IMG/VR virus record: IMGVR_UViG_3300042891_002161
Source of the DNA: a virus
Taxonomy: Duplodnaviria; Heunggongvirae; Uroviricota; Caudoviricetes
Strand: one strand, 5' to 3'
Length of the DNA: 64,000 bases
Both the position numbers and the translations under genes were made by a program. This document shows, in pieces, positions 1 to 64,000 of this stretch; positions within the stretch are counted from its first letter, which is position 1, and each line of letters starts with the position of its first letter. The notes under the pieces are model-generated. The model had not been told where the DNA came from. It did no database searches and saw nothing but the letters and a program-made list of their open reading frames with translations.

Positions 1-221
1 AACCAACTGATTTCGTCAGCGTGTGCCTCAATAACTACTTTGAACTCAGAGTCCATATTACCCATAATACCGTAAGCGGTGCCATAGTTATCAATTTCTA
101 CTTTATCAGCGAACTTAGCAATGTTTTCCATCCAAAGTTTTTGACCACCTAATTCGTATTCAAATCCGGTCGGTGAATTGCTATTCAAATAGCTTTCAAG
201 GAATTTTTCGTTTATCTTCAT
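1..221 (-). CDS. hypothetical protein (N-terminal part; gene continues past window start)
   Basis: Open frame on the minus strand from ATG (rc) at 219-221 to the window edge, translating MKINEKFLESYLNSNSPTGFEYELGGQKLW... It is absent from the ORF track because it is truncated by the window. Confidence 0.4.
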   Translation of the reverse strand, partial: MKINEKFLESYLNSNSPTGFEYELGGQKLWMENIAKFADKVEIDNYGTAYGIMGNMDSEFKVVIEAHADEISW

Positions 222-399
222 ATAATTTACTTTGTTTTAATTCTTAAAATTCTAATTGGTTCATAGATAAAAAATAAACCAAATATTGTGTATAGTATTT
301 TATACTCAATATTACACTCATTGTTTATAACTAGATTAAATATCATACCGGCTAAGGCAAACATTGGTATTGTTAAAATCAATTTCATTTTATTTGGAC

Positions 400-888
400 T
401 CATTTGAAATCTTCGTTGCTTCTATAATTACCTAAATTGATTGTATCAAATTCATCCATACCATCTTTACTTTTAATACCCATCTTTTTTAATACAGTAT
501 TTATAGGTCTTTCTGACCAATCATATTCGCTAGATTTATCATACTCTTTCTTATTATTTACAAATAATTTGGCTTCTTGGTGACCAGAACCACCAAAGTA
601 ATCAGTTGATATACTAGCGATAGTTTTATTTTTACCAAAGGCTCTTACATTAGGAATATGAGTAGTGGTTAAAATACCTTCTGGTAATTCAGTCCATTTT
701 ATTTCTTCGGAATTTTCTTTATTCTCTAAGACAGAGTTAATCTTTTCATTTCTTAACTCTGACTTATTCATTAAATATACGCTTATACAGTGTCCCATAA
801 TTTTGACAAAGATAAAATATAAAAGCCATTTGACAAAATAATATATAGAGTATATAAAAAAAATTATTATAGATGAGTATAATTTCAC
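400..888 (-). CDS. hypothetical protein
   Basis: 162-aa ORF. The first 30-40 residues are hydrophobic low-complexity and overlap the 5' end of the divergent gene at 873. The true start is probably an internal Met near 798 or 771. Confidence 0.4.
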   Translation of the reverse strand: MKLYSSIIIFFIYSIYYFVKWLLYFIFVKIMGHCISVYLMNKSELRNEKINSVLENKENSEEIKWTELPEGILTTTHIPNVRAFGKNKTIASISTDYFGGSGHQEAKLFVNNKKEYDKSSEYDWSERPINTVLKKMGIKSKDGMDEFDTINLGNYRSNEDFK

Positions 889-2531
889 TTTCTACTTTCA
901 CAGATATGTCTGGAGCAGCTACTCCATCATCCGGTATTTTAATAGGTTTAGACACATTAGACGGAAAACTTAAACAAAAAGATTCTTCTGGAGTCGTTAC
1001 TGAAATTGGCTCTGGTGCTGGTTCAGGATCAGCCGGTTCATCGGGTACATCAGGCTCGTCAGGCACATCAGGCTCGTCAGGCACAAGTGGTCTTGCTGGA
1101 TCAGCTGGACCAAGTGGATCAGATAGCGGTAACTCATTAAAATGGATATATGGTAATAGGACTATTAACGGTGAATTTGTATTAGGTAGTAATGACTTTA
1201 CACAATTAAATAATCAAGTTTTCATGAATAATTTTAGTCAAGTTGGTGACTCATCATCTTGGTTAGAATCCCTATCTGATTATAATATCTTATTTCCTGG
1301 TGCTACTTATATAAAAATATCAGAGTTAGTAAATCCTAACATATATGGTATTTATCAAATTACTGGTAATAATGATGATAGTCCATCAGTTTATAGAGGG
1401 TATGATATTACTAAGATTTCAGCTAATGGTACACCCACTGACGGTCTTGAATATTCAATCAGTTGGATTATAATGGGTCAAAATGGATCAAGTGGAACAT
1501 CAGGATCAAGTGGAACATCAGGTACATCGGGAATTAGTGGATCATCAGGTACTTCAGGAACTAGTGGATCATCGGGTACTTCAGGAGTGAATGGATCTTT
1601 CTTTGGTTCATCAGGAACTTCAGGAATTAGTGGATCATCAGGAACTTCAGGAATTAGTGGAACATCAGGATCATCAGGAACATCAGGAGTTGATGGATCA
1701 GGAACATCAGGAACATCAGGAATTAGTGGATCTTCAGGTACTTCAGGAGTTGATGGATCAGGAACATCAGGAACATCAGGAATTAGTGGATCTTCAGGTA
1801 CTTCAGGAGTTGATGGATCAGGAACATCAGGTACTTCAGGAGTTGATGGATCAGGAACATCAGGAACTTCAGGAGTTAATGGATCAGGAACATCAGGAAC
1901 TTCAGGAGTTAATGGATCGGGCACTTCAGGAACATCAGGAATTAGTGGATCATCAGGTACTTCAGGAGTTAATGGATCGGGCACTTCAGGAACATCAGGA
2001 ATTAGTGGATCATCAGGTACTTCAGGAGTTGATGGATCAGGAACATCAGGTACTTCAGGAGTTAATGGATCAGGAACATCAGGAACTTCAGGAGTTAATG
2101 GATCGGGCACTTCAGGAACATCAGGAATTAGTGGATCATCAGGTACTTCAGGAGTTGATGGATCAGGAACATCAGGTACTTCAGGTGTTAATGGATCTTC
2201 CGGAACTTCAGGTGTTGCCGGATCTTCTGGAACTTCAGGTGTTGCTGGATCTTCTGGAACTTCAGGTGTTAATGGATATACCGGAACTTCAGGTGTTGCC
2301 GGAACTTCTGGAACATCTGGAGTTGATGGTGTTAGTCCAATGGCTTTAACAGCGGGTGGATTTGCGGCTCTATGGGGTTTACCAGGAGGAGGTGAAGATT
2401 GTGTTATAGATGGTGTTGCTGGAACTTGGCAATTCTCAGCAGATCCAGGAGTAGGTGGTGTGGAAGGCGCTACATATTCATGTTTTGGACTTAGAATTTG
2501 TTGTGTGCCTAATAACTTCGGTGAGTCGTAA
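873..2531 (+). CDS. collagen-like Gly-X-Y repeat protein (putative fibre/fibril)
   Basis: 552 aa. There are two collagenous segments of uninterrupted G-S/T-S/T triplets (about 45 and about 83 triplets) with X-Y = SS/TS/IS/VD/VN and no proline. A roughly 110-aa globular domain lies between them. The C-terminal domain is Cys-containing and non-collagenous ([12 protein letters not shown]...[10 protein letters not shown]). Confidence 0.85.
1480..2340 (+). repeat. near-identical tandem nucleotide repeats (about 60-nt units) inside the collagen-like gene
   Basis: Units such as gttgatggatcaggaacatcaggaacatcaggaattagtggatcttcaggtacttcagga recur exactly at 1690-1760, 1760-1830, 1900-1970, 1960-2030 and so on. 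Confidence 0.8.
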
Positions 2532-2641
2532 GCCTATGTGCATGTGCAATATTACGATGTAAATCCATAAGGATAAAAAATAAATTAGAATAAACTTAAT
2601 AATTTAATCTAGAGTTAATTCTCCAATTAATATACATTTTT

Positions 2642-2697
2642 AAAGGCTTTATTATAATAGACAAAATTTTCATAAGTCTATATATAATAAAGCCTTT
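2642..2697. terminator. bidirectional hairpin between convergent genes
   Basis: Perfect 15-bp inverted repeat aaaggctttattata ... tataataaagccttt (2642-2656 and 2683-2697), followed by a T-run. Confidence 0.5.
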
Positions 2698-2704
2698 ACT
2701 CTTT

Positions 2705-3535
2705 TTAAATATTCTTTGACTTAAAATAGTTTATAGCTATATCTAATTCAGTTTTATCTTTAATACCATGATATATCATTATATCAGAAGAATTTTCACA
2801 TTTCATATTTGAATTACCAAAGATGCCCATATTATAAGCATCACCAACAATGCTTTCATTTTCTTCAATATGTATTAAAGGCTCGGCTTGAATTGTATTA
2901 AGATAAACTCTATTTAGATTTTGTGTTATTCCTCTTTTCCAAAGAATAATGTTTAATGGTGTTTCATCTTTAAACGGGTAATATTTACGAACATCTTGTA
3001 AAAGATAATTATTGTCACATATAGATTCCCATTCTTTGAAAACATCTGAACACTTATCATTAAAACTAAAAACACAAGTATAAACATAGTTCATACTTCT
3101 TGAATTAACACCAAAGTAATTCATAAGAGGCTCTTCATTGCTAAAATCAATATACTCACCATTTTGGTCTTGACCGTTGCATAAAAATGGATAGTCCCAA
3201 TTACCATATGGAAATAAAGGAAAATCTAAATCATTATTAAGTCTTGATACAGTGAATCTTTTACCAATTAAAATATCTGTATCTACAAATAAAAATTGAC
3301 CACCAAATTTAGAGATAGCATCCAACATAATAGTTGGCTTATAAAACTCAAAAAATCTTTTATTATTATTCCTTTGATAAACTACCTTAGTTAGATTTGG
3401 ATAATCTAATGATGATTCAAACCCAATTGTATAGTATATCATTTGAACCTCATCTTTAACATTTAAAATAATAGATTCAATTAAAGCCTTTGCTTGATAT
3501 TCATAATTTGCGTCTGAAAAAAAAATTATATTCAT
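2705..3535 (-). CDS. putative glycosyltransferase (GT8 / nucleotide-diphospho-sugar transferase-like, DxD)
   Basis: The N-terminus MNIIFFSDANYEYQAKALIESI resembles the GT8 N-terminus. A candidate DxD motif sits in FLFVDTDILIG. Confidence 0.4.
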   Translation of the reverse strand: MNIIFFSDANYEYQAKALIESIILNVKDEVQMIYYTIGFESSLDYPNLTKVVYQRNNNKRFFEFYKPTIMLDAISKFGGQFLFVDTDILIGKRFTVSRLNNDLDFPLFPYGNWDYPFLCNGQDQNGEYIDFSNEEPLMNYFGVNSRSMNYVYTCVFSFNDKCSDVFKEWESICDNNYLLQDVRKYYPFKDETPLNIILWKRGITQNLNRVYLNTIQAEPLIHIEENESIVGDAYNMGIFGNSNMKCENSSDIMIYHGIKDKTELDIAINYFKSKNI

Positions 3536-3542
3536 GTTTTAT

Positions 3543-4160
3543 TTATTTTTTTACATACCAAGATCCTAACCATTCACTAGTTACTCTTAATTCATATCCA
3601 TTTTTTTCACAAAACTCATCTACTGCTGGATTAACACCAAAAACACCCATATAAGTACCATCAGTTCCCCATATAAATTTATCTTTATTATTATCAGAAT
3701 AGTTTGGATCATCATACCAATCAAGACCAAGATAATCATGACCACATATAAATCCACCTTTTTTAACTTTAGGATACCAAAGTTCTATATCCTGAACAAC
3801 ATAATCATAAGCGTGATTAGCATCAATATAAACAAAATCTAATGAATTATCATTAAACATATCAGCGGCTATTTCTGAAGTAGCTCTAACCATTATAGCT
3901 CTATCTTCAAAGCCTTTAATATTCTCCATAGCGTCAGTGTAAACGCCACCATCATATCTACCGTGATTGCTAGAATCATCATAGCCAGATTCTAGTGGTC
4001 TCCAAACGTCTACCATATATAAAGTACCTGACCAGTTGTTCATTATTTGATTTGAGAAGTTGCCTTTGAATGTACCAACCTCAACTCCTTTTCCTTTTGG
4101 AAATTCTTGACCAATATTTCTTATTAGTTCAACTCTTGTTATATTTTCTTTAATCATCAA
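3543..4160 (-). CDS. class I SAM-dependent methyltransferase (TylF/FkbM/MycF-like O-methyltransferase fold)
   Basis: Contains a G-x-G motif (GVEVGTFKG), LDFVYIDANHAYDYV and GGFICGHDY, typical of the Methyltransf_24 family. Confidence 0.6.
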   Translation of the reverse strand: MMIKENITRVELIRNIGQEFPKGKGVEVGTFKGNFSNQIMNNWSGTLYMVDVWRPLESGYDDSSNHGRYDGGVYTDAMENIKGFEDRAIMVRATSEIAADMFNDNSLDFVYIDANHAYDYVVQDIELWYPKVKKGGFICGHDYLGLDWYDDPNYSDNNKDKFIWGTDGTYMGVFGVNPAVDEFCEKNGYELRVTSEWLGSWYVKK

Positions 4161-4188
4161 TTATTATATTGATAAATTAAAGATAGGT

Positions 4189-4500
4189 TTAAATAATTAT
4201 ACCGTTTAATATATTTTCTGATAAAGAAGTAATAAATCTCTCAATTAATTCAATTTCCTCATCTAAATTTCCATCAGTTCTGAATTGTCTAAATGATCCA
4301 GTGTCTAAAAATCTCATAGTATATTCACCTCTATTTGGAAATATAGTAAAGCAGAATCTTGTTCTACCTGAATTAGAAGCTTGTGCCCAGATTCTTCTAT
4401 AGTCTGGGGACAATCTTTCCATTAATAAGTCTTGTAACAACATCAATGTTGTTTCAAATGATGTTCCTCTTCTTGCGTGATATGAATAAATTTCTTCCAT
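4189..4500 (-). CDS. hypothetical protein
   Basis: The ORF track extends it to 4596, across tRNA-Ser. A likely true start is MEEIYSYHARRG near 4500. Confidence 0.35.
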   Translation of the reverse strand: MEEIYSYHARRGTSFETTLMLLQDLLMERLSPDYRRIWAQASNSGRTRFCFTIFPNRGEYTMRFLDTGSFRQFRTDGNLDEEIELIERFITSLSENILNGIII

Positions 4501-4514
4501 AATTTTTAATTTTT

Positions 4515-4602
4515 GCGGAGAGTGAGGGATTCGAACCCTCGGTACCCTTTCAGGTACACACGCTTTCCAAGCGTGCTCCATAAACCACTCGGACAACTCT
4601 CC
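4515..4602 (-). tRNA. tRNA-Ser (anticodon GGA), type II
   Basis: Acceptor GGAGAGT/ACTCTCC. Anticodon arm CACGC-TTGGAAA-GCGTG. Long variable arm. T-arm GAGGGTTCGAATCCCTC. Discriminator G. CCA is not encoded. Confidence 0.8.
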
Positions 4603-4612
4603 AGTTATCTTT

Positions 4613-4699
4613 GCGGAGAGCAGAGTATTCGAAACTCACACATTTTATTGTGCCACTCGCTTAGCAGGCGGTGCTAGTACCCTGACTAGTTTACTCTCC
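4613..4699 (-). tRNA. type II tRNA, Ser-like (possible anticodon GCU; imperfect anticodon stem)
   Basis: Same GGAGAGT acceptor, GTTCGAATACTC T-arm and roughly 87-nt length. The candidate anticodon loop CTGCTAA has only a 3-bp stem in my fold, so it could be a pseudo-tRNA. Confidence 0.5.
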
Positions 4700-4704
4700 A
4701 TTAG

Positions 4705-4787
4705 CGGAAGAAGAGGGAATCGAACCCCCAAAGCCTTACGACCCAGCCGCTTTCAAGGCGGTGTCCTCGTCCATTCGGACTCCTTCC
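4705..4787 (-). tRNA. tRNA-Ser (anticodon UGA), type II
   Basis: Acceptor GGAAGGA/TTCTTCC. Anticodon loop CTTGAAA. T-arm GGGGGTTCGATTCCCTC. Discriminator G. Confidence 0.65.
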
Positions 4788-4792
4788 GGTTG

Positions 4793-4876
4793 CGGAGAGG
4801 TGAGGTATCGATCCCCATACCTTTCGGTACGACTAGTTTTCAAGACTAGCTTTAGCGCCAGCTAAATTACCTCTCC
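4793..4876 (-). tRNA. type II tRNA, Ser-like (anticodon loop CTTGAAA = UGA), with an unusual T-loop
   Basis: Acceptor GGAGAGG/CCTCTCC. Anticodon arm CTAGT-CTTGAAA-ACTAG. Discriminator G. The T-loop ATCGATA is non-canonical. The 5' half overlaps the HNH remnant frame. Confidence 0.55.
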
Positions 4877-5069
4877 TTTCATTAAAGTGATGTATTCTAT
4901 GACAATTTGAACATAAAACAATACACTTTTCTATTTCTTCTAATATCCTATCTTTGTTACAAGATTTTATAATATTTGATACTTCTGATTCTTTTTTACC
5001 AATATGATGAAAATCTAAAGCGGCTGGATGTGAAAATCCACATTCTTGGCATTTTAGAGAACTTTGAAA
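4833..5069 (-). pseudogene. HNH endonuclease domain remnant (no start codon; 3' end reads into a tRNA)
   Basis: The frame translates FQSSLKCQECGFSHPAALDFHHIGKKESEVSNIIKSCNKDRILEEIEKCIVLCSNCHRIHHFNERRGNLAGAK..., a full C-x2-C...HH...N...C-x2-C-H-x2-H HNH core. An in-frame TAA lies immediately upstream and there is no ATG. It lies between tRNA-Arg and the tRNA-Ser block. Confidence 0.55.
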
Positions 5070-5093
5070 TTAAAAATATGTTCGTATCACTTG

Positions 5094-5166
5094 TAGTCCC
5101 AGAAGGATTCGAACCTTCATTTTTGGTTTCGTAGACCAATGTCCTGTCCAGTTGAACGATGGAACC
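5094..5166 (-). tRNA. tRNA-Arg (anticodon ACG)
   Basis: Acceptor GGTTCCA/TGGGACT (with G-U pairs). Anticodon arm TTGGT-CTACGAA-ACCAA. T-arm GAAGGTTCGAATCCTTC. Discriminator A. Confidence 0.75.
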
Positions 5167-5170
5167 ATAT

Positions 5171-5215
5171 AAAAACAAAAAACCCTTCAAACTTGAGTTC
5201 GAAGGGTTTCTTTAA
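5171..5215. terminator. rho-independent, bidirectional-type hairpin
   Basis: A-run, then the inverted repeat ACCCTTCaaacttgagttcGAAGGGT, then TTTCTTT. It lies downstream of the minus-strand gene at 5370-5972. Confidence 0.6.
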
Positions 5216-5263
5216 TATCTTTTTTACTTGACTATTATGAACACGATCGAACCTCACTCATTT

Positions 5264-5291
5264 TTGACGAGCGACTTGACGATTTTGACGA
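5264..5291. promoter_or_regulatory. three direct TTGACGA repeats in the 5' region of the minus-strand gene cluster
   Basis: TTGACGA at 5264-5270, 5276-5282 and 5285-5291, within about 100 nt downstream of the stop of gene 5370-5972. Confidence 0.25.
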
Positions 5292-5369
5292 TGTGTAAAT
5301 AATTGTTTTCATAATCTTATTGTATATATTACAAATGTAATCTTTGTTTTTGTTATTTCCTAATTTTTT

Positions 5370-5972
5370 TTATACTAAATCTTCAGCATCAGCTGGAAGA
5401 GTTATTCTAACAAGTTGTCTTTTAACATCTTCTTCTAATGGTAAAGACTCGTGAATGAATGTTGAATTACCCCAATATAAAGTATTACTCTTTAAGTTGA
5501 AGTTTTCCATTTTAGAAAGATCTAAATGTGAACAATCTCCACCTTGGTTTGGTTGACCTTCATAATCACCATTCCAACCTTTACAAGCTTCATAAGAAGA
5601 AACAATTAACATTCCACCTTTTTCAGAACAATATTGTTCTTCGTGTTTATCTCTTGGTAAAAATCTACCATCTTCTCCAGTTAACCAGCCGCTTCCGCCG
5701 CCACCCCATCCAAATAGATAGTTTCCATCAGTATGTGGTCCACCTCTTCTATGAGATTCACCTTTACTAACAATTTTTTCATCAATTGTTAAATATGCTT
5801 TACCTGTTTTCTTAGGTGAGCAATCAACAATCTCTTTAAGAACAGATTCCCATCTTTCATAACCTATTGGTAAAGTAGGATTCTCCATATCGAATTCGTG
5901 CATATAAACTCTATCACCTCTGTATTCTGGAAGAGATATCGGTTTAATCATTTTTGATTTACTTTTTAACAT
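5370..5972 (-). CDS. hypothetical protein, possible 2OG-Fe(II) oxygenase-like fold
   Basis: Candidate HxD (GGPHTDGNY) and a distal His (NSTFIHESLP) about 95 residues apart. The assignment is weak. Confidence 0.3.
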   Translation of the reverse strand: MLKSKSKMIKPISLPEYRGDRVYMHEFDMENPTLPIGYERWESVLKEIVDCSPKKTGKAYLTIDEKIVSKGESHRRGGPHTDGNYLFGWGGGGSGWLTGEDGRFLPRDKHEEQYCSEKGGMLIVSSYEACKGWNGDYEGQPNQGGDCSHLDLSKMENFNLKSNTLYWGNSTFIHESLPLEEDVKRQLVRITLPADAEDLV

Positions 5973-5988
5973 AATGTTATTTAATTTT

Positions 5989-6171
5989 TTAGTAGTTATC
6001 GTAGAAGTAATCTTTAAGATCTTTTTCTCCGTAACCTTTTTCTCTTAGGACTTTATACATTTCATAAGATGATTTGTTCTTTTTATTAGTATCAATAAAA
6101 TCTTCAATTTCATCTTTTTTAGAAACTTTTTCGCCTTTTACCTTTTCATTAAATTTTTGTAAATGTTTCAT
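5989..6171 (-). CDS. small Lys/Glu-rich hypothetical protein
   Basis: 60-aa ORF with a TAATATATAC-type motif upstream on the minus strand. Confidence 0.4.
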   Translation of the reverse strand: MKHLQKFNEKVKGEKVSKKDEIEDFIDTNKKNKSSYEMYKVLREKGYGEKDLKDYFYDNY

Positions 6172-6221
6172 TTTTTAATCTTTGATTTTATGTATATATT
6201 AAAATCAATATTTATATTTTG

Positions 6222-6350
6222 TGGGGATGGTTGGATTCGAACCAACGACCTTATAATTTCAAAATATACGAAGTAACTCTCTCAATCAACACTCTTTACG
6301 AGGTAAAATTTCAAAAGAGATAGTTTTCTCTACCACTGAGCTACATCCCC
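6222..6350 (-). tRNA. tRNA-like gene with a ~55-nt insertion (intron-like or disrupted; isotype unresolved)
   Basis: The 5' end GGGGATGTAGCTCAGTGGTAGAG and the 3' end AGGTCGTTGGTTCGAATCCAACCATCCCCA are canonical. The middle holds about 55 extra nt with a duplicated TTTTGAAATT segment (candidate anticodon loop: GAA or UGA). Confidence 0.45.
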
Positions 6351-6413
6351 AAATGAATTTATTACGTTACTTGAAAAGTGCCAAGTCGATAAAATTCTAA
6401 ACGGTCTCATAAC

Positions 6414-6558
6414 TAGGGAGAGAGGCAGGGCTCGAACCTGCGACCACGGATTTAAAAGATCGAAGTAACTCTTAACATCACTACTAATATTGATAATCAA
6501 TATCAGAGAATCCTTGTCAGAGTAATTGCGTGCTCTACCAACTGAGCTACTCTCTCCA
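6414..6558 (-). tRNA. tRNA-like gene with a ~70-nt structured insertion (His-like G-1/C73 architecture; isotype unresolved)
   Basis: The 5' end G-GAGAGAG-TA-GCTCAGTTGGTAGAGC and the 3' end GTGGTCGCAGGTTCGAGCCCTGC-CTCTCTC-C are canonical. The central insertion contains nested perfect hairpins (ATATTGAT/ATCAATAT; ACTCT/AGAGT). Confidence 0.45.
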
Positions 6559-6567
6559 TATTATTTG

Positions 6568-6650
6568 TGATTCCGGTGGGACTCGAACCCACGGTGGACT
6601 TTCATCGACAGATTAAGAGTCTGTTGCAATCGCCGCTATGCGACGGAATC
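6568..6650 (-). tRNA. atypical tRNA: Lys-type anticodon loop (CUU) on a type II-like scaffold
   Basis: Acceptor GATTCCG/CGGAATC. Anticodon arm ACAGA-CTCTTAA-TCTGT. D-loop contains AGCGGC. About 15 nt lie between the anticodon stem and the T-stem. T-arm GTGGGTTCGAGTCCCAC. Discriminator A. Confidence 0.5.
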
Positions 6651-6657
6651 ATTTTTG

Positions 6658-6740
6658 TGCGTCTGGTGGGACTCGAACCCACGGTTGAAATTAATCGACT
6701 GGTTAAAAGCCAGCTGCTATAGCCACTAAGCGACAGACGC
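6658..6740 (-). tRNA. atypical tRNA: anticodon UUU on a type II-like scaffold (paralogue of 6568 and 6750)
   Basis: Acceptor GCGTCTG/CAGACGC. Anticodon arm GCTGG-CTTTTAA-CCAGT. A 15-nt variable region. Identical T-arm GTGGGTTCGAGTCCCAC. Discriminator A. Confidence 0.5.
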
Positions 6741-6749
6741 AATACTTAG

Positions 6750-6834
6750 TGATCCTGGTGGGACTCGAACCCACGGTTGAGAATTAACTCTACTGGTTAA
6801 AAGCCAGTTGCTATAGCCGCTAAGCGACAGGATC
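6750..6834 (-). tRNA. atypical tRNA: anticodon UUU on a type II-like scaffold
   Basis: Acceptor GATCCTG/CAGGATC. Anticodon arm ACTGG-CTTTTAA-CCAGT. Variable region AGAGTTAATTCTCAACC forms a GAG/CTC hairpin. Same T-arm as 6568 and 6658. Confidence 0.5.
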
Positions 6835-6847
6835 ATTTGTATTTTAG

Positions 6848-6920
6848 TGATCCCGGTGGGGTTTGAACCCACAACCTTCCGATTAAAAGTCGGAAGCTCC
6901 ACCAATTGAGCTACGGAATC
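6848..6920 (-). tRNA. tRNA-Lys (anticodon UUU), canonical type I
   Basis: GATTCCG-TA-GCTCAATTGGTGGAGC-T-TCCGA-CTTTTAA-TCGGA-AGGTT-GTGGGTTCAAACCCCAC-CGGGATC-A. Confidence 0.85.
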
Positions 6921-6934
6921 ATTGTCTTTTTGAG

Positions 6935-6960
6935 GGCAACGATCCGTATGAATCGTTGCC
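6935..6960. other. 9-bp stem hairpin in a tRNA spacer (possible processing or termination signal)
   Basis: GGCAACGAT-ccgtatga-ATCGTTGCC. Confidence 0.3.
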
Positions 6961-7007
6961 TAGCGTTTATATTTCAATTTTGTTTTCATTTCTTTTAATT
7001 TATTTTA

Positions 7008-7079
7008 GCACGCCATTGAGGAATTGAACCCCACCGTCGAGGTTTTGGAGACCTGACCGACACCTTGTCTGTATGACGT
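7008..7079 (-). tRNA. tRNA-Trp (anticodon CCA)
   Basis: Acceptor ACGTCAT/ATGGCGT. Anticodon arm AGGT-CTCCAAA-ACCT. T-arm TGGGGTTCAATTCCTCA. Discriminator G. Confidence 0.65.
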
Positions 7080-7091
7080 ATTTTATTTTAG

Positions 7092-7173
7092 CACAGGTAA
7101 AGAGACTCGAACTCTTAGCCACTCTTACGAATTACCGGGTTGGAGCCGGCTGGTCACACCAATGAGTACCTGT
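7092..7173 (-). tRNA. atypical tRNA with candidate anticodon loop CTCCAAC (CCA) and an extended (~17-nt) variable region
   Basis: Acceptor ACAGGTA/TACCTGT is perfect. Anticodon arm GCCGG-CTCCAAC-CCGGT. T-arm AAGAGTTCGAGTCTCTT. The identity is uncertain. Confidence 0.4.
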
Positions 7174-7179
7174 ATGTTG

Positions 7180-7251
7180 TGGAGACTGACGGAATCGAAC
7201 CGACCTCTTCCGGGCTTCAACCGGACGCTAAACCAACTTAGCTAAGTCTCC
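7180..7251 (-). tRNA. tRNA-Phe (anticodon GAA)
   Basis: Acceptor GGAGACT/AGTCTCC. Anticodon arm TCCGG-TTGAAGC-CCGGA. T-loop TTCGATT. Discriminator A. Confidence 0.75.
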
Positions 7252-7254
7252 TTT

Positions 7255-7331
7255 TGGGTGAATGACGGGTTACGATCCCGCTACCTCTGGTACCACAAAC
7301 CAGCGCTCTACCGATTGAGCTACATTCACCA
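7255..7331 (-). tRNA. tRNA-His (anticodon GUG) with encoded G-1 and 3' CCA
   Basis: G-GTGAATG-TA-GCTCAATCGGTAGAGC-G-CTGGT-TTGTGGT-ACCAG-AGGTA-GCGGGATCGTAACCCGT-CATTCAC-C-CA. Confidence 0.85.
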
Positions 7332-7484
7332 TAATACCCCACTTCATCAGATTACCGGACTGACTGCCATATGGGAGTGGGGGTCTCCTGTTTATCTCAG
7401 GACTCCGTGGAACCTCCCGGTAACGATCCGGGCTCCCTGGATTTTCAGTCCAGTGCTTTCACCTGATTAGCTTAGGTTCCAATT
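7332..7484 (-). ncRNA. unassigned GC-rich (about 50% GC) structured spacer between the two His tRNAs
   Basis: Local GC is far above the 28-30% background. Hairpins include CCCGG-atcgtta-CCGGG and TCCTG-agataaa-CAGGA, and a CTGATGA element is present. No tRNA cloverleaf could be drawn. Confidence 0.3.
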
Positions 7485-7572
7485 TGGGTGTCGTACGGGA
7501 TTTGAACCCGTCCCCTAACTTTCACAGAGTTAGATGCTCGTCCGAAGACTCACCGCTGACAATAACGACACC
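7485..7572 (-). tRNA. second tRNA-His-like gene (GUG) with a ~12-nt hairpin insertion in the D region
   Basis: G-GTGTCGT acceptor pairing with ACGACAC, C73 and CA. Anticodon arm TAACT-CTGTGAA-AGTTA. T-arm ACGGGTTCAAATCCCGT. An extra GTC-TTCG-GAC tetraloop hairpin sits in the D region. Confidence 0.5.
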
Positions 7573-7579
7573 ATATAAA

Positions 7580-7618
7580 ACAAAAAAGTCCGAACTTTTT
7601 TGAAGTTCGGACTTTTGA
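7580..7618. terminator. bidirectional rho-independent terminator
   Basis: Perfect 12-bp inverted repeat AAGTCCGAACTT/AAGTTCGGACTT, flanked by an A-run and a T-run. Confidence 0.65.
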
Positions 7619-7835
7619 AATATTGTTCTTTATATAAATAGACTTGTTACATCTTATTTGAGAGCAATACACTTTCAGTACCGAACTGGTTGCTAAACCA
7701 CTTATTCGATTTACTAAAATGTTTATGTGTATTATTTGTTCTCATTGTAATTATATATTAAAAAGTTTTTGTTCCTTTTGTTGTTTTTGTTCTTATTTTA
7801 TACAAATATAGATAAAAGTTTTAAATCTACCTAAT

Positions 7836-8177
7836 TTATTTTAAAATATTTTTTATTTTTTCATTTCTTCCTACCATTTTATAGACTGATACTGTCTTTG
7901 AACCAAATCTTTTTTTAGACTTACCAGAATACTGGTATTCTTCGTTTGGTTCCATTTTAACAGAAATATATCTAACACTTAGATATCCGTCTGTTGTCAA
8001 ATCGGATAGGTGATTTGATATAACTTTATCATCATAACCAAACCAATAATGGTCGTGTTTTGATTTTTTGATTTGTTTAATTAAAGATTCAGTTGTAAAT
8101 TCAACTTCTGTCTCTAAAAAATTTGCTCTTAGGTAATTAACAACATCGTGTTTTTCCCATTGCCATAATGATTTCAT
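7836..8177 (-). CDS. hypothetical protein
   Basis: 113-aa ORF with no recognisable motif. Confidence 0.5.
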   Translation of the reverse strand: MKSLWQWEKHDVVNYLRANFLETEVEFTTESLIKQIKKSKHDHYWFGYDDKVISNHLSDLTTDGYLSVRYISVKMEPNEEYQYSGKSKKRFGSKTVSVYKMVGRNEKIKNILK

Positions 8178-8315
8178 AATTTCCTTTTTTAATTTTTAAG
8201 GAAATTTCTAACGTGAATTTCAATAACGGCTCCACTGACTATTTACAGTTATCAGTTCTGTTTTGTTATACAAATATAAGATGGATTTTTTAATCCACCA
8301 AATTATTTTTAATTT

Positions 8316-8528
8316 TTATCCTCCGTAGGCAGAAGTTATATAACCACCCTTAACTCTAAAGTTAATTCTATTAGATTTAACTTCCATAGTAAGCATTTTA
8401 GATTGACCATCAACCTCAACAACTCTTACTTCAAATCCACCATCATTAGCATATTGTGTTGCTTCTTCTAATGATTTTCCTAAATATTCTCTTTCGGTAA
8501 TCATACCATTATCTCTTAAATAAGCCAT
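8316..8528 (-). CDS. hypothetical protein
   Basis: 70-aa ORF. Confidence 0.45.
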   Translation of the reverse strand: MAYLRDNGMITEREYLGKSLEEATQYANDGGFEVRVVEVDGQSKMLTMEVKSNRINFRVKGGYITSAYGG

Positions 8529-8627
8529 AATTTATTTTTCTTTTTATATAATAAAATTAGTAATTTGTTTTTTTATAAAATTGCAAACATGATTTTTAAT
8601 ATATACACTAAAATATAAAACTACAAA

Positions 8628-9167
8628 ATGGATTTAAATAATTATTTAAGAAAAGACTATGCTACCCCATCCACATATTATGGATATTCAAGTGACTCAA
8701 ATGCTGCTTCTACAGATTTTAATTGGTCTATTAGAAAGGTAACAACATCTGGTAATGTTGAAACTGTTACTTGGACTAATGGTGATCCTGGAAAACCATT
8801 TGCTAAATGGAATGATAGAGTTAACTCATTCGCAACACCAACTGGTTCATTAGGTCTTACATGTAGTAAAGGAACTCAAATAGGAAATAATGTACCATTA
8901 AATATCACTTGGAACCAATTATCTGGTGTTAATAGATATCAAGTAGTTGTTTCAAAAAATAGTATAGTTTACTCAGATTTGGGATCTCAAATTTATTATA
9001 ATCCAAACACAAATCAAATTACTAAAGAGATAGTAAATGATGGTATTTATATTTATAATTTTGCTGAGTCAACTAATGGTCTTTCACCAAGTAATATTTA
9101 CTCTATTACAGTAACAGCTGTTAATGTTGCTGGATCTTCAGCATCAACTGTTACTATTACTACTTAA
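8628..9167 (+). CDS. Ig/FN3-like beta-sandwich protein (possible capsid decoration or adhesin)
   Basis: C-terminal YSITVTAVNVAGSSASTVTITT, Thr/Ser-rich strands and a WTNGDPG motif. A TAATATATAC motif lies about 21 nt upstream. Confidence 0.45.
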   Translation: MDLNNYLRKDYATPSTYYGYSSDSNAASTDFNWSIRKVTTSGNVETVTWTNGDPGKPFAKWNDRVNSFATPTGSLGLTCSKGTQIGNNVPLNITWNQLSGVNRYQVVVSKNSIVYSDLGSQIYYNPNTNQITKEIVNDGIYIYNFAESTNGLSPSNIYSITVTAVNVAGSSASTVTITT

Positions 9168-9564
9168 TAACTTCTTTGATAGATTCAGAAACCATTTTCT
9201 TATCAGCCGGAAGAGTTGCAAATTCTTTCATAATAGCACCGATTTGAGTGATGCCAGAATTTACAAGTTCTGTTACTTTAGCAGTAACTTCTTCTTTAGA
9301 CATTTGTGTTGGAAGGTAAACTTCAACAATAGCCAATTCAAGTTTAGATTTTTCGTCATTGCTCAAAGTGATAGTTTCTTTTAAAGACTTAACAGTTTTT
9401 GTTAAAATCTTCATTACCTCAGCATCTGAAAGATTATCAGAACCAATATTCTTTTCTACGGTTTGAATTTCTCCTTTAACAACAGATAGTATGCTTTTTG
9501 CTACCATGTTTTTAGACTTAAATGCTGTCATAAAGTCTGCGTTGATTTTTTCTTTCAGTGTCAT
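9160..9564 (-). CDS. GatB/YqeY domain protein
   Basis: Full-length match of the pattern to bacterial YqeY (DFMTAFKSKN...LSVVKGEIQTVEKN...LSDAEV..IL.K.VKSLKET...EL.IVE.YLP.QMS.EEV...V.ELV...G....IG.IMK). Confidence 0.7.
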   Translation of the reverse strand: MTLKEKINADFMTAFKSKNMVAKSILSVVKGEIQTVEKNIGSDNLSDAEVMKILTKTVKSLKETITLSNDEKSKLELAIVEVYLPTQMSKEEVTAKVTELVNSGITQIGAIMKEFATLPADKKMVSESIKEVIK

Positions 9565-9597
9565 ATTATTTCTATTTACTTATTTACAATTAAAAAA

Positions 9598-9736
9598 GAA
9601 GATGTTTGGAACGCCTGTCAAGTATGGTCGGAATCCGAGAACCTTTATCTTGACTTTTAGTGACCTCATCACTTAGGATTACCTTTTAATATGCTTTCGC
9701 CTCGGTTGAGCAGTGTTACCATTCTGCTCGTTTTAA
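9598..9736 (+). ncRNA. candidate small structured RNA ending in an intrinsic terminator
   Basis: Nested inverted repeats (GTCAAG...CTTGAC enclosing TCGGAaTCCGA; AGTGA...TCACT), then GAGCAG-tgttaccatt-CTGCTC followed by GTTTTAATCTTCTTT. No plus-strand CDS lies here. Confidence 0.3.
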
Positions 9737-10048
9737 TCTTCTTTGAGTTGGGTTTAATCATTAGTTATTTGAGACATCTATCACCAACACGACTTTGACA
9801 TCTACACCCTTACTATTTATCATATAGTTATATTACAAGGTAGTTCACTGTGTTTAACAAGGGTGTTAACTTATTTAACAGCTACTTACTACCATAATTT
9901 CGTTAAGACTCACACCGTTTTATCATATTATTAATGTGAAATCTTTCAATCTGTTGATTTCTCAACTTTTGCCTTAACGACTCTTTGTTTGTTATACAAA
10001 TGTATAAAGAAAGTTTTAATTTACCAAATAAATTTTAATATATAGAGT

Positions 10049-11713
10049 ATGTCAGACATGAAATATTTAATGTTATTTGAAGCTTTTGAATCCAATGCTT
10101 TATCAAAAATGATGACCTTTTTAGGTAACAAAGTAGATAATAATTCTAAAGGAAGATTCCAAGATAAATTAAAAAGATTAATTAGTAATTTTGATATTCC
10201 TATTGATAAAATAGTTGATAAAGATGTTAAGTATCTTAACAGAAATCAGGCTCTTAAATTAAAGAATGAAGAAAGATCTGATAGTGGTCTTTATTGTTTG
10301 AAATTTTGGTTTTCAATGGATGAGGGGTTTTTAGGATTTACAGGTACCGGAAATAGAACCATGGATTTTAATGAGTATCTTGAAGGTAATAGGAGAAGAA
10401 GAAGATCATCGGAAAAAAATGAACCTTTTAGTAATAAAGAATTAAATTATATTAAAAATGATTTAGATATTAAAACCGGAAAACTTACACCACTTAAAGA
10501 CTATGAGGATTTAAGACACGGTCAATTAGTTGTTGGTTTTTTTTCAGATGATGAAGATGATGAGTCAAGAATAGGATTGTCTAAAATTTGGAGAGATGGT
10601 AGTAGAATATTTGCTATACAAGATGTTGCTTCTGGTGGAACACCTGATTATGATGTAGATGGTGAATCATGGAGTGATTGGAGAAGTGGTAATCAATTTA
10701 GGTATTCTTGGTCATTGGACACTGTTGATTCGCCTGGTAATGATCATCACAAATTACATATTTATACACCATCAGATGAGCCTTTAAGAATAGAAGGTGT
10801 TAAAAAAGAAGAAGAAGAAGAAGAAGTTAAAGTATCAAGTCCATTTGACTTTAATCTACCATTAAATAGTAGTTATGAATTAAGAGAGTGGGGTGAAACA
10901 TCTTACTCAATAGATGAGTATAAAATGGTTGAAAATTCCGACTTTGCTATTGTTTTAATGATTGATGATATACTTAAATCTGTTAAAAAGAAAGTTACAC
11001 AACTTAGAACAGATAGATTAGAATTAAGACAAGGAGCTAGTAAACTAATGTCAGATGACCAAATTAAAACGGCTAATATTGAAAGATATTTAACTATTTT
11101 AATTAGTAAAATGGGTATTAAAAGTGATGTTAAAGAATTAAAAAATCTTCAAAAGTTAGTTATAAAGTCTATATGTAATGATTTTGCTTTTATTTCTATT
11201 TATAAAGGTAGACCAGGATTTGATGGCTTAAATAGTATAACCAGAGATATCTATAATATGATGAAAGTTGAAGATAAGAGTGATAAAGAATACTACTTAA
11301 AATCTATAATTAATAGATTCAAGTCATTAAATTCATCTTCAGAAGATTATATTAGAAGTTATATGCAGGGTCTTAAAATTATTAATGATAGTAATATAGA
11401 GCCAATTAAAGAACTATTCAAAATACTTATGAATATTGGTAAGAAAATAAAAGATTATTTACTATCTCAAAATATTCAAACGCTTGAAGATTTAAGAATG
11501 GTTATGGCTAAGTTAAAGTCTATTAATATTTTAGTAGGTGATGATGAATTTTCATTTAATGGATATACACGTTCTATTTTAAATGAGCTTCATTATGATA
11601 ATGATGTTAAATATTACATGAATGAATATAATGAAAGAAGAGAGCCACAAATTTTAGAAGATATTAAAAAGGCTAAACATATTGAAAGATACATTGACTC
11701 CTTATTGAGATAA
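10049..11713 (+). CDS. hypothetical protein with a CTS-like N-terminus, a poly-Arg run and a poly-Glu run
   Basis: 554 aa. N-terminus MSDMKYLMLFEAFESN. Contains RRRRR and EEEEEE runs. Confidence 0.6.
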   Translation: MSDMKYLMLFEAFESNALSKMMTFLGNKVDNNSKGRFQDKLKRLISNFDIPIDKIVDKDVKYLNRNQALKLKNEERSDSGLYCLKFWFSMDEGFLGFTGTGNRTMDFNEYLEGNRRRRRSSEKNEPFSNKELNYIKNDLDIKTGKLTPLKDYEDLRHGQLVVGFFSDDEDDESRIGLSKIWRDGSRIFAIQDVASGGTPDYDVDGESWSDWRSGNQFRYSWSLDTVDSPGNDHHKLHIYTPSDEPLRIEGVKKEEEEEEVKVSSPFDFNLPLNSSYELREWGETSYSIDEYKMVENSDFAIVLMIDDILKSVKKKVTQLRTDRLELRQGASKLMSDDQIKTANIERYLTILISKMGIKSDVKELKNLQKLVIKSICNDFAFISIYKGRPGFDGLNSITRDIYNMMKVEDKSDKEYYLKSIINRFKSLNSSSEDYIRSYMQGLKIINDSNIEPIKELFKILMNIGKKIKDYLLSQNIQTLEDLRMVMAKLKSINILVGDDEFSFNGYTRSILNELHYDNDVKYYMNEYNERREPQILEDIKKAKHIERYIDSLLR

Positions 11714-12064
11714 GGAATCAATCTCTTTTTTACGTTCATCAATCTCATATATCAAAGCCAAACAATCACTTTTTAACTTTTTTAATTCTTTTGCTTCTGT
11801 TATACTAACCTTTTTTAACTCAGATTCAATCGTATCTATTTCAGTTTGTATAGATTTTCCTATTTTATCTAATTCTAATTTTATAGTAGATTGTATATCA
11901 GGTATTAATGATTTGTAATAAGGATTATTATAAATAACTTCTTTATACTGATAAGGATCAAATTTTTTTACCAGTTCAATAAGATGTTTCAGTATTTCTT
12001 CTTCAGTTAGAGATCTTTTGAGATTCTCTAATAACGAATTGATATCTTTAGGTTTGCGAGCCAT
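11702..12064 (-). CDS. hypothetical coiled-coil protein
   Basis: The track start at 12151 overlaps smpB. The likely start is MARKPKD at 12064, directly after the smpB stop. Confidence 0.5.
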   Translation of the reverse strand: MARKPKDINSLLENLKRSLTEEEILKHLIELVKKFDPYQYKEVIYNNPYYKSLIPDIQSTIKLELDKIGKSIQTEIDTIESELKKVSITEAKELKKLKSDCLALIYEIDERKKEIDSLSQ

Positions 12065-12065
12065 T

Positions 12066-12500
12066 TTACATACTACGACGGATCTCACGATCCATATCTC
12101 TTTTTTTGATTGTTTCTCTTTTATCGTATAACTTTTTCCCTTTAACAACACCCAATTTAACTTTAACTCTGTTATGTGCTGTAAATATTTCTAACGGAAC
12201 CATAGTTGTTCCTTTATCTTGAAGTAATTTTTCAATTCTATCAATTTCTTTCCGATTAAGAAGTAATTTCTTATCTCTATTTTCATCATGTGGTTGAAAT
12301 GCGTGACTTTGTGAGTATCTAGCAACTTTCATGTTTTTAATCCAAATTTCACCTTTTTGTATGTAAGCAAAACAATCAGCAATAGTTACATTACCTTTTC
12401 TAATAGATTTAACCTCGCTACCCAATAGCATTACACCTGCGTCAAAGTCTTCCAACACAAAGTATTCATAATACGCTTTTCTATTAGTTGTTATTTTCAT
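12066..12500 (-). CDS. smpB: SsrA-binding protein SmpB
   Basis: Alignable along its length to bacterial SmpB (KAYYEYFVLEDFDAGVMLLGSEVKSIR.G...IADCFA...GE.W..N..V.....S.....D..R.KKLLLNRKEID..EK....KG.T.VPL.......VKV.L.V.KGKK.YDKRETIKKRD..REI.R). Confidence 0.85.
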   Translation of the reverse strand: MKITTNRKAYYEYFVLEDFDAGVMLLGSEVKSIRKGNVTIADCFAYIQKGEIWIKNMKVARYSQSHAFQPHDENRDKKLLLNRKEIDRIEKLLQDKGTTMVPLEIFTAHNRVKVKLGVVKGKKLYDKRETIKKRDMDREIRRSM

Positions 12501-13083
12501 AGTTACAAATATAGTTATAATCTTTTAATTTATCAAATGATACTAGTATATCATCTCCATTCTCACCGAATCTATTCTTTATTACTTTCATTGATTCATC
12601 TTGCATTATAATAGCCACATCACTTGCATAAATTGGCTTACTGCCACCTTTGAAATTTGTAATACTAGCATCATCAACACTCTTTCCACTACTATATAGT
12701 GATGTTAATATTAAAAGTTTATAAGGTGGTGTTTGAGGGTAAACACCAGAATAATTTGAGTATAAATCTTCTCTGATTTTACCAATAATATTTCCTATTT
12801 GATTTTGTCTACCTCCCAAATCATCTGAATTAAATCTGATATCATTTAAATCTAAAACAAGATACTCTGGATTGTTTACAGTGTTACCAGTTTCTAAAAT
12901 TGATTGAAGTTTCAAATCTCTTAAAAAAGATTTAAAAGAAAAAGACGAGTCTATTTCAGGAACCACCAGGTGAGGTAGTTTAGAAATAATCTCGTCTTTG
13001 AGTCTTTCCTGCTTGAATCTATACCCCAAAAGAGATATATCAGATTTTTGTATTAATTCAAAAAAATATTCAATGTTTTTCAT
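12484..13083 (-). CDS. hypothetical protein
   Basis: 199-aa ORF. Confidence 0.5.
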   Translation of the reverse strand: MKNIEYFFELIQKSDISLLGYRFKQERLKDEIISKLPHLVVPEIDSSFSFKSFLRDLKLQSILETGNTVNNPEYLVLDLNDIRFNSDDLGGRQNQIGNIIGKIREDLYSNYSGVYPQTPPYKLLILTSLYSSGKSVDDASITNFKGGSKPIYASDVAIIMQDESMKVIKNRFGENGDDILVSFDKLKDYNYICNYENNN

Positions 13084-13094
13084 TTGACTTTATT

Positions 13095-13463
13095 TTAAAA
13101 GTCAGTGTCAGTGTTGTCAATAGAATCAACTGATTCAGATGGTGCTAATAAACCATCAATAATTTCAGTTAATTTTTTCTTAGTTACAGCCCCGTGTGTT
13201 GATTCAACAATTTGACCATCTTTATAAAAGAAGATTGTTGGAATATTTCTAACACCAAGTTCCATGACTTTATCTCTGTTTGCATCAGCATCACATTTAC
13301 CAACTTTAATTTGATCAACATAATCTGAAGAGATTTGATCCACAATAGGAGAAATCATTTTACAAGGACCACACCAAGGTGCCCAAATGTCAACAAGTAC
13401 TATTCCTTCTTTAACGAAATCATCATAGTTCTCACCGTTTAATTCTGTTATATATGCTACCAT
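13095..13463 (-). CDS. thioredoxin
   Basis: Active site WAPWCGPCK with a thioredoxin-fold context (VLVDIWA...C.M..P). Confidence 0.85.
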   Translation of the reverse strand: MVAYITELNGENYDDFVKEGIVLVDIWAPWCGPCKMISPIVDQISSDYVDQIKVGKCDADANRDKVMELGVRNIPTIFFYKDGQIVESTHGAVTKKKLTEIIDGLLAPSESVDSIDNTDTDF

Positions 13464-13507
13464 AATAATATTTTATTTTATTTTTATATTGAATTTATTG
13501 ATAAAGT

Positions 13508-14818
13508 TTAAAATGACCAGATATCATTATTCTTCTTCTCAATAACCTCTTCTATATTTAGTATTTTATTTACTTTTCCTCTTGTATCATTAACAATCTT
13601 TTTTCTAACAGAAAGTTCTAATAATAACATTGTTTGTTCATCTAAAATAATATTTTTATCAACCTTAACACTTTCTAAAATAGAAATCGCTACAATTGGA
13701 TCTTCTTTGAATGTATCTAAGAATTTTTTAATGACATCAATTTGCTCAGAAATTTTTAAACCTTTTAAGTTCTCAATAGAATCTGGCGCATATTTAACAA
13801 ATCTTTGCAACAATTCAAAATCATCATTACTTACTTCTCTATCAATATAATGAACATCATTAAAGAAATAATAAAGTTTAGACCACATATCTTTTAGACT
13901 TTGGTCTTTACCATAAATATTTCTCATATAGAATAAGAAGTCAGTTGACTTAAATATTTTATTAAGATTACTATCTTCAAATATTTGTGGAAGATTGCTA
14001 TAAACTATTTTTTCAAAATCGTCAGTTAATGGAATTTCTGTTACTTCTGTTTTAACTTCTCTAGAAACTAAATAGTAAAGTTCAACTTTTTCACCTGTCT
14101 TTGTTAAGACATACTCTTCCGCTTCTAAATCTCTTGACATTTGAAAATATGGTGATAATAAATCCTTATTATCTTTACACATTTCTAAATATCTCTCTCT
14201 GAATCTTAACTTTATTCTATCAATGAATCTATAGGTTAGAGCGTATTGAATAATTTTAAATTCAAATTCATCAAGCTTGGCTTTTAATTCTTTAGATTTT
14301 TTAGCTATACGAACTGCTGTATGAGAAGGTGTCATTAGGTTTGAAACTTTTAATTCACCTGTTTTTAAGAATTCTTCAAATTCGTAAGTCCAGTATATTT
14401 TATCATTATCAATATCATAGCCAATTCTAGTTGCATTAATATCAAATGATTTAATGATTAAAGAAGGGTCTGATGTGTTTGATTTATACTTAATAGTATT
14501 AAACATATCGTCTCTCTCAGACTCAACTATAGAATAGAAATCTTTGGTATAATTATTAAAATTCATACCATTGTAGTCTTCATAATACTTTGTTTCTTTT
14601 TCTTGATAATTAAAAAGAGACTTCTTATTAGTGTCTATTTCTTTTTCAATACCATCAAAAACAAAGATGTCAATATCATTGACCACAGCTTTGTTGCCTG
14701 ATACCAATTCCCAAACAATGTTTGCGATGGCACCTCCAGCGACAAATCCGTGTAGGGGCAAGCCCCACTCAGACTTGATTCTATCTATAGCCTGTCTTCC
14801 TAGAGATTCTATATTCAT
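13508..14818 (-). CDS. nucleotidyltransferase-superfamily (Pol-beta-like) protein, possibly tRNA-NT/poly(A)-polymerase-head-like
   Basis: The N-terminal FVAGGAIANIVWELVSGNKAVVNDIDIFVF fits the hG[GS]-x(9-18)-DhD NTase signature and resembles the class II CCA-enzyme GGAVRD...DIDI. Confidence 0.4.
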   Translation of the reverse strand: MNIESLGRQAIDRIKSEWGLPLHGFVAGGAIANIVWELVSGNKAVVNDIDIFVFDGIEKEIDTNKKSLFNYQEKETKYYEDYNGMNFNNYTKDFYSIVESERDDMFNTIKYKSNTSDPSLIIKSFDINATRIGYDIDNDKIYWTYEFEEFLKTGELKVSNLMTPSHTAVRIAKKSKELKAKLDEFEFKIIQYALTYRFIDRIKLRFRERYLEMCKDNKDLLSPYFQMSRDLEAEEYVLTKTGEKVELYYLVSREVKTEVTEIPLTDDFEKIVYSNLPQIFEDSNLNKIFKSTDFLFYMRNIYGKDQSLKDMWSKLYYFFNDVHYIDREVSNDDFELLQRFVKYAPDSIENLKGLKISEQIDVIKKFLDTFKEDPIVAISILESVKVDKNIILDEQTMLLLELSVRKKIVNDTRGKVNKILNIEEVIEKKNNDIWSF

Positions 14819-14831
14819 AAATAAATTTTAA

Positions 14832-15602
14832 TTACATTAACATTTCATCAATAGCGTCAAACTCTTTCTTAGTTTCACGAACTAAGATAGCTCTTCCGTT
14901 ACGAATTTGTGATTTAACTGTTGATAGGTTTAGGTTAAGTTTATCAGAGATATCTTTATAAGACATTCTTTTTAACTCACGCATTTCAATTACATCACGA
15001 TAAGGATTCTTCAAGTTCTGAATATGTTTCTTCATAATGTCAGCTTTCTTAGCATGAATCTCATGCATGAAATTGTCACCTTCGTCTTCTTGAATGAAGT
15101 CTTTCATTGTTGTGCCTTCATCATCAAACTCAATATCTAATGACATTGTTTTCTTTTCGTTTTTAAGGTCTTGTAATGCTAGATTTTTTGCTATTGTAAA
15201 TAGCCAGGTAGAGAATTGAGATTTTTCTTTTTCATATTTCTCAATCTTCTCAAAAGCCGCCATGAATGAATCTGTTGAGATATCTTCTGCCTTTTGAGGG
15301 TCATTAGTAATTTTAGCTGTAAAATATACTAGTTTTGGGTAATACTTTGTGTACAATGAAGAGAAGTCTTTACCCGTTCTTTCTCTAAAGATTTTTTCTT
15401 GTTCACTGAATAAAATCGCTTTTGATTCCATAATTTGCCGTTTCTTTTTTTGTTGAGGAGTCATTAATTCATCCTCAATATTGCCTTCTTTTGCCGTTAA
15501 TGGTGATTGCTCACCCGAATAATTTATATCATATATATCAGCAAAAGTTGTGTCTGTTTCAAAGTTTTTTTCACTTTGATTTTCTAGTTTTATTTCTATC
15601 AT
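14832..15602 (-). CDS. sigma-70 family (ECF-like) RNA polymerase sigma factor
   Basis: Region 2-like FMAAFEKIEKYEKEKSQFSTWLFTIAKNLALQDLK. Region 4.2-like helix-turn-helix MRELKRMSYKDISDKLNLNLSTVKSQIRNGRAILV. Confidence 0.75.
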   Translation of the reverse strand: MIEIKLENQSEKNFETDTTFADIYDINYSGEQSPLTAKEGNIEDELMTPQQKKKRQIMESKAILFSEQEKIFRERTGKDFSSLYTKYYPKLVYFTAKITNDPQKAEDISTDSFMAAFEKIEKYEKEKSQFSTWLFTIAKNLALQDLKNEKKTMSLDIEFDDEGTTMKDFIQEDEGDNFMHEIHAKKADIMKKHIQNLKNPYRDVIEMRELKRMSYKDISDKLNLNLSTVKSQIRNGRAILVRETKKEFDAIDEMLM

Positions 15603-15628
15603 AAAGATTTTTTTTCATTGTTTTCATT

Positions 15629-15937
15629 TTATTGATTTATTATTTGGTTAATTTTTCTATCGCGCAGGTCAGCAAAGGTACCGAAATTAATCAGATTTAT
15701 TTGACAAACTTTACCTTTGTTTTCATCATCGGAACATATCCAAACACTTACTCGTTCAATATCATTTGACGGTGAATAAGAAGCAGTTCTTAACTCATAT
15801 TCTTTATGAATAGTTAGTCTACTATGATTTTCTTCAGGTTCACCACCTAAATAATAAAGTGTTCTTTCTTCTTTACTTTTTGATTGTATTTCAGAAATAT
15901 ACTTTATATGTGGAAATTTTAGTTTATCAAAATCCAT
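15629..15937 (-). CDS. hypothetical protein
   Basis: 102-aa ORF. Confidence 0.5.
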   Translation of the reverse strand: MDFDKLKFPHIKYISEIQSKSKEERTLYYLGGEPEENHSRLTIHKEYELRTASYSPSNDIERVSVWICSDDENKGKVCQINLINFGTFADLRDRKINQIINQ

Positions 15938-15938
15938 A

Positions 15939-16322
15939 TTAATTTAATATTTCGTCAATTTTTTTGTTTCTTTTATCAGCAGCAGTTGTAATCCAAGTAA
16001 TCTCACTAGAAATAACCCAAGTCTTATCAACCATATCAGTCAATCTTTTTTTATTATAATCTGTATTATACTCAGACTGATTTGATTTAATCTCAATAAC
16101 TTCAATCTTTGATAATTTATCAGTTGATTCCAACTCACCTATTTCACATACTACTTCAACTGTGCTTTTTCTAGTTGTGAGAGCATCAGTTACAGAAAAA
16201 CTTTTCTCTAATAAACCTCGTCTTGAATACTTTTCAACAATTGGTACTGGCTTTTTCTTCCACTTAATAAAACCAATTGGAACACCTAAAATAAATCCTA
16301 TTAAAATTCCTAAATATATCAT
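15939..16322 (-). CDS. hypothetical membrane-anchored protein
   Basis: N-terminal transmembrane helix MIYLGILIGFILGVPIGFI. Confidence 0.5.
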   Translation of the reverse strand: MIYLGILIGFILGVPIGFIKWKKKPVPIVEKYSRRGLLEKSFSVTDALTTRKSTVEVVCEIGELESTDKLSKIEVIEIKSNQSEYNTDYNKKRLTDMVDKTWVISSEITWITTAADKRNKKIDEILN

Positions 16323-16327
16323 TGTTA

Positions 16328-18157
16328 TTATTTTAACATATTTTCTAATTGTTCAACTGTAATCACTTCAACACCTAATTCAATAGCTTTCTTCTCTTTA
16401 GAAGAACCACTACCAATTGACTTCATTACAAGATGAGTTGTTGTTTTTGATACACCAGAACCAATCTTTCCACCACGAGATTCAATATCAGATTCTAAAT
16501 CTGGTCTACGAACTCCGGTAAAGACAAATGATTTACCCTCAAGGTCTGTGCCAACTTTAACAGCCTCAACTTTTTCAGTAATAGTGACAGGTAGATCTTT
16601 AATGAAGTCAAAAAAAATGTCATATGAGTCAATGTATGATTTAGCAGATACTTCAGCAAATCCTTCAATTGACATTACTTGGTCAACAGTTGGTTTAGTT
16701 TTGAAATTTTCTAAAAGAACTAATTTCTTAGAGCCTAATCCTTTGAAGATACCGGTAGCGTGTTGTAGTTTAGACAACTGAACATTACTAACAGACTTTT
16801 GAATAGATTTATAAACGATGTCAGCTTTTCTCTTACCAAAACGGTCAATCTTCTCTAAGTCAGAAGTTGTAAGAGTAAGAACATCTTTGATTGTTTTATA
16901 ACCAGCATCCCATAATTGAGTAATAACTCCTTCTGACACATTGTCTGCTTCTAAGATTTCAAAGAAAGCAACAATCTTTTTCAACTTCTGATCATCAGTT
17001 TCAGTTAAAGTGATTAACTCAATACCCGCATCATTCCAATCTACTTCAACACCTTCAATTGTAGGTTGAACAAATTCAACTGGAGTGATAACATCAGCAA
17101 TGATTGGAATAACCATTCCGGAACGTTTTACGACTACTTTGGCACCTACACCAAGTCCTAAGTCTTTTACAAATCTGGCGTTATTACCAGTCACGTTAGA
17201 CACTGTTACACCGTCAAGTTTAACTGGGTTAATATGTAGAATAGGTTTTAGTAAACCTTGTTTGGAAATATTCCAAGAGATTCCAATAACATCGGTTTCA
17301 GCAGATTGCTCAAAACTTGGATGTTTGAAGGCACGAGCCCATACTGGATTGTTTGAAGAAGTTTCACGACCTAACTTATCTTGAAGTTTTAGGTCATTTA
17401 ATTCAATAATCAAACCGTCAATTTCATATTCAGTAGAGAACTTATGAAATAAGTCAATAAGTAAATCTTCTGATAAATCAGATAATTGACAAATATGATA
17501 TTGTACTTTTGATACTTGCCCTTTGTTAAGTTCGTTAATAACTTCTTGTTTAGTAGAAAAGTTTCTTTTACAAACAGCACCGTATTTAATATACTGGCAA
17601 TCTTTTAGAGAATCACTTACAGTTTTAGAGTTTAACAAACCAGCAACTAAGTTACGAGGATTTGCGAAATCAGCTGAGAATTTATCAATGAATACTTGTT
17701 TAGGTATCATTACTTCACCGTAAGTAAAACTAAATGGATCTTCTTCTAAATTTAAGTGATTTTGAATTAAAGCGTAATGTTCATTTGATTTTTGACCAAA
17801 TTCTCCATCACCACGAGTCCAAGCTTCAGATGTAGTCTCGTTTACGCATAGTGACAAGCCATCAAATTTTGGTGTGATAATAACATATTCAGATTTTGAA
17901 ATACCTTTTAGACGAGACCAATCATCAACATCATTCATTGACTTAATTTTGTTCATTGAAGCCATTTCAATAGGAAGACGAGATTTGCGTGTTTCATCAG
18001 CAATTTCAACACCTACTTTAGTAAGTAATTCATCATCTGGTGATAATAAAGACAGTTCTTCAACTAGTTGGTCATACTTAGCATCAGATATGATTGGTTG
18101 TCCCAACCTATAGGCATCATTTGCCTTAATAATTTGCTCTTTTAATTGTTCAATCAT
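16328..18157 (-). CDS. ligA: NAD-dependent DNA ligase (LigA)
   Basis: N-terminal Ia domain YRLGQPIISDAKYDQL. Adenylation motif I ITPKFDGLSL (KxDG). OB fold. C-terminal BRCT domain (GKSFVFTGV...LGVEVIT). Confidence 0.85.
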   Translation of the reverse strand: MIEQLKEQIIKANDAYRLGQPIISDAKYDQLVEELSLLSPDDELLTKVGVEIADETRKSRLPIEMASMNKIKSMNDVDDWSRLKGISKSEYVIITPKFDGLSLCVNETTSEAWTRGDGEFGQKSNEHYALIQNHLNLEEDPFSFTYGEVMIPKQVFIDKFSADFANPRNLVAGLLNSKTVSDSLKDCQYIKYGAVCKRNFSTKQEVINELNKGQVSKVQYHICQLSDLSEDLLIDLFHKFSTEYEIDGLIIELNDLKLQDKLGRETSSNNPVWARAFKHPSFEQSAETDVIGISWNISKQGLLKPILHINPVKLDGVTVSNVTGNNARFVKDLGLGVGAKVVVKRSGMVIPIIADVITPVEFVQPTIEGVEVDWNDAGIELITLTETDDQKLKKIVAFFEILEADNVSEGVITQLWDAGYKTIKDVLTLTTSDLEKIDRFGKRKADIVYKSIQKSVSNVQLSKLQHATGIFKGLGSKKLVLLENFKTKPTVDQVMSIEGFAEVSAKSYIDSYDIFFDFIKDLPVTITEKVEAVKVGTDLEGKSFVFTGVRRPDLESDIESRGGKIGSGVSKTTTHLVMKSIGSGSSKEKKAIELGVEVITVEQLENMLK

Positions 18158-18179
18158 TTTACAAAGATAGTTAATTTTT

Positions 18180-18497
18180 TTAATTTATCAATAACTTATT
18201 TAATTTTTCTTCTCTTGATGCCTTCTTTTTCCAAACTTCATATGAGTTTGGTTCTTTTGAATGTTTATTATTTACAGCTAATAGATTACGTTCCATTATA
18301 GTTAAATAGAAATTTGTTTCACCTCTTGATTTATCATAATATTTTTCTTTATATTTTAATATAAATATTAAATCGTCAAAAATGACTTTTTTTAAGATAT
18401 TAAAATATGATAAATCTTCAAAAGAAGATAAAATACCTTTTGATAAAAGATAATCAAAATGATTTCTTATACTGGTTATATTTGATTCAACTTTCAT
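18180..18497 (-). CDS. hypothetical protein
   Basis: 105-aa ORF. Confidence 0.45.
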   Translation of the reverse strand: MKVESNITSIRNHFDYLLSKGILSSFEDLSYFNILKKVIFDDLIFILKYKEKYYDKSRGETNFYLTIMERNLLAVNNKHSKEPNSYEVWKKKASREEKLNKLLIN

Positions 18498-18739
18498 AGT
18501 AATTCTTCAAGATTTTTATCACGATTGTATGTTTTTTCATCATAAACTTCAATTACATAGCCTTCAATCTTGAATTCAGAAGCCCAAGCATCATATCCTG
18601 TCTTATATTGAGGATTATCTTTTAAAACTTTTTGAATTGCCTCATCTTTTGATTCAGCGACAACATCAAAACTTGGTCTTGATCCACTGTACCAACCACC
18701 ATTATTAAATGTAACTGTGTAAATCTTCATCATAAACAA
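18494..18739 (-). CDS. hypothetical protein
   Basis: 81-aa ORF with a 4-nt overlap to its neighbour. Confidence 0.45.
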   Translation of the reverse strand: MFMMKIYTVTFNNGGWYSGSRPSFDVVAESKDEAIQKVLKDNPQYKTGYDAWASEFKIEGYVIEVYDEKTYNRDKNLEELL

Positions 18740-18821
18740 AGATAAGGAATTAATTTGTTAAAAACAAATATTAAAGAAATGAGTAGAATTTAATATATAA
18801 GAAAAATCAATAGATTAAAAA

Positions 18822-21800
18822 ATGCCAATTCAAAGCTCATTTCCGACAGTCGCTGACCAGGTGATTTCTTCTAATAAGAATATTATAGAAATATTAGGTC
18901 AGATTAATAGTTTAACAACTACACAAGATCAATCCGTGAATATTAAAATTTATGATGAAAATGGAATTTTAAGAACTTTTGCAGTTCCTTCATTTACATC
19001 ATTAAAAAATGATATAGACAGATTGAATAATAATATTAATTCTCTTTATAGTATTGATGCAAATGGTTCAATGATTTCAACATCAAGTCAAAATAAATAC
19101 AAAAAGATAATTACTGTAGATTTAAATAGAGAACCAAATGCAGTCGGAACACTTGGAGCTCTTACTAAATTTAAAGCTGTTAATAACTGGTTTTTTGATG
19201 GACTTATGAGTCCTATCATTTCTGTTGAATTAGATTTAAGTGGTAAAGTAGAGAATAATGTAAGAAAAGTTTTAAGTAGAAGATATATTGTTGATTTTGC
19301 TTCTGATGGTTCAGGTAATTTAACAGCATTAGGTCAGTCAGCTCTTAATAGTTTCAATACACAATTCAGAGGAAATTCTTCAATATTAGTAACAGATTTT
19401 GAAAACTGGCATAATACAACACCAGGTGTTCTTTATCCTACAAATCCTCAATTTGATGAGCAAGTTTTTGATTTAGATCCACATGATTTATTATATGATG
19501 GTCAATTTAATGTGAGAGAAATACAACAAGATAAAATTAATAAAAAACTTTGGTATGTTTTAGATACATTAACCTATTTAGTTAGATCAAATAATGAAAC
19601 AGCTCAATTATCTATTGGTAGTGAAGTTATTATCAATTCAATTCAAACATCAACAAGATATAAAGTAATTGAAGTATCAACTGCTGAATCTAGTCCAAGA
19701 GTTAGATTTGAAAGAGTTGAAGGTATGGAAGCTATTCCAGTTGGAATTGGAACTCTTAAAATATATTCACCAGTTATTTACAATAAGAAAGTGAAAATAA
19801 GTGTTGGATATAACGAAAGAAATGTAATCTTTATTAAGCCTATAAATGCTGATCTTAATTTATTATCAAGAAATTGGAGTTTAGGTACTGGATTGTGGAC
19901 TAATGATTTAATATTAGACTCAACAGCTCAACAAAATGGTCTTACTATGGAACAGTTCTATACAGATTATGTATATGACTATGGAACAGTATTAAAAGAT
20001 TTAGTTGCTAAAAAAACACCTAACTCTTTAGCGGGTACACCGGCTTCACCAACATTAAATGCGGCTAACTTCAAAGTTGTTCAAATTAATAAACATTTAA
20101 CAGATACACCTGATTCAAATTTACTTAAACAAAAGCATAATTATCAATTAACATTAAACTCTGAAATTCAACAAATACAAGATTCTATTGTAAGTAAAAA
20201 TTCTAAATCTAAATTTGTTAGATTCAAATCAGAATCTGATAAAAAGCAAGTTAATCTTGAGATTGAAGAACTTTCAAGAAAAAAAGATAGTAAATCTAAA
20301 TTACTTAGTACTACAACTCAAGAGATTATTCAATTGTCTAATAGTCCTCAAACAAAGGTAAAACCTAAGTTTAGAATTAGAGGATTCTGGACTGTACCTT
20401 CAGCTGTTATAACAAGAGGTACAAAACCTCAAGAAGTTGTTCAGTTTAGAGTTCAATATAGATATTTAAGTAAAGATGGCTCAGAAGCACCTGTTGAAAC
20501 ATTTGCAATTGATGCTACTCAGAAAAAAGGAGCATTCTCAAATTGGAATGAATTTAAAACAGATGCAAGAAAAAGAACTTATAATAAAGGAACAGGTGAA
20601 TATACTTGGGAAATTGAAGATGTTGAAAAAGCAGATACACCAAATATCAATCAACTGGATTTAGATATTCAAGCTAATGAAAAAATTGAAGTTAGAATTA
20701 AATCTATATCTGAAGTGGGTTGGCCCGAATCTCCAGTAGAATCAGATTGGTCTGAAATTTTATCTATTGAGTTTCCAGACGATTTGAATAACGTATTAAA
20801 TGAAAATGACTTTATATTAAAAGCGGCTACTTCAGAAGATTTGAAAATTAAAATGAATCAAGAGTTATCATCTAAAGGTTTAGATGACCACTTAGCTGAT
20901 ACTATTGTTGTTAATAATGTTACTTTTCATCACGAGGCTACTAAGATTTTATCAGGAATGAAAGATGAGAATGGAGTTGCTTTAGACTTATTTACTTATT
21001 TAAAATCTCTACAAGAGAGAATTACTTCACTTGAAGAAAGAATACAAAGAGTTAAAGGTGAACTTGAAATTGTTATTCTTAGAAATAATCAAGAGTTTGT
21101 AGTTGCTAATGGTAGTGAGACTACATTTAATATTGAGTGCGAGGATTATCTTGATAACTATACAGGATCTGGTATACCAACTGGTAGAGTTTATGCCAAT
21201 AATATTTATGTAATTAAAGACTTTGTTGTTAAAGTTAGAAATAAATCAACAAGTTCTGCATTAGGTTTACTTTCTAATAGAACTTATTTACAAAATCCAA
21301 ACGTTTATAACACAGGAGTTCCTCAAACATTCTGGGTTAATGATCAAAATGAGTTAATAACATCTGATATCTCAGGACAAACAAGAACTCAATTAAATAA
21401 TCAATATTTATGGACTGTAAATTATGATTCAGTTTTAGAAACATCAGTTACTAAATTAACAGAGAATATAGGAAATACATTCAATACAAACGCATCAAAC
21501 TCTATCACCAGAGTTTTATCATCTAATGAATATAATGTCGGTTTTAATGAAACATCTATACTTTCATTTGTTAGTAATAATAAATCATTATTAGATCCAT
21601 CTAAATGGATAGATACAAATATTTCAGTTTCTTCTACAACTAAACTATTAACAACTATACACCCTGTTGTTCCTAACTTAGAAACAATTGTTGAAACAAA
21701 CTCTGAAAAAGTAAAAACAGTAAATACTGGTGATGCTAATTCTACTGTTATTCCAATTAATATTTATTTTAAAATGAACGCATTGGATAATAATCAACCT

Positions 21801-21989
21801 GCATTAAACTATAAATATATTAATCTAAATTCATCTAAACAGACAGTACAACATGTTAAGAGAGTTAAATTCTTCTTAGAAAATGAAGCTGAAAATAGAC
21901 CATTTATATTTAGTATTAAATTTAACATAAATAGAAGTAAAGTAATTGTTAGAAAGGTAACTAACGCAATTAACGCTTCTGTCAGATAA
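18822..21989 (+). CDS. large putative virion structural protein (1055 aa)
   Basis: Long uninterrupted ORF, Asn/Ser/Thr-rich with a coiled-coil segment. A TAATATATA motif lies upstream. It abuts the next giant ORF. Confidence 0.55.
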   Translation: MPIQSSFPTVADQVISSNKNIIEILGQINSLTTTQDQSVNIKIYDENGILRTFAVPSFTSLKNDIDRLNNNINSLYSIDANGSMISTSSQNKYKKIITVDLNREPNAVGTLGALTKFKAVNNWFFDGLMSPIISVELDLSGKVENNVRKVLSRRYIVDFASDGSGNLTALGQSALNSFNTQFRGNSSILVTDFENWHNTTPGVLYPTNPQFDEQVFDLDPHDLLYDGQFNVREIQQDKINKKLWYVLDTLTYLVRSNNETAQLSIGSEVIINSIQTSTRYKVIEVSTAESSPRVRFERVEGMEAIPVGIGTLKIYSPVIYNKKVKISVGYNERNVIFIKPINADLNLLSRNWSLGTGLWTNDLILDSTAQQNGLTMEQFYTDYVYDYGTVLKDLVAKKTPNSLAGTPASPTLNAANFKVVQINKHLTDTPDSNLLKQKHNYQLTLNSEIQQIQDSIVSKNSKSKFVRFKSESDKKQVNLEIEELSRKKDSKSKLLSTTTQEIIQLSNSPQTKVKPKFRIRGFWTVPSAVITRGTKPQEVVQFRVQYRYLSKDGSEAPVETFAIDATQKKGAFSNWNEFKTDARKRTYNKGTGEYTWEIEDVEKADTPNINQLDLDIQANEKIEVRIKSISEVGWPESPVESDWSEILSIEFPDDLNNVLNENDFILKAATSEDLKIKMNQELSSKGLDDHLADTIVVNNVTFHHEATKILSGMKDENGVALDLFTYLKSLQERITSLEERIQRVKGELEIVILRNNQEFVVANGSETTFNIECEDYLDNYTGSGIPTGRVYANNIYVIKDFVVKVRNKSTSSALGLLSNRTYLQNPNVYNTGVPQTFWVNDQNELITSDISGQTRTQLNNQYLWTVNYDSVLETSVTKLTENIGNTFNTNASNSITRVLSSNEYNVGFNETSILSFVSNNKSLLDPSKWIDTNISVSSTTKLLTTIHPVVPNLETIVETNSEKVKTVNTGDANSTVIPINIYFKMNALDNNQPALNYKYINLNSSKQTVQHVKRVKFFLENEAENRPFIFSIKFNINRSKVIVRKVTNAINASVR

Positions 21990-22003
21990 AATAATTTTTA
22001 AGT

Positions 22004-25000
22004 GTGAAGAGCTTCGCTATATTAAGAACCAACGTGGGATTAACAACTAACATCAAAATAATGGTGGATAGTAGTTATAATTTATCACTTAGTAGTATTG
22101 AATCAAAAGATGAATTGTCAAATAGCAAATTCAAAAAAGTTAATTTTGTTAAAAAGAATTACTATGATGAATTGATAACTTATTTCTATGATGGTTTACC
22201 AGCAGATACTGCATTTTATATAAAGTATGAAAATGATGTAGATTCAATGTCTAATGATTATTCAGCGCAGTATGATGAAATTTATCAATATGGTGCTAGA
22301 AATATAACTAATAATAAAAATTATAAAGAAGAGTTTGAATACTTTGCTCCACTTTATATTTCACCAAACAACCTACCAAAGAGTTTTATTATTTTTAGAG
22401 TAGATGGTGCTGGAATTGACACAATAACTAAGGATAATTTTAAAAATAATATACTTAGTAAATTTAAGACAGTTAAAATATTTGATTTAACTAGAAACAC
22501 CGGTATTGGTGAATGGTTAGATTTTAATTTTAATAAAAATTCTTTCTTTCCTTTAACGCCATTTGAAATGAGTTTTCAAAATTTAGAATTTTCTAAATGG
22601 AATGGTATAGATTATGAAACTGGTGGTTACACAAGTAAGTCACAATTTTTAGAATCAATTTATGAAGAAGAAAAAGAAATATATGAATTTGAAAAATTTG
22701 TATTTGATGGATATCAAAATAATAAATTAGTATTCCCTAATATACTTAATATGTCATTTTTGTTTGATGATACTCCAGCAAACTCTGACACTCTTAGAAA
22801 ATGGTCTATAAATAGATATTATGGATTCTATTTAGAAGATATGATTAAAGTAAAGGCTATTTCACCTTATATAACACCTTTTATTAAGTCAGATGCTGTT
22901 GTACAAGAAGGTAATATACTTTATTCACCAACAGGTGATCCATTTGTAGAAGGATTTTTAGACCATAAAGTTTATTATACCGAATATAACGGTGAGTATT
23001 ATAAAGTTGAAAAGTTCCAAACTGTAACACCAAATGTTTTACAATCAGTTCAAAGTGGAAATGTTGTTACACAACAATATACCAATCAAGTAACAAACAA
23101 ATATAGAATCATATCAGATATTGATTTAAAGGGTAAACAATCTATGTTAAATAAAGGATTTGGTACTATTGCCGGTGATGATACAATCTATCCTAATAGA
23201 TTATTAAATTATGATAATAGTAACTATCTATTTGATGAGTGGGATTCTGCTGATGCTTGGTTAATTGAGATTGATGGTATGTACCACAATTTAGTTAGAG
23301 AAACTGGTCCGGAAGCAGTAAATAATGTTAAAAAGGTTACAACTAGAATTAGAATCAATAGTGATTACTCGTTCAAAGTAAATCAAAATGATTACATGTA
23401 TTGGATTAATAAAAACGATCCAAGTTATACTAAGAAAGTAAGTTTTGTAGTTGATAAAGATAATGCTCCTAAAAAATTCAATATTTATAAACTTAAATTT
23501 ACAGATATTAAAGATTTTGATGATAAAATTATTGATACTGAGTATTCTAAATATGAATATGAAAATAAGTTTACTTTAACCGATACGGATGAAACTAAAA
23601 TGTATCTTACTAATTTAGATAGTAAAACTTTTCCAAAGAATTATGATGACTTTACTTATAACTCGGAAGTAGTTAATATTCCAGTTTCATCTGAATATAC
23701 CGCTAACTATGAAACATTTAAGATAGATAGAGGTGATCTTTCAGAAATATGGAGAAAGAATGCTACTTATTGTAGATGGGGGTTTCAAAACTCGTTATCC
23801 GCAAATGATGTTCCATACTTACTAAATAATTCATTGACGTTTGAAGATTATAATAGAACAGCTAATCCTTTTGATCCTGATACAAAAAGAATTGAAAGAA
23901 ACTTAGACTATTTTTATACTATTAACTCTTCTACATCATCTTATATTCATCATACTTTGCATGTTGAGAAACAAACAACAGCTGGTATAGATAGTACATT
24001 TAAGTTTGAGCTTAATAAATATTTAAACTTAGCAACTTACTCTGTAGGTACTGGTTCAGCAACTTATAGTTTTGATTATTTTTCTTATTTCTTTGAAAGA
24101 AATGCTAATTTTGATAACTTTAAAATAAATAAGAATGTTAAAAAATACTCATTACTTAACACTGGTAATAACTCAATACCAAACATATCATTGTTTAAGG
24201 GTATTAAGTTTTTATTTTATAGTGTAGATGATATTAAAAAAGATGAAACTGGTGCAATAAGTGTCTTAAACTTAAAAACATCAAATGAGTTTGATGGGTA
24301 TAAATTTTCTATTTTATTATCTGATAATGACTGGTCAGTTGTAGATTCACCAAATGGTAATAATATTGGTGTTTTAACTCAATCTCAAAATTTAATGAAC
24401 TGGACTATATTTGATGACTGGAAGATGGACAAAACTTATAACTTAGGTGATATAGTAGTAAAAGATGATATTTTATACAAATCATCAATCATAAGTAATA
24501 TAACAACAAACCCTGTAAGAGAATACGCATTTGCTAAAAAAGCTATGTCTGCTCCCTATAATCAAGTTGGTTGGGCACCATACGGATCAACACCTTCAAA
24601 TGGCAAATCTGTTTTTTGGAGTCCAGTTGGTACTTATCCAGGTTCTGGAGTTGGTGATAATGCTGATATTGTTTATAATAATGATGATTACTATTTTTAT
24701 AATGCAAGCGGTTCTCAAGATTTCTGGAACCCAACTAAATCAGATTCCATTACAGGCTATACAACGAATGAGGTTGTTTTATTTAAAGGTAAGTATTATA
24801 GATCAATGACTGCTTCAAATCGTTATAGACCAGACTACCAACAACCTTATAAAGTAACAAGATCCTATAGTTCAATTAGAAGTGGTTTAGAAGGTATATC
24901 TGTTTTTGAAAGTGTAGGTAGTTATTATTGGACAGAGACTCAACCATCTAATCCAAAGTGGAAAACCATAGGTGTTTGGAATCCAAGTGTTTCATATAAT

Positions 25001-26110
25001 AATACTTACATTGTTCACAACGGAGTAGTTTACTATTGTATTTCATCAGCAACTGGAAATGAACCAGGTGTATCAAATGATTGGAAAAGACAGTATAGTT
25101 TAGTACCAGATACTTCTATAGTTTACAACTCGTCAACAAATCCTATAATTGAAATGAATGATTCTTATTATATGATTAATACCAATGCTTCAAATTCAAC
25201 TTTAGAAAATGGTATTAACATTTATATAAATAAAAAATGGAAAAATATATTAGTTAATATAAATATTGCTGATAATACTATACCAAATGTATCAGAGAGT
25301 GATAGAGATATTATGTACGGTGAACTTAATAAAAAATTAACAGCTAATAATTTTATACAATGTATAAATGATTTATCAAATAAATATGGATTTACAGACT
25401 ATGTAAACTATGTAATTATCAATGAAGATGGAAGTATTAAAAGATATAACTACAATAATATAGAAGGTTTGCCTTATTATATGTCTTGTGAGACACCTGA
25501 TGAGGTTGTTATGAAACTTTATTCAATTGTAAAAAAGCCTATCAGTTTGCCTAAGAAATTAAAGCCAATTAATATTCTATCATCTATTTCGGCAAATTTA
25601 TCAAACCTAAACTACTACAATAATATATCAGTTGCTGCTGAAATATTATCAAATAAAGATACGCCTAGACCAAGAGTTAATTTTCATGGCGGTAAAAATA
25701 TAACTGAAGATGTTATTTATAGATTTAGTGGATTTTATATGCCTATTTTTTATGATATACAATTATTTAATAAAAATTTCTTCACATCTTCTGTTGGTAA
25801 TTATAAATTTGACACAACTTTAACTGACTTTGGATTAATAAAAGAAAGAAAGGTAAGAAAGATAAATCATAATGGTTCGGTTCTTAAATTAAATAATGTA
25901 AAAGATGAAAAATCTATATATCCAATGGTTCAAGAATTTGGATATATAACAATTGATACATTTATATTTAAATCAACTTGGGATTTGAACTATCATTATA
26001 TAACATCAAACAATACGATTATTGCTTCAAATTTAGAATCTAAATCAAGATTAGTTAGAAATCCTGGTTTGATTGGTATTCAAAGTAGAATTAAAAATAT
26101 AAATTTATAA
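22004..26110 (+). CDS. large putative virion structural protein (1368 aa)
   Basis: Long ORF with Asn/Tyr-rich beta-rich composition typical of tail or baseplate proteins. Confidence 0.55.
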   Translation: MKSFAILRTNVGLTTNIKIMVDSSYNLSLSSIESKDELSNSKFKKVNFVKKNYYDELITYFYDGLPADTAFYIKYENDVDSMSNDYSAQYDEIYQYGARNITNNKNYKEEFEYFAPLYISPNNLPKSFIIFRVDGAGIDTITKDNFKNNILSKFKTVKIFDLTRNTGIGEWLDFNFNKNSFFPLTPFEMSFQNLEFSKWNGIDYETGGYTSKSQFLESIYEEEKEIYEFEKFVFDGYQNNKLVFPNILNMSFLFDDTPANSDTLRKWSINRYYGFYLEDMIKVKAISPYITPFIKSDAVVQEGNILYSPTGDPFVEGFLDHKVYYTEYNGEYYKVEKFQTVTPNVLQSVQSGNVVTQQYTNQVTNKYRIISDIDLKGKQSMLNKGFGTIAGDDTIYPNRLLNYDNSNYLFDEWDSADAWLIEIDGMYHNLVRETGPEAVNNVKKVTTRIRINSDYSFKVNQNDYMYWINKNDPSYTKKVSFVVDKDNAPKKFNIYKLKFTDIKDFDDKIIDTEYSKYEYENKFTLTDTDETKMYLTNLDSKTFPKNYDDFTYNSEVVNIPVSSEYTANYETFKIDRGDLSEIWRKNATYCRWGFQNSLSANDVPYLLNNSLTFEDYNRTANPFDPDTKRIERNLDYFYTINSSTSSYIHHTLHVEKQTTAGIDSTFKFELNKYLNLATYSVGTGSATYSFDYFSYFFERNANFDNFKINKNVKKYSLLNTGNNSIPNISLFKGIKFLFYSVDDIKKDETGAISVLNLKTSNEFDGYKFSILLSDNDWSVVDSPNGNNIGVLTQSQNLMNWTIFDDWKMDKTYNLGDIVVKDDILYKSSIISNITTNPVREYAFAKKAMSAPYNQVGWAPYGSTPSNGKSVFWSPVGTYPGSGVGDNADIVYNNDDYYFYNASGSQDFWNPTKSDSITGYTTNEVVLFKGKYYRSMTASNRYRPDYQQPYKVTRSYSSIRSGLEGISVFESVGSYYWTETQPSNPKWKTIGVWNPSVSYNNTYIVHNGVVYYCISSATGNEPGVSNDWKRQYSLVPDTSIVYNSSTNPIIEMNDSYYMINTNASNSTLENGINIYINKKWKNILVNINIADNTIPNVSESDRDIMYGELNKKLTANNFIQCINDLSNKYGFTDYVNYVIINEDGSIKRYNYNNIEGLPYYMSCETPDEVVMKLYSIVKKPISLPKKLKPINILSSISANLSNLNYYNNISVAAEILSNKDTPRPRVNFHGGKNITEDVIYRFSGFYMPIFYDIQLFNKNFFTSSVGNYKFDTTLTDFGLIKERKVRKINHNGSVLKLNNVKDEKSIYPMVQEFGYITIDTFIFKSTWDLNYHYITSNNTIIASNLESKSRLVRNPGLIGIQSRIKNINL

Positions 26111-26111
26111 T

Positions 26112-26801
26112 ATGAGAAGAAGTTATATATCACCAGAATATACAGAATTATCAGCATATGGTACTTTCAATATGGTTGAAGAAAGTAATTTCTTTGGTGC
26201 TAAAATGCTAGAAGTTGAGGATACTATTAGTATATCAAATCAAAATATAATCTATTATCAAAAATCAACAGGTGAGCAAGTTGATATATCAATTGAATCA
26301 TCTTTAACATCTCAAGTTTATTCGGCTTCTGATAATATGAAATCACATCAAACTCTCGTTTTAGATCCTACTCAGTTAAACTATCAAAAAGACGGTAATA
26401 CTAAATGGGTTTTAACAATAGATTTAAAAGACATATTAACTGATTATCTTTTTGCCATTATGAAAAGATATAGAACATTTGAAGGTATTAGTAATAACTT
26501 AACAAGAACTAATGATGTTAACACAGCTATTAGACAATATATATCTAATAATGTCTTGAATAGATATAAATTTAGTAAGTTAGACCTTTATGTTTCCTAT
26601 AAAGATTTAATGCAACAAAATGTTTTAAGATATAAAAATACTTGGAACTCAAATATAGTATCTGATGCTAATTTATTAAAAAAGGCTCAAAAAGATTTAG
26701 CCTTTGATGAATCTGAATTAAAGATTTATTTTAGTCAAGAAAAGTCATCATCTCAGTATAATTTTGATTACTATTTTAATATTTTATTTGAAAAAATCTA
26801 A
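26112..26801 (+). CDS. hypothetical protein (likely structural, co-transcribed)
   Basis: Starts 2 nt after the upstream stop. Confidence 0.5.
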   Translation: MRRSYISPEYTELSAYGTFNMVEESNFFGAKMLEVEDTISISNQNIIYYQKSTGEQVDISIESSLTSQVYSASDNMKSHQTLVLDPTQLNYQKDGNTKWVLTIDLKDILTDYLFAIMKRYRTFEGISNNLTRTNDVNTAIRQYISNNVLNRYKFSKLDLYVSYKDLMQQNVLRYKNTWNSNIVSDANLLKKAQKDLAFDESELKIYFSQEKSSSQYNFDYYFNILFEKI

Positions 26802-26831
26802 ACAAGTGCTTACTTATTCCATAAAACTTAT

Positions 26832-27242
26832 ATGGAAAATGAAGAATTATATCGTAGTTTAGTAATACTATTGAAAATGTTCAAAAATAGACCTTATCAC
26901 TTAGCTAAGTATTTGGTAGAAAACTCTGCACTTACTGAAGAGTTTATAAGAAAACTTAAAAATAGTGATAGATTAAAAGAGCTAAAAGATGATGAAAAAT
27001 CTTCTGAGCAAAAGCTCTTACCTGTTCCCGTGCCTGTTTATTTTGTAGATATATCTCAAATGGAAAACTTTTATAGTTCATTCATTGATGATATCCAACA
27101 ACTTTCTAAACAAAAAAGTATAGAAGAAATCACTAAGGAACTAAATAAAAAACTTGACGACTTAATTAAAAAAGAAAAATACGAAGAAGCGGCAAGAGTT
27201 CGTGATTATATGATGAGAAATAATATAAAAAGAAATTTATAA
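26832..27242 (+). CDS. small coiled-coil protein with a UVR-like motif
   Basis: C-terminal KKEKYEEAARVRDYMM resembles the UvrB/UvrC UVR domain. Confidence 0.4.
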   Translation: MENEELYRSLVILLKMFKNRPYHLAKYLVENSALTEEFIRKLKNSDRLKELKDDEKSSEQKLLPVPVPVYFVDISQMENFYSSFIDDIQQLSKQKSIEEITKELNKKLDDLIKKEKYEEAARVRDYMMRNNIKRNL

Positions 27243-27299
27243 TTTTTCTAAACTAAAGAAGCCGAACTGAATATATTAACTTGTAACTCTATAAAAAAT

Positions 27300-28397
27300 A
27301 TGAATATGAATAATAACACAATTGGAAATGAGGAAATGATGGATATCTTTGATGAAACCATATTTACTCGCAAAGGTACTCGCAACAAAAGCACTAAAGA
27401 GTACCAAGAAATGATTAAACTTTATAAACTTGACGAAATCGCTATTCCAGAAGAAGGTCAAGTAGTATCCGCTAAATACGTTGGCATGGCAGCAGGTCAA
27501 TTTGTATTCAGTGTAGTTGGATACAAAGATGACGTAAGAGTTGACGATAAAGTTGGTGAATCAAAATACTTCAAGAACTTAAACTTGAATGATATGATTG
27601 ACGTTTTAATCACTGAAGTTAATCAAGATGCTTTTATGATTAAAGGAAGTGTATCTTCTCTTTATGAATCAAGAGCTCATGCTAAACTTAAAGCACTTGT
27701 TGAAGGTGAATCAGTTATGGTTACAGTTAAGAGTCTTAACCCAGCTGGTTACGATGTTGAATTAAATCACGGTGGTGTTACACTTCCAGGATTTATGCCA
27801 AACACCTTAGCCGGAATCAACAAGCTACACGACCCAATGTCTATCGTAGGACAGACATTCAGTGTAATGATTGAGTCTTATGCTCAAAACGAAGGAACTT
27901 ATATCGTTTCAAGACGTAAGTATCTTCAAACTCTTATCCCTGATGCGGTTAAAGAACTTGAATATAATAAAATATATCAAGGTCACGTTACAGGAACTAC
28001 ACCATTTGGTGTGTTCGTGGAGTTCAACGAATGCTTAACTGGAATGATTCACAAGGCAAACGTTAATCCTGAATGGGCAGAGAAGTTAACTTCAATCACA
28101 CCAGGATTTGAAATTGACTTCTACATCAAAGAAGTGATTAAAGATAAAATTATCTTGACTCAAATTCTTCGTGAGACTCTTTGGGACAACATCAAAAACG
28201 GTCAAATCATTGAAGGTACCGTTAAAGACACCAAAGCATTTGGTACTTTAGTAAACCTTGATGATGAGACAGTGGGTCTTATCCACACTTCAGAAATGGA
28301 GAAGCTTGGTAAGAAATTCACTTCGGGTCAACCGATTAAAGTGAAAGTTTTAAGTGTAGATCGCATGTCTCGTAAAATCTTCTTGACCTTAGGTTAA
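27300..28397 (+). CDS. ribosomal protein S1-like protein (about 4 S1/OB domains)
   Basis: Repeated S1 signatures: GQVVSAKYV..AAGQFVFSV; GHVTGTTPFGVFVEF.ECLTGMIHKANV; GQIIEGTVKDTKAFGTLVNLDDETVGLIHTSEM...GQPIKVKVLSVDRMSRKIFLTLG. Confidence 0.7.
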   Translation: MNMNNNTIGNEEMMDIFDETIFTRKGTRNKSTKEYQEMIKLYKLDEIAIPEEGQVVSAKYVGMAAGQFVFSVVGYKDDVRVDDKVGESKYFKNLNLNDMIDVLITEVNQDAFMIKGSVSSLYESRAHAKLKALVEGESVMVTVKSLNPAGYDVELNHGGVTLPGFMPNTLAGINKLHDPMSIVGQTFSVMIESYAQNEGTYIVSRRKYLQTLIPDAVKELEYNKIYQGHVTGTTPFGVFVEFNECLTGMIHKANVNPEWAEKLTSITPGFEIDFYIKEVIKDKIILTQILRETLWDNIKNGQIIEGTVKDTKAFGTLVNLDDETVGLIHTSEMEKLGKKFTSGQPIKVKVLSVDRMSRKIFLTLG

Positions 28398-28415
28398 GAT
28401 TGATTCTACCAGAAA

Positions 28416-28450
28416 AAGAAAAGCCTCAGACTTATCTGAGGCTTTTTTTA
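28416..28450. terminator. rho-independent terminator (bidirectional)
   Basis: AAAAGCCTCAGActtaTCTGAGGCTTTTTTT. Confidence 0.7.
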
Positions 28451-28927
28451 TTTATATAGTTGTAATATTAGATTAAATCTATCAGGTACATCACCTTCAT
28501 CATATCCACCATATTCTAAATGAACTTTTGATTCTTTATTAGTATGAGTATTACTACCAATGTATTGATAATCTTCTTCTTCTTTTATCTTATTAAAACA
28601 AGATTGAACTTCTAATACCAATTCATTTAATTCCTCAGTGTATTTAACTAAATCTATTATTCTTGAAGGTCTATATTTTTTAGAAGCCATATTAGCCAAG
28701 TTAAGAAATATTCTATATCTTTTGACTTTTTGTTTATAACTATTTCCACCCAAACCTTGTCCTTGATAGTGTGTTATTTCACTTTCATATAATTCAGAAG
28801 TGGCGCCCATATCTATAAACTCAGCAAATACAGCATCAAAGAATTTTTTATCATCTTCTGTAAAGTCTTTAGCTAATCTATCTTCATCTGGAACCCAATT
28901 TTCATTAAATCTATTTAAGTATCTCAT
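28448..28927 (-). CDS. hypothetical acidic protein, CTS-like N-terminus (MRYLNRFNEN)
   Basis: 159 aa. Member of the N-terminal leader family. Confidence 0.5.
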   Translation of the reverse strand: MRYLNRFNENWVPDEDRLAKDFTEDDKKFFDAVFAEFIDMGATSELYESEITHYQGQGLGGNSYKQKVKRYRIFLNLANMASKKYRPSRIIDLVKYTEELNELVLEVQSCFNKIKEEEDYQYIGSNTHTNKESKVHLEYGGYDEGDVPDRFNLILQLYK

Positions 28928-29406
28928 GATTTTACTTCAATTACATATTGACCAGGGTAAGCTCTGAAATCCGACTTAACCATTACCGTAATAACAGTTA
29001 ATCTGAATTCATTATCACCTGGCACTAATTGACAAACAACATTTAAGTTATTTGTTTTATTTTTAATTAAAAATCTATTTGGCTCACCTTCTTTGACACC
29101 TTTAGTTGGGTAATTATCTTCTAATTGATAGATATTGAATTTATCTTGCATGAGAGCAATAGTCAACTCTTCAATTGCTAATTCAATTGTGTCAATGATA
29201 TCCTCATCTTTAATTTGATTTTCTAAAGCACCGTGTCTGAATTGTCTATCACCAGCATGATTTACTTTCTCAACATCAATTCTGATTTCAACAGGTTCTT
29301 TTAAGTAAGCAATTTCCTTAGGAGGTCTACTCGCAGCAATTCTTCTATCAATATAAGGATTGTTAAAAGCTTCAAATGTTTTTAGATTTTTCATTAATAT
29401 ACCCAA
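28924..29406 (-). CDS. hypothetical protein, CTS-like N-terminus (MKNLKTFEAFNN)
   Basis: 160 aa with a 4-nt overlap to the downstream gene. Confidence 0.5.
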   Translation of the reverse strand: MGILMKNLKTFEAFNNPYIDRRIAASRPPKEIAYLKEPVEIRIDVEKVNHAGDRQFRHGALENQIKDEDIIDTIELAIEELTIALMQDKFNIYQLEDNYPTKGVKEGEPNRFLIKNKTNNLNVVCQLVPGDNEFRLTVITVMVKSDFRAYPGQYVIEVKS

Positions 29407-29432
29407 TTTTTGTATTGGTATATATTAATTTA

Positions 29433-30176
29433 TTAAGCCAGTATTTTTAAAACAATATCTTCTGTAAACTCTCTCATATCATCAACACTAATTGTGTCAA
29501 TTGTATCTTTAGAAGAGTGACAGTTGTATAACATAGAAAAGTCTAAGTAAGTATTATCATCCCATTTAACTTGAGATTTACCTTCATTCAAAGGTGGAAT
29601 AGGATTAATAACACAAGAGTCAATTCCATTCTTTCTAAAAGTAACAGAATCGTTATAAGGAGTATTTGTGATAGGACAATCAAAGATTGATTTAATATGA
29701 TCCGATAGTTTACCAGGATAATTACCAATAAAGAAATACTTACCACCTTTACCAGTTAATTCTAAGTTAAGAACCCAGTCAATAGTGCCAAAATAACCTT
29801 CATTAATCTGTTCTGATGCTCTTTGAGAGCCTAAACCACCACATTCTTCACCATCTAAAAGAACAACGTTTATATGAGGCATTAACTTTTTAATTGATAT
29901 AGCATTAATAACAGATGCTGAGTTGTCGTTAGCATTATCAATGTGTGGATTACTAACATCGTGATGAGCAACCACCATTCTATCAGAGTCGCCTTTTAAG
30001 ATAAGATTATAACAAGTAGTTCCTCTTGACTGATAAGTATCTAACTCATAGTCAATATTCTCAGACTGTAAAAGATCCATAAGAAATTGTACCCTTGGTG
30101 TAGGTTTATCTTCATTTGAGTAAACACTACCAAAGTTTCTTACTTTACAAAAATCATATATCTTATTATACAACAT
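29433..30176 (-). CDS. M28-family zinc peptidase-like protein
   Basis: HHDV (HxD), NANDNSASVINAISI (the GxDDxxG(V/A) metal-ligand region) and LLDGEECGGLGSQ (the EE motif). Confidence 0.55.
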   Translation of the reverse strand: MLYNKIYDFCKVRNFGSVYSNEDKPTPRVQFLMDLLQSENIDYELDTYQSRGTTCYNLILKGDSDRMVVAHHDVSNPHIDNANDNSASVINAISIKKLMPHINVVLLDGEECGGLGSQRASEQINEGYFGTIDWVLNLELTGKGGKYFFIGNYPGKLSDHIKSIFDCPITNTPYNDSVTFRKNGIDSCVINPIPPLNEGKSQVKWDDNTYLDFSMLYNCHSSKDTIDTISVDDMREFTEDIVLKILA

Positions 30177-30178
30177 AA

Positions 30179-30712
30179 TTAAACTTTTTCATCAAAAAAT
30201 ACTTCACAGTGATCTTTAGAATAAATACCAGTAATTCCTCTTGGATAAATTTCACCACCCATTTCTTTACTTCTACCCCATTTCATAATAGTAGACATTT
30301 TAGAGAATGACTTAGCCCAAACTTTGATATCTGTTTTAATCCAAGATCCATTTCTTTGTAAAACATCTTTGTGGTCGGTATATTCATCTAAGTGATGCCA
30401 GATTTCCCCAGTATCTTTTCTGAATTCTTTTCTCATATTAGAGATAGACTTTTCATATCTTTTATTGAAAGCATCCCATTGTTCTTCGGTCCAAGTTGAT
30501 GAATCTTTAGGGTGTTTAGGAACAGTATTTGGTTGATATGAACTCATTCCACCTATTAAGAAAAGTTCTTGAGCAATTTTAGGCATAGCATAAAACCCAC
30601 GAGTAGCTGGTGGTTGATGATAAGTCTCTGGTGTCTTTGAAAAACCTTTTTGATTTTTCAAATCTAAACCACCAAATCTTACAAATGTGAATATATCTTT
30701 ACCTTTTAACAT
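30179..30712 (-). CDS. hypothetical protein
   Basis: 177-aa ORF. Confidence 0.5.
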   Translation of the reverse strand: MLKGKDIFTFVRFGGLDLKNQKGFSKTPETYHQPPATRGFYAMPKIAQELFLIGGMSSYQPNTVPKHPKDSSTWTEEQWDAFNKRYEKSISNMRKEFRKDTGEIWHHLDEYTDHKDVLQRNGSWIKTDIKVWAKSFSKMSTIMKWGRSKEMGGEIYPRGITGIYSKDHCEVFFDEKV

Positions 30713-31005
30713 TATTCTAATATCTTTCTTAATTGAAATTCACGCCAAACATCCATAGGCATAAAGTGTTTATCATCAAATATACTAATAAATTCACCAG
30801 TTGTAACTTTACTCACACTTACTAAATTCTTTTCAGCCATTTCAATCCAATCATCAATTTGATATTGTTCACCAACTTCTAATAAGTAGGTCATGCCATA
30901 CATCTTATTAGTCACACAAATTACAATATCTCCTTTTCTGTATCTTATCATTATACAAATATACATAAATATTTTAAAATAAAAAAACCCTTTGAAATTA
31001 ATCAA
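30712..31005 (-). CDS. hypothetical protein
   Basis: 97-aa ORF. Confidence 0.45.
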   Translation of the reverse strand: MINFKGFFYFKIFMYICIMIRYRKGDIVICVTNKMYGMTYLLEVGEQYQIDDWIEMAEKNLVSVSKVTTGEFISIFDDKHFMPMDVWREFQLRKILE

Positions 31006-31018
31006 AGGGTTTTCTTTA
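30981..31018. terminator. bidirectional rho-independent terminator
   Basis: AAAAAAACCCTTTGAaattaaTCAAAGGGTTTTCTTT. Confidence 0.65.
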
Positions 31019-31028
31019 ATAGAAGTGA

Positions 31029-32951
31029 TTACTTCTTGTCTTTCCTTTGGACAGAAAGATCTTCAACAGGCACATCAGTAGTTACTGACTTCACTGTTGT
31101 GTCATTCATACTCTTTCCCATTTGGTTACCCATCATGTTTAAGATTTGAACTCCCAATAATCCATCTATTGCACCGTTCCCGCTTTGTCCACCTCCGTTG
31201 ATTAACAAGTCTGGCATGATTTTCACACCGTTTTTACCAATCTCTTCAGTAACCTTAAATGTTGTAAAGTTTTCTTTACCCATCGCCTCAACGGCTAGTT
31301 TGTATGACTCAGCAGTAGATCTACCCTTGGCAAGGATAGCTTCTGCTTCAGCATTACCAATCAATGATGTTCTTGTAGCATCTGCTTCAGCTTTTAATTT
31401 TGTAGATTCAGCATTAGCCTCAGCCGCAATTTTAACAGAATCCGCATCACCTTTAGCTTTCTTAACAGAAGCATCAGCGTGACGTTCAGCAATTTGAACA
31501 CCTTGATCAGCTTTTACAACTTCACCCTGCATATCCGCAATCGCAGTTTCTTTTTCATAAGTTTGACGAGAGATAGCGGCTTTCTTTTGAGTTTCAAAAG
31601 TTACTTCTTGCTCTTGAGCAATCTTACGGTCAGTTAACGTTTTCATCAACTCTTGTGGTGGTACGATATCACCAATCAAAGTATCAACAGCGTGAACGTT
31701 ATATTCATCTAATACTTTAGAAATGTGTTGTTTCGCTGAATCTTGACGTTCTTTACGAGTAGTTAAGAAAGCGATTACATCAGAGTCTTGAGCACTATTA
31801 CGGAAGTAGTTACCAATTGTTGGTTCTAACACTTGAGATACCAAGTTATTCATATTACCAAATCGTGCAATTACTTTAGGTGCTTCTGTCATTGGAATGT
31901 GAATAATTTGTGATACGTCTAAGTTGAATGGAAAACCATCTTTAGAACGAACAGTGATTGTGTTAAGTCCTTTATCTAAGTTGTGAGACTCAGTGCGAGC
32001 ATTCGCCCAATTAAGAACTAAGTTTGTTGTTGGTACTAACTCAATCTTATTAGTGTACTTATTGATAGGGTATTTACCAGGTCCGAATGGTTCAGCCCAA
32101 ACACCTTTTTGTCCTTTACCAACTAAGTTACCATGTTTGAAGTTAACACCGGTTACGTCAACACCATCTTCACCAACGAAAGAGATAACAACACCAACGT
32201 GACCAATTGGAATCTCAGTCATTTGTACTTCTTCTACTTGAACAGCCCAAGGATTTAAGTTGTAAGTACCAGCCAAGATAGTTTGTTGTTGTAAACCACG
32301 ATTACCACCTAACTCAAGGAATTTATCAAAATCTTGGAAGTTATTATGTCCTTCAACATTTTTACCCGCAATCTGACCATTCTCCAATGGTTCACCATCT
32401 AATGATGTGATTACACCCACCATATTTTCTTGAATAGTAGCTTGTTTAACAATAGACACTTCAAATAAGTGAGTATTGATTTTATAAACTCCATTTGTGA
32501 TAAAAGATGATTGACGACCTTTTTGACCACCGTTAGTTAAGAATGTAACAGAATCTTGAAAGTTTTCACATTCTACTCTACGTCCTAAGATTCGTCCAGT
32601 TTGTGGAACTAAACCATCTTTTGCCGATACTAAACCAATATGTCCTTCTGGGATAACAACGAATCCCTGCATATCAATGTTATACTGCCAAGGCCACATC
32701 CACCAATGTAATCCGGGTGAAAGCATCTTTGCTTGTAAGCCAGCCTCACCATTTACCGCAATAATACGGTCACCTGTAAGTTCTTTATGTTCTCCAAAAA
32801 GAACAAACTTTTTTGTTACTAAACCAATCTTGTTCTCAGGAACAATAACTAGTCCGAAAAATACTCGTAGTATGAATTTATACATCACTACACAAAGGAT
32901 GATTGCTGCTATCCACCAATACCCTGCCATAAAATTTAAAATGTTTGTCAT
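31029..32951 (-). CDS. SPFH/band-7 (flotillin/YqiK-like) membrane protein
   Basis: N-terminal transmembrane helix. SPFH core (FFGLVIVPENKIGLVTKKF...GLHWWMWPW). C-terminal Ala/Glu-rich coiled coil (AEANAESTKLKAEADATR...AEAEAILAKGRS) as in flotillins. Confidence 0.7.
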   Translation of the reverse strand: MTNILNFMAGYWWIAAIILCVVMYKFILRVFFGLVIVPENKIGLVTKKFVLFGEHKELTGDRIIAVNGEAGLQAKMLSPGLHWWMWPWQYNIDMQGFVVIPEGHIGLVSAKDGLVPQTGRILGRRVECENFQDSVTFLTNGGQKGRQSSFITNGVYKINTHLFEVSIVKQATIQENMVGVITSLDGEPLENGQIAGKNVEGHNNFQDFDKFLELGGNRGLQQQTILAGTYNLNPWAVQVEEVQMTEIPIGHVGVVISFVGEDGVDVTGVNFKHGNLVGKGQKGVWAEPFGPGKYPINKYTNKIELVPTTNLVLNWANARTESHNLDKGLNTITVRSKDGFPFNLDVSQIIHIPMTEAPKVIARFGNMNNLVSQVLEPTIGNYFRNSAQDSDVIAFLTTRKERQDSAKQHISKVLDEYNVHAVDTLIGDIVPPQELMKTLTDRKIAQEQEVTFETQKKAAISRQTYEKETAIADMQGEVVKADQGVQIAERHADASVKKAKGDADSVKIAAEANAESTKLKAEADATRTSLIGNAEAEAILAKGRSTAESYKLAVEAMGKENFTTFKVTEEIGKNGVKIMPDLLINGGGQSGNGAIDGLLGVQILNMMGNQMGKSMNDTTVKSVTTDVPVEDLSVQRKDKK

Positions 32952-32996
32952 CTTTTTCTTTTTTAATTGTTATTTAATTTAATTTAACTTATTTAA

Positions 32997-33485
32997 TTAT
33001 TCGTGTTCGTATTCGTCAACACTTACACCATCTACTGTTACAGTGATTTCAGCATGGTCTCCAAATTGAGACATAAAGAAATCCTCATCAAAGTTACGCA
33101 AAAATTCTCTAATTTCATCAGAAGATTTTACTAATTCTGGATCATAATTTAAGTTTGGAACTTCTGTACGACCTTCATACTCTCTTTTTTCACGGTTCCA
33201 AGTACCATAATTTGTGATTTTAGTTTCACTAATCCAATCAGACTCATCTACCGACACACCATTGACATAGATATAGTCTGTATTAGCCGAGAAAGTACAG
33301 GTTTCGCCGTCATTAAAATAAGGTGTGTATTGATTCCAACCAAAAGATTTTACTTTAGGATTTTCTTCAAAAATTGTCTTTGTTAAATCTGTAAAGATTT
33401 TGTTAGAAGCTTCTAACATTTCTTCTTTCAATTTTTTAATTTCTTCTTGTTTCTCGCGAAGAACTGCGAATTTTTCGTTATTCAT
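32997..33485 (-). CDS. hypothetical protein
   Basis: 162-aa ORF. Confidence 0.5.
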   Translation of the reverse strand: MNNEKFAVLREKQEEIKKLKEEMLEASNKIFTDLTKTIFEENPKVKSFGWNQYTPYFNDGETCTFSANTDYIYVNGVSVDESDWISETKITNYGTWNREKREYEGRTEVPNLNYDPELVKSSDEIREFLRNFDEDFFMSQFGDHAEITVTVDGVSVDEYEHE

Positions 33486-33507
33486 ATTTGTCGTATATTA
33501 TCAATTT

Positions 33508-34233
33508 TTATTTTGTTTCAATTTTTTCAAGAATATCTTTCAAAGACATATTTAATAAAGCAGAGTAATCATCTGATGTAATTCCTAAATTAGTTCCAGA
33601 CTTTTGACAAGCCCAATCAATAATAGAAAGATGATGTCTGTTTGGATCAATAATTGATTTAGATAGCATACTCATTAGTTCTAATTCTTTATTAGTCACT
33701 AATTCAATCTTTCTTATGTCTTTTGATTTTACAATTACTGGTTCTTCACCATGTAATACAGAGTTTAAAGAAATCTCACGAGCTTCTTGAGCTGTTAATT
33801 TTCTAAATCTCCAAGAAGAAAATTTCAATGTACGAGGAATACCAACAAACTTAATACTTTTTTCAACGTGAGTATAAGGTTGTTTATTCCAACCCATTTT
33901 TTGAGAAGAAACTGATTTCAATTCTTCAATCTGATACATACAACCCTTACCAAGAGTTTTGTAACTATCTGATGTACAAACAACAATATCACCTTTCGTG
34001 AGTTGTTCAAAAGTAAGTTGTTCTAAATGAGTTGGTTGTACAATAATATTTGTTTTAGGTAAAGGATTGCCGTCTGTTGTTGTGAAATTATCAACAACAA
34101 ATCTTCCAATTCCAAGAATTTCTACAGTGCCTTCTTGCCAACGTTGGTTAGTACCACTATTGTAAAGACTTCCCGTCTCATACCGAACACCTTTAACTAA
34201 TCTCTTAGTTGGTCTTTTACAAATTACTATCAT
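33508..34233 (-). CDS. hypothetical protein
   Basis: 241-aa ORF. Confidence 0.5.
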   Translation of the reverse strand: MIVICKRPTKRLVKGVRYETGSLYNSGTNQRWQEGTVEILGIGRFVVDNFTTTDGNPLPKTNIIVQPTHLEQLTFEQLTKGDIVVCTSDSYKTLGKGCMYQIEELKSVSSQKMGWNKQPYTHVEKSIKFVGIPRTLKFSSWRFRKLTAQEAREISLNSVLHGEEPVIVKSKDIRKIELVTNKELELMSMLSKSIIDPNRHHLSIIDWACQKSGTNLGITSDDYSALLNMSLKDILEKIETK

Positions 34234-34234
34234 A

Positions 34235-34630
34235 TTAATCTAAATTTACTTTAATATTTCCTTTTTGTGAAAGTTTTTCAAAAGATGATGGATGACCTTT
34301 GATGCCATTTTGCATCCAATTAGCAAACTCCATGTTTTCAATATAATCTTGAGGAGTAGGAATAAATCTCATACCAAAATCTTCTAAGATGTGTTGCTCA
34401 CAAACATCTTTCACTGAAAACTCTCTACCAGCCGAATTTTTCATAGTGTACCCAAAAATAGGTATCATTACTTCATGAATCCAAAAACTTGTGTGAGTTA
34501 GTACTCTATGTCTGTTATCAGATACATAAGCCTTAGAACAATCCATTTTCATATGGATATGAAGATAATCTTCTGGTTCGCCTCCAAACTTTCGGGCAGA
34601 GGACTTTGAGTGTATATAAGCGTTAGCCAT
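34235..34630 (-). CDS. hypothetical protein
   Basis: 131-aa ORF. Confidence 0.5.
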   Translation of the reverse strand: MANAYIHSKSSARKFGGEPEDYLHIHMKMDCSKAYVSDNRHRVLTHTSFWIHEVMIPIFGYTMKNSAGREFSVKDVCEQHILEDFGMRFIPTPQDYIENMEFANWMQNGIKGHPSSFEKLSQKGNIKVNLD

Positions 34631-35095
34631 TTATATTTCTATGTTAATTTTATTGAATGCTTCTTGTAAATCTTTTTTAGAAAACTTATTGAGTACAAAG
34701 GTAAGTAAATCTTCTGAATTGTCAAATTTATTTAAAATATAATCTTTCATAAACTCGGTATAGTCAGATTTATCAGCTATTCCAAGTTGTAACATTTTTA
34801 CATTTCTATCCCACTGAACTCCACCGTTAACAACAAATTTGCCCTCAATATTTTTAATTTCAGTAGTAAATTTTCTACGATAGTCTGTTGTGGCTGGTGT
34901 AGTTACTCCTGTGTTATAATCATAAGTTTCCCAATCACGAATAGTCATTTCATGAACTCGTTCTGGATAATCATGTATATTGTCGCACAAATCTTTTGCG
35001 TCTCTTAAACCAAGACCACTACACTCTTTTATTAGCTTAACAAAAGCCAATTTCTGAGTTGTTGGTTGGATTAATTTTATTTTAATAGTTTTCAT
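34631..35095 (-). CDS. hypothetical protein
   Basis: 154-aa ORF. Confidence 0.5.
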   Translation of the reverse strand: MKTIKIKLIQPTTQKLAFVKLIKECSGLGLRDAKDLCDNIHDYPERVHEMTIRDWETYDYNTGVTTPATTDYRRKFTTEIKNIEGKFVVNGGVQWDRNVKMLQLGIADKSDYTEFMKDYILNKFDNSEDLLTFVLNKFSKKDLQEAFNKINIEI

Positions 35096-35703
35096 TAATA
35101 ATGCTTTGATACGATACTTTGTTCTAAACTTAGATAAGAGTCAATAACAAATTGGTCAATTTGATGAACTTGGTCTAATACATTTCTACCATCGTAGTTA
35201 TGAACTACAAAGTTAGCCATTTTATTTTTATCTAAATCGTCAATTTCTGTTCTCATTAAATAAGCAATATCAGAAATTTTATTCTTTGTTAATTCACGAC
35301 ATCTTTCCATTCGTGTAATTTTTGGACAAAAAACAGCAATGTTATGATTCATTAATTTATGCCATTCTTTTTCAAAAAGAACCGATGAATGAAATATAGT
35401 ATAAATAGATGATTTGTTTTTTTCTGAGAATTTATCATAAGCAGACATTAATTCATGTTGAGCAGATTCAAGAACAATTTCAGCTTCTTTTTTTGTTTTA
35501 ATTAAACGAGGATCAATATAACCGGAATTATTATGCAAATGTTTTAGTTTTGATCTAATATCAGAACTTACTGTAATATCATGATTTATGATAAATTTCA
35601 AAACAATATCAGCCTCAAAAACAGGAATAGTTAATTTCCTGAAAACATCACAAATCTGGTTAGTGCCAGAATATCTATTGCCCGAAAGTCCAACTTTTAT
35701 CAT
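35095..35703 (-). CDS. dephospho-CoA kinase (CoaE)-like protein with a degenerate P-loop
   Basis: MIKVGLSGNRYSGTNQICDVFRKLTIPVFEADIV parallels CoaE M..IGLTGGIGSGKST...F...G..V.DAD.IA, but the P-loop Lys/Thr are missing. Confidence 0.35.
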   Translation of the reverse strand: MIKVGLSGNRYSGTNQICDVFRKLTIPVFEADIVLKFIINHDITVSSDIRSKLKHLHNNSGYIDPRLIKTKKEAEIVLESAQHELMSAYDKFSEKNKSSIYTIFHSSVLFEKEWHKLMNHNIAVFCPKITRMERCRELTKNKISDIAYLMRTEIDDLDKNKMANFVVHNYDGRNVLDQVHQIDQFVIDSYLSLEQSIVSKHY

Positions 35704-35780
35704 TTTTTAGAATATATTATTTCTACAAATATAGTAACTATATTTTAATTCGGCAAATTTTTTCTAAATATATAAACAAA

Positions 35781-36743
35781 ATGTACACAAACGAAGAACT
35801 CGGTTTTATTCTTTATAACAACCGCTCAGTAAAAGGCGTTGTTTCTAATTTTTTGCCTAATTTCAATCCTATAAAACTTATGAAAATTGAAAACCAATTT
35901 AGTAAGTGTAAAGAGATGTTTAATAATGACAACAGAATGGTTGAAATCAACATTGATGAATTAGATATTGAAGCTAATGACATTATTGTAACACCTGAAG
36001 AATTGGCATCGCTTACTGATTTAATCACTGAGAATATAGGCTTATTAAATACCGATGAATTTGAGTATTTAGAGAACAGAGGATTTGGTGAGAAAACAAT
36101 ACTAGACTGGGATATATTAGGGTTATCTAATATTACAAGTTTAAAACACCATGAGATATTAGGTTCTACTTGTCACCCAGTTCTTAAAAAAATAATGAGT
36201 GATGGTATTGAAAATGGTGGTATATTAATTCCACTTTTTAAAGATGGTGTTTTAATTAATTGTGCTGTTAGAAAGATAAATTCTTCTAAGTCATTAAAAT
36301 ATTCATTGGCTTGTCCTGATATTCCGGTTTGGGGATTAGATAAGTTTGAAAAAGGCAAAGAGATTTGGATTGCCGAAGGCATATTTGATACGATAGCTCT
36401 TTTTAATTTAGGTAAAAAGTCTGCTAGTTGTTCATCTGGTATGTGGTCTGGTTTACAGCTTTATCAAGTTCTAGAAAAAGAGCCAAGTTCAATTGTGGTA
36501 TTTGCTGATAATGATTCTGTTGGTTTAAGAACATCGGCTATTTTGAAGGAATTTTTTATAATGAATCATATTCCAACACGAATAGTTATTAGTAAAATAG
36601 CGAAAGATCCCGCTGAACATTATTTTCAAAAAAATCAAACTTTAGATAATCTTATGGAAATTGATGTAACTCTTGATATGATTGAAGAACATAAAGATGA
36701 TGTTTTTAATTTCCTCAGACATATGAAAAATAGAAAGTATTAA
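35781..36743 (+). CDS. Toprim-domain protein (DnaG-type primase-like C-terminal half)
   Basis: IWIAEGIFDTIAL (conserved Glu) and VVFADNDSVGLRTSA (DxD) match the Toprim motifs. No zinc-ribbon or RNAP domain is recognisable. Confidence 0.55.
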   Translation: MYTNEELGFILYNNRSVKGVVSNFLPNFNPIKLMKIENQFSKCKEMFNNDNRMVEINIDELDIEANDIIVTPEELASLTDLITENIGLLNTDEFEYLENRGFGEKTILDWDILGLSNITSLKHHEILGSTCHPVLKKIMSDGIENGGILIPLFKDGVLINCAVRKINSSKSLKYSLACPDIPVWGLDKFEKGKEIWIAEGIFDTIALFNLGKKSASCSSGMWSGLQLYQVLEKEPSSIVVFADNDSVGLRTSAILKEFFIMNHIPTRIVISKIAKDPAEHYFQKNQTLDNLMEIDVTLDMIEEHKDDVFNFLRHMKNRKY

Positions 36744-36778
36744 TTAATATATACTTTACAAAAAATTTCTAATATTTT

Positions 36779-36913
36779 ATGCCTAATAAATTACAATTTT
36801 ACAACGATAGTGATGTTGGTTATGATCATGAGTGGTACTCAGATGAGTTAATTGAAGAAGTTAAAATAGAAGAACAAATAGAAGAAGATGAAAAAAAACC
36901 TAAAGAAGTATAA
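36779..36913 (+). CDS. possible small acidic ORF (44 aa) overlapping the start of the next gene
   Basis: ATG is 22 nt downstream of a TTAATATATAC motif. The product is MPNKLQFYNDSDVGYDHEWYSDELIEEVKIEEQIEEDEKKPKEV. Not in the ORF track (below its length cutoff). Confidence 0.25.
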   Translation: MPNKLQFYNDSDVGYDHEWYSDELIEEVKIEEQIEEDEKKPKEV

Positions 36914-37871
36914 TGACTTTATAAATGAGTCTTTAGTTGCTAAGCCAAAATTAACAAAACAATCACTTGATTTTATTATAAGTAGAGTTATTTTAAAAGT
37001 ACCAGGTACTGGTAAAGAAACTATACAAGAGTTAAGAGATGATTTTGAAGAGTCAGTAATTGCTATGTCTGATTTTTATCCTGGTTGGTTTTCTGATATG
37101 TGTAAAAGGAAAGATGCTAACCCTGAAGCTGATTATCAAGAAATGCAAAATTTGCTTAATAAAAAAGGTTGGGACTTTGAATCAATTAAAAACTTATTCA
37201 GCGAAGAAGCTAATAAATTAGTTGATAAAGATTTTGATGGTTGGTTTAATAGTTATGGACAAATAGGAAGTCAAAATGGTCACTGTGATGTTTATCTTTA
37301 TTTTACTGCTAAAAAATTAGGATTAAATGCTAATGATATTATTTCATTAGGTGGAGATGGATGGGCCTCTTATGCTGAAGGTGATGAGATGTACATCAGA
37401 TATAAATATGGTTATCATCAAACTAAATATGGTCAATTAATGTTAGATCAAATAGGTTATACAGTTGAACAATTTAGAGAAGAAGCTTTAGTTTATTTAC
37501 AACAAGATATTAAAGATAACTGGAGTGAGATGATATCATCAAGTGTTATGCGTAATGGTGTAATTAATAAAGTTCCAGTTAGAAGATCCGATTTAGGTGA
37601 TAATCTGATAAAAAATTTAACTTCTTTTTTAAGATCATCAATTCAAATTGAAGATTTTACTTTAGTTGAAGATGATAGAATGATTATATACACAAATGAA
37701 ATGGCTGATACTATTAATAAAGCTTTTCCAGATACAACAACATCAGAAGAAATGTCGGCTGGTATAGTTAAGTATTTAGAATGGGCCGGAAATGATACTG
37801 AAGAAGATGAAAGAATTGAAGTTATTGATGGTGATGTTGTCATTTGGGGTAAATTCAAAGTTGATTTCTAA
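36888..37871 (+). CDS. hypothetical protein with a CTS-like leader (MKKNLKKYNDFINES)
   Basis: 327 aa. Best match to the leader consensus. Confidence 0.6.
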   Translation: MKKNLKKYNDFINESLVAKPKLTKQSLDFIISRVILKVPGTGKETIQELRDDFEESVIAMSDFYPGWFSDMCKRKDANPEADYQEMQNLLNKKGWDFESIKNLFSEEANKLVDKDFDGWFNSYGQIGSQNGHCDVYLYFTAKKLGLNANDIISLGGDGWASYAEGDEMYIRYKYGYHQTKYGQLMLDQIGYTVEQFREEALVYLQQDIKDNWSEMISSSVMRNGVINKVPVRRSDLGDNLIKNLTSFLRSSIQIEDFTLVEDDRMIIYTNEMADTINKAFPDTTTSEEMSAGIVKYLEWAGNDTEEDERIEVIDGDVVIWGKFKVDF

Positions 37872-37918
37872 ACTTATCTTTCAATAGATTGTATAAAATA
37901 CAAATTAAATTAATTTAA

Positions 37919-39034
37919 ATGATAATAAATCTTAAATCCGAAACTGAGTTATCTGGTTTCTACGTTGTATATGAAGGTTCAACTAATCTTGAGAAAAAAG
38001 GTTGGTTTGGTATCTCTCACTTAATGGAACATTTAATGTGTAAAAACTTTGACCATCTTCAAGAAGATTTTGACAAAGACGGCATTGATTGGAATGCTTA
38101 CACAAGTTCAAATGAAATTGTTTTTTATCTAACAGGTTTAGATGAAAAAGTAAATAAGTGGAAAGGTGAGTTTATGGACTTACTTGGTGAATTTAATGTT
38201 ACTAAAGAACAATTTGAAAATGAAAGAAACATTGTACTTGAAGAGTACATGGATTGTTTCAATGACCAAACTCAAACACATATGTTAAATCTTTCTCGTA
38301 AATTATTTGGTGATTATGATCCAATTGGGTTAAAAGAAGATTTAGAAAAATTAAAGTATATGGATTGTTTGAATTTCTTTGAACTTCAATATGCTAAGCC
38401 TACTAAGATTATTAACGTATCTAAAAACAAACCTTACAAAAACAACACTATTGATTTTGCTAAAAGAGATATTACAAAAACTTTAGAATTTGGTGAAAAT
38501 GATGTTCCTTTAGAATTGAGTAATGAGTTCAAAGACAAAACATCTATCGCAATTCTTTCTCCAGTGATTGAAGAAGATTTTGCTTATGTTCACTTTATTA
38601 ACGCAATGTTATCACTAGGTTTGAAGTCTCCTTTATATCAAGAAATTAGAGAGAAAAGAGGTTTAGTTTATTATGTACATTGTTATCAATCAAGAGTTAA
38701 TAATCAAGGTATCAATACTATCTCAACTCAAACTTCTAATAAAAACTACAATGGTGTAGTTGATGCGGTTAAAGAGGTAATTACAAACCCTGATAAGTAT
38801 TTAACAAAAGAAAGATTTGATTTAGTTAAGGATTACTATAAAGTAAGAATGGCTAAAGATGAGATTCTTAGATACAAGAATGTTAATCAATACATAAATC
38901 CTGAGGGTTGGTCAGTTTATGATATTTTAGATAAAGTTAATATGAAGAAAATCAAAGAAGTGTATAAGAAATACTATAATTTTGATAACTTTTATGTTTC
39001 TAATGATAAAAAAGAATTTAAAAAGTCCAGTTAA
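37919..39034 (+). CDS. M16-family (pitrilysin/insulinase-like) zinc peptidase
   Basis: Inverted zinc motif HxxEH in GISHLMEHLMCKNFDH near the N-terminus. A single M16 domain of 371 aa. Confidence 0.6.
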   Translation: MIINLKSETELSGFYVVYEGSTNLEKKGWFGISHLMEHLMCKNFDHLQEDFDKDGIDWNAYTSSNEIVFYLTGLDEKVNKWKGEFMDLLGEFNVTKEQFENERNIVLEEYMDCFNDQTQTHMLNLSRKLFGDYDPIGLKEDLEKLKYMDCLNFFELQYAKPTKIINVSKNKPYKNNTIDFAKRDITKTLEFGENDVPLELSNEFKDKTSIAILSPVIEEDFAYVHFINAMLSLGLKSPLYQEIREKRGLVYYVHCYQSRVNNQGINTISTQTSNKNYNGVVDAVKEVITNPDKYLTKERFDLVKDYYKVRMAKDEILRYKNVNQYINPEGWSVYDILDKVNMKKIKEVYKKYYNFDNFYVSNDKKEFKKSS

Positions 39035-39096
39035 TCTGGACTTAAACTTTTTAAATTATTATACTATAATATTTAACAACATAACATAAAAATAAT

Positions 39097-39339
39097 ATGG
39101 AAAACAAATCAACAAAAGCACCAAGTATGAAATCTAAGACTTCTACAGGTACGACAAGGAAAACAAAAGCTACAGCAAAAACTGCTACAGCAACTGTTTC
39201 TCCTGTTAGTGAAAAAATGAGTAAATTAGAAACTGCTTATATGGCAGCAATTAGCGGCGAAATGAAATTTGGAGAAGTTAAATCTATCTTCAAAAAACTT
39301 CACAAAGAGATTAAGAGTTCTGTGAAGTCAAAAAATTAA
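39097..39339 (+). CDS. small basic Lys/Thr/Ala-rich protein (possible DNA-binding, histone-H1-like composition)
   Basis: KSKTSTGTTRKTKATAKTATATV. Confidence 0.4.
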   Translation: MENKSTKAPSMKSKTSTGTTRKTKATAKTATATVSPVSEKMSKLETAYMAAISGEMKFGEVKSIFKKLHKEIKSSVKSKN

Positions 39340-39346
39340 TCATTCA

Positions 39347-40069
39347 ATGCTGATACCTTATTTAGGAGAAAAATCTAAATTTGCGAACTTTATAGTACCA
39401 AACATTCCTACAAATATTTCTACTTATGTAGAGCCATTTGGTGGGATGTTTGGTATTTTTTTTGCCTTAGATTTTACTAAGTTTAAGGATATTAATTTTA
39501 TCTACAATGATAAAAACAATCTAAATTATTTACTATTCAAAAATCTAAGAAATCCAGATTTTATTGAACTATTTAAGAACACTGAAGTAGATGAAGATTA
39601 CTACAGAAGTTGTTTGAAAAATATGGTAACCGAAAAAGATGAAATGTTACTTTCTCTTTATTGGCTAGTTGTTTTAACTTGCTCATCTCCTTATGAAATT
39701 GGTAAAGATTCGTGGAGAGATAATACTGAGTTCAATATTCTCAAAATGAAACATCGTGCTTATGAGTACCATTTAGATAAAATTGATAAAATACATAACT
39801 ACGATTATAAAAAAGTAATTGAAATGTATGATTCGGAATCAACATTCTTTTATGTGGATCCACCTTATATGGGTAAAGAAGAGTATTATATAAATCACGA
39901 TTTTAATAAAGATACTCATGAAGAACTAGCTAAAGTTCTTAATAATATTAAAGGAAAATTCTTATTAAGTTATTATTACTTTGATGGGATTGAAGACCTT
40001 TATCCTAATTGCAAATTTGATTCTAAGATAACAATAATGGGAACAGAGTTAATAATTATGAATTATTAA
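39347..40069 (+). CDS. dam: DNA N6-adenine methyltransferase (Dam/D12 class)
   Basis: N-terminal PYLGEKSKF...YVEPFGGMFGIFFAL and the catalytic DPPY motif (FFYVDPPYMG). Confidence 0.8.
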   Translation: MLIPYLGEKSKFANFIVPNIPTNISTYVEPFGGMFGIFFALDFTKFKDINFIYNDKNNLNYLLFKNLRNPDFIELFKNTEVDEDYYRSCLKNMVTEKDEMLLSLYWLVVLTCSSPYEIGKDSWRDNTEFNILKMKHRAYEYHLDKIDKIHNYDYKKVIEMYDSESTFFYVDPPYMGKEEYYINHDFNKDTHEELAKVLNNIKGKFLLSYYYFDGIEDLYPNCKFDSKITIMGTELIIMNY

Positions 40070-40497
40070 ATTCTAAATAAACCAGATTCATCAGATTCAT
40101 CTAAGAAATGACCGACTCTAATCATAACATCATCATATTTACCACCTACTGGCATTATATGATGTGTTGAATCCACATTGGTGTCTTTAATATCACCAGT
40201 TGAGTAAACACATCTAACTGAATTAGGAATTCCTTGTCTATCGGCTAATTCTAAAAATTGATTATACATATCAGTTGCGATTTCTTCTACTGATTCTTTA
40301 GTAGTTGTACAACCAGGATGAACTGCTATATCCATAGGTATTACAACACTATCCGAATATTTAGTATTGATATAATTAGCAATCTCTTTAACATTTTGTT
40401 GAAATGAAGCAGGAGTTGAAGAAAATATATGACAATGTTTTATCCAAGCACTTGAACCCTTTGGGCAAATTTTAATATAAATTACTCCATATTCCAT
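40066..40497 (-). CDS. hypothetical protein
   Basis: 143-aa ORF. Confidence 0.45.
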   Translation of the reverse strand: MEYGVIYIKICPKGSSAWIKHCHIFSSTPASFQQNVKEIANYINTKYSDSVVIPMDIAVHPGCTTTKESVEEIATDMYNQFLELADRQGIPNSVRCVYSTGDIKDTNVDSTHHIMPVGGKYDDVMIRVGHFLDESDESGLFRI

Positions 40498-41025
40498 TTA
40501 TACAATAATTAAAAATTCTTTACAATCACCGTCGCCATTTCTAGTGATAGTTACAGCCCAACCTTCTTTAGAAGTCCAAGTTGCTGATTGATTTTCATCT
40601 AAGTTAAATCTTTTACCAGCCATTGGTATTGCCGCTTCAACTGGGTTATCATATAAAACAGCATAAGGTTGACCAACCTGTGGATTATTTACAGTTATTA
40701 AAAAAGTACCACTTACTGGGTGAATAATCTCAGCGGTAACATCTTTGATTAAACCTTGATTATACATTAATAACCAAGCAATATTACTATTCTCTTTGAA
40801 TGGATTAAAAATATCCCAAGGATTTAATCCATAAGTTCCTATCATATCAACACTATCTTTATCATCGCGTAGTACAGAAGTTTTAGTTTGAGCTGGACTA
40901 AAAGTAAGCATATTGACAGTTACACTTTTAACAACACCACCATCAGGTAAAGTTGATTTTTTTCTTTTAACAGTTAAATGACTGTCTTTGTAAAAAAAGT
41001 TTTTAATAATTCTTCTTAATTTCAT
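40498..41025 (-). CDS. hypothetical protein
   Basis: 175-aa ORF. Confidence 0.5.
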   Translation of the reverse strand: MKLRRIIKNFFYKDSHLTVKRKKSTLPDGGVVKSVTVNMLTFSPAQTKTSVLRDDKDSVDMIGTYGLNPWDIFNPFKENSNIAWLLMYNQGLIKDVTAEIIHPVSGTFLITVNNPQVGQPYAVLYDNPVEAAIPMAGKRFNLDENQSATWTSKEGWAVTITRNGDGDCKEFLIIV

Positions 41026-41028
41026 TTT

Positions 41029-41586
41029 TTAATAATTATTTTTTACCCACTCAACTAGTTTAAGTAAGTTTTCTGTGTTATGAGGATATTTATCTAAGAT
41101 TGATTCTAAGAATTTCAATCTACCTTCTTTATAAGCTTCACCATAAGCTTTAAATTCTTCGTGAATTCCGTTTTCCCATTCTAATAATTGATCGAAATCT
41201 CTTTCTACAATACTCATATCATAGTAATTAAAAGACTCTGAAAGGTTTGTTGTAGCTTCGTGAGTCTTTGTATCTAAAATCATTTGTCTTACTTCTAAAA
41301 CGTCTGAATTTGATTTATCTGAACAACATTCCATAAAGAAGTCAGCTGACTTTTCTTCATTATCACTTTTCATTGGATCATAAACACAATCGTGAAAAAG
41401 AGCTGTTAACATCAACTTCTCATATTCTTTATCAGAGTATTTTGACTTACTTTCGTTGATTTGGTCAATCACATCATTTAAGTGATTTAAGGTATGATAA
41501 GATCTATGAGATTCATTCCACATTGATAGTAATGTATTAACATCACATTTGATATTCCATTTGTTAAGTAATTCCTGTAAATTCAT
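41029..41586 (-). CDS. putative HD-domain phosphohydrolase
   Basis: His...HD...D arrangement: HRSYHTLNHLND ... LFHDCVYDPM. Confidence 0.4.
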   Translation of the reverse strand: MNLQELLNKWNIKCDVNTLLSMWNESHRSYHTLNHLNDVIDQINESKSKYSDKEYEKLMLTALFHDCVYDPMKSDNEEKSADFFMECCSDKSNSDVLEVRQMILDTKTHEATTNLSESFNYYDMSIVERDFDQLLEWENGIHEEFKAYGEAYKEGRLKFLESILDKYPHNTENLLKLVEWVKNNY

Positions 41587-41610
41587 AAAATTTTATTTCT
41601 TTTTGTTGAG

Positions 41611-41799
41611 TTATATATTAAAAAGCCGTTTTATGGTTTCTTTTCTTAGTCTTACTCTTTCATATTTACTATGAAGATGTTTCCAAGCCATTAAAGAAGC
41701 GGTGGCACTTGACTTACCAGTTTGCCTAGCCTTCAACATCATAATTTGTTTATTACCATTTAGATATTGACCAAATATATCAAGAGTTTCTTTATTCAT
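41611..41799 (-). CDS. small hypothetical protein
   Basis: 62-aa ORF. Confidence 0.35.
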   Translation of the reverse strand: MNKETLDIFGQYLNGNKQIMMLKARQTGKSSATASLMAWKHLHSKYERVRLRKETIKRLFNI

Positions 41800-41948
41800 A
41801 AATTCTTTTTATTTTTTCTTTTCGTTTTTCAATACGACCTCTATACTTACGAATATTCTTAACACGAATATTAAGTTTTTCCAATATGGATGGGTCTACC
41901 GTAGTAGCACTTATCATACTGATATGGTCAACTATTACAATGTCTCTT

Positions 41949-42503
41949 TTAATCATTTAATAAAGCATTAAGTTTATCTTCTCTTTTAATAGAAGTTATT
42001 TCACTATTTAATAGTTCATTTAGATTTTCAACTCCATCAAGTTGAACAGACTCTTTCATAAGATTATCAACTTTTTTTTGAAATCTGTCATTTAGAATTT
42101 GAGTAAATAAACAATTTGAGGTTTTTATCTCAACCATATTATTATTCCAGTTATCATTTTCATGTTTACAATATTGAATGTGAAGTGTATTAAAAGTACC
42201 TTCTTTTTTAGAAAGAACTAATAAATTATCTTTATTAATAACTATTGGGAAAAAATGATTAGTTTCAACTTGTGTAAATGTTTTTGGATTAACACCGGTA
42301 TAAGAATAAGCTTGATTTACTTTTACTTTATAACCCGTTGATATTTTCTTAAACATTGTTTTCAAAAGTACCAATTGTTCTACATAAGCTTTGAATCCAA
42401 GTTTATACATAGAGATAAAACTTGGAATTGATATAAGTAAAGCAAATAAAGGCACGACTATTAATAAAGCCGTAATCCAATCAACAATTGATATTTGTGA
42501 CAT
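41949..42503 (-). CDS. hypothetical membrane protein
   Basis: N-terminal transmembrane segment ISIVDWITALLIVVPLFALLISIPSFISMY. Confidence 0.5.
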   Translation of the reverse strand: MSQISIVDWITALLIVVPLFALLISIPSFISMYKLGFKAYVEQLVLLKTMFKKISTGYKVKVNQAYSYTGVNPKTFTQVETNHFFPIVINKDNLLVLSKKEGTFNTLHIQYCKHENDNWNNNMVEIKTSNCLFTQILNDRFQKKVDNLMKESVQLDGVENLNELLNSEITSIKREDKLNALLND

Positions 42504-42504
42504 A

Positions 42505-42735
42505 TTATTCTCCTAAAAGTTGGTCAATCTTATTATTTCTTTTCTCAGCCTTTTCTTTTGCTTCACGAATAGCTTTTTGTTCTTCAGATTCTTCAGTGAA
42601 GGATGTTGCGTTCATTTGGTCAAGTAAATCAGTGTAATCACTATATGTAGATTCTTTAGATTTATCTAAACCATAAACCATATAGTCGCCATATTTTTTA
42701 CCACCAAATATGTCTTTGTAATATTCTTCTTTCAT
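42505..42735 (-). CDS. small hypothetical protein
   Basis: 76 aa. Confidence 0.45.
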   Translation of the reverse strand: MKEEYYKDIFGGKKYGDYMVYGLDKSKESTYSDYTDLLDQMNATSFTEESEEQKAIREAKEKAEKRNNKIDQLLGE

Positions 42736-42736
42736 A

Positions 42737-43471
42737 TTAAATATTTTTTAAATCGTTTTTAACTTTTTCCATACCAGTTGATGCCAATTCTTGGTAATGA
42801 GTAAATAAGTCATTTCTGTATTCTGGTACATAGAAATCAAGGTCTGATAAATCCACATAGTAAATCTTAGCAGTTTCTCTAGTCAAAAATGGAATTGTAT
42901 TAGCAGGTGAAACTTTCATTGAAGTTCCAACAACAATACAAACATCACATTCTTTAGCCGCTTCTGTAGCCATATCAACAAAATCTGGATCTAGATTTTC
43001 ACCAAACCAAACAATATGCGGTCTTAATTGAGAACCAGTTGTTGGACATTTATCACCAATATTAATTGGATTATATCCTATATCAATAATATTATCTAGC
43101 GGTGATGTTTTGTGGTCATACATACAACCTCTCGCCTTTGTTAATTCACCGTGTAAGTGAATAATATTAGTTGAGCCTGCTCTTTCGTGTAAATCATCAA
43201 CATTCTGAGTTACAACAGTAACATCAAAATCTTTTTCTAAATCAGCAATTATTTTATGCGCCAAATTTGGCTCAACATCTTTCATTTGAGCACGACGCAT
43301 ATTGTAGAAATTAAGAACTTTTTCTCTATCTCTACGCCACCCACTAGGTGTGGCAACATCTTCTACTTTGTGATTATACCAAAGTCCGTCATCTCCAGTT
43401 CTAAAAGTAGCAACGCCACTTTCAGCTGAAACTCCTGCTCCAGTAAAAATCAATACTTTTTTCTTATTCAT
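42737..43471 (-). CDS. Sir2-family NAD-dependent deacylase (sirtuin)
   Basis: GAGVSAESGVATFRTGDDGLWY (NAD-binding GAGIS..SGIPTFRG..GLW), zinc-ribbon cysteines, VGTSMKV and a catalytic His context (HLHGEL). Confidence 0.85.
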   Translation of the reverse strand: MNKKKVLIFTGAGVSAESGVATFRTGDDGLWYNHKVEDVATPSGWRRDREKVLNFYNMRRAQMKDVEPNLAHKIIADLEKDFDVTVVTQNVDDLHERAGSTNIIHLHGELTKARGCMYDHKTSPLDNIIDIGYNPINIGDKCPTTGSQLRPHIVWFGENLDPDFVDMATEAAKECDVCIVVGTSMKVSPANTIPFLTRETAKIYYVDLSDLDFYVPEYRNDLFTHYQELASTGMEKVKNDLKNI

Positions 43472-43558
43472 ACTATTTTACAAAGATAATTAAATAAAGT
43501 TTAATAACAAAGAACGTCTTGATAAATAATATATACATAAAATTCCTTTGTTAAATAG

Positions 43559-46500
43559 ATGCCAACATATTCAGTAGATATAAATGTTAGAAAAAAAATA
43601 TTTAATATTCCATTAGATCCTATTAGTATTAGTTATACTGAGCCTTCTAGTAATGTTCCGACTTTAACAAATTCAAGTATTAGAACAATTGCTAATACAA
43701 TAGCTACAAGACCACAGTTAATAACAAGAGCTCAATTACAAAGTCTTGGTAATAATATTAATCTTGTAGGTTATGATCCATTGATTGGACTTGTTACAAA
43801 TTCAAATAAAACATTTAGTCCTAAATTATTAAATTGGGTTGAACCTTATGATTTGAATGCGAGTGGTACATATAAAACTATTTTCTATACAGAGGTAAAC
43901 TCTGAATTAAAAGTTGGTGATAAGGTATTTATATTAAATGGTAACTATGATAGTGACTTATTAATTCAAAAGAATAAATATAAAAAGGGAAGAGATGGTT
44001 ATAAAGTTTTATATGTTGATAAGTGTAAAATTGCATTAGATATAGATTATACTGGAGTTCTACCTTATAAATCAAGCATTGATGATGATTTTATCAAAAT
44101 ATATTATATTAGAAATCAGTCAGAGTTTTTACATGCTAACAGATCAGTAACTACAAAAAGCGGTAAGTTTGAAAATAAATTTAGTTATTACAATAATAAT
44201 ATAATTTATGTTGATAGTGCTTACACAACAACTGAATTTTGGGGTATAAATACCGGCGTTGCTGGACCAGGATTTTATGTTAGAAGTTCAACAGCAAGTT
44301 GGACAAATATTACAACTCCATTTATTACAACTGGTTCTTACTCATATGCAACACAGTCAGTGTCAAATAGAGTAAAAGTAATGAATGCTGACTTTACTTA
44401 TAATGGTAAAGAGTATAAAGAAGGATTTATTTATAAATGGTTTGTTGGTCCAACTCAATCTGAGTGGATTACAGATGTAACTTATTTTCCACCATACATT
44501 TCTAAAAGTAATTTTAGAGATGGTGTTTTTAATGGCAAATGGAATTCCGGTATATTTGGTCAATATTATAAAAAAATTAATTGGTTTGGTAATGGTTCGG
44601 TTTGGAATGTAGGAACACTTATTAATACAGATTGGAAAAAAGGAACTTTAGATTCATTATACACAGCTTCACAAAGTTATTTTTCAGGATTTGATAATAA
44701 TGGCTTACCATATCAAAAAGCCAACTCACCTAACAATGCTGGTAGAGGTTATAATTTTGTTTTAAATTCTAATATTAATCAATCAACAATTGTTAATGGT
44801 TCAATTTATAATACAAAAATTGGAACTCAATCTACAGCAACTTACTCAATTGTAGAAAATGAAATATTAGAATATAACACAACATATTTAAATACTATTA
44901 AAAGTGCGTTTTTTAATAAGTGTGAATTTAATAATTCATTTATTGAAAATTCAGAGTTAAAAAATACAATAGCTAATAATTCTAAGTTTGAAAAAGTAAA
45001 ATCTATAAATTCTTACTTTAACAAATCTGTTTTAAAAGACTCAAGTTATAATAGTGATAATATTATAAAAATATTTGCTTATGATGAATTAACCGCTTCT
45101 GAAAGTCCAAGTTTAGCCGGTTTAACATATAGTAATATAAATGATGTTGTTCAAAAGGTTTATAAATTTTATATTGACAAAAATGGTTATGAAAGACTTA
45201 GAACAGGTGATGCTTTTTATCTAAAAGGTATTAAAATAAACGATAATAAAAAAGAAGTAATTAACTTTTTTGATAAAAAGTTTAAGATAGGATCTTGGAC
45301 AGAATATATTGAAAGTGACTTCGGAACAGTAGTAAATGGTAAAAGAGGATATCAATATTCGGCTTTTCTATCATCACCATTAGATAATTCTTATAAATTT
45401 ACAAGTGCTACATTTTCTGAGACTTCTGGTATAAAATATCAAACAATCGCTTATACTAATAACAATAATAGTAATTATTATTCAATTGATTTATGGGTAA
45501 GTAACTATGATATAAACAATAGTAATACTGGTGGAGAAAATTTAAATTTCAATACAGGCATGACTGTGTATGGTGCTAGTCAGTTACAAGGTCCTAAGAA
45601 CTTAGGAAATATTGTTGATGTGACATCTGCTTACATTGTTGATGCTGATTTTGATAGTGGTTTAATGGAGAACTCTGATTGGAATAGTGGATCTCATATA
45701 GAATCAAATAATGATAATAACATTACAATACCTTCATTGTCTGGTGGCACTTATAGTCTTTCTATTAATAGCTCTAATTATATTGTTGCGACAACATCAT
45801 ATAGTTCTAATTACTCTGAATCTGATTTAATAGAGGTAGGTGATATAGTATTCTTAGATTCAGTTGATTTTAGTTATGGTTCAACTACAGCGGGATTACA
45901 AGATGCTTATAAAGTTATGTCAAATAGTAATGGTGTGTATCAATTAAAAGAAATTGGAACTGTTAGTAATATAATTGGTCTATATGGATTAAATGGTTAT
46001 TTTCACACTTATGGTGCAGAGAATAGATATGGTCATATTAAAAAATTAAAAATTAACAAAACAAATATTAAATCAGGATTTTTAAGAAGATCTTATATAA
46101 CAGGATCACTAATACAAAATTTAGAATTAAACTATTTAGATAAGGATTTATCTAACTTAGAAAATATTAAAAGTTTAGTTGTATCAGATTCAATATTTTC
46201 AGGTAGTGAAAATATACTTTCTAATGCTACTTATGAAAACTCTTTCTTCTTAAACATAGTAAAAGAATTAGACGGCAATGGATCAGATGTTTGGAATAGT
46301 GGTATTATACAAAATTCTATATGGGTTAGTGGTGTATTTAGCAATGGTGTTATTAGAGATTCAAGATGGATTGATGGTGTGTTCTTGAATGGTTGGTTCT
46401 ATAACTCAAGAACATTTAATGGTAATGCAACAGTTTCAAATCCATATTACTATTCAGAAAATATAAATTCTTATTATAGAAAAGGATTATTACCTAATAA

Positions 46501-48355
46501 TAGAAACTCTTGGCAGAATGGTATTTTTAGAGATGGTGAGTTTTATAAGAGTGATTGGGAATCTGGTACTTTTGGTGGTGGTAGATTCTACTATTCTAGC
46601 TTTTATGATGGTTATATTAATAATGGTGTTTTAGGAAATGATCAAGTATCAACAGCAGATACTAAAATATACAATGGTACAGTAAGTTATGCAATTGTTG
46701 ATAATGCTACTTTATATGCAATTGATACAAGTTATCCAAAAAATGTTAGTCAGAATATATATTGGTTAGGTGGTAATTTTAACAATGGTGTATTTGGTTC
46801 TGATATAACACAAGGTATTACTCATTCGGCTACTTGGTATAATGGCTCATTCTATGGTGGTCAGTTTATAAGTATGGCTAAATGGAAAAATGGTACTTTC
46901 TACGGTGGTAAGTTTTTATCAGCATATGGTTGGACACAAAGTAATTCAACATCTCAGTTAGATTATGGTTGGGAAAATGGTATATTTAATGGTGGTGAAT
47001 TTGGTAATGCAAATGGCTTAACTAACTCAACTTGGTATACAGGTGAGTTTGATGGTGGTATATTCAAAGGTAGAGTTTGGAATGATGGTGTTTTCACATA
47101 TGGTGAGTTACAAGGTAGTGGTAGAAGCAATCCAGTGTCTGGATTGACTTGCTCAAATGCTAATTTCTTTGTTGACGCATTCAGTTATTCATATTGGGGG
47201 CTTTGGAGAAATGGTTTAGTTACTAACACAAAAGATAGATTTATTAAAGATAGAAAGTTCTTTACAAGAAAACTTAGATCATTAGTTGTAGAAAGATTTA
47301 ATGCGCCTCCTAAAACGGCAAAAATTAAAAATGCTTTATGGCTATCGGGTACGTTTAGCCATACAAATGGAGAAATGAATAATTCAGTTTGGTTAGATGG
47401 TGCATTTGAAAGAGGTAATTTTAATAATAGTTCGTTTAATCCTTATGTGGAAAGAAGTCAATTTAATATATCCCCTATTGTATATAGTCAGGAGTTATTA
47501 TATAACGGTGGATTTACACCTAGTGTGGGATGGGCTACTTCATCTACATCTACAGGAGGTTATTATGCAACGTTCAGTGCTGGATTTGGATCACCAACAT
47601 TTAGTTTAGCACATTATGTGGGTGGTTTATCATCATCTGGATTATATCTATATAATACAGTTACTAAATTAAATCCTGGTAAATACGAATTTGATTTAAA
47701 TATACTAACACACTCATCTAATATAAATCTAAAAGTAAATATAGGAACATATTCTTACTTTAATTCGTCAGCTCCACTAACTTTAGGATCAAATATATTT
47801 AAAGCTAAAACAAATGGAGGTAGTGTATCATTATATGTTGATACTAATGGCGCGGGTGGTTCAATATCTATTGATTCTCTTTCTATAAAAGAAATATTAC
47901 CTTCATTTAATTTAAATGATGACACTTGTTATTGGGAAAATGGAAAACTAGATAATAGTGACTTTTACATATCTAAATGGAAAAATGGTACATTTAATAT
48001 AGGCACTGCATCTGGTATGATTTGGCAAAATGGTATTTCTAACTATATGAATGCGTTTAATGTTTTCTGGGAAAATGGAACTTGGAGAAATGGCAACTGG
48101 TATGGTTCATCTTTTGAATATAACGGCACAATTACAAGTGATTATGTTTTACAAATGTTATATAGAGGTATGTCTTGGAGTGGAACATCATCGGCCCATA
48201 TCTGGAATATATTTTTAGATACAGCTGATAATGAAAAAACAATAGCATCAGCACCCGCATCAACTGTAAGTCTTTCAGCAGGACCATCTGTTCCTGTCTC
48301 TGGTTGGTCATCTGTTTCACAAGGTGGTGGCGGTGGTGGTGGCTCAACATATTAA
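43559..48355 (+). CDS. giant fibre-like structural protein (1598 aa) with W-x-N/D/S-G-x-F-x-G-G repeats and a poly-Gly C-terminus
   Basis: Dozens of repeats (WNSGIFGQYY, WENGIFNGGEFG, WYTGEFDGGIFKG, WQNGIFRDGEFYKSDWESGTFGGGRFY). Ends GGGGGGGSTY. Confidence 0.65.
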   Translation: MPTYSVDINVRKKIFNIPLDPISISYTEPSSNVPTLTNSSIRTIANTIATRPQLITRAQLQSLGNNINLVGYDPLIGLVTNSNKTFSPKLLNWVEPYDLNASGTYKTIFYTEVNSELKVGDKVFILNGNYDSDLLIQKNKYKKGRDGYKVLYVDKCKIALDIDYTGVLPYKSSIDDDFIKIYYIRNQSEFLHANRSVTTKSGKFENKFSYYNNNIIYVDSAYTTTEFWGINTGVAGPGFYVRSSTASWTNITTPFITTGSYSYATQSVSNRVKVMNADFTYNGKEYKEGFIYKWFVGPTQSEWITDVTYFPPYISKSNFRDGVFNGKWNSGIFGQYYKKINWFGNGSVWNVGTLINTDWKKGTLDSLYTASQSYFSGFDNNGLPYQKANSPNNAGRGYNFVLNSNINQSTIVNGSIYNTKIGTQSTATYSIVENEILEYNTTYLNTIKSAFFNKCEFNNSFIENSELKNTIANNSKFEKVKSINSYFNKSVLKDSSYNSDNIIKIFAYDELTASESPSLAGLTYSNINDVVQKVYKFYIDKNGYERLRTGDAFYLKGIKINDNKKEVINFFDKKFKIGSWTEYIESDFGTVVNGKRGYQYSAFLSSPLDNSYKFTSATFSETSGIKYQTIAYTNNNNSNYYSIDLWVSNYDINNSNTGGENLNFNTGMTVYGASQLQGPKNLGNIVDVTSAYIVDADFDSGLMENSDWNSGSHIESNNDNNITIPSLSGGTYSLSINSSNYIVATTSYSSNYSESDLIEVGDIVFLDSVDFSYGSTTAGLQDAYKVMSNSNGVYQLKEIGTVSNIIGLYGLNGYFHTYGAENRYGHIKKLKINKTNIKSGFLRRSYITGSLIQNLELNYLDKDLSNLENIKSLVVSDSIFSGSENILSNATYENSFFLNIVKELDGNGSDVWNSGIIQNSIWVSGVFSNGVIRDSRWIDGVFLNGWFYNSRTFNGNATVSNPYYYSENINSYYRKGLLPNNRNSWQNGIFRDGEFYKSDWESGTFGGGRFYYSSFYDGYINNGVLGNDQVSTADTKIYNGTVSYAIVDNATLYAIDTSYPKNVSQNIYWLGGNFNNGVFGSDITQGITHSATWYNGSFYGGQFISMAKWKNGTFYGGKFLSAYGWTQSNSTSQLDYGWENGIFNGGEFGNANGLTNSTWYTGEFDGGIFKGRVWNDGVFTYGELQGSGRSNPVSGLTCSNANFFVDAFSYSYWGLWRNGLVTNTKDRFIKDRKFFTRKLRSLVVERFNAPPKTAKIKNALWLSGTFSHTNGEMNNSVWLDGAFERGNFNNSSFNPYVERSQFNISPIVYSQELLYNGGFTPSVGWATSSTSTGGYYATFSAGFGSPTFSLAHYVGGLSSSGLYLYNTVTKLNPGKYEFDLNILTHSSNINLKVNIGTYSYFNSSAPLTLGSNIFKAKTNGGSVSLYVDTNGAGGSISIDSLSIKEILPSFNLNDDTCYWENGKLDNSDFYISKWKNGTFNIGTASGMIWQNGISNYMNAFNVFWENGTWRNGNWYGSSFEYNGTITSDYVLQMLYRGMSWSGTSSAHIWNIFLDTADNEKTIASAPASTVSLSAGPSVPVSGWSSVSQGGGGGGGSTY

Positions 48356-48403
48356 CACCCGTAAGATAATAAAATTAATATATAATAAAAATTAAAAAAT
48401 TAA

Positions 48404-51400
48404 ATGAGTACATATTGGATTTATAGTAATTCACCTACACCAGGTAGAATGCAGATAGACGGATCTATAGGTGATGTCAACACTGTGTACCCAATGACTC
48501 ATTATGGAGCAACACCATATACATATAGTATTAAGAAAAGTTATCAAATTGTAACACATGTTGTTAAATCATATGTAGCCTCTGCATCATTTTCGGTAAC
48601 ACCTGGTGATTGGACTGATACATTAAGGTATTCGGGAGGAATGACACCTAGTGGTGATCCAGGTACTTATTCTCAAACTTTTTTACATTACTCATCTCCA
48701 TCTTCACCAGTAACAACAAATTCTGAGGTTACTTATAGAGCTAATGGTACTTTTAGTAACACAGCACCAAATAAGCCAGGTATAACTGATTTTAAAATAA
48801 ATGAAATAGATTTTAGTATTCAAGGTTTTGCTTATTATAAATTAAAAGATAGAGAATTACAACCTGATATTACTAACTCATTAGGTTGGTACTATGATAA
48901 AGACCAAGATGTATATAACTGGTATGATAGAATAACTGGTTCGCCTTCTAGTGATGTTGATGCTAAGGCAATTGGTTATTTTCCAGTTGGTGGACCAAAT
49001 AATTCTAAAGTGGCTGATATTGGATATAGATTGAATAACTATTTAATTAAGTTAGTGCCATATTCATATTATAACCTATACTTTAACTATCAAAATTTAA
49101 GTAATTTTCCTCTAAAAGTATATACATCACTTACATCACCAAGTAGTCTACCATCTACTTGGAATAGTAGTTTATATACACCACCGACTGATGCTATTTT
49201 ATTAGCAACAATAACTCAAAGTATATCATATACAAGTCATTCTTTTTATGGACTAAAAGGAAATCAATATTTATACTTTGTTGGTGGTTTTGCTGGTGTA
49301 ACTGCATCAGGTACAACATACTCATTAATAAACTTAAAAAGTCTTAAAGTAGAAGGTGGTTATCATCCAGGTAATAATAGAAGATATGCAATGACAGTTG
49401 GTAATTACTCAAGTACTACACTGACTAGTTTGAGTGGTGCGACATATACAGCTTTTGTGGGTAGTGGTAATACTATAAATGCCACAGCTTCATTATCGGT
49501 TGGTAAAATATTTTCAAAAATAGGAAATGGTACTTTCAATGCTGGTATATGGGAAAATGGAGTTTGGAATAGTGGATGGAGAGTAGACACAAATATGTCA
49601 GTTTTTCACAATATACAACAATTTTTTACATATAATAGACACAAAAGATGGAGAGTACAAATATCAGGACCGACATCATCGGTTGCAAACTTCAATATAG
49701 GTGATAATGTATCAATTGGTAACATAGTTGCAATAGATATAAATGAAGACAGAAAATTACTAAAGAGCTATTATACTATTATTAATAAAACAGTAGATAC
49801 TATAATAGTGGAATTTGATAATAACTTTCCTATAAGAAGAATAGAAAAAGACTCTGAAAATCATAGAATTTATATAACTAAGAATGTTTGGTTATCAGGT
49901 GCATTCTTAAATGGCTATTTCAAAGGAATTTGGAATTATGGTCTATTCAAAGGTTATCCTTTAATTACTGAGATGTATGATTCGCACTGGATTGATGGAA
50001 CATTTGATGGTGGTCACTTTAATACATCATTATATTTAATTCCTGACTTTACTTCAACATCATCAGATAATGGTAAATTAAAATTAACTTTCACTCAGTC
50101 TCACGGGTTAGCTGTTAATGATTTGATAAATATAGATAAAAATAATAAATCAATTAACATAGAATATGACGGAGACCACTATGTAACATCTATTGTGAGT
50201 GATTATCAAGTAGTAACCGATGTTGATTATGGAGTAGATTCATCACTAGAAGGTGGTAAAATTACAGCAGATTTATCAAAAGGTGTTTTACAAAATGTAA
50301 ACTTTAAATCAAATAATATATCAAAAATTACATCAAACACATCAATAGAAAGTGATGCTGTTTTTATTTATAATTCTTGGATAGATGTAACATATAATAA
50401 TTCGTATGCCTCAAATATAGGCAAACCTCAAACTTTATTAAATACATTATCTAAAAAATCATATTCAGAAAATAACTTATATGGTTATATAACTAAAGAT
50501 GTGTTAGAAAGTGATTCAACATTTAGAGATAGTTTTTCTACCACAGTTAGAAAATATAGACTTGGTACAAAGTACAAGATATTTGGTGATTTTATTGGTA
50601 ATGCTGGAAACTTTGAAGATGAATTTAGCAGTACTTCTCTTGTTGGTTCAGCAGGAGCAACGCCCTCTTTCACTTCATCAGGTGAATCAGAATCAACATT
50701 TATAAAATATGGTTGGACATTTTCTAGATGGGATAGTTCAGCTTTAACATTCTCAAGAACTACGGATTTAGGTATTCAAAGTATAATTGGAGAAGAGCTA
50801 AAGGTACAAGCTATTTCAAGTGGTGGTATATTAGATATTACACCATTAAGTGATATTTATGTTGAAAATAAATTAGAGGAAGAAGTAAAAAAACTAAGAT
50901 ATACTAAAATTGAATTTGATTTAGTAACATACTCTAATAATATTGCTAAAAATAGTTACAAATATATTGATTTTGGTTTTGGGCCTTTTTCAATTCTAAA
51001 ACACATACCATACTTATATAAACTTCCTTCTATAAGCGGTCAATATTTATATGAACCACATATACATTTTAATAATTTAAACTATGTTAATAGATCATCA
51101 AATTCATCAGTTTTTGTTGCTACAGCATCTGTAGTATATCCAGCAACTTATCTACCGATATATGAAAATATTAATCATATTGCAACTAAAAAGAAAAGAA
51201 AAGTTGAATATTTTTATAATAAAAGAAACCTATCAATGCACTTTTATGGTATAGCTCCAACATTACCAGATACAGCAGAGTATATAATTGATAACCTACA
51301 CTTTTATGAAGTAGATATGATACCATTTTTTCAGTATTTTACAGATGATAATATCAACAGAGGTGTTCAAGTTCCATTCCAAGGTATATCACCATTTATT

Positions 51401-51625
51401 GATTATTCAAATGCTAGTTTTAATTTCATTGATAATATATCAATTGGATTAGATAGTATTCAAACTCAAAATTCTAATACTGTAGTTAGTGGAGTTGGTA
51501 TTGGTATTGGATCTGTTGGTTTTGGTAGCATGCAGTCTAATGTGCAAGATGTTGCTTTAATTGGCGGTGGTGCCATTTTTGGTGGTGGCTCTGTTGGTGG
51601 TGGTGGTGGTGGCTCACCAAGTTAA
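48404..51625 (+). CDS. giant fibre-like structural protein (1073 aa), paralogue of the upstream gene
   Basis: Same W-x-N-G-x-F/W repeat family (WENGVWNSGWR, WLSGAFLNGYFKGIWNYGLFKG, WIDGTFDGGHF). Ends GGGSVGGGGGGSPS. Confidence 0.65.
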   Translation: MSTYWIYSNSPTPGRMQIDGSIGDVNTVYPMTHYGATPYTYSIKKSYQIVTHVVKSYVASASFSVTPGDWTDTLRYSGGMTPSGDPGTYSQTFLHYSSPSSPVTTNSEVTYRANGTFSNTAPNKPGITDFKINEIDFSIQGFAYYKLKDRELQPDITNSLGWYYDKDQDVYNWYDRITGSPSSDVDAKAIGYFPVGGPNNSKVADIGYRLNNYLIKLVPYSYYNLYFNYQNLSNFPLKVYTSLTSPSSLPSTWNSSLYTPPTDAILLATITQSISYTSHSFYGLKGNQYLYFVGGFAGVTASGTTYSLINLKSLKVEGGYHPGNNRRYAMTVGNYSSTTLTSLSGATYTAFVGSGNTINATASLSVGKIFSKIGNGTFNAGIWENGVWNSGWRVDTNMSVFHNIQQFFTYNRHKRWRVQISGPTSSVANFNIGDNVSIGNIVAIDINEDRKLLKSYYTIINKTVDTIIVEFDNNFPIRRIEKDSENHRIYITKNVWLSGAFLNGYFKGIWNYGLFKGYPLITEMYDSHWIDGTFDGGHFNTSLYLIPDFTSTSSDNGKLKLTFTQSHGLAVNDLINIDKNNKSINIEYDGDHYVTSIVSDYQVVTDVDYGVDSSLEGGKITADLSKGVLQNVNFKSNNISKITSNTSIESDAVFIYNSWIDVTYNNSYASNIGKPQTLLNTLSKKSYSENNLYGYITKDVLESDSTFRDSFSTTVRKYRLGTKYKIFGDFIGNAGNFEDEFSSTSLVGSAGATPSFTSSGESESTFIKYGWTFSRWDSSALTFSRTTDLGIQSIIGEELKVQAISSGGILDITPLSDIYVENKLEEEVKKLRYTKIEFDLVTYSNNIAKNSYKYIDFGFGPFSILKHIPYLYKLPSISGQYLYEPHIHFNNLNYVNRSSNSSVFVATASVVYPATYLPIYENINHIATKKKRKVEYFYNKRNLSMHFYGIAPTLPDTAEYIIDNLHFYEVDMIPFFQYFTDDNINRGVQVPFQGISPFIDYSNASFNFIDNISIGLDSIQTQNSNTVVSGVGIGIGSVGFGSMQSNVQDVALIGGGAIFGGGSVGGGGGGSPS

Positions 51626-51655
51626 TGTCTTTTTCAAAAATAAAAATAAATAACA

Positions 51656-52357
51656 ATGGCTTATAACCTTACAATAGATTTAGATAAAATAAACGAGATA
51701 AAATTCTCATATCAAGTTGGAATAGTTCAAACTACAACTCCATGGAATAGACCTAGCTATGATGTGATTAAAAAATTCCTACGAGATGATATAGTTCAAT
51801 CAGTTCTAAAAAAATATGATGCTTATATAATAGGTGCTGTTTTATGGGATATGTCAAAGACATGGGATGTTGATATATTTCTTAAAAACAAAAATGATAA
51901 TCATCCAAGCACACTAGAAGAATTTACAATTTTAGAAAATGATATACACATCTTATACGATATAGCTCTAAATAAATACTCAATTTTAGTAGATATTCAT
52001 TATAGAACTGGTGGTCATGAACTTCCAACAAAACAAGAGATTATAGACTATAATTTTGGCAACTTTGAAAAAATGAATGAATGGGTATATCCATCAAATA
52101 TTTCATTTCTTTATAGAATTGGATATACTAAAAAAGTTGTTGGAGATTCCGTATCAGAAACAATATTGTATGATAATGAATTTTTTCCCTTAAATGAAAA
52201 ATTGACAAATTCTTATTTAACAAAAGTTATTATAAAATATCCACTAAAAAATAAAATTATCAAGAGAATTATGAATTCAACAAAAGATGTTATAATACCT
52301 TGTATTAAAGTAGAAGAGTATTTAAGTATGGATATTGATGGTCCAACAAACTTTTAA
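51656..52357 (+). CDS. hypothetical protein
   Basis: 233-aa ORF. Confidence 0.5.
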   Translation: MAYNLTIDLDKINEIKFSYQVGIVQTTTPWNRPSYDVIKKFLRDDIVQSVLKKYDAYIIGAVLWDMSKTWDVDIFLKNKNDNHPSTLEEFTILENDIHILYDIALNKYSILVDIHYRTGGHELPTKQEIIDYNFGNFEKMNEWVYPSNISFLYRIGYTKKVVGDSVSETILYDNEFFPLNEKLTNSYLTKVIIKYPLKNKIIKRIMNSTKDVIIPCIKVEEYLSMDIDGPTNF

Positions 52358-52452
52358 TTTAATAATAGTTAGTATTTAATTAATTGTGCTTATTAAACTT
52401 TTTAATAAATTTCATATAAAAATGATAATTCTAAAAATATAAATAGTAAGCT

Positions 52453-53091
52453 ATGAAAAGTAATATTCCAAAGATTATACATCAAATATGGATAGGTGAA
52501 AATGAGATGCCATCACATTGTGTTCAATTTACAAATGAAATGAAACAAATTAATTCTGATTGGGAATATCACCTATGGGGTAACGAGCTTTTAACAGATG
52601 TTTATAAAGATGATCTATTTCTACAAAATTATATTAAAAATCCTGATTTATATAAGTGGGCGTTCATATGTGATAGAATTCGTTTGTTATTGTTAAGAGA
52701 TTTTGGTGGTATTTATGTTGATGTTGATGCTAGACCAATAAGGTCGTTTGATATAATTTTAGATAAGTTACAACCAAATCATACATTTTTCGCAGGACTT
52801 AAACCAAGTCAAGAAAACAATACACTTATAGATTGTACTATATATGGATCAGCACCAAAATCTAGAGCAGTTACTCTTTGTTTAAATACATATAATAATA
52901 TAAACTGGGCAAATGGATGTAGAATGTTCAGTGATGTTTTAATTCAGAATATGGATGTTGATATTGCTTTATTTAATTATAAATGGTTTTATAATTGGGA
53001 TGCAAATGACCAACATACTATAATATTACATGATGTTGAAGAAACCCGATTATTTAGTTGGTTAGGTGAAAATGAGAAAAAAGTATGGTAG
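52453..53091 (+). CDS. glycosyltransferase with DXD motif (Gly_transf_sug/Och1/TcdA-like family)
   Basis: IPKIIHQIWIG...P N-terminus and YKWAFICDRIRLLLLRDFGGIYVDVDA, diagnostic of the PF04488-type sugar-binding region. TATAAATA lies 9 nt upstream of the ATG. Confidence 0.7.
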   Translation: MKSNIPKIIHQIWIGENEMPSHCVQFTNEMKQINSDWEYHLWGNELLTDVYKDDLFLQNYIKNPDLYKWAFICDRIRLLLLRDFGGIYVDVDARPIRSFDIILDKLQPNHTFFAGLKPSQENNTLIDCTIYGSAPKSRAVTLCLNTYNNINWANGCRMFSDVLIQNMDVDIALFNYKWFYNWDANDQHTIILHDVEETRLFSWLGENEKKVW

Positions 53092-53105
53092 TAATTTGAA
53101 AGTTT

Positions 53106-53143
53106 AATTCTAAGAATTAAACTTTCTTTTTTAATAAAAGATA
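53106..53143. terminator. bidirectional terminator between convergent genes
   Basis: GAAAGTTTAATTCtaaGAATTAAACTTTCTTTTTT. Confidence 0.6.
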
Positions 53144-53830
53144 ACCAACCATTCCGGCGACATCTTTAGAGCAATTACCCATAGATTCAATTTTAGTTTC
53201 ATCGCCGGTTAACTTAATACCTGATAGTTTTTGTTTACCTAAGATTCTTTTCTCACCATTACACTTTTTACAAGGTGTTAAACCTACTTTACCTTTACCA
53301 TTACAGAAGTTACAAGAATCACCTTTATAGTCTTTACCTGAACCTTCACAGAAGTCACAACCATCATCAGCATCAAATGTTTTTAGAATATTACCATCAT
53401 TGTCTTTAATAACAATTTTGGCGGAAAGATCTTTACCTGTACCATCACAAGTTTTACATTTAACCCATCTTTCATATTCTAAAGTACCATCAAATTTATC
53501 ACCTATTGTAAGATAAATATCTAAAACTTCATTCTTCTTAAATTTTTCAAAATTTGACTTTTCTTTCTGATAATCAAAATCTATATTAACATCAAATAGT
53601 TCAAAGTATTCATTATAGTTATTACCAAATTTACTTTTAACATCATAGTCTTTTCTTTTTTCACCACAAAGAACATCATATGCCTCTGTCATTTCACCAA
53701 AAGTAACAGGGTTGCCACCTTTATCGGGGTGGTGAGTAAATGATAGTTTATAGTAAGCTTTCTTTATTACCTTTTCATCAGAGTTATTATCAACTCCAAG
53801 AATTGAGTAATAGTTTTTATTCAAATTCAT
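53117..53830 (-). CDS. DnaJ-type J-domain protein with CxxCxGxG zinc-finger repeats (short; no C-terminal substrate domains)
   Basis: J domain YYSILGV...AYYKLSFTHHPDKGG (HPD). Four CxxCxGxG repeats (CKTCDGTGKD, CDFCEGSGKD, CNFCNGKGK, CKKCNGEKR). Confidence 0.8.
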   Translation of the reverse strand: MNLNKNYYSILGVDNNSDEKVIKKAYYKLSFTHHPDKGGNPVTFGEMTEAYDVLCGEKRKDYDVKSKFGNNYNEYFELFDVNIDFDYQKEKSNFEKFKKNEVLDIYLTIGDKFDGTLEYERWVKCKTCDGTGKDLSAKIVIKDNDGNILKTFDADDGCDFCEGSGKDYKGDSCNFCNGKGKVGLTPCKKCNGEKRILGKQKLSGIKLTGDETKIESMGNCSKDVAGMVGYLLLKKKV

Positions 53831-54032
53831 AGAATCCTATTTCTTTTAATTTTTGTTTCATCTCTTGTTTATCTTTTACTTCACTAATAATATCACAAAC
53901 TTGGTGAGATATACCATCACACTCTATAATAAGAGCATCAGGCTTTGTTACATAGCCTATTAAGTAATCTAAGCCATTAGAAGCGGCTGATAATAAACTA
54001 CTTTTACTGATAAATCTTTTATTGAATCCCAT
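53817..54032 (-). CDS. small protein with a DUF559/Vsr-like endonuclease motif fragment
   Basis: DYLIGYVTKPDALIIECDGISHQ resembles the DF....lAIEvDG..H core. Confidence 0.3.
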   Translation of the reverse strand: MGFNKRFISKSSLLSAASNGLDYLIGYVTKPDALIIECDGISHQVCDIISEVKDKQEMKQKLKEIGFYEFE

Positions 54033-54318
54033 CTAATATTTGATTAATTTTCTTTTCTCTTAAAATTGATTTGTTTGTTTTTTCAAACTCACCTTTTTTA
54101 TCTTTATATCCACAATCATTACAAATACTTTGTGATGGAATAGTCGGTTTAGAACCATCTGTTGGTATAAAAAATTTCCATTTTATATTTTTACTTTTAC
54201 AATTAGGACAACCTGATAAATCTTCTATCGGCTTTATAAAGCCAGATTTTTGTAATTTTCCTAAATCATAAGTTTTATTATTTTGATTAGGAAATAAACC
54301 AAGTAATTTATTAATCAT
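54019..54318 (-). CDS. zinc-ribbon protein
   Basis: CPNC...(19 aa)...CNDC. The track start at 54342 overlaps rpsU, so an internal Met is the likely start. Confidence 0.4.
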   Translation of the reverse strand: MINKLLGLFPNQNNKTYDLGKLQKSGFIKPIEDLSGCPNCKSKNIKWKFFIPTDGSKPTIPSQSICNDCGYKDKKGEFEKTNKSILREKKINQILDGIQ

Positions 54319-54499
54319 TATTTCTGTATTTATCTTGAACATACTTAGCTTTGTTAATCTCAGCTCTTCTTTTTACAGATCTTTTAGTGAACTCTTTTCT
54401 ATCTCTTAATTCTCTAAGAGTTTTAGTTTTATCCCACTTTCTTTTAAGGGTTTTAAGAGCTTTCTCAATTGTTGTTCCTTCTACTTTTACTAATAGCAT
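54311..54499 (-). CDS. rpsU: ribosomal protein bS21
   Basis: MLLVKVEGTTIEKALKTLKRKWDKTKTLRELRDRKEFTKRSVKRRAEINKAKY parallels bacterial S21 M..V.V.....E.ALR.FKR.....G.L.E.RRRE.YEKP...RKR. Confidence 0.8.
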   Translation of the reverse strand: MLLVKVEGTTIEKALKTLKRKWDKTKTLRELRDRKEFTKRSVKRRAEINKAKYVQDKYRNND

Positions 54500-54565
54500 A
54501 TTAAAATCTTTTTTTATAGTTTATATATTTAATATATATACTTATATCTATAAAATATAACATAG

Positions 54566-56095
54566 TTGAAAATGATTAAAAAATATTCAGACTTCTTAAA
54601 CGAAAACTTAGAATTCATCATAGAATCTAATGTTGTTTATTCTGATAACTTCAGAAAAGCAATGACCAAAATTGAACACCCAATGGCTAAAGCTATTTTA
54701 GGTGTTGAAAACAATGATATTACGGTTCAGGCTAACTACCTTGATATTGAGTTTTCTAAAAATGATACAATTACTTTTACTCCTGATAGAAAAGCTCAAG
54801 AGATTTTAGGTGATACTAAAGAAGTAGTTAGATTCACTGGTTCTGGTGGTGGTTGGTTAAAACACAAAGACTCAAATGCTAAATTATTTACTCAATTAGG
54901 TTATACATTTGAAGAAGGTTCTGAGCCTTATAAACCAAATTCAAGAGATTTGGGTGAAATAGTTGCTAGAGTTACTTCTGAATCAAGTGGTAAAGTCTAC
55001 GCTTGGGTTAAATTCAAAGATAATTCAGGTAATGATGTTGGTAAAGGTGTTTATAATGTTGAGAAGTTAAGATCTGTTGATGAAAAACTTAAAAAAGTTT
55101 GGTCATCTAATAGACAAGAGGTTAAAGTAGGTAGAGCAATGAGAGCGCTTTTGAAAGCGGCTGGTGCTGAATTTACTGATAGAGATTTTGAACAATTTGT
55201 AAATTTATATAAAGCTACTATTGATAAGATGAATGATAAGTTTTCTTATATTGAAGTTGTTAGAGGTGGAGATATTGCTCACTGGTATCATGCTGAAAAT
55301 TACTTTCAAAGAAGTGGTACATTAGGTTCATCTTGTATGGCTGGTGCTCCAGATAGTTGGTTAGAAGTTTATACCGCTAATCCAGAAGTTGGTTTAGTTA
55401 TTTACAAATCAATGGATGATACTGAAAAGATTATTGGTAGAGCATTACTTTGGAAATTAAAAGATGGTAAAGAATTCTTAGATAGAATTTATACAGTAAA
55501 TGATTCTGATGTTCAATTATTTAGAGATTATGCTAAAGAAAATGGTTGGTACTATAAAGAACATAATAATAGCTCAGATAGTAGTAATGCTATAGCTCCA
55601 GATGGAAGTAGAGTTAGTTTAGACTTAACTGTTAATTTAACTGATGCTAGTATGGATAATTTTCCTTACTTAGATACACTTAAATATTTCAACCCAAGAA
55701 GAAAAACAATTTCAAATGAAGATACTGGTGGATGTTATTTCTTAGAAGATACAGGTGGTGATTATGTTAGACCTTGTGATACTTGTGGTGGATCGGGTAG
55801 AATGGAATGTGGAGATTGTGATGGAAACGGTGACCATCAATGTTCAGATTGTGATGGTGATGGAGAAGTTGATTGTGGTGAGTGTGATGGCTCTGGTAAA
55901 GAAGAATGTTCAAACTGTAGTGGATCAGGAGAAGTAGACGGTGAATCTTGTGGAGATTGTGAGGGAACAGGACAAGTTAATTGTTCTTCTTGTGATGATA
56001 AAGGTAAAATAGAATGTACATCTTGTGACGGAGATGGTAGAGTAGAATGTGGTGAATGTGGTGGTAGAGGACAAGTAGATTGTTACGACTGTTAA
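54566..56095 (+). CDS. CTS-leader protein with nine C-terminal CxxCxGxG (DnaJ-type) zinc-finger repeats
   Basis: N-terminus MKMIKKYSDFLNEN. The C-terminal 100 aa are CDTCGGSG, CGDCDGNG, CSDCDGDG, CGECDGSG, CSNCSGSG, CGDCEGTG, CSSCDDKG, CTSCDGDG and CGECGGRG. Confidence 0.7.
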   Translation: MKMIKKYSDFLNENLEFIIESNVVYSDNFRKAMTKIEHPMAKAILGVENNDITVQANYLDIEFSKNDTITFTPDRKAQEILGDTKEVVRFTGSGGGWLKHKDSNAKLFTQLGYTFEEGSEPYKPNSRDLGEIVARVTSESSGKVYAWVKFKDNSGNDVGKGVYNVEKLRSVDEKLKKVWSSNRQEVKVGRAMRALLKAAGAEFTDRDFEQFVNLYKATIDKMNDKFSYIEVVRGGDIAHWYHAENYFQRSGTLGSSCMAGAPDSWLEVYTANPEVGLVIYKSMDDTEKIIGRALLWKLKDGKEFLDRIYTVNDSDVQLFRDYAKENGWYYKEHNNSSDSSNAIAPDGSRVSLDLTVNLTDASMDNFPYLDTLKYFNPRRKTISNEDTGGCYFLEDTGGDYVRPCDTCGGSGRMECGDCDGNGDHQCSDCDGDGEVDCGECDGSGKEECSNCSGSGEVDGESCGDCEGTGQVNCSSCDDKGKIECTSCDGDGRVECGECGGRGQVDCYDC

Positions 56096-56105
56096 AAATA
56101 TATTA

Positions 56106-56143
56106 AAAAGAAAAAGCCTCTGAGAAATCAGAGGCTTTTTTTA
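56106..56143. terminator. rho-independent terminator (bidirectional)
   Basis: AAAAAGCCTCTGAgaaaTCAGAGGCTTTTTTT. Confidence 0.7.
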
Positions 56144-56431
56144 TATTCCTAAATCTTTTAATCTTTTTTGTCTAATAATTTGCTTTAATGAGTGTGTATC
56201 ATAAATACTACATCCGTATTTTTCTAAACAATACAAATTTATACTTTCATCAAATTTATTATAATTAAAACCACTTACTTTATTCTTGAGTAATAATTCA
56301 TATAATTTGACTGAATATTGTTTCTCACTATCTCTAGCTATAGCCGCCTTCTCATATTTTTGAGAACTAATGGCTTCCTTCTTATCTTTCTTAGCGTTAA
56401 GATATAATTCTAATAAATTATCAATTTCCAT
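56141..56431 (-). CDS. hypothetical protein
   Basis: 96 aa. Overlaps the upstream gene by 11 nt. Confidence 0.45.
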   Translation of the reverse strand: MEIDNLLELYLNAKKDKKEAISSQKYEKAAIARDSEKQYSVKLYELLLKNKVSGFNYNKFDESINLYCLEKYGCSIYDTHSLKQIIRQKRLKDLGI

Positions 56432-58169
56432 AATTAAGATTAACTTCTTCTATTGATGAAAAAACTTCTTTATTAATCTTCAATATTCTATCAAACATTT
56501 CCTGGTTCAAAATAGCATGATGAACAACAAAGATATTGATGTTATAATCATTTGCGAATGATTTTAAGAGTGCCAAAATAGAATCTATACCCTCTATGTC
56601 AATTGATGAGAAAACCTCATCCAAGAAGAGTATATTGATATGTCTTTTAGTTCTAATTAATTTTAAGTAAGCAATTAAGATACTAATATTAACTTTCTTA
56701 GTTTCACCAGTTGATAAAGAATCGTGTTCAATTGGAGAACCTAATTGTTTAATCTCAGCTGTAAAAGTTTCATCTAATCTTACTTCAAATGGCAAACCCA
56801 TCTTTTTGATATTCTCAGCAATAAAGTGATTGATTGGTTTGATAATACCAGAGATGATTGATTTTTTAACACCATCTTCACCGAAGATACGATTCAACTC
56901 TTTATAATAAAGGTCTTTCTCTTTACAAACTGTGATGTTATCGGAACTAACTACTTTCTTTTCTTCAAGTTCTTCAATTGTATTTTGAAACTCTTGAATA
57001 TTAATAGAAGGAGTAGTATTAACCGGAACAGTTTGAGAAGCTTTCTTTTGAACTAATTTATCAATCTCTGATTTATAGTTTTTCAATAGATAACTTAAAT
57101 CATTAAAAGTTGTTGTTGTTGTTTCAGATAAACCTTTTAACTTAACTTGTCTTTCTCTTATCTTAGTAACATTAGCTTCAATTTCAGATTTGATATTTTC
57201 AAAACCTAATTTCTTTTCTTCTAATGCCGTTCTTAGATTAGCAAAGTGAACCGAATCAAAATCTGTTTTACAAGTTGGACATTTACCAGAATCATATAAA
57301 TCTAATTCTCTTTGAACATTCTTAATATCATTTTGACAATTGATAAGTTGTCTTTTTTCTTTATCCATTTCATCAGAAAGTTCAGAGTCTTTTTCTTTGA
57401 TTTTATCCATCTTTTCTTTCAAAGACTTATAGTCATCTTTTCTAGAGTTCATCTCACCAGTGATTCTATCAATCTCAGCTTGAATATCTTCCTTTTCGCG
57501 TTCTAAGGCTAATCTGGCTTCTTCTTTTTGTCTTTCAATGGCTTTATCAATAGACCTTTGAATAGATAAAATTGAATCATTTAAAGTTCTAATTTCACCA
57601 TCAAAAGAAGCCGCTCTAACTTTATTATTCTTTGCGATATCTTTTAAGATACCATTTAAGATATTGATAACTTCTAAGTTGAACAACTTATCTAAAAGAA
57701 GTTGCTTTTCTTCATTTGATAAAGAGATAAAATTTTTGAAGTCATTGATTGATAGACTTATAAATGATTTGAAAGTTTCCAAATCAATGCCTATATAATC
57801 TTCAATTTTTTCATCTATATTAGATTTACCAGCTCTTTCATTCAAAACCCCATTCTCCCAAAGCTCAAGTATAGAAGGTGATATACCTCGTTTGACCTCA
57901 ACATTAACACCATTTGAGATAAACTTGACACGATTCAACAATTCACCATTAATTCTGTTCGGAAGTGTTGATAGTGTAGACCATCTTTTCTTTTTACCGC
58001 GAGTTTTGCCGTATAGTGTGTAATCAAAAGAGTCCAAAAGTGAAGATTTACCAGCACCATTATTACCAACCAATAATATTAGTTCACCCTTTTCGGTGTT
58101 TAATACCAACACTTGTTCGTTATTTCCAAAAGATTTAAATCCTCTAATTCCTACTTCTTGTATTACCAT
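56421..58169 (-). CDS. SbcC/Rad50-like recombination ATPase (T4 gp46-like)
   Basis: Walker A GNNGAGKSSLLD. Long coiled coil with CPTC zinc hook. ABC signature LSTGETKKVNISI. Walker B ILFLDEVFSSID. H-loop VVHH. Confidence 0.85.
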   Translation of the reverse strand: MVIQEVGIRGFKSFGNNEQVLVLNTEKGELILLVGNNGAGKSSLLDSFDYTLYGKTRGKKKRWSTLSTLPNRINGELLNRVKFISNGVNVEVKRGISPSILELWENGVLNERAGKSNIDEKIEDYIGIDLETFKSFISLSINDFKNFISLSNEEKQLLLDKLFNLEVINILNGILKDIAKNNKVRAASFDGEIRTLNDSILSIQRSIDKAIERQKEEARLALEREKEDIQAEIDRITGEMNSRKDDYKSLKEKMDKIKEKDSELSDEMDKEKRQLINCQNDIKNVQRELDLYDSGKCPTCKTDFDSVHFANLRTALEEKKLGFENIKSEIEANVTKIRERQVKLKGLSETTTTTFNDLSYLLKNYKSEIDKLVQKKASQTVPVNTTPSINIQEFQNTIEELEEKKVVSSDNITVCKEKDLYYKELNRIFGEDGVKKSIISGIIKPINHFIAENIKKMGLPFEVRLDETFTAEIKQLGSPIEHDSLSTGETKKVNISILIAYLKLIRTKRHINILFLDEVFSSIDIEGIDSILALLKSFANDYNINIFVVHHAILNQEMFDRILKINKEVFSSIEEVNLNYGN

Positions 58170-58221
58170 ACTTAATATATACTTATTATGAAGGAATGTT
58201 TTAAATGTAAAAATAAAAAAG

Positions 58222-58911
58222 ATGATAGTGACTATATAGAGATAAAAATAAAGAAAAATCTAAAGAATATTTAGAAAAATATTATTTAGATAACAGAGAA
58301 TTATTATTAGAAAAATCTAAGGAATATGTATTTAAAAATAAAGAAAAGGTCGCTGACTATAAAAAATCTCATGCTGTAAAAAATAAAGAAAATTAAAAGA
58401 GTATGGACATGATTACTACATCAAAAATAAAGAAAAATCTCTTAGTAGAAGTAAAGAATATAAAGAAAAAAATAAAGATAATATTAACAAAAGAAGAAAT
58501 ATTAAAAATAAAGAAAATAGAGAGATATTAAATATCAAGATAAGAGAAAGAAGAAAATCAGATCCATTATTCAGAATCTCTCAAAACATAAGGGTATATA
58601 TACGAAACTGCTTTAGATACAAAGGTGTTAAAAAGAATACAAAGACAGAAAATATCTTAGAATGTTCTTTTGATGAATTTAAAATTCACTTAGAGTCTAA
58701 ATTTGATAGTTGGATGAGTTGGGATAATTACGGAAAGTATAATGGTGAGCCCAATTCAGGATGGGATATTGACCATATTATACCAATATCATCTGCTGAA
58801 AGTGAGGATGATATAATAAAATTAAATCATTATACCAACCTACAACCGCTTTGCTCATATATAAATAGAGTAGTTAAAAGAGATAAAATAAATCTTACTC
58901 ACCTTGCTTAA
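58222..58911 (+). pseudogene. HNH endonuclease gene, apparently split by two +1 frame changes in an A-rich repeat region
   Basis: Three consecutive open pieces in successive frames (MIVTI*; 58232-58396 KNKEKSKEYLEKYY...KNKEN*; 58387-58911). The last ends with the HNH motifs GWDIDHIIPIS...NLQPLCSYINRVVK. The largest intact Met-initiated piece is 58714-58911. Confidence 0.5.
58240..58545 (+). repeat. six or more dispersed tandem copies of AAAAATAAAGAAAA
   Basis: The copies encode KNKEK in one frame each and are spaced about 40-50 nt apart inside the HNH upstream region. Confidence 0.6.
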
Positions 58912-59254
58912 TATCGTCTTCATTTATGTCTTCTGCTTCTGTAGATTCTATACTAGCTTCAGTATATTTACTAGCATCAATCTCATCTAAACGATTGATA
59001 ATCTCGTTATAAGGTACAACTTTTTTAAGAATTGAAATAATTAAATCTCTATAACCATCCCAGAATTCAATTTTCATACCCATATCTTGTTCAATACTTT
59101 CATCAACAGTTAAAGCTAACATTTGGTCTGAATAATAGATTGTACCTTCAGTAAATTCACCTTTGTAACCTATAGTTAAAAGCACAAGAACACCATTCTC
59201 GTATTTACCAAGATAGTCTAAAATATCAGCCGTTATTTCAAGTTGATTTTCCAT
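58895..59254 (-). CDS. hypothetical acidic protein
   Basis: 119-aa ORF. Confidence 0.5.
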   Translation of the reverse strand: MENQLEITADILDYLGKYENGVLVLLTIGYKGEFTEGTIYYSDQMLALTVDESIEQDMGMKIEFWDGYRDLIISILKKVVPYNEIINRLDEIDASKYTEASIESTEAEDINEDDIKQGE

Positions 59255-59255
59255 A

Positions 59256-59528
59256 TTAAATTTTTTCGTTTACTAGAAATTCTAATTTTTTAAATTTATC
59301 ATCTGTATCGGTAAATACAATTTGAATTTTATCAACATCAACGAATTCTTTAGATTCACCTGATACTTCATTTACCATTACATCTTTTTTGTAAACAACT
59401 TCAATTCCAGGTTCTTCACCTAAAAATCTACGCATGTTTTCTTTAATTTCTGATAGTTTCCAATCATCATGTTTGAAATCTATTTTAGAGATATAATCTC
59501 TGATAGCCATTTCTTTCATTGAGCTCAT
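59256..59528 (-). CDS. hypothetical protein
   Basis: 90-aa ORF. Confidence 0.5.
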   Translation of the reverse strand: MSSMKEMAIRDYISKIDFKHDDWKLSEIKENMRRFLGEEPGIEVVYKKDVMVNEVSGESKEFVDVDKIQIVFTDTDDKFKKLEFLVNEKI

Positions 59529-59565
59529 ATTTGAAAGTTTTATTTTTTTATTTATATAATATTTA

Positions 59566-59901
59566 TTAATATAGTTTACCTGTTTCTAAGTAGTAAGTAT
59601 TATGTGTAGTTATCAACTCTATAGTTTCATGTGTTGTTTTACACTTATCCATAAAAGATTTAACATCTTCATCATTTAAATCAAACCACTCACCATTTAT
59701 CTTTTTACTTTTGAATGTTCTGTGTAATTGTGATTCTATTTTTGTTCCCCACTTTGACTTAAAAGAGTCTATAACATACATCTCGGAACCATTACCGGTC
59801 TTCAATTCTTTTATTCTTTTAGAGACATCTCTTCTTGTATAACCTATTTTATACAATCTTCTTCCTTCAAATTCAGCACATATTAAGTAGATATTAAACA
59901 T
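59566..59901 (-). CDS. GIY-YIG / T5orf172-like domain protein
   Basis: NIY-x10-YKIGYT spacing with downstream Arg/Glu (RRDVSKRIKELKTG) fits the GIY-x(9-11)-YIG pattern. Confidence 0.45.
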   Translation of the reverse strand: MFNIYLICAEFEGRRLYKIGYTRRDVSKRIKELKTGNGSEMYVIDSFKSKWGTKIESQLHRTFKSKKINGEWFDLNDEDVKSFMDKCKTTHETIELITTHNTYYLETGKLY

Positions 59902-60099
59902 AGAGTATATATTACTCTAACATGTTTTCATTACCAGATTTGTGGAAAGTTTGTTGGACCGTTTGGTGTAGAAGTTATAATAATATGAGGAACATCTATG
60001 TCAAATATTTTACCTATTTTTATTCTTCTTGAATATCTTTTAGAAAAAGTTGGTTTAACAATAGATATATCTACTTCTTTGACGAAAACTCCAGGACTC

Positions 60100-60585
60100 T
60101 TAAATACTACCATTTTTATTTTTCTTTTTACTTCTTCTTGTTTTCTTGTGAGATTTAGATGATTCATCACCATATTTATAATCTAAATAGAATAAAGTGC
60201 CTGATGGTCCAGACATTGGAGTTACTCCTTTTTTCATCAACTCTTTATATTCTTCATCATCTTCTAACTTCTTTTCAGTAAATTCACCACCTTCAATAAT
60301 AGCTTCAATTTTACCATCACGATTTTCAGATTGTACTTTCTTTTTAACCTCATCAATTTCTTCTTTTGAAGCAAATATTAAATCATTTGATATTGTTCTA
60401 GTGGCTACTTTCATTGCGATTGGTAATAAACTTGGAAAATCTTCTGATTTAGTTTCTTCTAATATGTGATTTGATTGATTTTCGGCTAACTGTGATAAAT
60501 TATCTAATTGAGATCCAGTCATACCCATAGGGCCTAAAATATTAGCCCACTTTTTCATTATATCTTCTTTATTTGGTTGTTTCAT
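60100..60585 (-). CDS. hypothetical protein
   Basis: 161 aa with a Lys-rich C-terminus. The overlapping 80-aa ORF at 59931-60173 is probably spurious. Confidence 0.45.
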   Translation of the reverse strand: MKQPNKEDIMKKWANILGPMGMTGSQLDNLSQLAENQSNHILEETKSEDFPSLLPIAMKVATRTISNDLIFASKEEIDEVKKKVQSENRDGKIEAIIEGGEFTEKKLEDDEEYKELMKKGVTPMSGPSGTLFYLDYKYGDESSKSHKKTRRSKKKNKNGSI

Positions 60586-60631
60586 AAAACAAAAAAACTT
60601 TTCTTGTTATAGAAAAGTTTTTATTTTTTGT

Positions 60632-60946
60632 TTAGTAGTTAAAGTTTAAGAACTCATACTCTTTGACTATAAGTTGTTTGACCTTTTCAAAGTTTTCTTC
60701 AGATAAAGAATAATACTTTTTCTGAAACCAACTAATCATATGATTAATAATAACATCCTCTGCCTCACCGTTTCCAGTTCTTGAATAATATTCGGGATCT
60801 TCTTCATCTGGTTTCCATTGATTAATTTCATCATTTAACATATCTTGTATTTCAGATTGGTCTGGAAATCTTCCTTTAATTTTAGCAATAGCAAACTCAG
60901 GATCTTGTTGTTCTTGATTTTCGTTATATTTTTTTAAGTATTTCAT
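60632..60946 (-). CDS. small acidic protein, CTS-like leader (MKYLKKYNENQ)
   Basis: 104 aa. Confidence 0.5.
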   Translation of the reverse strand: MKYLKKYNENQEQQDPEFAIAKIKGRFPDQSEIQDMLNDEINQWKPDEEDPEYYSRTGNGEAEDVIINHMISWFQKKYYSLSEENFEKVKQLIVKEYEFLNFNY

Positions 60947-60961
60947 AATATATATATTAAT

Positions 60962-61705
60962 TTATATGCCAAACATATCTTTCATTTGAGAAAGAAAGTT
61001 GTTAACAAAGTCTTTATCTTTTTCAGAACCACCTTCAAGTATATTTTTCACCCATTCTTTGTTCTCAATATATTGATAAGCTTGTAGTTTATCCGAGTAA
61101 TCAAAATCATCCATTTTCTTCCCAGTATATGATTCAATATCCTTTTCAAATTCTTCTTCAGAAGTCCACATGTCATCTGTTTCTTTTGACAATCTATCGT
61201 CTAGACCAGCAATAGCATCATCAATATCACTTATATCACTATCAGAAATACTAAGATTAGATTCATCAGAAGTATAAATCCAAGTCTCATCCATCTTATT
61301 TAAGATATGGTTAGCTTCTTTTCCTAATCTCATAATATCTTCTTCATCTCTTTCCTCATTATCTAATAAACTATTAAAACAAGATATCAAATCATCTAAA
61401 TGACTAAAAATAGATTCTTCATAAGAAGAAAGTAAATCTTTACCATAAACTTCTTTTTCAAATAAATTAATTACAGATAAGTATTCTTCAGTAATTTTAT
61501 ATTCACCTTTAACAGCACTATCAATTAAATCATTCAATGAAGCTTTAAATCTTTCATAAGATGATAGTTTATTATCATCATAACACTTTTTCTCATGAAG
61601 TTGAACTATTTTAATAATAGCTTGTTTCATTTTACCAATGTTTGCTAAAAAGTCAAAATCAAAATCATTTGATTCTAAAAATAGTTTATAGTTTTTAATT
61701 TTCAT
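60962..61705 (-). CDS. acidic protein, CTS-like leader (MKIKNYKLFLESN)
   Basis: 247 aa and highly acidic (DDxxD-rich). Confidence 0.55.
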   Translation of the reverse strand: MKIKNYKLFLESNDFDFDFLANIGKMKQAIIKIVQLHEKKCYDDNKLSSYERFKASLNDLIDSAVKGEYKITEEYLSVINLFEKEVYGKDLLSSYEESIFSHLDDLISCFNSLLDNEERDEEDIMRLGKEANHILNKMDETWIYTSDESNLSISDSDISDIDDAIAGLDDRLSKETDDMWTSEEEFEKDIESYTGKKMDDFDYSDKLQAYQYIENKEWVKNILEGGSEKDKDFVNNFLSQMKDMFGI

Positions 61706-61707
61706 GA

Positions 61708-62667
61708 TTATTTTAATTTTATATGTATGTAAACATAATATGATGTTGGTTTAAGACTGATTAAAACTTTACCACCCCATCTCTTAGTCATTACCCAAGT
61801 AGTGAAGTTATTTTTAATATTCATAAACTCACCTTCATCAAATTTACCGTTGTCCCATTTACCTAAACCTTTATATCCAAATGAAATAATCTTATCTTGA
61901 ATTTTCACAACATCTTTTGATTCGTGATACCCTGGATTAAATCCTTTCATATCTAATTTAATCTTACCTAATGTCATTAAATCCACTAAACTTAAATTAA
62001 CTAATTCTTTCTTTAATGAATGAGCTGATTTAGATTCAATTTGACAGATCCATTTAATAACAGATTGATTCAACTTAAATTGACCAATTGGTGTTGGTAC
62101 ATCATAATGTAAACCATATTCAAAGTTACCATCACATTTGATACCAAAGTATAAATCAACTTCATTCTTTTGATAATCAACATGGTCTAAGTATCTACTT
62201 AAAGATTTGAATCTTGAAAATACTTGTTTAACATCTTCTGATTGTAAATTAGGATAGTAATAGTATAATAAAAAGTCATCTGGAGATTTAGACCAATTAG
62301 GTCCTAATTCTTTTTGACCTAAACTGGTTAAAGCTTTTAAGAAAGAAGTAAATATACCTTTACCAGCAACTGTAATTTCTGATTCAGTTAATTCTTCTAA
62401 ATCAGTTGAAACTAAGAACTCAGGTTCTTTTTCTTCAATACCATTTTGTAAGTAATTATCAATTTGATATTTAATTTCAGATTGAATTCTCTCATCTAAG
62501 ATATTAATAGCATTTGATAAGTCAATAGAAGCGTCAGAATCTTTCGTATAACGAGCTACTATGTTTCTAACATATTCATCAGATATTAAAGATTCAACCC
62601 ACTCACCAAGTGAGTTAAATCCATTAATTTGACTTTCTTTTATGAAATCTAAGTATCTTTTAATCAT
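61708..62667 (-). CDS. hypothetical protein, CTS-like leader (MIKRYLDFIKES)
   Basis: 319 aa. A TTTAATATATAAAC motif lies upstream at 62672-62690 (rc). Confidence 0.55.
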   Translation of the reverse strand: MIKRYLDFIKESQINGFNSLGEWVESLISDEYVRNIVARYTKDSDASIDLSNAINILDERIQSEIKYQIDNYLQNGIEEKEPEFLVSTDLEELTESEITVAGKGIFTSFLKALTSLGQKELGPNWSKSPDDFLLYYYYPNLQSEDVKQVFSRFKSLSRYLDHVDYQKNEVDLYFGIKCDGNFEYGLHYDVPTPIGQFKLNQSVIKWICQIESKSAHSLKKELVNLSLVDLMTLGKIKLDMKGFNPGYHESKDVVKIQDKIISFGYKGLGKWDNGKFDEGEFMNIKNNFTTWVMTKRWGGKVLISLKPTSYYVYIHIKLK

Positions 62668-62684
62668 AGTTTATATATTAAAAA

Positions 62685-64000
62685 TTATAGACCATATCTA
62701 GATTTAGTAGCATCAAAGTTTTGTAAAACTTCAGTAGAAGTTAATACTCTATTATACATTCTAGATAAAGCAATATTACCAGTCAAATAACCATCCCATA
62801 ATCCTAGTACAAAATCTGATGTTTGATTTTGACCCGCTCTATTAGCATTGAGACTTGTTGTGTTATTCTCAACTCCATTTATATAAATTCTAGCAGTTCC
62901 TGAGGTATTATTAGAATCACCTTCATAAACACAAGTTATATGATACCAAGTATTTGAAGATAATGCACCAGTTGATGTAAAAGATTGTGCAGACTCTACT
63001 TCCCATCTAACATTATTACCTCCTTGAGCTTGTAAATTCATAAAATCTCCATTGCCATTAAAAGCAAACAATCCTTCATAACTAGAACCTGAGAACTTAG
63101 CAACAGATTCAACAGTAAATCCATTACTAAAGTTAATAGTATATGTTGATCCAGAATCCGCAGTATGACTACCATCAAAAATAATATATCCACCATTATT
63201 AGAACTATATGATAAACTGTTCATTGTTAAGTTTCTTGAATTTCCTGAAATATCATACCATGTTGTTCCAGTTCCTGAATAAGAAGATACTTGACCAGCA
63301 TCAACATAAAATTGTAAAGAAGAATCTATAACAACATCAGGTACAAATGTCGGTAAACTACTTGTCCAACCAATGTTAGAGGCAGTTACACTATGTAATC
63401 CTGTCATATCCTTTGATGGATTAACTTCTTGAGAAGTAATTAAAAACTTAGTATTTGAATATGTACCACTTAATTGAACATCTGGAATACTAAATGTACC
63501 AGTATATAAACCAGTTCCATTCAGAACTCTTACATTACTAATTAAACCATTAAAGTAAAAATCATCAACATTGGTAAAATATCTACCAATAACTAAATCA
63601 TTACAATCATAATTGTAAGTATCTGTAATTTGTTTAATTAGTTCACCATTAACAAAGAAACTTGTTGTGTCATCAGTTCTTGATATAGCAGCATGATACC
63701 ATTTATCATTAACAATACTATATGTTCCAAACTCACCATCTGCAAAGAAATCAATTTGAGGATTTGGTGTATTGTATAATTTGATATTTATACCAACTCC
63801 ACTATTAAACTCACCATTTGGTCTTAATGATATAACACCAGAATAATTATCACCACTTGAAGTTGCTGCTCTAAAGAAAGATTCAATTGTAAAATCATTT
63901 GTTCCAAAAGCATAATCAGCTGATGTACTTGATAAATAAGAATTTGAACCATTTAATGTTATACTACCAAAGTCATAACCATATTTAGATTTATTAGAAT
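62685..64000 (-). CDS. structural protein with a C-terminal LamG/concanavalin-like lectin domain (C-terminal part; gene continues past window end)
   Basis: The frame stays open upstream of the track Met (63407) through to 64000. The C-terminus YITFDGSHTADSG...WYHITCVY...GTARIYINGVENNT...LGLWDG...NIALSRMYNRVLTSTEVLQNF is LamG-like. Confidence 0.5.
   Translation of the reverse strand, partial: SNKSKYGYDFGSITLNGSNSYLSSTSADYAFGTNDFTIESFFRAATSSGDNYSGVISLRPNGEFNSGVGINIKLYNTPNPQIDFFADGEFGTYSIVNDKWYHAAISRTDDTTSFFVNGELIKQITDTYNYDCNDLVIGRYFTNVDDFYFNGLISNVRVLNGTGLYTGTFSIPDVQLSGTYSNTKFLITSQEVNPSKDMTGLHSVTASNIGWTSSLPTFVPDVVIDSSLQFYVDAGQVSSYSGTGTTWYDISGNSRNLTMNSLSYSSNNGGYIIFDGSHTADSGSTYTINFSNGFTVESVAKFSGSSYEGLFAFNGNGDFMNLQAQGGNNVRWEVESAQSFTSTGALSSNTWYHITCVYEGDSNNTSGTARIYINGVENNTTSLNANRAGQNQTSDFVLGLWDGYLTGNIALSRMYNRVLTSTEVLQNFDATKSRYGL

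Follow-up and report, generated by a model that had tools for sequence, protein, structure and literature searches.

The window analysed here, the whole 64,000-nucleotide stretch of Caudoviricetes DNA, carries on its minus strand three tandem tRNA genes with lysine anticodons, which we call K1, K2 and K3. ARAGORN places a tRNA-Lys(ctt) at 6567-6650 (K1, 84 nt) and two tRNA-Lys(ttt) genes at 6657-6740 (K2, 84 nt) and 6749-6834 (K3, 86 nt), with the anticodon at position 34 in each (CUU at window positions 6617-6615, UUU at 6707-6705 and UUU at 6801-6799, respectively). All three exceed the gathering score of 29 of the Rfam family RF00005 (56.3, 61.2 and 62.0 bits; E-values 2e-9 to 5e-11) and have the canonical features of a 7/5 cloverleaf, namely an acceptor stem of 7 bp, a T stem of 5 bp and an anticodon stem of 5 bp. 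Their anticodon loops are 7 nt long (CUCUUAA or CUUUUAA) with U33 and A37 present, their T arm, GTGGGTTCGAGTCCCAC, is identical, with a loop of the TTCRANT type (TTCGAGT), and their discriminator is A73; the next base is C, and CCA is not encoded. The initial annotation had recognised three type II-like tRNAs reading CUU, UUU and UUU, with Lys-type anticodon arms, a shared T arm and discriminator A, and had left the strand unstated; all of this is upheld by ARAGORN and RF00005, which add the minus strand. It had also named an anticodon placed elsewhere or pseudogene-like scores as grounds for dismissing the genes, and neither was found, with the anticodon at 34 and RF00005 scores of 56.3-62.0 bits. 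An intron or a misplaced anticodon was rejected as well, since every tool gives the same 7-nt loop. K1-K3 are real, conserved lysine-anticodon tRNA genes with an extra arm.

The anomaly is the absence of a type I body, with its variable loop of 4-5 nt and D stem of 4 bp, which is not a known identity determinant. In K1-K3 the D stem has 3 bp with a mismatch at 13/22, the D loops contain AGCGGC, AGTGGC and AGCGGC, respectively, with G18G19 present, G15:C48 forms the Levitt pair, position 20a holds G or U, and the first pair is G1-C72. Between the anticodon and T stems, where about 15 nt had been estimated, the ARAGORN structures have 15, 15 and 17 nt. The variable region of K1, CGAUGAAAGUCCACC (6607-6593), pairs over 3 bp (GAU/GUC) around a GAAA loop and leaves CACC as a 3' tail, and that of K3, AGAGUUAAUUCUCAACC (6791-6775), forms a GAG/CUC stem. 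In K2 the corresponding region, CGAUUAAUUUCAACC (6697-6683), has only a weak 2-bp stem (GA/UC) in this genome; the stem of its orthologue in LR745206 (contig L001) is GAG/CUC. The minimum-energy RNAfold structure of each gene is a cloverleaf plus the extra hairpin, at -25.6, -27.3 and -29.4 kcal/mol for K1, K2 and K3 (z-scores -1.9, -2.7 and -3.3).

A canonical type I tRNA-Lys(UUU) of 74 nt, K4, lies alongside on the same strand, as initially annotated (6847-6920 by ARAGORN; RF00005, 71.4 bits). K4 is the first gene of a conserved four-gene lysine block, and its acceptor stem (GATTCCG) is nearly identical to that of K1. The block is part of a likely transcription unit on the minus strand at 5177-7616, delimited by tRNA calls and by a terminator scan in which two strong terminator-like hairpins (7616-7584 and 5212-5177) bracket the array. 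In the order of transcription the unit comprises a His-like tRNA, Phe, His, Phe, two Trp, K4 to K1, two insert-bearing tRNAs and two small ORFs. A scan of the array for sigma-70-like promoters was uninformative (8 found versus 10 expected, none of which stands out). A tRNA-Trp(CCA)-like gene at 7090-7174 (minus strand) is probably a further extra-arm member, with discriminator G and a hairpin in its variable region; it has no ARAGORN call and a weak match to RF01852 (27.6 bits), and RNAfold gives a cloverleaf plus the extra hairpin. Extra-arm tRNA-Trp genes with G73 also occur in two other contigs (L036 and L079). An HNH remnant is found within the tRNA cluster at 4836-5054. AAA accounts for 6.24% of the codons, AAG for 1.61%, and lysine for 7.8% of the residues. 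We found no sign of an alternative genetic code in the window: of its 42 stops 39 are TAA, and under code 11 long ORFs take up 75% of the sequence. The window can be likened to the huge phages of 634-642 kb in Al-Shayeb 2020.

The order of the block, a canonical UUU gene, two extra-arm UUU genes and an extra-arm CUU gene, is kept in five related contigs (L001, L064, L157, L203 and L208), and L002 and L149 have the three extra-arm genes; orthologues of K1 are found in all seven. The DNA identity of these relatives to the window is about 73-78% in those parts of the tRNA cluster that align. RNAalifold finds the extra helix unprompted and returns a 7/5 branch in the consensus. Across 24 relatives, 94.9% of the cells are paired versus 71.6% in shuffles, a level reached by 0 of 500 shuffles, and compensatory changes are seen in 19 of 23 pairs, in all helices including the extra arm. 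In this set both sides vary in each of the three extra-arm pairs, which are 93% paired. Similarly, an anchored hairpin of at least 3 bp is present in 88% of 160 distinct extra-arm regions, compared with 40% of shuffled sequences (maximum 52%), and these regions contain 76 different stem sequences.

The geometry of the arm provides clues on its affinities. Extra-arm tRNA-Lys genes have the pattern (1,3-4,4,3-4), the same as phage tRNA-Tyr, while those of Ser and Leu are (1,5-7,4,1) and (0,4-5,4,2), respectively. K1-K3 have (1,3,4,4), with stems of 2-3 bp and 4-5 unpaired 3' bases. The phage's own tRNA-Ser (4515-4602) has a 6-bp extra-arm stem and one unpaired 3' base. Of the "Ser/Tyr-type" D loop initially proposed, the Tyr part thus stands and the Ser part does not, architecture and arm geometry being both Tyr-like. 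For the isotype we used a home-made position-specific classifier in which the anticodon, D arm and variable region are masked, leaving the acceptor stem, anticodon stem and T arm (leave-one-out accuracy 75%; in the wider set the search pattern fixes the shared T arm). For K1, K2 and K3 the best score is that for Lys (32.3, 36.4 and 30.9), against 27.4, 33.5 and 24.4 for Tyr, which is runner-up for K1 and K2, 20-28 for Leu and 8-11 for Ser. When 182 extra-arm Lys tRNAs are classified in this way, 25 come out as Tyr and 16 as Leu. A73 is present in 23 of the 28 extra-arm Lys tRNAs of the first set.

Extra-arm tRNA-Lys genes are common in viral contigs and rare in cellular genomes. They are also present in cultured Caulobacter and Rhodobacter phages, where they are annotated without comment; in the fetched tRNA-cluster regions of CcrRogue and RcXuper they are the only Lys tRNAs, one CUU and one UUU in each. 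They measure 87 and 90 nt in Caulobacter phage CcrRogue and 88 nt each in Rhodobacter phage RcXuper. Matches to tRNA-Lys of Streptomyces phages proved on inspection to be ordinary 75-nt tRNAs. Phage extra arms are found as well on Asn, Met, Thr, Ile, Cys, Trp, His, Gly, Pro and other tRNAs, and in these the discriminator tracks the anticodon (Asn G, Cys U, Gly U, His C, Trp G, Asp G). The isotype assigned from the body also agrees with the anticodon in 4/4 His, 3/3 Trp, 6/8 Cys, 4/5 Gly and 12/17 Met tRNAs. ANN decoders are enriched for extra arms (68/533 versus 38/785; odds ratio 2.9, p = 5e-7) in loci that were chosen for containing an extra-arm Lys or Asn tRNA. Thus, the genes that the initial annotation treated as an isolated oddity are part of a broad phage phenomenon. 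The addition of an extra arm to many kinds of tRNA is apparently a widespread and undescribed phage habit. A literature search of incomplete coverage, which took in Mukai 2017, Krahn 2020, Al-Shayeb 2020, Devoto 2019, Gill 2012 and the tRNAscan-SE 2.0 paper, returned no description of 7/5 extra-arm tRNA-Lys in phages.

We favour the view, with a probability of roughly 0.6, that K1-K3 are functional lysine-accepting isoacceptors of an AAA-rich genome, with a Tyr-type body and an arm that is perhaps protective. The first of the two options initially offered, that of unusual Lys isoacceptors, is preferred, on account of the anticodon and A73, the Lys-like masked body, the conservation of both the CUU and UUU genes, and the discriminators that follow the anticodon in phage extra-arm tRNAs. 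Lysine identity resides in the anticodon plus A73, and transplantation of UUU suffices for lysylation (PMC9976931). Since both the anticodon triplet and A73 on which LysRS identity rests are present, the host LysRS would be expected to charge K1-K3; they have the YUU anticodon, A73 and the Lys-like masked body of a LysRS substrate, and lack the type I body. Judging from these identity elements, K1-K3 probably still carry lysine. They would then act as elongator tRNAs at lysine codons, CUU reading AAG and UUU reading AAA and AAG, and together with the canonical K4 would supply a genome in which AAA alone makes up 6.2% of the codons.

LysRS is a class II enzyme that reaches its tRNA from the side of the variable loop; the extra arm might hinder it. 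A dedicated phage synthetase was considered and rejected, and cannot be invoked because tblastn with an approximate E. coli LysS sequence as query (which gave 95% matches to Salmonella lysS) located no LysRS gene either in the window or in LR745206 and LR756502, the complete relatives closest to it. In these two relatives the search returned only a non-discriminating AspRS (NF003483, 474 bits). LR756504 has a truncated LysRS-like gene, and the extra-arm trio was not detected there. When 2,623 ORFs from 232 phage loci were clustered all against all, no protein family came out as specific to extra-arm loci except homing-endonuclease-like ORFs, and the YqeY, SmpB and TrpRS families are sparse among these loci.

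In the lysine reading the body would have been converted to a Tyr-type class II form, with a 3-bp D stem, G15:C48 and a 3-4-bp arm, often GAAA-capped, followed by 3-5 unpaired bases. Such a geometry may be safe to add because TyrRS, the sole synthetase that uses it, also reads the anticodon; a Ser-like or Leu-like arm would invite anticodon-blind mischarging. The arm would alter the surface between the anticodon stem, the D arm and the elbow, and could so render the phage tRNAs distinguishable from the host tRNA-Lys. PrrC and the AriB nuclease of PARIS cleave tRNA-Lys (AriB also Thr and Asn), phage tRNA variants rescue infection, and recognition by AriB involves the 3' strand of the anticodon stem together with the D loop (PMC12409363, PMC11555353). 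The arm of K1-K3 emerges next to this region. It could shield the tRNAs from defence nucleases directed at tRNA-Lys, PrrC-like or PARIS/AriB-like, or from an attack by the phage itself on host tRNAs, although a role in evading tRNA-targeting nucleases is speculative. By extension, many phage lineages might graft a Tyr-type arm onto cognate tRNAs, in an undescribed "type-II-ised" class in which the arm would mark the tRNA as self, or would sterically protect it from tRNA-targeting immunity or from the attack that the phage itself makes on host tRNAs; such tRNAs would keep their cognate amino acid, since TyrRS alone uses this geometry and also checks the anticodon. We put this wider proposal forward tentatively, as a possibility with odds well below even.

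Among the alternatives, charging by TyrRS is the main rival and, given the Tyr-like architecture and arm geometry, the only serious mischarging candidate; the initial annotation did not name it among the enzymes that might mischarge these tRNAs. K1-K3 would in this case be Tyr scaffolds whose anticodon shifted from GUA to UUU or CUU, charged by TyrRS alone or beside LysRS, and tyrosine would be placed at Lys codons as phage recoding or as sabotage of host translation. The critical tyrosine determinants are A73 and U35, with G1-C72 as the bacterial first pair (PMC9976931). All are present in K1-K3 and, with the Tyr-type arm, make up the core tyrosine identity set, and so dual or Tyr charging retains a small probability. 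The D arm and extra arm match those of phage tRNA-Tyr, Tyr is second in the masked-body scores of K1 and K2 and takes 25 of the 182 extra-arm Lys tRNAs, and there is a precedent for class II charging against the anticodon in the nev-tRNAs, which receive Leu (PMC3333845). Nevertheless, we consider this scenario unlikely. G34 and A36 of the GUA anticodon are lost, while all three lysine anticodon determinants are present and transplanting UUU is enough; Lys is the top score of the masked body in each gene; the phage's own genes, with 7.8% Lys, would be mistranslated; and the CUU and UUU isoacceptors are both conserved, as real decoders would be. Moreover, extra-arm genes are the sole phage Lys tRNAs in the fetched regions of CcrRogue and RcXuper, and extra-arm tRNAs of other isotypes have non-Tyr discriminators (G, U, C). 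The second option initially offered, in which an anticodon-blind LeuRS or SerRS would cause AAA and AAG to be misread as Leu or Ser in the manner of nev-tRNAs or allo-tRNAs, appears highly improbable. It draws on the long variable region and the class II D arm and, for LeuRS, on the 16 of 182 genes that classify as Leu and on A73, the key leucine determinant, the E. coli enzyme ignoring both anticodon and arm (PMC9976931). However, the Levitt pair is G15:C48 rather than the A15:U48 required in E. coli, and 20a has G or U instead of A, by rules that are those of E. coli and may not be the host's; the arm is (1,3,4,4) and not (0,4-5,4,2), and Leu scores 20-28 against 31-36 for Lys. SerRS is opposed by A73 in place of G73 (again an E. 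coli rule that may not be the host's), by a 3-bp stem with 4-5 unpaired 3' bases versus 5-7 bp with one, and by Ser scores of 8-11. This option is disfavoured, and the initial interpretation is supported in part, for its Lys isoacceptors.

Two further scenarios dispense with altered charging. K1-K3 might be tRNA-shaped decoys or sponges for tRNA-Lys nucleases or other tRNA-binding defence proteins, or regulatory RNAs, unused by the ribosome. Three extra copies beside a fully canonical tRNA-Lys(UUU) fit this idea, Lys tRNAs are often targeted by defence, and non-translational roles were suggested for some irregular tRNAs by Mukai 2017 (PMC5389517). We nonetheless find it quite unlikely, because all translation features are conserved (7/5 branch, G18G19, T loop, 7-nt anticodon loop with U33 and A37, A73), the sole CUU isoacceptor of the block is an extra-arm gene, and no canonical phage Lys tRNA accompanies the extra-arm ones in the fetched tRNA-cluster regions of the cultured phages. 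Alternatively, the hairpin could be a tolerated, functionless insertion, such as a scar that exempts the gene from cleavage by homing endonucleases whose targets are canonical tRNA genes, or K1-K3 could be duplicates in decay. The K2 stem is nearly lost in this genome, the HNH remnant at 4836-5054 sits in this very cluster, and homing-endonuclease-like ORFs (weak GIY-YIG and HNH matches) are enriched at extra-arm loci (36/39; Fisher p = 3e-6), although this enrichment is confounded by lineage and genome size. The arm is also evolutionarily labile, since phages lose it from tRNA-Leu as well (56/131). Such a neutral origin is improbable in light of the compensatory arm changes across 24 relatives and the 76 stem variants, the constant geometry with recurring GAAA loops and a D arm remodelled in concert, and the retention of the block across genomes whose tRNA clusters share only about 73-78% DNA identity.

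In bacteria a long variable arm is, according to textbooks, a feature of Leu, Ser, Tyr and Sec tRNAs only. The known exceptions, nev-tRNAs and allo-tRNAs, are mischarging oddities, whereas here the arm sits on tRNAs with otherwise cognate identity elements, is preserved through compensatory evolution, and turns up in many viral contigs as well as in cultured phages. Like K1-K3, the nev-tRNAs (Hamashima 2012; PMC3333845) are class II with a 7/5 branch and non-Leu/Ser/Tyr anticodons, and they are expressed and ribosome-usable. In contrast, they derive from tRNA-Leu, are charged with leucine against their anticodon, read rare codons and are confined to nematodes, while the phage genes combine a Tyr-like arm with Lys-like bodies and Lys identity elements, read the codon most used in the genome and are spread over many phage lineages; a Leu ancestry of K1-K3 is supported neither by geometry nor by scores. 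Bacterial tRNA-Tyr shares with K1-K3 the 3-bp D stem, an AGCGGC-type loop, G15:C48, a 3-4-bp arm with about 3-4 unpaired 3' bases, A73, G1-C72 and U35, but differs in its anticodon (GUA versus UUU or CUU), and the masked body of K1-K3 scores as Lys. A further likeness is to defence-escape phage tRNAs, extra Lys, Asn and Thr copies unlike the host's, whose isotypes overlap those most often given extra arms. Examples are T5 tRNA-Lys/Thr/Asn against PARIS AriB (PMC12409363), phage tRNA-Lys against PrrC (PMC11555353) and anticodon-loop variants (PMC10264068). These known variants, however, have an ordinary type I body and differ by point changes located in the anticodon stem-loop or the D loop, and an added arm is unreported as an escape device.

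If K1-K3 are charged with lysine, then a class II body on class I identities must be acceptable to LysRS, EF-Tu and the ribosome, which would be useful for orthogonal tRNA design; if the arm shields them from defence nucleases, it would open a structurally new route for the tRNA arms race of phages with bacteria; and if they are charged with tyrosine, they would constitute a viral missense-recoding device. CcrRogue and RcXuper, as cultured carriers of the same kind of gene, make the question testable now.

The allo-tRNAs and (8/4) tRNA-Ser/His of bacteria and phages (Mukai 2017; PMC5389517) resemble K1-K3 in being irregular, long-armed and compatible with bacterial translation, with diverse anticodons including one Lys, and come from metagenomes, Acidobacteria and phage tRNA clusters. 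They differ in having an 8/4 or 9/3 branch and a Sec-like D arm, and their discriminator is mostly G73 or U73 (serine or alanine identity), as opposed to the 7/5 branch, Tyr-like D arm and A73 of K1-K3. Membership of K1-K3 in this group was rejected, as ARAGORN and RNAalifold both give a 7/5 branch and RF00005 is the sole family listed for them at gathering threshold, without RF01852 among the matches listed. The window also contains 8/4-like tRNA-Ser genes at 4606-4789, which are separate from K1-K3.

Three consecutive minus-strand genes of the window, K1 (6567-6650, anticodon CUU, 84 nt), K2 (6657-6740, UUU, 84 nt) and K3 (6749-6834, UUU, 86 nt), are very probably real, conserved and structurally selected tRNAs that combine Lys anticodons with a Tyr-type extra arm. 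ARAGORN calls all three with these anticodons, and against the Rfam model RF00005 (gathering score 29) they reach 56.3, 61.2 and 62.0 bits, respectively. Upstream, on the same strand, lies K4 (6847-6920), a canonical tRNA-Lys(UUU) of 74 nt scoring 71.4 bits; the sole CUU gene of the four-gene Lys block is a long one, K1. The window has a low G+C content, about 29%. The structures predicted by ARAGORN for K1-K3 have an acceptor stem of 7 bp and a T stem of 5 bp (7/5), a D stem of 3 bp in which U13 and U22 are mismatched, D loops reading AGCGGC or AGUGGC, anticodon loops of 7 nt (CUCUUAA or CUUUUAA) and variable regions of 15, 15 and 17 nt. The T arm is identical across the three, the discriminator is A73 and CCA is not encoded. 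Thermodynamic folding alone returns the cloverleaf and the extra hairpin in each of them. The initial annotation had described three type II-like genes with Lys anticodons, and ARAGORN, Rfam and folding agree with every particular of that description; it left the strand unstated, and the extra stem of K2 is just 2 bp in this genome.

The tRNA region is 73-78% identical to two uncultured phage genomes, LR745206.1 (634,780 bp) and LR756502.1 (642,428 bp), which belong to the four largest complete genomes of Al-Shayeb et al. (2020), and the three long genes are present in unchanged order in both. The full block, which in transcription order runs canonical-UUU, long-UUU, long-UUU, long-CUU, occurs again in the LR745206 locus (L001) and in the IMG/VR contigs L064 (476 kb), L157, L203 and L208, while in L002 and L149 the three long genes are found and the canonical one is not called. 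From 24 relatives, RNAalifold recovers the four helices of the standard cloverleaf plus, with no prompting, a fifth helix of 3 bp in the variable region. On this structure 94.9% of cells are paired, against 71.6% after shuffling (0 of 500 shuffles as high), both-sided changes occur at 19 of 23 pairs, and sliding the partner columns by 1-3 positions lowers pairing to 31-48%. The extra helix itself is 93% paired, with all three of its pairs altered on both sides. Among 160 distinct Lys extra-arm regions, an anchored hairpin with 3 bp or more forms in 88%, compared with 40% of shuffled ones (maximum 52%, 200 shuffles); these hairpins comprise 76 different stem sequences, most commonly with a GAAA loop (50 cases) and a 3' tail of CAUC or CACC. 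These genes are not pseudogenes, a possibility that the initial annotation had raised.

The known identity elements bear on which amino acid K1-K3 carry. LysRS depends upon the anticodon triplet together with A73, a UUU transplant being sufficient (Giege and Eriani 2023, PMC9976931), and all these determinants are present in K1-K3. We thus favor, with a probability of roughly 0.6, that they accept lysine and serve in translation. The main rival is charging with tyrosine, which we consider unlikely. TyrRS depends critically on A73 and U35, together with G1-C72 in bacteria and G34 (PMC9976931), and K1-K3 retain all of these but G34; moreover, the arm geometry of long Lys tRNAs in the phage loci, (1,4,4,3) or (1,3,4,4) in the order unpaired 5' bases, stem pairs, loop and unpaired 3' bases, is that of phage tRNA-Tyr. 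Against this, A36 of the GUA anticodon is lost along with G34, and the rest of the molecule scores higher as Lys than as Tyr. In a classifier built on position-specific scores at 48 fixed positions and masking the anticodon, the D arm and the variable region (leave-one-out accuracy 75%), Lys ranks top for K1 (Lys 32.3, Tyr 27.4, Leu 22.6, Ser 11.1), K2 (36.4, 33.5, 28.5, 8.9) and K3 (30.9, 24.4, 19.9, 8.0). Charging by LeuRS or SerRS, both blind to the anticodon, is highly improbable. E. coli LeuRS reads A73, A15:U48, G18G19 and A20a and ignores anticodon and arm (PMC9976931); K1-K3 share A73 and G18G19, but carry G15:C48 in place of A15:U48, lack A20a and differ from the Leu geometry of phage loci, (0,4-5,4,2). 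SerRS recognizes the arm and G73 (PMC9976931), whereas K1-K3 have A73, low Ser scores and an arm that is short beside the (1,5-7,4,1) of phage tRNA-Ser.

Long tRNAs of other isotypes behave similarly. In the wider set their discriminator matches the anticodon (Asn G, Cys U, Gly U, His C, Trp G, Asp G), and they mostly classify as the anticodon isotype (His 4/4, Trp 3/3, Cys 6/8, Gly 4/5, Met 12/17). The simplest reading is that an arm was added to tRNAs that stay cognate, and we infer that only a Tyr-type geometry allows such an addition without drawing in the two synthetases that are blind to the anticodon. Codon usage (AAA 6.24% and AAG 1.61% of codons, Lys 7.8% of residues) fits K1-K3 as real decoders. 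A search of the 64-kb window found no LysRS gene, and the class IIb synthetase about 5 kb from the tRNA-Lys block of the 634-kb relative is a non-discriminating AspRS (L309, LR745206.1 336580-337944, 474 bits); charging would therefore rest on the host enzyme. The 636-kb phage LR756504 (L310, LR756504.1) encodes a shortened LysRS-like protein of 378 aa, scoring under the equivalog cutoff.

The nearest precedents are the nev-tRNAs, class II molecules that originate from tRNA-Leu and receive Leu despite anticodons for Gly or Ile (PMC3333845), and the allo-tRNAs, whose branch is 8/4 or 9/3 and whose identity is mostly Ser or Ala (PMC5389517). K1-K3 differ from both, being 7/5, Tyr-shaped and Lys-like in body. 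Within the incomplete coverage of our literature search, we found no description of such 7/5 extra-arm phage tRNAs. Long tRNA-Lys genes have been present in GenBank annotations since 2012 without comment. Rhodobacter phage RcXuper carries CUU and UUU genes of 88 nt and Caulobacter phage CcrRogue genes of 87 and 90 nt, all annotated as plain tRNA-Lys; CcrColossus, CcrPW and two Brevundimonas phages show weaker matches to annotated tRNA-Lys genes, and the phiCbK genome paper makes no remark on such genes (PMC3556154). Their presence in cultured phages makes the claims on K1-K3 directly testable.

An initial pattern search (Lys or Asn loop, long spacer and the K1-K3 T arm) returned many viral loci, whose neighboring tRNAs include long versions of Met, Thr, Ile, Cys, Glu, Val, Trp, His, Gly, Pro and Asp. 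With a pattern restricted to Lys, the yield was at least 120 stretches across 2.9 million viral contigs and just 73 across 596 Gb of genomes from bacteria and archaea, many of the latter in Acidobacteriaceae metagenome-assembled genomes. ARAGORN called tRNAs in 66 of these 73 loci, with at least four within 8 kb in 50 and at least ten in 42, which identifies them as tRNA arrays. Dense arrays with 10-31 tRNAs per 8 kb in metagenome-assembled genomes of Acidobacteriaceae and Terracidiphilus (within L233-L305, e.g., L233, L239, L275, L299), the same taxa as described for allo-tRNAs, include an extra-arm tRNA-Lys(UUU) that is highly conserved and has a GGGA/UCCC stem and GAAA loop. In control phage loci, picked via ordinary tRNA-Leu, 8 of 180 non-Leu/Ser/Tyr tRNAs are long (0/14 Lys), compared with 36 of 265 bystanders in loci picked via a long tRNA; the trait thus clusters in certain phages. 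Among tRNAs outside the pattern selection, ANN decoders (Lys, Asn, Thr, Met, Ile) are long in 68/533 cases versus 38/785 for other isotypes (odds ratio 2.9, p = 5e-7), and Cys is also high (8/39). Conversely, 56 of 131 tRNA-Leu genes outside that selection in viral loci L003-L232 have a short type I variable loop, such as the 77-nt tRNA-Leu(UAG) of L004, indicating that the arm is both gained and lost in phages.

As to the role of the arm, anti-phage nucleases favor tRNA-Lys as a target. One of them, PrrC, cleaves it, and infection is rescued by phage tRNA-Lys genes (PMC11555353). PARIS AriB, which cuts the tRNA-Lys(UUU), Thr(UGU) and Asn(GUU) of E. coli at C40|A41 and for which an AlphaFold 3 model and a U16C mutant indicate that U16-U17 in the D loop are read as well, is neutralized by the T5 versions of the same three tRNAs (PMC12409363). 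The isotypes most often armed in phages overlap with the PrrC and AriB targets, and an arm that projects from between the D arm and the anticodon stem's 3' strand would change exactly the surface that AriB reads. Evasion of tRNA-targeting nucleases, or self-marking, is thus a tentative explanation. Alternatively, the arm might be a mark sparing phage tRNAs from phage-encoded attack on host tRNAs, or a stabilizing element. That K1-K3 act outside translation, as decoys or regulators, seems quite unlikely, and a neutral or selfish insertion, for example a tolerated insert linked to homing endonucleases, distinctly improbable. GIY-YIG-like ORFs do occur in 36 loci with long tRNAs versus 3 without (36/39; Fisher p = 3e-6), but the Pfam matches are weak and the enrichment is confounded by lineage. 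HNH-like (32/38, p = 9e-4) and endonuclease I-like ORFs (14/14, p = 1e-3) are also over-represented in extra-arm loci, again with weak Pfam matches and probable confounding by lineage; the three families are represented by ORFs in viral loci L005 and L003.

The tRNA region holds further irregular genes, all on the minus strand. ARAGORN missed two tRNA-Trp(CCA)-like genes, one of normal size (7006-7078) and one (7090-7174) with an extra variable-region hairpin and discriminator G, resembling the extra-arm tRNA-Trp genes of L036 and L079. In two tRNA genes (6222-6350 and 6420-6555) an insert of about 55 nt breaks the gene close to the anticodon loop (UUUUGAA and CUUUUAA), and the two inserts have a common terminal 12-mer, AGAGTTACTTCG; "enigmatic" tRNA introns are already known from Lak megaphages (PMC6784885). 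tRNA-Ser(GCU)-like and tRNA-Ser(UGA)-like genes (4606-4702 and 4704-4789) have long acceptor and short T stems, resembling the (8/4) tRNA-Ser of phages (Mukai 2017); the latter gene matches the tRNA-Sec model weakly (4706-4787), and orthologs (L001 3446-3530, L002 4017-4103) pass its gathering score. A tRNA-His-like gene (GUG, 7485-7572) combines discriminator C, an 8-bp acceptor stem including G-1 and a weak RF01852 match with an anticodon stem of 6-7 bp and, within the D-arm region, an added hairpin rich in GC. Between tRNA-Arg and the Ser-like genes sits an HNH-endonuclease remnant (4836-5054; 73 codons, no start codon; weak Pfam HNH match, 17.6 bits), and inside the tRNA transcription unit a 200-aa ORF (5370-5972) with a GGPHTDG motif and a glycine-rich run gave no Pfam or NCBIfam match. 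Just beyond the array, on the same strand, lie genes for a YqeY-domain protein (9160-9564), SmpB (12066-12500, 181 bits), thioredoxin (13095-13463) and a sigma-70 factor (14832-15602); despite the SmpB gene, the ARAGORN calls for the 64-kb window include no tmRNA gene. On the plus strand, 873-2531 encodes a 552-aa collagen triple-helix repeat protein (90 bits).

Follow-up and report, generated by a model that had tools for sequence, protein, structure and literature searches.

Huge phages with a conserved SmpB and no detectable tmRNA gene: possible use of the host tmRNA

The window, by which we mean the whole 64-kb stretch of DNA analyzed here, has a GC content of about 29% and contains many large ORFs without a Pfam family. 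Its smpB gene lies in a block of four genes on the same strand, Trx - ORF199 - SmpB - ORF120, whose order is conserved according to synteny in related loci (Table 1). The 3' end of ORF199 overlaps the start of smpB by 17 nt and, given this overlap, the two genes are probably co-transcribed or translationally coupled. ORF199 also adjoins smpB in the related loci L098, L102, L303, and L304. On the other side, ORF120 starts 2 nt past the smpB stop codon, and a 120-aa gene directly follows smpB in locus L305 as well. Beyond the thioredoxin gene, at 13508-14818 on the minus strand, lies a 436-aa protein for which hmmscan at E<=0.001 returned no family; the precomputed annotation of an identical or near-identical protein lists PF26128 (Gad2, a phage anti-Gabija protein).

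Table 1. Genes and RNA features of the window that are discussed in the text.
Feature	Coordinates	Strand	Basis or remark
tRNA array: Phe, His, Phe, Lys x4, Arg, Ser, and weaker or insert-bearing tRNA-like matches	4515-7480	-	ARAGORN, Rfam
tRNA-Phe(GAA), canonical	7407-7480	-	ARAGORN, Rfam; 52.7 bits; 100% identical to the copy in L001
yqeY-like gene, GatB/YqeY domain	9160-9564	-	PF09424, E 5.5e-16
Structured RNA, class unassigned, about 325 nt, pseudoknotted	about 9592-9917	-	Covariation, conservation; immediately upstream of yqeY
ORF120, function unknown, 120 aa, downstream neighbor of smpB	11702-12064	-	No Pfam match
smpB, full-length SmpB (SsrA-binding protein), 144 aa, ATG start	12066-12500	-	Pfam, NCBIfam, PDB matches, phrog_6791
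ORF199, function unknown, 199 aa, upstream neighbor of smpB	12484-13083	-	No Pfam match
Thioredoxin (Trx)	13095-13463	-	PF00085, E 3e-29
Sigma-70 factor	14832-15602	-	Domain search
NAD-dependent DNA ligase (LigA)	16328-18157	-	Domain search
S1 RNA-binding-domain protein, 365 aa	27300-28397	+	PF00575, E 3.7e-21
Ribosomal protein bS21 homolog, 62 aa	54311-54499	-	PF01165, E 4.7e-11

A preliminary description of this DNA, based on the sequence alone, had proposed a full-length SmpB homolog in a phage that also encodes bS21, an S1-domain protein, YqeY, and a large tRNA set, with no recognizable tmRNA in the window. Profile searches bear out the first of these claims. The ORF matched the Pfam SmpB family PF01668 with 181.2 bits (E 1.4e-53; cut-off 27 bits) over profile positions 1-141 of 143, and it exceeded the cut-offs of both NCBIfam equivalogs, scoring 181.5 bits against 130 for NF003843 and 174.4 bits against 119.1 for TIGR00086. 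In a phmmer search against the PDB, residues 3-143 were matched by the solved SmpB chains 5zey_C, 7ljp, 1p6v, 1j1h/4v8q, and 7acj at E-values from 2e-36 (5zey_C) to 1e-25, with 5zey, 7ljp, and 1p6v at 1e-33 or below. The phage protein is thus predicted to be a homolog of the solved SmpB fold in its core as well as its tail. It also belongs to a phage protein family of the PHROGs collection, phrog_6791 (E 8e-48). Judged from these matches, the assignment of the ORF as SmpB is beyond reasonable doubt.

To place the window among known phages, we compared its SmpB and the surrounding DNA with deposited genomes. A megablast search of deposited phages with the smpB region gave no match, and relatives appeared only at the protein level. 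The nearest deposited records in a tblastn search with SmpB were two closed genomes, LR756502.1 (642,428 bp, 68% identity) and LR745206.1 (634,780 bp, 64%). Blastn revealed that positions 400-22800 of the window are collinear with LR756502.1 and with relatives in IMG/VR, which are contigs of 75-483 kb whose SmpBs are 79-99% identical to the one studied here. The exact SmpB protein is encoded on the JGI contig Ga0620986_00085 (L303; IMG 3300071516; 816,658 bp), which is collinear with the window at 704339-724773 and, read as +/-10 kb around genes, is 92-99% (about 96%) identical to it in DNA sequence. Two short contigs are 100% identical to the window. The four largest genomes described by Al-Shayeb et al. 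(2020; PMC7162821) measure 634, 636, 642, and 735 kb, with predicted hosts among the Bacteroidetes. If Ga0620986_00085 is one non-concatenated genome, it is larger than the 735-kb phage record of that study. Collinearity, protein similarity, and the lack of cellular hallmark RNAs in LR756502.1 place the window in the huge-phage lineage represented by LR745206.1 and LR756502.1. Compared with these two genomes, which have a similarly low GC content, the same SmpB family at 64-68% identity, and the same gene order (Trx - SmpB - ... - YqeY - tRNA Phe-His-Phe-Lys array), the window belongs to a different, closer-knit lineage, as indicated by the IMG/VR SmpBs at 79-99% and the 817-kb contig at 96% nucleotide identity.

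Several observations bear on the viral nature of this DNA. A 1055-aa ORF of the window matched phrog_29329 (E 7e-94). At 873-2531 on the plus strand lies a 552-aa protein that consists mostly of collagen-like G-[ST]-S-G-T-S-G repeats and has tail-fiber PHROG matches; the long ORFs 1478-2110 and 1591-2349, in other frames or on the other strand of this gene, were discarded as repeat artefacts. An Rfam search over all 642 kb of LR756502.1 detected no rRNA, RNase P, or SRP RNA, which argues that the closed relative is not a cell, and found tRNAs, one GOLLD RNA, and a small motif. The GOLLD RNA (RF02032, 275 bits) is full-length, lies at about 434,685-435,091 (L012:38685-39091), and is directly followed by an odd tRNA-like gene that ARAGORN reports as 'tRNA-???'; GOLLD had no match in the window. 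A cellular origin of the contig was rejected: the records nearest to it are closed phage genomes and contigs of IMG/VR, and it carries PHROG matches and the tail-fiber-like protein. By gene content and relatives, the window and its relatives are therefore viral and not cellular in origin.

To determine whether the phage protein retains the residues on which SmpB function depends, we mapped it by alignment to E. coli numbering and took the roles of the residues from PMC4151336. The C-terminal tail, the part that the preliminary description had singled out, proved conserved. It reads G121-K-K-L-Y125-D-K-R128, followed by K132, R134, R138, and R142, and these motif residues are kept in 88-100% of 119 phage-clade sequences. 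E. coli G132-K133-K134 corresponds to phage G121-K122-K123, and the aromatic position His136 to phage Tyr125; the aromatic tail residue stacks on G530 and is His136 in E. coli and Tyr in Thermus (PMC4151336). The D137-K138-R139 motif, which is essential for accommodation (PMC4151336), is present as D126-K127-R128, and the basic tail residues K143, R145, and R153 are present as K132, R134, and R142. E. coli Trp147 is replaced by Met136, at a position that is variable in bacteria too, where Ala is the commonest residue (27%). The last residue of the phage protein corresponds to E. coli Met155, which is also the endpoint of the family profiles. Of the 39 columns with at least 80% conservation among 79 bacterial SmpBs, the window protein matches 33 exactly, and the six that differ comprise the exchanges E->D, T->S, I->V, and R->K and two loop positions.

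The conservation of these residues is matched by the substitution pattern of the gene. Among five phage smpB copies, dN/dS ranged from 0.07 to 0.15 (Nei-Gojobori, with dS saturated), and a value of about 0.1 points to strong purifying selection. More than 100 metagenomic homologs are 64-96% identical to the phage SmpB, whereas the best cellular SmpBs, taken with one genome per species, reach only 41-51% and come from such scattered groups as Treponema, Chloroflexota, Chitinophagaceae, and Clostridia. This distribution argues that smpB is an old, selected component of the phage lineage and not a recently acquired host fragment. Since SmpB is universal in bacteria and the window also holds bS21, an S1 protein, a sigma-70 factor, LigA, and tRNAs, the gene could in principle be a functionless passenger recently captured from a host, or the contig could be cellular. 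We give this explanation an extremely small probability and regard it as largely refuted. A recent host origin was rejected on the grounds that no cellular SmpB exceeds 51% identity and that dN/dS is about 0.1; moreover, the gene keeps its position even between phages with SmpBs of only 55-68% identity, and the evidence on the nearest records, the tail-fiber-like protein, the PHROG matches, and the RNA content of the closed relative speaks equally against a cellular contig.

The other translation genes named in the preliminary description, bS21, the S1-domain protein, YqeY, and the tRNA set, were all confirmed by Pfam, ARAGORN, and Rfam. The tRNA array contains 9-11 tRNA genes by ARAGORN and Rfam, with a count of 9 from ARAGORN. 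Three IMG/VR contigs (L001-L003) and LR756502.1 have an array of the same make-up at a distance of about 5 kb from smpB. The preliminary description had seen no tRNA-like domain in a GC-rich spacer at 7332-7484; this is contradicted by the canonical tRNA-Phe(GAA) within it, and the correction leaves unchanged the conclusion that the window has no recognizable tmRNA. Within and next to the array, over-long or weak tRNA or tRNA-like genes occur on the minus strand at 6222-6350, 6567-6834, 4705-4787, 7092-7174, and 7487-7572. Their Rfam matches span 83-129 nt, and the tRNA-Lys genes measure 84-86 nt, which suggests inserts, introns, or degenerate copies within the array. In the relative L001, one tRNA was called with a 4-base anticodon.

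No tmRNA was found in the window by ARAGORN, by Rfam at gathering scores, or by nhmmer with a profile of 18 bacterial tmRNAs, and an Rfam search at E<=10 with lax filters returned nothing resembling any tmRNA family. The absence of a recognizable tmRNA from the window, as the preliminary description had it, thus holds. As a positive control, 81 bacterial loci were scanned with ARAGORN, which detected 18 tmRNAs next to smpB, E. coli ssrA among them. The search was extended to the closed relatives, in both of which smpB is placed as in the window, about 5-9 kb from a tRNA Phe/His/Lys array; because smpB and the array occupy matching positions, the comparison is like for like. ARAGORN, run in circular mode with the tmRNA search switched on, reported 46 tRNAs and no tmRNA in LR756502.1 (closed, 642 kb), and neither nhmmer nor Rfam at gathering scores over the whole genome in 13 pieces revealed a tmRNA family. 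LR745206.1 (closed, 635 kb) contains 59 tRNAs and no tmRNA according to ARAGORN, and gave no nhmmer match. In the window and the closed relatives, the nhmmer profile yielded only T-arm-like noise in tRNAs. The +/-10 kb around smpB in L001-L003 likewise contained no tmRNA, nor did ARAGORN find one in 72 further related loci, which amount to 421 kb and 201 tRNAs.

Records of other phages were searched as well. When a Flavobacteriales tmRNA was compared with all deposited phages by blastn, the matches were confined to a crAss-like phage and a fragment, with no huge phage among them. In the crAss-like phage cr114_1 (NC_055897.1), positions 19530-19567 are annotated as 'transfer-messenger RNA, SsrA', and only the 3' 38 nt matched the Flavobacteriales tmRNA; this could be either a genuine phage tmRNA or an att-site fragment. 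Among 200 of the 257 supplementary GenBank files of Al-Shayeb et al. (2020), we found no 'tmRNA' feature.

A complete trans-translation system, with SmpB and a tmRNA encoded together, was thus not found in the window, the two closed relatives, or the 421 kb of related loci. The preliminary description had concluded that the partner RNA is either elsewhere in the phage genome or host-derived. The negative searches in two closed relatives, together with the positive ARAGORN control, favor the host-derived option, and the other half of the alternative has lost ground. A phage tmRNA located outside the window, be it canonical or too divergent for the tools, is in our view unlikely. What speaks for it is that the window represents 64 kb of a genome that probably measures 0.6-0.8 Mb, that further tRNA clusters of the relatives lie past the left edge of the window, and that some huge phages (PMC7162821) and many marine phages (PMC9004378) do encode tmRNA. 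Against this stand the closed collinear relatives, with their 46 and 59 tRNAs and no tmRNA by ARAGORN and nhmmer (and, for LR756502.1, by Rfam), and the 421 kb of other related loci. Detection depended on three tools, namely ARAGORN, Rfam with its gathering thresholds, and the sequence profile, and a tmRNA that has diverged very far could be missed by each of them.

Between yqeY and a divergent 554-aa ORF, about 2.1 kb downstream of smpB, lies an intergenic region that is about 95-100% identical between relatives, compared to 72-80% for the flanking genes. Using invariant 19-22-mers as probes, we collected 57 distinct homologs of this region, 67-97% identical, from lake and marine metagenomes and from huge-phage contigs, including L098-L169. 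The element occurs once in each closed relative, at 371875-372050 in LR756502.1 and at 335577-335906 in LR745206.1. The pattern of G-U and A-C pairs favors the minus strand, on which yqeY, smpB, and the tRNAs also lie. Covariation supports a 5' hairpin, formed by GUAGU/ACUAC and GCUG/CAGU around an AAGUA/GAAC internal loop that, by its sequence, resembles a loop-E motif; a pseudoknot, CCCUU/AAGGG; and further helices, namely a variable helix, GAGCAG/CUGCUC, and GUCAAG/CUUGAC. A covarying helix AAAGAAGAU/AUCUUCUUU (alternatively AAAGAGAG/CUCUCUUU or UAUGAAGA/UCUUCAUA) at 9736-9744/9595-9603 closes the multi-helix 3' domain and is followed by a U-run. In this structure 97.7% of cells pair, with 199 compensatory cells compared to 49 +/- 7 in shuffles, and pairing drops to 32-47% once the partners are shifted against each other. 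Folding 9598-9736 as a single sequence gave no significant result (z -1.3 and -0.5), and the structure emerged from the comparative analysis only. The preliminary description had treated 9598-9736 as a structured element without a tRNA-like domain; the lack of such a domain stands, whereas according to the covariation the element is just the 3' domain of the larger RNA.

The size and position of this RNA raise the question of whether it could be a non-canonical partner that replaces tmRNA, an explanation to which we assign a very slim chance. The RNA is real, strongly conserved, pseudoknotted, and of tmRNA-like size; it is encoded on the same strand as smpB and is syntenic with it not only in the window and both closed relatives but also in 15 of the 20 loci with enough flanking sequence, where smpB lies 2.1-3.5 kb upstream; and it has no Rfam match at E<=10 and no ARAGORN match. 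However, the covariation scan revealed no terminal helix joining the 5' and 3' ends as an acceptor stem would, no G-U-bearing acceptor stem, and no T-arm, and no conserved tag ORF or reading frame was found, the candidate region being a variable hairpin. The RNA thus has neither the tRNA-like domain with a 3' CCA nor the internal tag ORF of a tmRNA, and tmRNA identity was rejected for want of an acceptor helix, a T-arm, and a tag frame. A T-box was also considered and rejected. The RNA is invariably accompanied by yqeY, the gene directly downstream of it on the same strand in 66 of 66 loci, and five divergent loci carry the RNA and yqeY with no smpB within at least 3.6 kb. The RNA is therefore more readily read as a leader of yqeY or as an ncRNA transcribed together with it and, lacking a tRNA-like domain and a tag ORF, is probably not the partner of SmpB. 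In a wider form of this explanation, the phage SmpB would use a non-canonical RNA, for which the 325-nt RNA is the best physical candidate, or would act on ribosomes without tmRNA. We consider this highly unlikely; were it true, it would amount to a viral re-invention of ribosome rescue.

Taken together, these data lead us to favor, with somewhat better than even confidence, a model in which the SmpB of these huge phages works with the tmRNA of the host and maintains ribosome rescue and tmRNA stability during a long infection. According to this model, a clade of low-GC phages with huge genomes of about 0.6-0.8 Mb would long have kept a functional, canonical SmpB in a putative 'translation island' with the order Trx - ORF199 - SmpB - ORF120 ... 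structured RNA - YqeY - tRNA arrays, with bS21 and the S1 protein located elsewhere. As the phage would encode no tmRNA of its own, its SmpB would bind the tRNA-like domain of host tmRNA during infection and then, together with EF-Tu, be brought to ribosomes that have stalled on truncated or cleaved mRNAs, where the C-terminal tail of the phage SmpB would probe the empty mRNA channel. Trans-translation would thereby be kept running, and tmRNA kept stable, amid the shut-down of host expression and the degradation of mRNA, and the ribosome pool would be preserved for the long infection cycle. The sequences establish what the protein is, that its motifs are intact, that it is under purifying selection, that its synteny is conserved, and that no tmRNA is detectable in the window and the two closed relatives; we infer that the phage SmpB binds and uses host tmRNA and that the phage profits from it. 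The model fits the other translation-maintenance genes on the island.

Alternatively, the phage SmpB might be directed against the host, sequestering tmRNA or occupying stalled ribosomes and thereby preventing tagging and proteolysis or dampening a host response linked to tmRNA, or it might have a role independent of tmRNA. No cognate RNA gene was found in the window or the closed relatives, the phage SmpB is at most 51% identical to cellular SmpBs and has Met at the position of E. coli Trp147, and tmRNA can tell phages about the physiological state of the host (Al-Shayeb et al., PMC7162821), all of which would suit such a function. A decoy, however, would be expected to lose or alter its tail, whereas all motifs for EF-Tu activation and accommodation are kept under purifying selection, and Trp147 is unconserved among bacteria too. 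We therefore rate an anti-host or tmRNA-independent role as improbable and retain cooperation with host tmRNA as the preferred reading.

Compared with the bacterial SmpB-tmRNA system of trans-translation (E. coli smpB-ssrA; structures 7acj and 4v8q), the phage protein shares the SmpB core and the tail motifs and is predicted to act in the same way on stalled ribosomes. It differs in that no linked or genome-encoded ssrA was found for the phage and in its identity of at most 51% to cellular SmpBs; relative to E. coli SmpB, its tail lacks the last five, non-conserved residues. SmpB in phages as such has already been reported (Al-Shayeb et al., 2020, PMC7162821; phrog_6791), and the concept is published: Al-Shayeb et al. 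(2020; Nature 578:425) explicitly count both tmRNAs and SmpB among the translation genes of huge phages and describe tmRNAs in some of them. An 'SsrA-binding protein' CDS is annotated in at least eight of their GenBank files, including those of LR756502.1 and LR745206.1, and we found no statement in that paper (PMC7162821) on whether the SmpB-encoding genomes lack tmRNA. The Lak megaphages of Prevotella (MK250015-MK250029) and the 735-kb LR756501/LR756503 also encode SmpB, at about 41% identity to the one described here. The reverse arrangement, tmRNA without SmpB, is known from the marine phage Melnitz, HTVC008M-like pelagiphages, and cyanophages (PMC9004378). Both groups carry one half of ribosome rescue, presumably completed by the other half from the host, and they are mirror images of each other, with the protein half in the present clade and the RNA half in Melnitz-type phages.

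What is new here is that the closed genomes of this clade contain no detectable tmRNA, that the SmpB motifs are intact under strong selection, and that the nearby RNA is a separate element tied to yqeY. This RNA, a more novel by-product of the analysis than the phage SmpB itself, is a good candidate for a new RNA family. As far as the sequences indicate, an entire clade of the largest phages known has retained, under selection, just the protein half of ribosome rescue and so complements the known phages that carry tmRNA only. This would imply that these phages rely on the tmRNA of their hosts and actively manage ribosome stalling during infection.

Follow-up and report, generated by a model that had tools for sequence, protein, structure and literature searches.

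The open reading frame described here encodes a shortened, highly divergent copy of ribosomal protein S1, in which a 50-residue N-terminal segment is followed by four OB/S1-type barrels. It lies on a 64,000-nt stretch of phage DNA (hereafter the window) and belongs to a protein family restricted to huge-phage contigs. Across this family, the sequence equivalents of the residues that anchor Escherichia coli bS1 to protein uS2 are conserved. We propose, with a probability of roughly one half, that the phage protein amounts to the N-terminal helix and first four OB domains of bS1, docks on the 30S subunit and favours initiation on phage mRNAs. Both this class of S1-like genes and the translation hypothesis have already been published, so that the window gene adds a refinement rather than a discovery.

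Gene model and domain architecture

The reading frame reported in the initial annotation was recovered with exactly the same coordinates, ATG start and length (Table 1). A second possible start, used by many homologues, is found two codons downstream at position 27306. The homologues are 352-373 aa long, 67-99% identical and matched at E = 1e-235; given these matches and the length of the frame in DNA of 29% GC, the gene is not a chance occurrence. A hairpin with a 15-bp stem and T/A runs on its flanks separates its stop codon from a convergent gene. No further S1-domain reading frame was found within the window. The genes upstream (1055, 1368, 229 and 136 aa) give no functional clue; one of them matches an unnamed PHROG and one carries a UVR motif.

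Table 1. Features of the S1-like gene and its downstream flank; positions are those of the window, and barrels are residue ranges predicted by AlphaFold2.
Feature	Residues	Position	Strand	Predicted barrel	Description
Four-domain S1-like protein ORF	365 aa counting first ATG	27300..28397	+		Complete; from the ORF list
N-terminal segment	1-50	27300..27449	+		Two short predicted helices, 11-17 and 33-41, pLDDT 34-59
Domain 1	~51-120	27450..27659	+	55-117	Diverged OB barrel in the bS1 OB1 position
Domain 2	~133-207	27696..27920	+	138-204	OB barrel with bS1 OB2 signature (GY.VEL ... FMPNTLAG)
Domain 3	~220-292	27957..28175	+	226-289	Canonical S1 RNA-binding domain (FGVFVEF ... GMIH)
Domain 4	~297-365	28188..28394	+	303-364	Canonical S1 RNA-binding domain (FGTLVNL ... 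GLIH ... DRMSRKI)
Bidirectional terminator-like hairpin		28416..28449	.		Terminator scan, both strands match; sequence read

All four domains are predicted by AlphaFold2 to fold as five-stranded OB barrels, with pLDDT values of ~75-90 inside the domains and of 79-91 in domain 4; the strands of domain 1 are placed at residues 55-64, 67-71, 79-82, 99-108 and 113-117. Single S1 domains in the PDB (e.g., 2k52, 2k4k, 4nnh) were matched by Foldseek at rmsd 1.9-2.9 Å. Run on the complete protein, the Pfam S1 model (PF00575) gives E = 3.7e-21, with only two stretches above its gathering cut-off of 22 bits per domain. When the domains were scanned singly with this model, domain 3 (220-292) and domain 4 (297-365) scored 34.1 and 44.7 bits, whereas domain 1 (50-120) and domain 2 (133-207) gave no Pfam match even at E <= 10. 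As a control, domains 1 and 2 of the E. coli and Flavobacterium bS1 proteins were each scanned in the same way and scored 32-47 bits, above the cut-off. The first two domains of the phage protein are detectable solely through full-length bS1 models, the family profile and the predicted structure. The three clear S1 signatures and probable fourth initially reported are borne out at the level of fold, where four barrels are seen, but Pfam recognizes only domains 3 and 4. The N-terminal segment likewise has no Pfam match and is modelled with low confidence; in the family profile, its second predicted helix falls opposite the helix by which E. coli bS1 binds uS2.

Relationship to cellular S1 proteins

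The phage protein is collinear with bS1 over nearly its entire length. Residues 22-364 follow positions 20-373 of the 580 of NCBIfam model PRK06299.1-2, and residues 50-364 align to positions 16-342 of the 516 of TIGR00717. A phmmer search of the PDB retrieved E. coli bS1 at E = 9e-14 (query residues 95-363 against 63-345 of the chain). A profile built from 112 family sequences aligns in one piece to residues 5-349 of E. coli S1 (167 bits) and to residues 3-377 of Flavobacterium bS1 (9zcd_A, 159 bits). The tandem order OB1-OB2-OB3-OB4 is thus that of bS1, and the OB2 signature is present as well. The best structural matches found by Foldseek are bS1 chains on the 30S subunit, led by 9gut_B (E = 2.7e-22) and followed by 9guv_B, 9gux_B and 6h4n_y. 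The initial reading of a multi-domain, shortened bS1-like protein as opposed to a single-S1 accessory protein is supported.

Profiles of the individual domains were also compared with the six S1 domains of E. coli. The domain 2 profile finds its best match in E. coli D2 (10 bits), the domain 3 profile in D4 and D5, and the domain 4 profile in D4 (34.5 bits). With bS1 chains at the top of the Foldseek results and domain 2 closest to its positional counterpart, the barrels do not behave as generic OB folds unrelated to S1, the outcome that the initial annotation had named as contrary to its reading. Orthology of domain 1 was not retained on the basis of its own sequence. Its profile scores 11 bits on E. 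coli D4 and 3.3 bits on E. coli D1; consequently, this domain was assigned by its position and by the full-length alignment.

The curated rpsA models also measure how far the protein has diverged. It scores 39-108 bits against cut-offs of 368-918, i.e., 3- to 20-fold below them (PRK00087, 108.4 against 624; another model, 102.6 against 524; TIGR00717, 95.8 against 577; PRK06676, 88.6 against 368). Eight other members of the family, distant ones among them, likewise fall short of the rpsA cut-offs, whereas two long cellular S1 proteins pass them. Because the family profile scores similarly against these two proteins and those of E. coli and Flavobacterium (159-191 bits), no cellular lineage can be named as its source.

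The order of N-terminal helix and OB1 to OB4 in the phage protein is collinear with that in the bS1 proteins of E. coli (RpsA, 557 aa, six domains) and F. johnsoniae (591 aa, 9zcd_A), with an identity of ~20% in Foldseek alignments, and the third and fourth barrels are in both cases canonical RNA-binding domains. Unlike bacterial bS1, the phage protein ends without OB5, OB6 or a C-terminal tail, its OB1 and OB2 are invisible to the Pfam S1 model, and its N-terminal segment is ~50 residues long as compared to ~20 in E. coli. In number of domains and in length, it resembles the four-domain S1 of low-GC Gram-positive bacteria (PRK06676) and the S1 part of the IspH-S1 fusion (PRK00087). The latter is the top-scoring NCBIfam model, at 108 bits, and is collinear over residues 25-363, although the phage protein has no IspH part. 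Other proteins with S1 domains were considered and rejected. CvfB (PDB 3go5) comes sixth in Foldseek at E = 1e-10, behind the bS1 chains, and the CvfB_2nd model reaches 17.6 of the 27 bits needed to pass; for CvfB, Rrp5, PNPase, RNase R and Tex, the matches are confined to single domains or fall below cut-off.

Distribution among huge phages

The S1-like gene is phage-encoded. It lies inside a block of the window (16328-34630) showing collinearity with the complete 642-kb genome of an uncultured phage of the Mahaphage clade (LR756502.1), where its counterpart occupies the matching position. In IMG/VR, 169 contigs carry a relative, the longest measuring 675 kb, and a search of 185,579 species genomes returned only two close relatives, both on MAG contigs. 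The family proteins, mostly 345-420 aa long and encoded on huge-phage contigs, are separate from cellular rpsA. Their alignment has a mean column identity of 75% and a tightly held length, which we count as signs of purifying selection, and the N-terminal helix and domains 1 to 4 remain strictly collinear throughout the more than 100 clusters formed at 50% identity. The strongest conserved block, FMPNTLAGINKL, is that of domain 2. PHROGs has no family for the window protein, an exact-sequence look-up returned no record, and megablast against the phage genome collection gave nothing, the exact sequence being absent from it and the best identity being 67.5%. The genomic context was taken from the close relatives P0002 and P0010.

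Genes for a "possible rpS1" were reported in huge phages by Al-Shayeb et al. in 2020 (Nature 578:425; PMC7162821), who tied them to missing Shine-Dalgarno (SD) sequences and proposed a role in translation initiation. The authors described proteins with "up to six" S1 domains, found a true rpS1 hard to confirm and did not decide between action "on or off the ribosome" (PMC7162821). The window gene belongs to the same gene family as those of Mahaphages LR756502.1 and LR745206.1, with full-length identities of 67.5% and 65.7%; it shares their syntenic position and likewise encodes a multi-S1-domain protein in a huge-phage genome without identifiable SD motifs. In this lineage, there are four S1 domains, two of them visible to Pfam, rather than up to six. 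Among the phage-encoded ribosomal proteins that may enter host ribosomes, bS1 is the least certain case since S1 domains occur in many proteins. Our search of the literature found no published experiment on any phage S1.

Two further phage proteins are instructive. The S1 homologue of the Lak megaphages (Prevotella phage Lak-C1, MK250029.1) belongs to the same family, with 39% identity over domains 2 and 3, and resembles the window protein ahead of domain 1, where it has an N-terminal aromatic motif and a YAQELYD helix. Unlike the window protein, it consists of three domains followed by an acidic tail, its gene closing with TAA, and has no domain 4. The bS1 of jumbo cyanophage PhiMa05 (ISME J 2026, PMC13157829) is also phage-encoded and has also been proposed to replace the host protein. 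In published phylogenies it clusters with Vampirovibrio proteins, which led its authors to suggest gain from a Vampirovibrio-like host, and is accompanied by five other ribosomal protein genes (PMC13157829). Judging from this published description, it stands apart from the window family, which is phage-restricted and deeply diverged from any cellular S1.

Putative ribosome anchoring and competing explanations

In E. coli, bS1 is anchored to uS2 through stacking of F5 and F9 and insertion of K43 into the uS2 zinc pocket (PMC10123108). The family profile aligns F5 and F9 with M38 and Y42 of the phage protein, and the F9 column holds Y in 59 of the 112 family members. K43 corresponds to K76, in a column occupied by K or R in 93 members, and in domain 2 the anchor residues F120 and F130 correspond to Y151 (Y or F in 109) and F165 (F in 107). 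For F79, an aromatic residue is found one position away in 63 of the 112 sequences. According to the profile alignment, the Flavobacterium bS1 residues opposite F9 and F120 are V and M, so even cellular bS1 proteins do not all share the E. coli anchor pattern. A likeness of the phage N-terminus to the helix-loop-helix of Flavobacterium bS1 (FLANFNWHNF) keeps register but lacks statistical significance (3.3 bits, a score reached by 125 of 2000 shuffles) and was kept as a lead only.

The genes of the window are SD-less, and their leaders are rich in A and poor in G, like those of Bacteroidia. GGAG precedes only one of 61 starts, and the leaders (-20 to -3) contain 55% A and 7% G as compared to 36% A and 19% G ahead of internal in-frame ATGs. 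The host presumably belongs to the Bacteroidia. Initiation of the Bacteroidia type proceeds without SD pairing and is thought to rely on bS1, which makes a phage bS1 a plausible lever for host takeover. The initial annotation had suggested that the protein promotes translation of leaderless or SD-less, AT-rich phage mRNAs. Help for SD-less, A/U-rich messages is a reasonable idea in view of these leaders, but the leaderless part finds no support and runs contrary to work in E. coli. There, leaderless mRNAs are independent of S1, and ribosomes devoid of S1 favour them.

We propose that, during infection, the phage protein would dock on the platform of the host 30S subunit via its N-terminal helix and domains 1 and 2, contacting uS2 at the site usually taken by host bS1. 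The canonical domains 3 and 4 would grip single-stranded, A/U-rich leader RNA, and initiation on SD-less, A-rich phage mRNAs would be favoured, with host bS1 still present or replaced. Binding to uS2 and the 30S subunit, displacement of host bS1 and a preference for phage mRNAs are activities that we infer for the phage protein. Since domains 1 and 2 escape the Pfam S1 model while their cellular counterparts do not, the presumed ribosome-binding half is also the most diverged part of the protein. The family offers several handles for a binding test, namely its bS1-collinear architecture, the conserved Y42, K76, Y151 and F165, and the three-domain Lak variant.

A bolder version, which we put forward tentatively and consider doubtful, is that the protein represents a first virus-specific "minimal bS1", which would replace the six-domain host protein on uS2 and make phage-specialised ribosomes. 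The anchor residues would have been kept, the other surfaces of OB1 and OB2 remodelled and OB5 and OB6 discarded, with the Lak megaphages carrying a still shorter three-domain form. Initiation by such ribosomes would be biased towards phage leaders that are A-rich and SD-less.

It is unlikely, although several observations point that way, that the protein is a bS1 descendant which no longer docks on the 30S subunit and acts instead as an RNA chaperone or mRNA protector. It could coat or unfold A/U-rich phage transcripts, for instance shielding them from host RNases or handing them over to ribosomes, or act with a phage enzyme as its cofactor, the part played by host S1 for T4 RegB and Q-beta replicase. 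Such a loss of docking would fit the divergence of domains 1 and 2 beyond Pfam detection, the failure to reach any rpsA cut-off, the restriction of the canonical RNA-binding signature to domains 3 and 4, and the flexible architecture indicated by the three domains and acidic tail of the Lak protein. Several off-ribosome roles of host S1 in phage biology are documented (PMC13157829), and Al-Shayeb et al. kept this possibility open (PMC7162821). Yet the positions matching the uS2-anchor and OB2-pocket residues of E. coli rank among the best conserved of the family, and it is not obvious why a free RNA binder would need them. Similarly, domain 2 is the top conservation block even though E. coli D2 has no detectable RNA-binding activity (PMC10123108). 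The strict collinearity of the N-terminal helix and the four domains across the family also speaks against this reading.

Quite improbable, in our view, is a dominant-negative decoy that fills the bS1 site on uS2 but, for want of domains 5 and 6, fails to recruit host mRNAs and mainly inhibits host translation rather than stimulating that of the phage. Conserved anchor equivalents would suit a decoy as well, as would the missing D5, D6 and C-terminal tail, the family profile spanning E. coli residues 5-349 only. Over-produced N-terminal fragments of S1 in E. coli displace native S1 and alter mRNA selection by the ribosome, which can be counted in its favour. However, the leaders of phage mRNAs are SD-less and A-rich, the type for which Bacteroidia are believed to depend most on bS1, so that blocking bS1 would harm the phage unless its mRNAs bypass S1, and the canonical, highly conserved domains 3 and 4 argue for productive RNA binding.

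Lastly, cellular contamination or a mis-binned host rpsA from a four-domain lineage, which the name "ribosomal protein S1" given by JGI to several homologues and the two homologues in MAGs labelled Flavobacteriales and Muiribacterium might suggest, is effectively refuted: both MAG contigs are fragments (1.8 kb and 43 kb), homologues sit on IMG/VR contigs reaching 675 kb, all rpsA cut-offs are missed, including that of the four-domain Firmicutes-type PRK06676, and the gene itself lies within the block collinear with the 642-kb phage genome.

Domain architecture and relation to bS1

The S1-like gene was initially annotated at 27300-28397 (+), and this location is exact, with an ATG start and 365 aa; many homologues start two codons downstream, at the equivalent of window position 27306. 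A small antisense ORF (27276-27500) found no support. The Pfam S1 model (PF00575) matched the whole protein at E = 3.7e-21, with just two stretches passing individually. When its four segments were run against Pfam one at a time (S1 cut-off 22 bits), D3 (220-292) scored 34.1 bits and D4 (297-365) 44.7 bits, while D1 (50-120) and D2 (133-207) gave no Pfam match whatever at E <= 10. In contrast, domains 1 and 2 of bS1 from Escherichia coli and Flavobacterium johnsoniae all pass the S1 model at 32-47 bits, and the invisibility of phage D1 and D2 is a genuine departure from cellular bS1. An AlphaFold2 model generated from a family alignment of 25 sequences (mean pLDDT 75; pTM 0.44, low because interdomain orientations are undefined, as is usual for bS1) predicts four five-stranded barrels (55-117, 138-204, 226-289 and 303-364), a disordered stretch at residues 1-30 and short helices at 11-17 and 33-41. 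The three clear S1 signatures and probable fourth proposed in the initial annotation are hence reduced at the sequence level to two clear ones, D3 and D4, with a bS1-OB2-type motif in D2 and a weak D1, but four S1-type domains stand at the level of the fold.

NCBIfam rpsA models align collinearly with nearly all of the protein, PRK06299.1-2 over residues 22-364 (model positions 20-373 of 580) and TIGR00717 over residues 50-364 (16-342 of 516). Among PDB sequences, phmmer retrieved E. coli bS1 at E = 9e-14, pairing query residues 95-363, from the end of D1 through D4, with chain residues 63-345. Foldseek against the PDB ranked 9gut_B first (E = 2.7e-22), then 9guv_B, 9gux_B and 6h4n_y, which are bS1 chains in 30S complexes; the multi-S1 protein CvfB (3go5) came sixth (1e-10), behind the bS1 chains. 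A profile of 112 family members (the query plus 50%-identity cluster representatives) aligned collinearly, in one uninterrupted stretch each, with residues 5-349 of E. coli S1 (167 bits) and residues 3-377 of F. johnsoniae bS1 (PDB 9zcd_A; 159 bits). The span covered corresponds to the N-terminal helix and OB1-OB4, and bS1 domains 5 and 6 gave only secondary matches to the D3-D4 portion of the profile. Scored domain by domain against E. coli bS1, phage D2 was closest to E. coli D2, D3 and D4 were both closest to E. coli D4, and D1 was too divergent to be assigned by itself. Taken together, the collinear rpsA and profile alignments, the phmmer match, the Foldseek ranking and the D2 match argue against generic OB folds unrelated to S1, and the profile alignments bear out the view of a shortened bS1-like protein.

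Solely based on the curated rpsA equivalog models, the protein would not be classified as a standard rpsA product: it scores 39-108 bits against cut-offs of 368-918 bits, so that a bS1-like architecture is combined with failed rpsA membership. Eight further members spread over the family (359-391 aa) reached 60-166 bits on the same models, whereas two long cellular S1 proteins in the same search passed the cut-offs easily. Sub-threshold scores are a property of the whole family.

A protein family of huge phages

The family is large and discrete. Matches at E <= 1e-5 fell in 2372 database clusters, the best 120 of which are all 352-373 aa long; at E <= 1e-30, 126 representatives were recovered from the library clustered at 50% identity, and those that are full-length mostly measure 345-420 aa. 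Mean column identity is 75% among 25 members spanning 67-98% identity, the most conserved blocks being FMPNTLAGINKL in D2 and EGTYIVSRRKYL in the D2-D3 linker, along with blocks in D3 and D4.

Searching phage genomes by tblastn revealed, as the best matches, full-length relatives in the uncultured phages LR756502.1 (642 kb, 67.5% identity) and LR745206.1 (635 kb, 65.7%). Residues 51-364 were matched in LR756501/LR756503 (735 kb, 44%) and LR756504 (41%), residues 51-360 in LR756500 (31%), all from uncultured phages, and residues 141-289 only in the Lak megaphages of Prevotella (39%). The genomes matched seem to be those of the huge phages of Al-Shayeb et al. (2020, PMC7162821), whose Mahaphage clade unites the Lak phages with all five of their genomes larger than 634 kb, and is predicted to replicate in Bacteroidetes. 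The Lak match is short because the Lak homologue ends after D3: in Lak-C1 (MK250029.1, ORF at about 328-1446 of the extracted locus), domains 1-3, preceded by an FNW motif in the N-terminal region and a helix with the sequence YAQELYD, are followed by an acidic tail and a TAA stop, without a fourth domain. Lak megaphages carry a three-domain version, whereas the window lineage has four domains.

The window block 16328-34630 is collinear with LR756502.1, in which the S1 gene likewise comes after genes of 1055, 1368, 229 and 136 aa, at the same position, and this arrangement recurs on JGI contigs 135 kb and 254 kb long. A pattern scan of IMG/VR detected relatives on 169 viral contigs of up to 675 kb, the best 80 being 41-98% identical. 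When 185,579 species-representative genomes were scanned in a comparable way, just two close members emerged, both on contigs of GTDB metagenome-assembled genomes: one of 1.8 kb bearing the label "uncultured Flavobacteriales" and one of 43 kb bearing the label "Candidatus Muiribacterium halophilum". Both contigs probably belong to phages and were binned with bacterial genomes. Both scans rely on two short peptide patterns and therefore miss distant relatives; within them, the lineage is almost confined to phage contigs.

S1 was among the ribosomal proteins listed for huge phages by Al-Shayeb et al., several close homologues are already named "ribosomal protein S1" in JGI annotation, and a bS1 gene was previously described in the cultivated jumbo cyanophage PhiMa05 (PMC13157829). 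Both the concept and the hypothesis of a phage S1 are thus published, and our literature searches yielded no experimental test of one. Our analysis adds a discrete family, its collinearity with the N-terminal helix and OB1-OB4, the Lak three-domain version, and OB1 and OB2 domains beyond Pfam recognition that yet keep positions aligned with the E. coli anchors.

Putative ribosome anchors and translation signals

Three contacts anchor bS1 in E. coli: stacking of F5 and F9, in the N-terminal helix, on uS2 F32; insertion of K43 in the zinc pocket of uS2; and stacking of F79 on uS2 H18. In OB2, K117, F120 and F130 form an mRNA pocket (PMC10123108).

Equivalents of E. coli bS1 anchor and pocket residues in the profile alignment
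E. coli	Window	Family (112 members)
F5	M38	L, M or F in 83
F9	Y42	Y in 59
K43	K76	K or R in 93
F79	A111 (F112 one position off)	neighbouring column Y or F in 63
F120	Y151	Y or F in 109
F130	F165	F in 107
K117	P148	not conserved

From these anchor-equivalent residues, the main argument, we infer that the family may have retained docking at the bS1 site. The N-terminal helix has low AlphaFold2 confidence, and Flavobacterium bS1 itself bears V at the F9 column and M at the F120 column. In F. johnsoniae, published work places bS1 residues 1-42 as a helix-loop-helix on uS2 and uS8. The phage N-terminus (EE..F....F) can be set in register with the Flavobacterium motif EEFLANFNWHNF at 3.3 bits, a score reached by 125 of 2000 shuffles, and this likeness is a lead only.

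Shine-Dalgarno (SD) sequences are nearly absent from the window, with GGAG within -22 to -3 of one of the 61 ORF starts and GAGG at none. Positions -20 to -3 are 55% A and 7% G, compared with 36% and 19% before 306 internal in-frame ATGs, and A peaks at -3, -11, -15 and -17. Such SD-less, adenine-rich leaders were described in Bacteroidia (PMC13000457); the window leaders are of this type and fit the predicted host range. Ribosomes of F. johnsoniae were reported to be unable to use SD sequences. The Bacteroidetes-type -7 promoter motif TAnnTTTG occurs 9 times within 80 nt upstream of the 61 starts (about 3.9 expected), and copies 4-23 nt from start codons suggest that some genes have very short or almost absent leaders. 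Help to leaderless mRNAs, as first proposed for this protein, is not supported. In E. coli, leaderless mRNAs are not known to require S1.

A function in translation is plausible. We give a probability of about 0.5 to a minimal bS1 that would bind the 30S platform via its N-terminal helix, OB1 and OB2, with OB3 and OB4 holding A/U-rich leaders, and would favour initiation on SD-less phage mRNAs together with host bS1 or in its place. Loss of ribosome binding in favour of a role as RNA chaperone, mRNA protector or enzyme cofactor would suit the variable number of domains and the extreme degree to which D1 and D2 have diverged, but seems rather unlikely given how strongly D2 and the anchor-equivalent residues are conserved. 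A decoy occupying the bS1 site and inhibiting translation is improbable, being hard to reconcile with the phage's own reliance on SD-less initiation. Cellular contamination is excluded by the synteny.

Neighbouring genes

Features of the window, with the distance from TAnnTTTG to the start codon
Feature	Coordinates	Strand	Distance (nt)
Collagen-triple-helix-repeat protein	873-2531	+	
Nine-tRNA array	4515-7480	-	
NAD-dependent DNA ligase	16328-18157	-	4
Genes of 1055 and 1368 aa	18822-26110	+	
Genes of 159 and 160 aa	28448-29406	-	
M28 peptidase	29433-30176		
SPFH/Band-7 protein	31029-32951		
L7/L12-like ORF, 154 aa	34631-35095	-	
Dephospho-CoA kinase	35095-35703	-	22
M16 peptidase	37919-39034		
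Gene	42737-43471	-	9
DnaJ-like chaperone	53117-53830	-	
SbcC/Rad50-like ATPase	56421-58169	-	
Gene	60632-60946	-	23

The 154-aa ORF, some 6 kb away from the S1 gene, gives a marginal Pfam match (26.5 bits, cut-off 25.9) to the C-terminal domain of ribosomal protein L7/L12, confined to residues 6-40. This weak match recurs in a homologue on a related contig and may denote a second ribosomal-protein-like gene or be due to chance. Besides four Lys genes, the tRNA array comprises Ser-GGA, Arg-ACG, two Phe and His; at 84-86 nt, three of the four Lys genes are unusually long for tRNA-Lys and may contain introns or be mis-calls. Directly past the S1 terminator, the 159- and 160-aa genes, which had no family matches, are absent from the otherwise collinear region of LR756502.1; within the conserved block they make up a small variable island. 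Of the two very large genes, which precede the S1 gene on its own strand, just the first matches a PHROG, the unnamed phrog_29329; both are kept in LR756502.1 at 44-69% identity.

Follow-up and report, generated by a model that had tools for sequence, protein, structure and literature searches.

A ribosomal protein bS21 gene of a huge phage and its conserved gene neighbourhood

To our knowledge, no ribosomal protein is encoded by viruses more often than bS21, and the phage-encoded form has so far gone without a functional test in any Bacteroidota system. Al-Shayeb 2020 (PMC7162821) reported S21, S1, L7/L12, SmpB, tmRNA and many tRNAs in huge phages, placed the largest genomes in the Mahaphage clade and predicted Bacteroidetes as the hosts of those above 634 kb; many of the S21 proteins in that study carry an N-terminal extension. 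Bacteroidetes-phage bS21 was analysed in 2022 in freshwater-lake phages with genomes of up to 331 kb (Chen 2022, PMC9723584). Those proteins combine a divergent N-terminal helix, in which Phe23 was flagged as divergent between phage and bacterial bS21, with a conserved aromatic residue equivalent to Tyr54 and a clade-conserved C-terminal tail; the exact S21 recurs in diverged strains, and the genes lie two to six genes from capsid or prohead-protease genes. The AT-rich aquatic Pelagibacter phage HTVC008M also encodes bS21 (Mizuno 2019, PMC6375957), and PMC9976891 credits Mizuno 2019 with the incorporation of phage bS21 into E. coli ribosomes, which serves as the precedent for such incorporation. 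In the bS21 of Flavobacterium johnsoniae (PDB 7JIL; Jha 2021, McNutt 2023), residues Y54/I55 contact A1534 and the 16S 3′ tail by stacking and packing, which contributes to anti-SD sequestration (PMC7797042). The bS21 paralogues of Francisella tularensis (PMC9578407, PMC13374519) are a precedent for an alternative bS21 that alters which mRNAs are translated; they are chromosomal, gammaproteobacterial and next to yqeY, not viral, whereas the S21 described here is a phage gene far from YqeY.

We analysed a 64,000-nucleotide stretch of Caudoviricetes DNA (IMG/VR record IMGVR_UViG_3300042891_002161), hereafter the window, whose features are listed in Table 1. An earlier note, made from the letters alone, had recognised a ribosomal protein S21 gene together with YqeY, an S1-domain protein, SmpB and tRNAs. 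All were confirmed by profile, ARAGORN or Rfam matches, the Ribosomal_S21, GatB_Yqey and S1 profiles (PF01165, PF09424 and PF00575) each being matched. The gene coordinates stood as given; the strand was corrected, S21, YqeY, SmpB and the tRNAs all lying on the minus strand.

Table 1 Features of the window, with position, strand and supporting evidence.
Feature	Position	Strand	Evidence or remark
tRNA cluster, at least 11 genes	4515..7480	-	ARAGORN 9, Rfam 11
YqeY/GatB-tail family protein, 134 aa	9160..9564	-	PF09424 59.4 bits, cutoff 27
SmpB	12066..12500	-	PF01668 181 bits; TIGR00086 174.4, cutoff 119.1; NF003843 181.5, cutoff 130
bS1-like protein, 365 aa, four S1/OB domains	27300..28397	+	PF00575 75.7 bits
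154-aa protein, residues 6-40 like first half of bL12 C-terminal domain	34631..35095	-	PF00542 26.5 bits, cutoff 25.9
13-bp hairpin with flanking T and A runs, between convergent genes	53098..53126	.	likely bidirectional terminator
J-domain protein, 237 aa, last operon gene	53117..53830	-	PF00226 58.3 bits
71-aa protein, unknown function (MGFNKRFI...)	53817..54032	-	14-nt overlap with each neighbour gene
Zn-ribbon protein, weak TackOD1-like match	54019..54342	-	PF18551 27.6 bits, below cutoff 32
S21, first gene of operon	54311..54499	-	PF01165, TIGR00030
AATATATA promoter-like motif	54522..54529	-	30 nt upstream of S21 ATG
Divergent copy TTAATATATA	54529-54538	+	precedes 54572 gene

The S21 gene is an ATG-to-TAA frame of 62 codons. 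Its 62-aa product scored 42.7 bits against PF01165 (E 4.7e-11; gathering cutoff 27), with residues 7-53 covering 6-52 of the 55 profile positions, and 35.7 bits against the NCBIfam equivalog TIGR00030 (cutoff 28.95; residues 6-57 on positions 5-57 of 58). The closest solved structure was that of the F. johnsoniae bS21 (PDB 7jil_z; 48 bits, E 5.4e-12, residues 2-56), and no gap in the alignment was longer than one residue. The product has a pI of 10.4 and 21 K+R in its 62 aa, in keeping with the size and charge of bS21 proteins, which are very basic two-helix proteins of about 55-70 aa. These matches indicate that the gene almost certainly encodes a genuine ribosomal protein bS21. Its GC content of 28% is close to the 30% of the genome, which means that its capture was not recent. 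In genomes 89-97% nucleotide-identical to the window, the S21 coding sequence differs by zero to two substitutions, all synonymous; the loci were picked by exact S21 protein identity, so that only the synonymous-only pattern counts here and not the sameness of the protein. An antisense ORF over S21 (54351..54560) was of low complexity and unsupported, and was rejected.

Metagenomes yielded a family of 210 proteins, 61-64 aa long, of which the window S21 is a member; they share a conserved KRKWDKTK motif, KALKTLKRKWDKTK and a C-terminal tail of the form ...A(K/A)Y(V/I)Q(D/K)KY(R/G)xND. A distance (NJ) tree, used for grouping only and not for the direction of transfer given a 62-aa protein, clustered the family with the S21 of the huge-phage record LR756502, beside Bacteroidota bS21 and apart from Nitrospirota bS21. 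The nearest cellular S21 proteins were from Bacteroidota (a Bacteroidota MAG, Crocinitomicaceae and Flavobacteriales), with 55-58% identity. The gene neighbourhood of one cellular homologue (L007) was clearly bacterial.

Alignment placed Y53/V54 of the window S21 on Y54/I55 of the F. johnsoniae protein; the Nitrospirota S21 is without these residues. Judged from this alignment, the phage protein retains the Bacteroidota-type residues predicted to sequester the anti-SD, the tyrosine corresponding to the aromatic residue of the Chen 2022 phages. Other parts of the protein differ from the host type. The N-terminal helix consistently has T17/L18/W22 across the phage family where Bacteroidota bS21 has R/Y/F, giving a signature of TL...W instead of RY...F, and the C-terminal tail is unlike that of host-type bS21; a divergent N-terminal helix and a clade-conserved tail are features that it likewise has in common with the Chen 2022 proteins. 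Bacterial bS21 has a conserved KPS/T motif where its N- and C-terminal parts meet (Jha 2021), which reads KPS in F. johnsoniae. At this position the window S21 has K39-R40-S41, with K and S kept and P replaced, a departure that weighs against our overall reading given below. The proline is also missing from the rpsU product of a Bacteroidia MAG (L009, KKS) and from other megaphage S21 proteins, so it appears not to be strictly required. The N-terminal extension found in many S21 proteins of Al-Shayeb 2020 (PMC7162821) is absent from the window S21.

The only phage records similar to the window in DNA or in S21 protein (tblastn of S21 against phage records, E ≤ 1e-3) were LR756502 (642 kb), LR745206 (634 kb), LR756501/3 (735 kb) and LR756504 (636 kb), all from Al-Shayeb 2020 (PMC7162821), whose S21 proteins were 47-56% identical to that of the window. 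HTVC008M was not matched at this threshold and is thus only distantly related; its host is an alphaproteobacterium, unlike the likely Bacteroidota host of the window phage. At the DNA level, 14% of a 21-kb stretch tested matched the huge phages, at 76% identity. Gene order around S21 agreed with LR756502 and LR745206, and identities to LR756502 were 79% for an SMC/Rad50-like ATPase, 69% for the J-domain protein, 68% for Sir2, 56% for S21 and 43-45% for large ORFs. Orthologues of the S1-like protein, SmpB and YqeY (64-69% identity) occupy matching relative positions in both records, indicating that the whole window is collinear with about 60 kb of LR756502 and LR745206.

The exact S21 protein was found in 84 blocks of the metagenome assembly collection, and the window was 89-97% nucleotide-identical to six contigs that carry it; Chen 2022 likewise found the exact S21 recurring in diverged strains (PMC9723584). 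The longest such contig (816,658 bp) contains two copies 650,659 bp apart. Because its two S21 regions share 97% identity, we rejected this contig as a single genome and read it as two strain variants concatenated, which implies a genome of about 650 kb. By gene order and amino-acid identity (44-79%) to LR756502 and LR745206, the criteria used for lineage membership, the window appears to be part of a huge phage of about 650 kb that is related to the published 634-735 kb genomes and shares their lineage and similar size; the genome would be about twice the size of those of the Chen 2022 phages. The earlier note had mentioned viral S21 in phages of AT-rich marine and Bacteroidetes hosts as fitting the composition. 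A Bacteroidetes-type host fits the Bacteroidota affinity of the nearest cellular S21, the lack of SD usage described below and the predicted Bacteroidetes hosts of the relatives (PMC7162821). The locus leaves the current picture of huge-phage biology unchanged; it adds a family of at least 210 S21 variants from contigs of 445-816 kb.

S21 is the first of four closely packed genes on one strand. The Zn-ribbon ORF has an internal ATG at 54318, which gives an 8-nt overlap with the S21 stop within ATGATTAA, and the Zn-ribbon gene is also present in seven other loci (L001-L006 and L035). In LR756502 and LR745206, the gene that separates S21 from the DnaJ-like gene encodes a protein that shares its N-terminus with the 71-aa protein. 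The J-domain protein carries the HPD motif and four zinc-finger motifs of the form CxxCxGxG, scores far below the NCBIfam DnaJ equivalog cutoffs, and is 69% and 68% identical to its orthologues in LR756502 and LR745206, respectively. The hairpin beyond it is likely to act as a bidirectional terminator that closes the S21 operon. The gene string from S21 to the J-domain gene recurs in LR756502 and LR745206, where the S21 neighbourhood is collinear, and also on contigs of 527, 445 and 481 kb whose S21 proteins are 61-82% identical to the window copy; in LR756501 and LR756504, the string is missing near S21. In one of the lineages represented by these contigs, the S21 and J-protein genes overlap directly. 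S21 thus heads a conserved string, and this linkage does not appear in the main text of Al-Shayeb 2020 or Chen 2022.

The conserved partner of S21 here is the J-domain protein, unlike the capsid or prohead-protease genes of the Chen 2022 phages (PMC9723584). Pfam and PHROG revealed no capsid, protease or terminase gene within ten genes of S21 (43-64 kb), where the large neighbouring ORFs (1598, 1073 and 509 aa) could not be annotated with either; the late-gene association of Chen 2022 is therefore not confirmable at this locus. PHROGs gave no match for S21, the S1-like protein or the large neighbour ORFs, save one family of unknown function, a blank that says nothing on structural or late gene class.

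The AATATATA motif upstream of S21 is one of 23 copies of the 8-mer in the window, 15 of which precede a gene start by no more than 60 nt (23-fold enrichment). The longer 10-mer TTAATATATA occurs 13 times against 1.8 expected, a count that none of 100 shuffles reached. Nearly all copies are intergenic and share the orientation of the downstream gene, whose start codon lies 12-14 or 27-36 nt away. Conservation of the motif ahead of S21 extends to L001-L006, L037 and the 735-kb phage LR756501. The motif recalls the T4 late promoter, TATAAATA. From its placement and conservation, AATATATA is probably a phage-specific promoter that drives S21; a promoter-like motif of this kind before S21 was not found in the literature compared (Al-Shayeb 2020, Chen 2022).

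Other promoter types were less distinct. The generic Bacteroidetes -7 motif TAnnTTTG gave about 100 matches, mostly intragenic, and was rejected as too degenerate at 30% GC. Its extended form TAYNTTTGTA was modestly enriched (11 copies against 5.2 expected; 2 of 100 shuffles reached 11), with all 11 copies on the minus strand and several directly upstream of SmpB, ligase, CoaE, Sir2 and tRNA blocks. That the phage may have two promoter classes, of the AATATATA and TAnnTTTG types, is a lead rather than a result. A scan for the sigma-70 consensus around S21 stayed at background (24 sites against 24.7 expected).

An SD core at -18 to -4 was present in 3 of 69 genes, which equals the background of 4.5%, and the leaders of the phage genes are 50-67% A and poor in G. 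SD-less, A-rich leaders are the initiation mode of Bacteroidota (PMC7797042). The window S21 itself has no SD in its 80-nt upstream region. By contrast, F. johnsoniae rpsU has a strong autoregulatory SD, and two of the nearest bacterial rpsU genes (L009 and L010) are preceded by the extended SD aaaggaggt; several of the nearest bacterial rpsU genes also have a TAnnTTTG -7 promoter, which the window S21 lacks. A strong rpsU SD serves bS21 autoregulation in many Flavobacteriales, where the extended SD is used by bS21-free ribosomes (PMC9976891). The phage S21 of LR756501 does have an SD (aaaggagga), unlike the window S21. The autoregulatory SD of rpsU is a feature of host regulation and not a trait of the protein family; that some megaphage S21 genes have an SD and others do not is a modest new element.

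Our overall reading, which we hold with a probability of roughly 0.6, is that the gene encodes a functional bS21 of a Bacteroidetes huge phage that takes the bS21 site of the host 30S subunit. S21 would be transcribed, probably from a promoter of the AATATATA type, as the first cistron of a tight operon that continues through the Zn-ribbon, 71-aa and J-domain proteins to the terminator hairpin. On the host 30S subunit, its product would sit at the bS21 position of the platform. Because the Bacteroidota pair of Tyr plus Ile/Val is kept, the 16S rRNA 3′ tail with the anti-SD should stay sequestered there, a state that would suit phage mRNAs with A-rich leaders and no SD. If any part biases initiation toward phage transcripts, it is most likely the divergent N-terminal helix, which may instead simply sustain initiation. 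The phage protein would thus differ from the host protein where bS21 faces mRNA and would stand outside the SD-based feedback of the host. Chen 2022 proposed the same mechanism (PMC9723584). Incorporation of the phage S21 into host ribosomes is rather probable, with the phage bS21 incorporation into E. coli ribosomes that PMC9976891 attributes to Mizuno 2019 as precedent; selectivity for phage mRNAs is a tentative proposal and the less probable outcome. The substitution model is made more testable by this locus, in which anti-SD residues are kept together with an altered N-terminal helix, no host-type SD and a consistent J-domain linkage.

The phage protein might also do no more than keep ribosomes replete with bS21 during a long infection after host shut-off, with mRNA preference unchanged. 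This we consider somewhat unlikely, although its docking and anti-SD-sequestering residues are host-like, bS21 is loosely bound, enters the 30S subunit late during assembly and in Flavobacteria is under an autoregulation that keeps ribosomes supplied with it (PMC7797042, PMC9976891), and the phage carries other genes that would sustain capacity (SmpB, tRNAs and the J-protein). The sequence is compatible with either bias or plain supply. Against supply alone, the T17/L18/W22 replacement of R/Y/F is consistent across the whole phage family, which suggests a changed function, and the Phe23 position was singled out as divergent in Chen 2022 (PMC9723584). A regulatory or decoy role, in which the phage protein would occupy ribosomes that lack bS21, or bind RNA away from the ribosome, and thereby silence the host rpsU autoregulatory loop or control particular mRNAs, seems distinctly improbable. 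In its favour, L009 and L010 have the extended SD used by bS21-free ribosomes and the window S21 does not (PMC9976891), and Francisella bS21 paralogues do regulate the rpsU2-yqeY mRNA (PMC13374519). The role is inferential, however, and it would still require ribosome incorporation, so that it extends the substitution model and does not replace it; the SD of the LR756501 gene also makes the absence of an SD inconsistent across the clade. We think it improbable, too, that the string of S21, Zn-ribbon or MGFNKR proteins and J-protein forms a ribosome-remodelling module in which the J-protein would bring host DnaK to the 30S subunit, evict host bS21 and load phage bS21, with the AATATATA promoter class switching the module on; McNutt 2023 speculated that phages might encode a bS21 exchange factor.

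The earlier note had linked S21 and YqeY to the bacterial rpsU-yqeY operon, an arrangement known from Francisella and Listeria (PMC13374519, PMC4424878). Read as the two halves of such a captured operon, the genes would have a known adjacency as their source, and both lie on the minus strand of the window. They are nevertheless separated by 45 kb with many genes between, and by about 48 kb in LR756502 (323.9 kb against 372.1 kb). Among the 22 nearest bacterial loci, 8 of them Bacteroidota, none had a YqeY gene 3 kb or less from rpsU; this is weak evidence, as it comes from tblastn with a single divergent query. YqeY homologues also occur in many jumbo phages that the S21 query did not match (RAS14, XacN1, PA5oct and Bacillus phages). 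The proposed echo of the operon is not supported, and operon capture is very improbable. That S21 is a decaying or non-functional passenger gene is effectively refuted by conservation: the frame is intact, length is conserved in a family of 210 members, close strains differ by synonymous changes only, and the operon position is kept on contigs of 445-816 kb. Substitution of the host protein by a functional phage bS21 remains our preferred reading.

The remaining translation genes place S21 within a toolkit that has already been described for huge phages, so that the S21 find is real and not new in kind. The earlier impression of an unusually rich ribosome-targeting repertoire holds against ordinary phages; it does not hold among huge phages, where such repertoires were published in 2020 (PMC7162821) and where four orthologues are collinear in two genomes, LR756502 and LR745206, which have the S1-like protein, SmpB and YqeY in common with the window phage. 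The modest new elements are the conserved operon from S21 to the J-domain protein, the AATATATA motif class and the presence or absence of an SD among megaphage S21 genes. Residues 4-131 of YqeY align with positions 1-141 of 143 of the PF09424 profile, and its orthologues are 68.7% identical in LR756502 and 64.7% in LR745206. The tRNA cluster comprises Ser, Arg, four Lys, two Phe and His genes together with intron-bearing candidates; ARAGORN and Rfam found no tmRNA, the partner of SmpB in trans-translation, in the 64-kb window. The 154-aa protein was rejected as a ribosomal bL12, as the match covers half a domain (about 35 residues), TIGR00855 gave 24.7 against a cutoff of 84.4, and PDB bL12 chains were matched with E about 0.05.

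The S1-like protein aligns in register with residues 63-345 of E. coli bS1. Its AF2 model (mean pLDDT 75) has four OB barrels at residues 55-117, 138-204, 226-287 and 303-364, and Foldseek with this model returned bS1 chains first (top 9gut_B, E 2.9e-23). The protein falls under every rpsA equivalog cutoff (best 96-108 bits against 524-624). Full bS1 has six domains and about 550-600 aa. With 365 aa, four domains and not six, and scores below the rpsA cutoffs, we call the protein bS1-like and not bS1. The N-terminal helix of E. coli bS1 docks on uS2. In the phage protein, residues 11-18 are predicted as a helix with pLDDT below 50, and F17 is invariant in 29 homologues. Al-Shayeb 2020 was equally cautious about phage S1 (PMC7162821). 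No Lak phage record was matched by the S21 query in tblastn; in Lak phages, the S1-like protein was matched in part and SmpB over its full length. The S1-like protein has 2372 homologues, and the best 120 of the 2372 are all about 365 aa long and at least 67% identical.

The (T)TAATATATA promoter-like motif was strongly over-represented in the window, with 23 sites, and its 10-mer form occurred 13 times against 1.8 expected copies. Nearly all copies were intergenic and had the same orientation as the next gene, whose start codon lay 12–14 nt or 27–36 nt away. Related megaphage loci, including that of the published 735-kb huge phage LR756501, also carry the motif. The S21 gene of LR756501 is preceded by both the TTAATATATA form and an extended Shine-Dalgarno sequence (aaaggagga; locus L030, 5968-6000). 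This upstream region resembles that of the autoregulated rpsU of Flavobacteriales, from which the window copy of S21 differs.

The Bacteroidetes-type -7 promoter motif TAYNTTTGTA was found in 11 copies (5.2 expected), all confined to the minus strand of the window. Immediately downstream of several of these copies are the genes for SmpB, NAD-dependent DNA ligase, dephospho-CoA kinase and Sir2, and the tRNA blocks. These features hint that TAYNTTTGTA may represent a host-sigma promoter class separate from the AATATATA class. The phage also encodes an ECF-type sigma factor of its own. This protein passed the cutoff of the sigma70-ECF superfamily model, and its closest subfamily was TIGR02985 of Bacteroidetes, at 100 bits, below the cutoff of 126.4.

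Divergent from S21 lies a gene for a 507-aa protein with approximately 11 C-terminal tandem CxxCxGxG repeats that are DnaJ-type zinc-finger-like; its counterpart in LR756502, a 642-kb huge phage, is 44% identical. A nearby SMC/Rad50-like ATPase gene is split in two related strains (L001, 4110-7894; L005, 2335-6119), where approximately 2 kb with extra ORFs parts residues 1–42 from residues 42–578. The split points to an inserted mobile element or to an intron. The S21 region occurs twice in the 816.7-kb contig Ga0620986_00085 (JGI 3300071516; loci L003 and L004). The two copies are 97% identical and 650,659 bp apart, and on these grounds the contig was rejected as an 817-kb genome; it is two strain variants joined end to end.

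In a 154-aa product encoded elsewhere in the window, residues 6–40 (KLAFVKLIKECSGLGLRDAKDL) resemble the bL12 C-terminal domain over its first half, with a score right at the Pfam cutoff, and the remainder of the protein was without any match. Further annotated genes are listed in the table.

Inserts are present in two of the tRNA-like genes. With intron detection switched on, ARAGORN called one candidate as tRNA-Glu(TTC) with a 45-nt intron and the other as “tRNA-Stop” with anticodon TTA, a putative ochre suppressor, with a 69-nt intron. The intron position of the latter is non-canonical, and its anticodon stem contains a C-C mismatch. Because 63 of the 69 genes stop at TAA, a real ochre suppressor would be surprising. 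Three of the four tandem tRNA-Lys genes are 83–86 nt long, their variable region containing an extra segment of approximately 10–12 nt, which is unusual for tRNA-Lys.

Window coordinates of genes and motif sites.
Feature	Position	Strand	Score
Collagen-repeat protein	873-2531	+	
tRNA-like gene with insert	6222-6350	-	
tRNA-like gene with insert	6416-6556	-	
Long tRNA-Lys	6567-6650	-	
Long tRNA-Lys	6657-6740	-	
Long tRNA-Lys	6749-6834	-	
Thioredoxin	13095-13463	-	
ECF-type sigma factor	14832-15602	-	
NAD-dependent DNA ligase with BRCT domain	16328-18157	-	
SPFH/Band-7 protein, 640 aa	31029-32951	-	
154-aa protein, bL12-like fragment	34631-35095	-	
Sir2-family protein	42737-43471	-	162 bits
507-aa repeat protein	54572-56095	+	
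SMC/Rad50-like ATPase	56421-58169	-	
(T)TAATATATA, example sites	8596-8605, 18790-18799, 43527-43535, 48375-48384, 54529-54538	+	
(T)TAATATATA, example site	62672-62681	-	
TAYNTTTGTA, listed sites	5330-5339, 7801-7810, 8269-8278, 9995-10004, 12504-12513, 18160-18169, 35724-35733, 43479-43488	-
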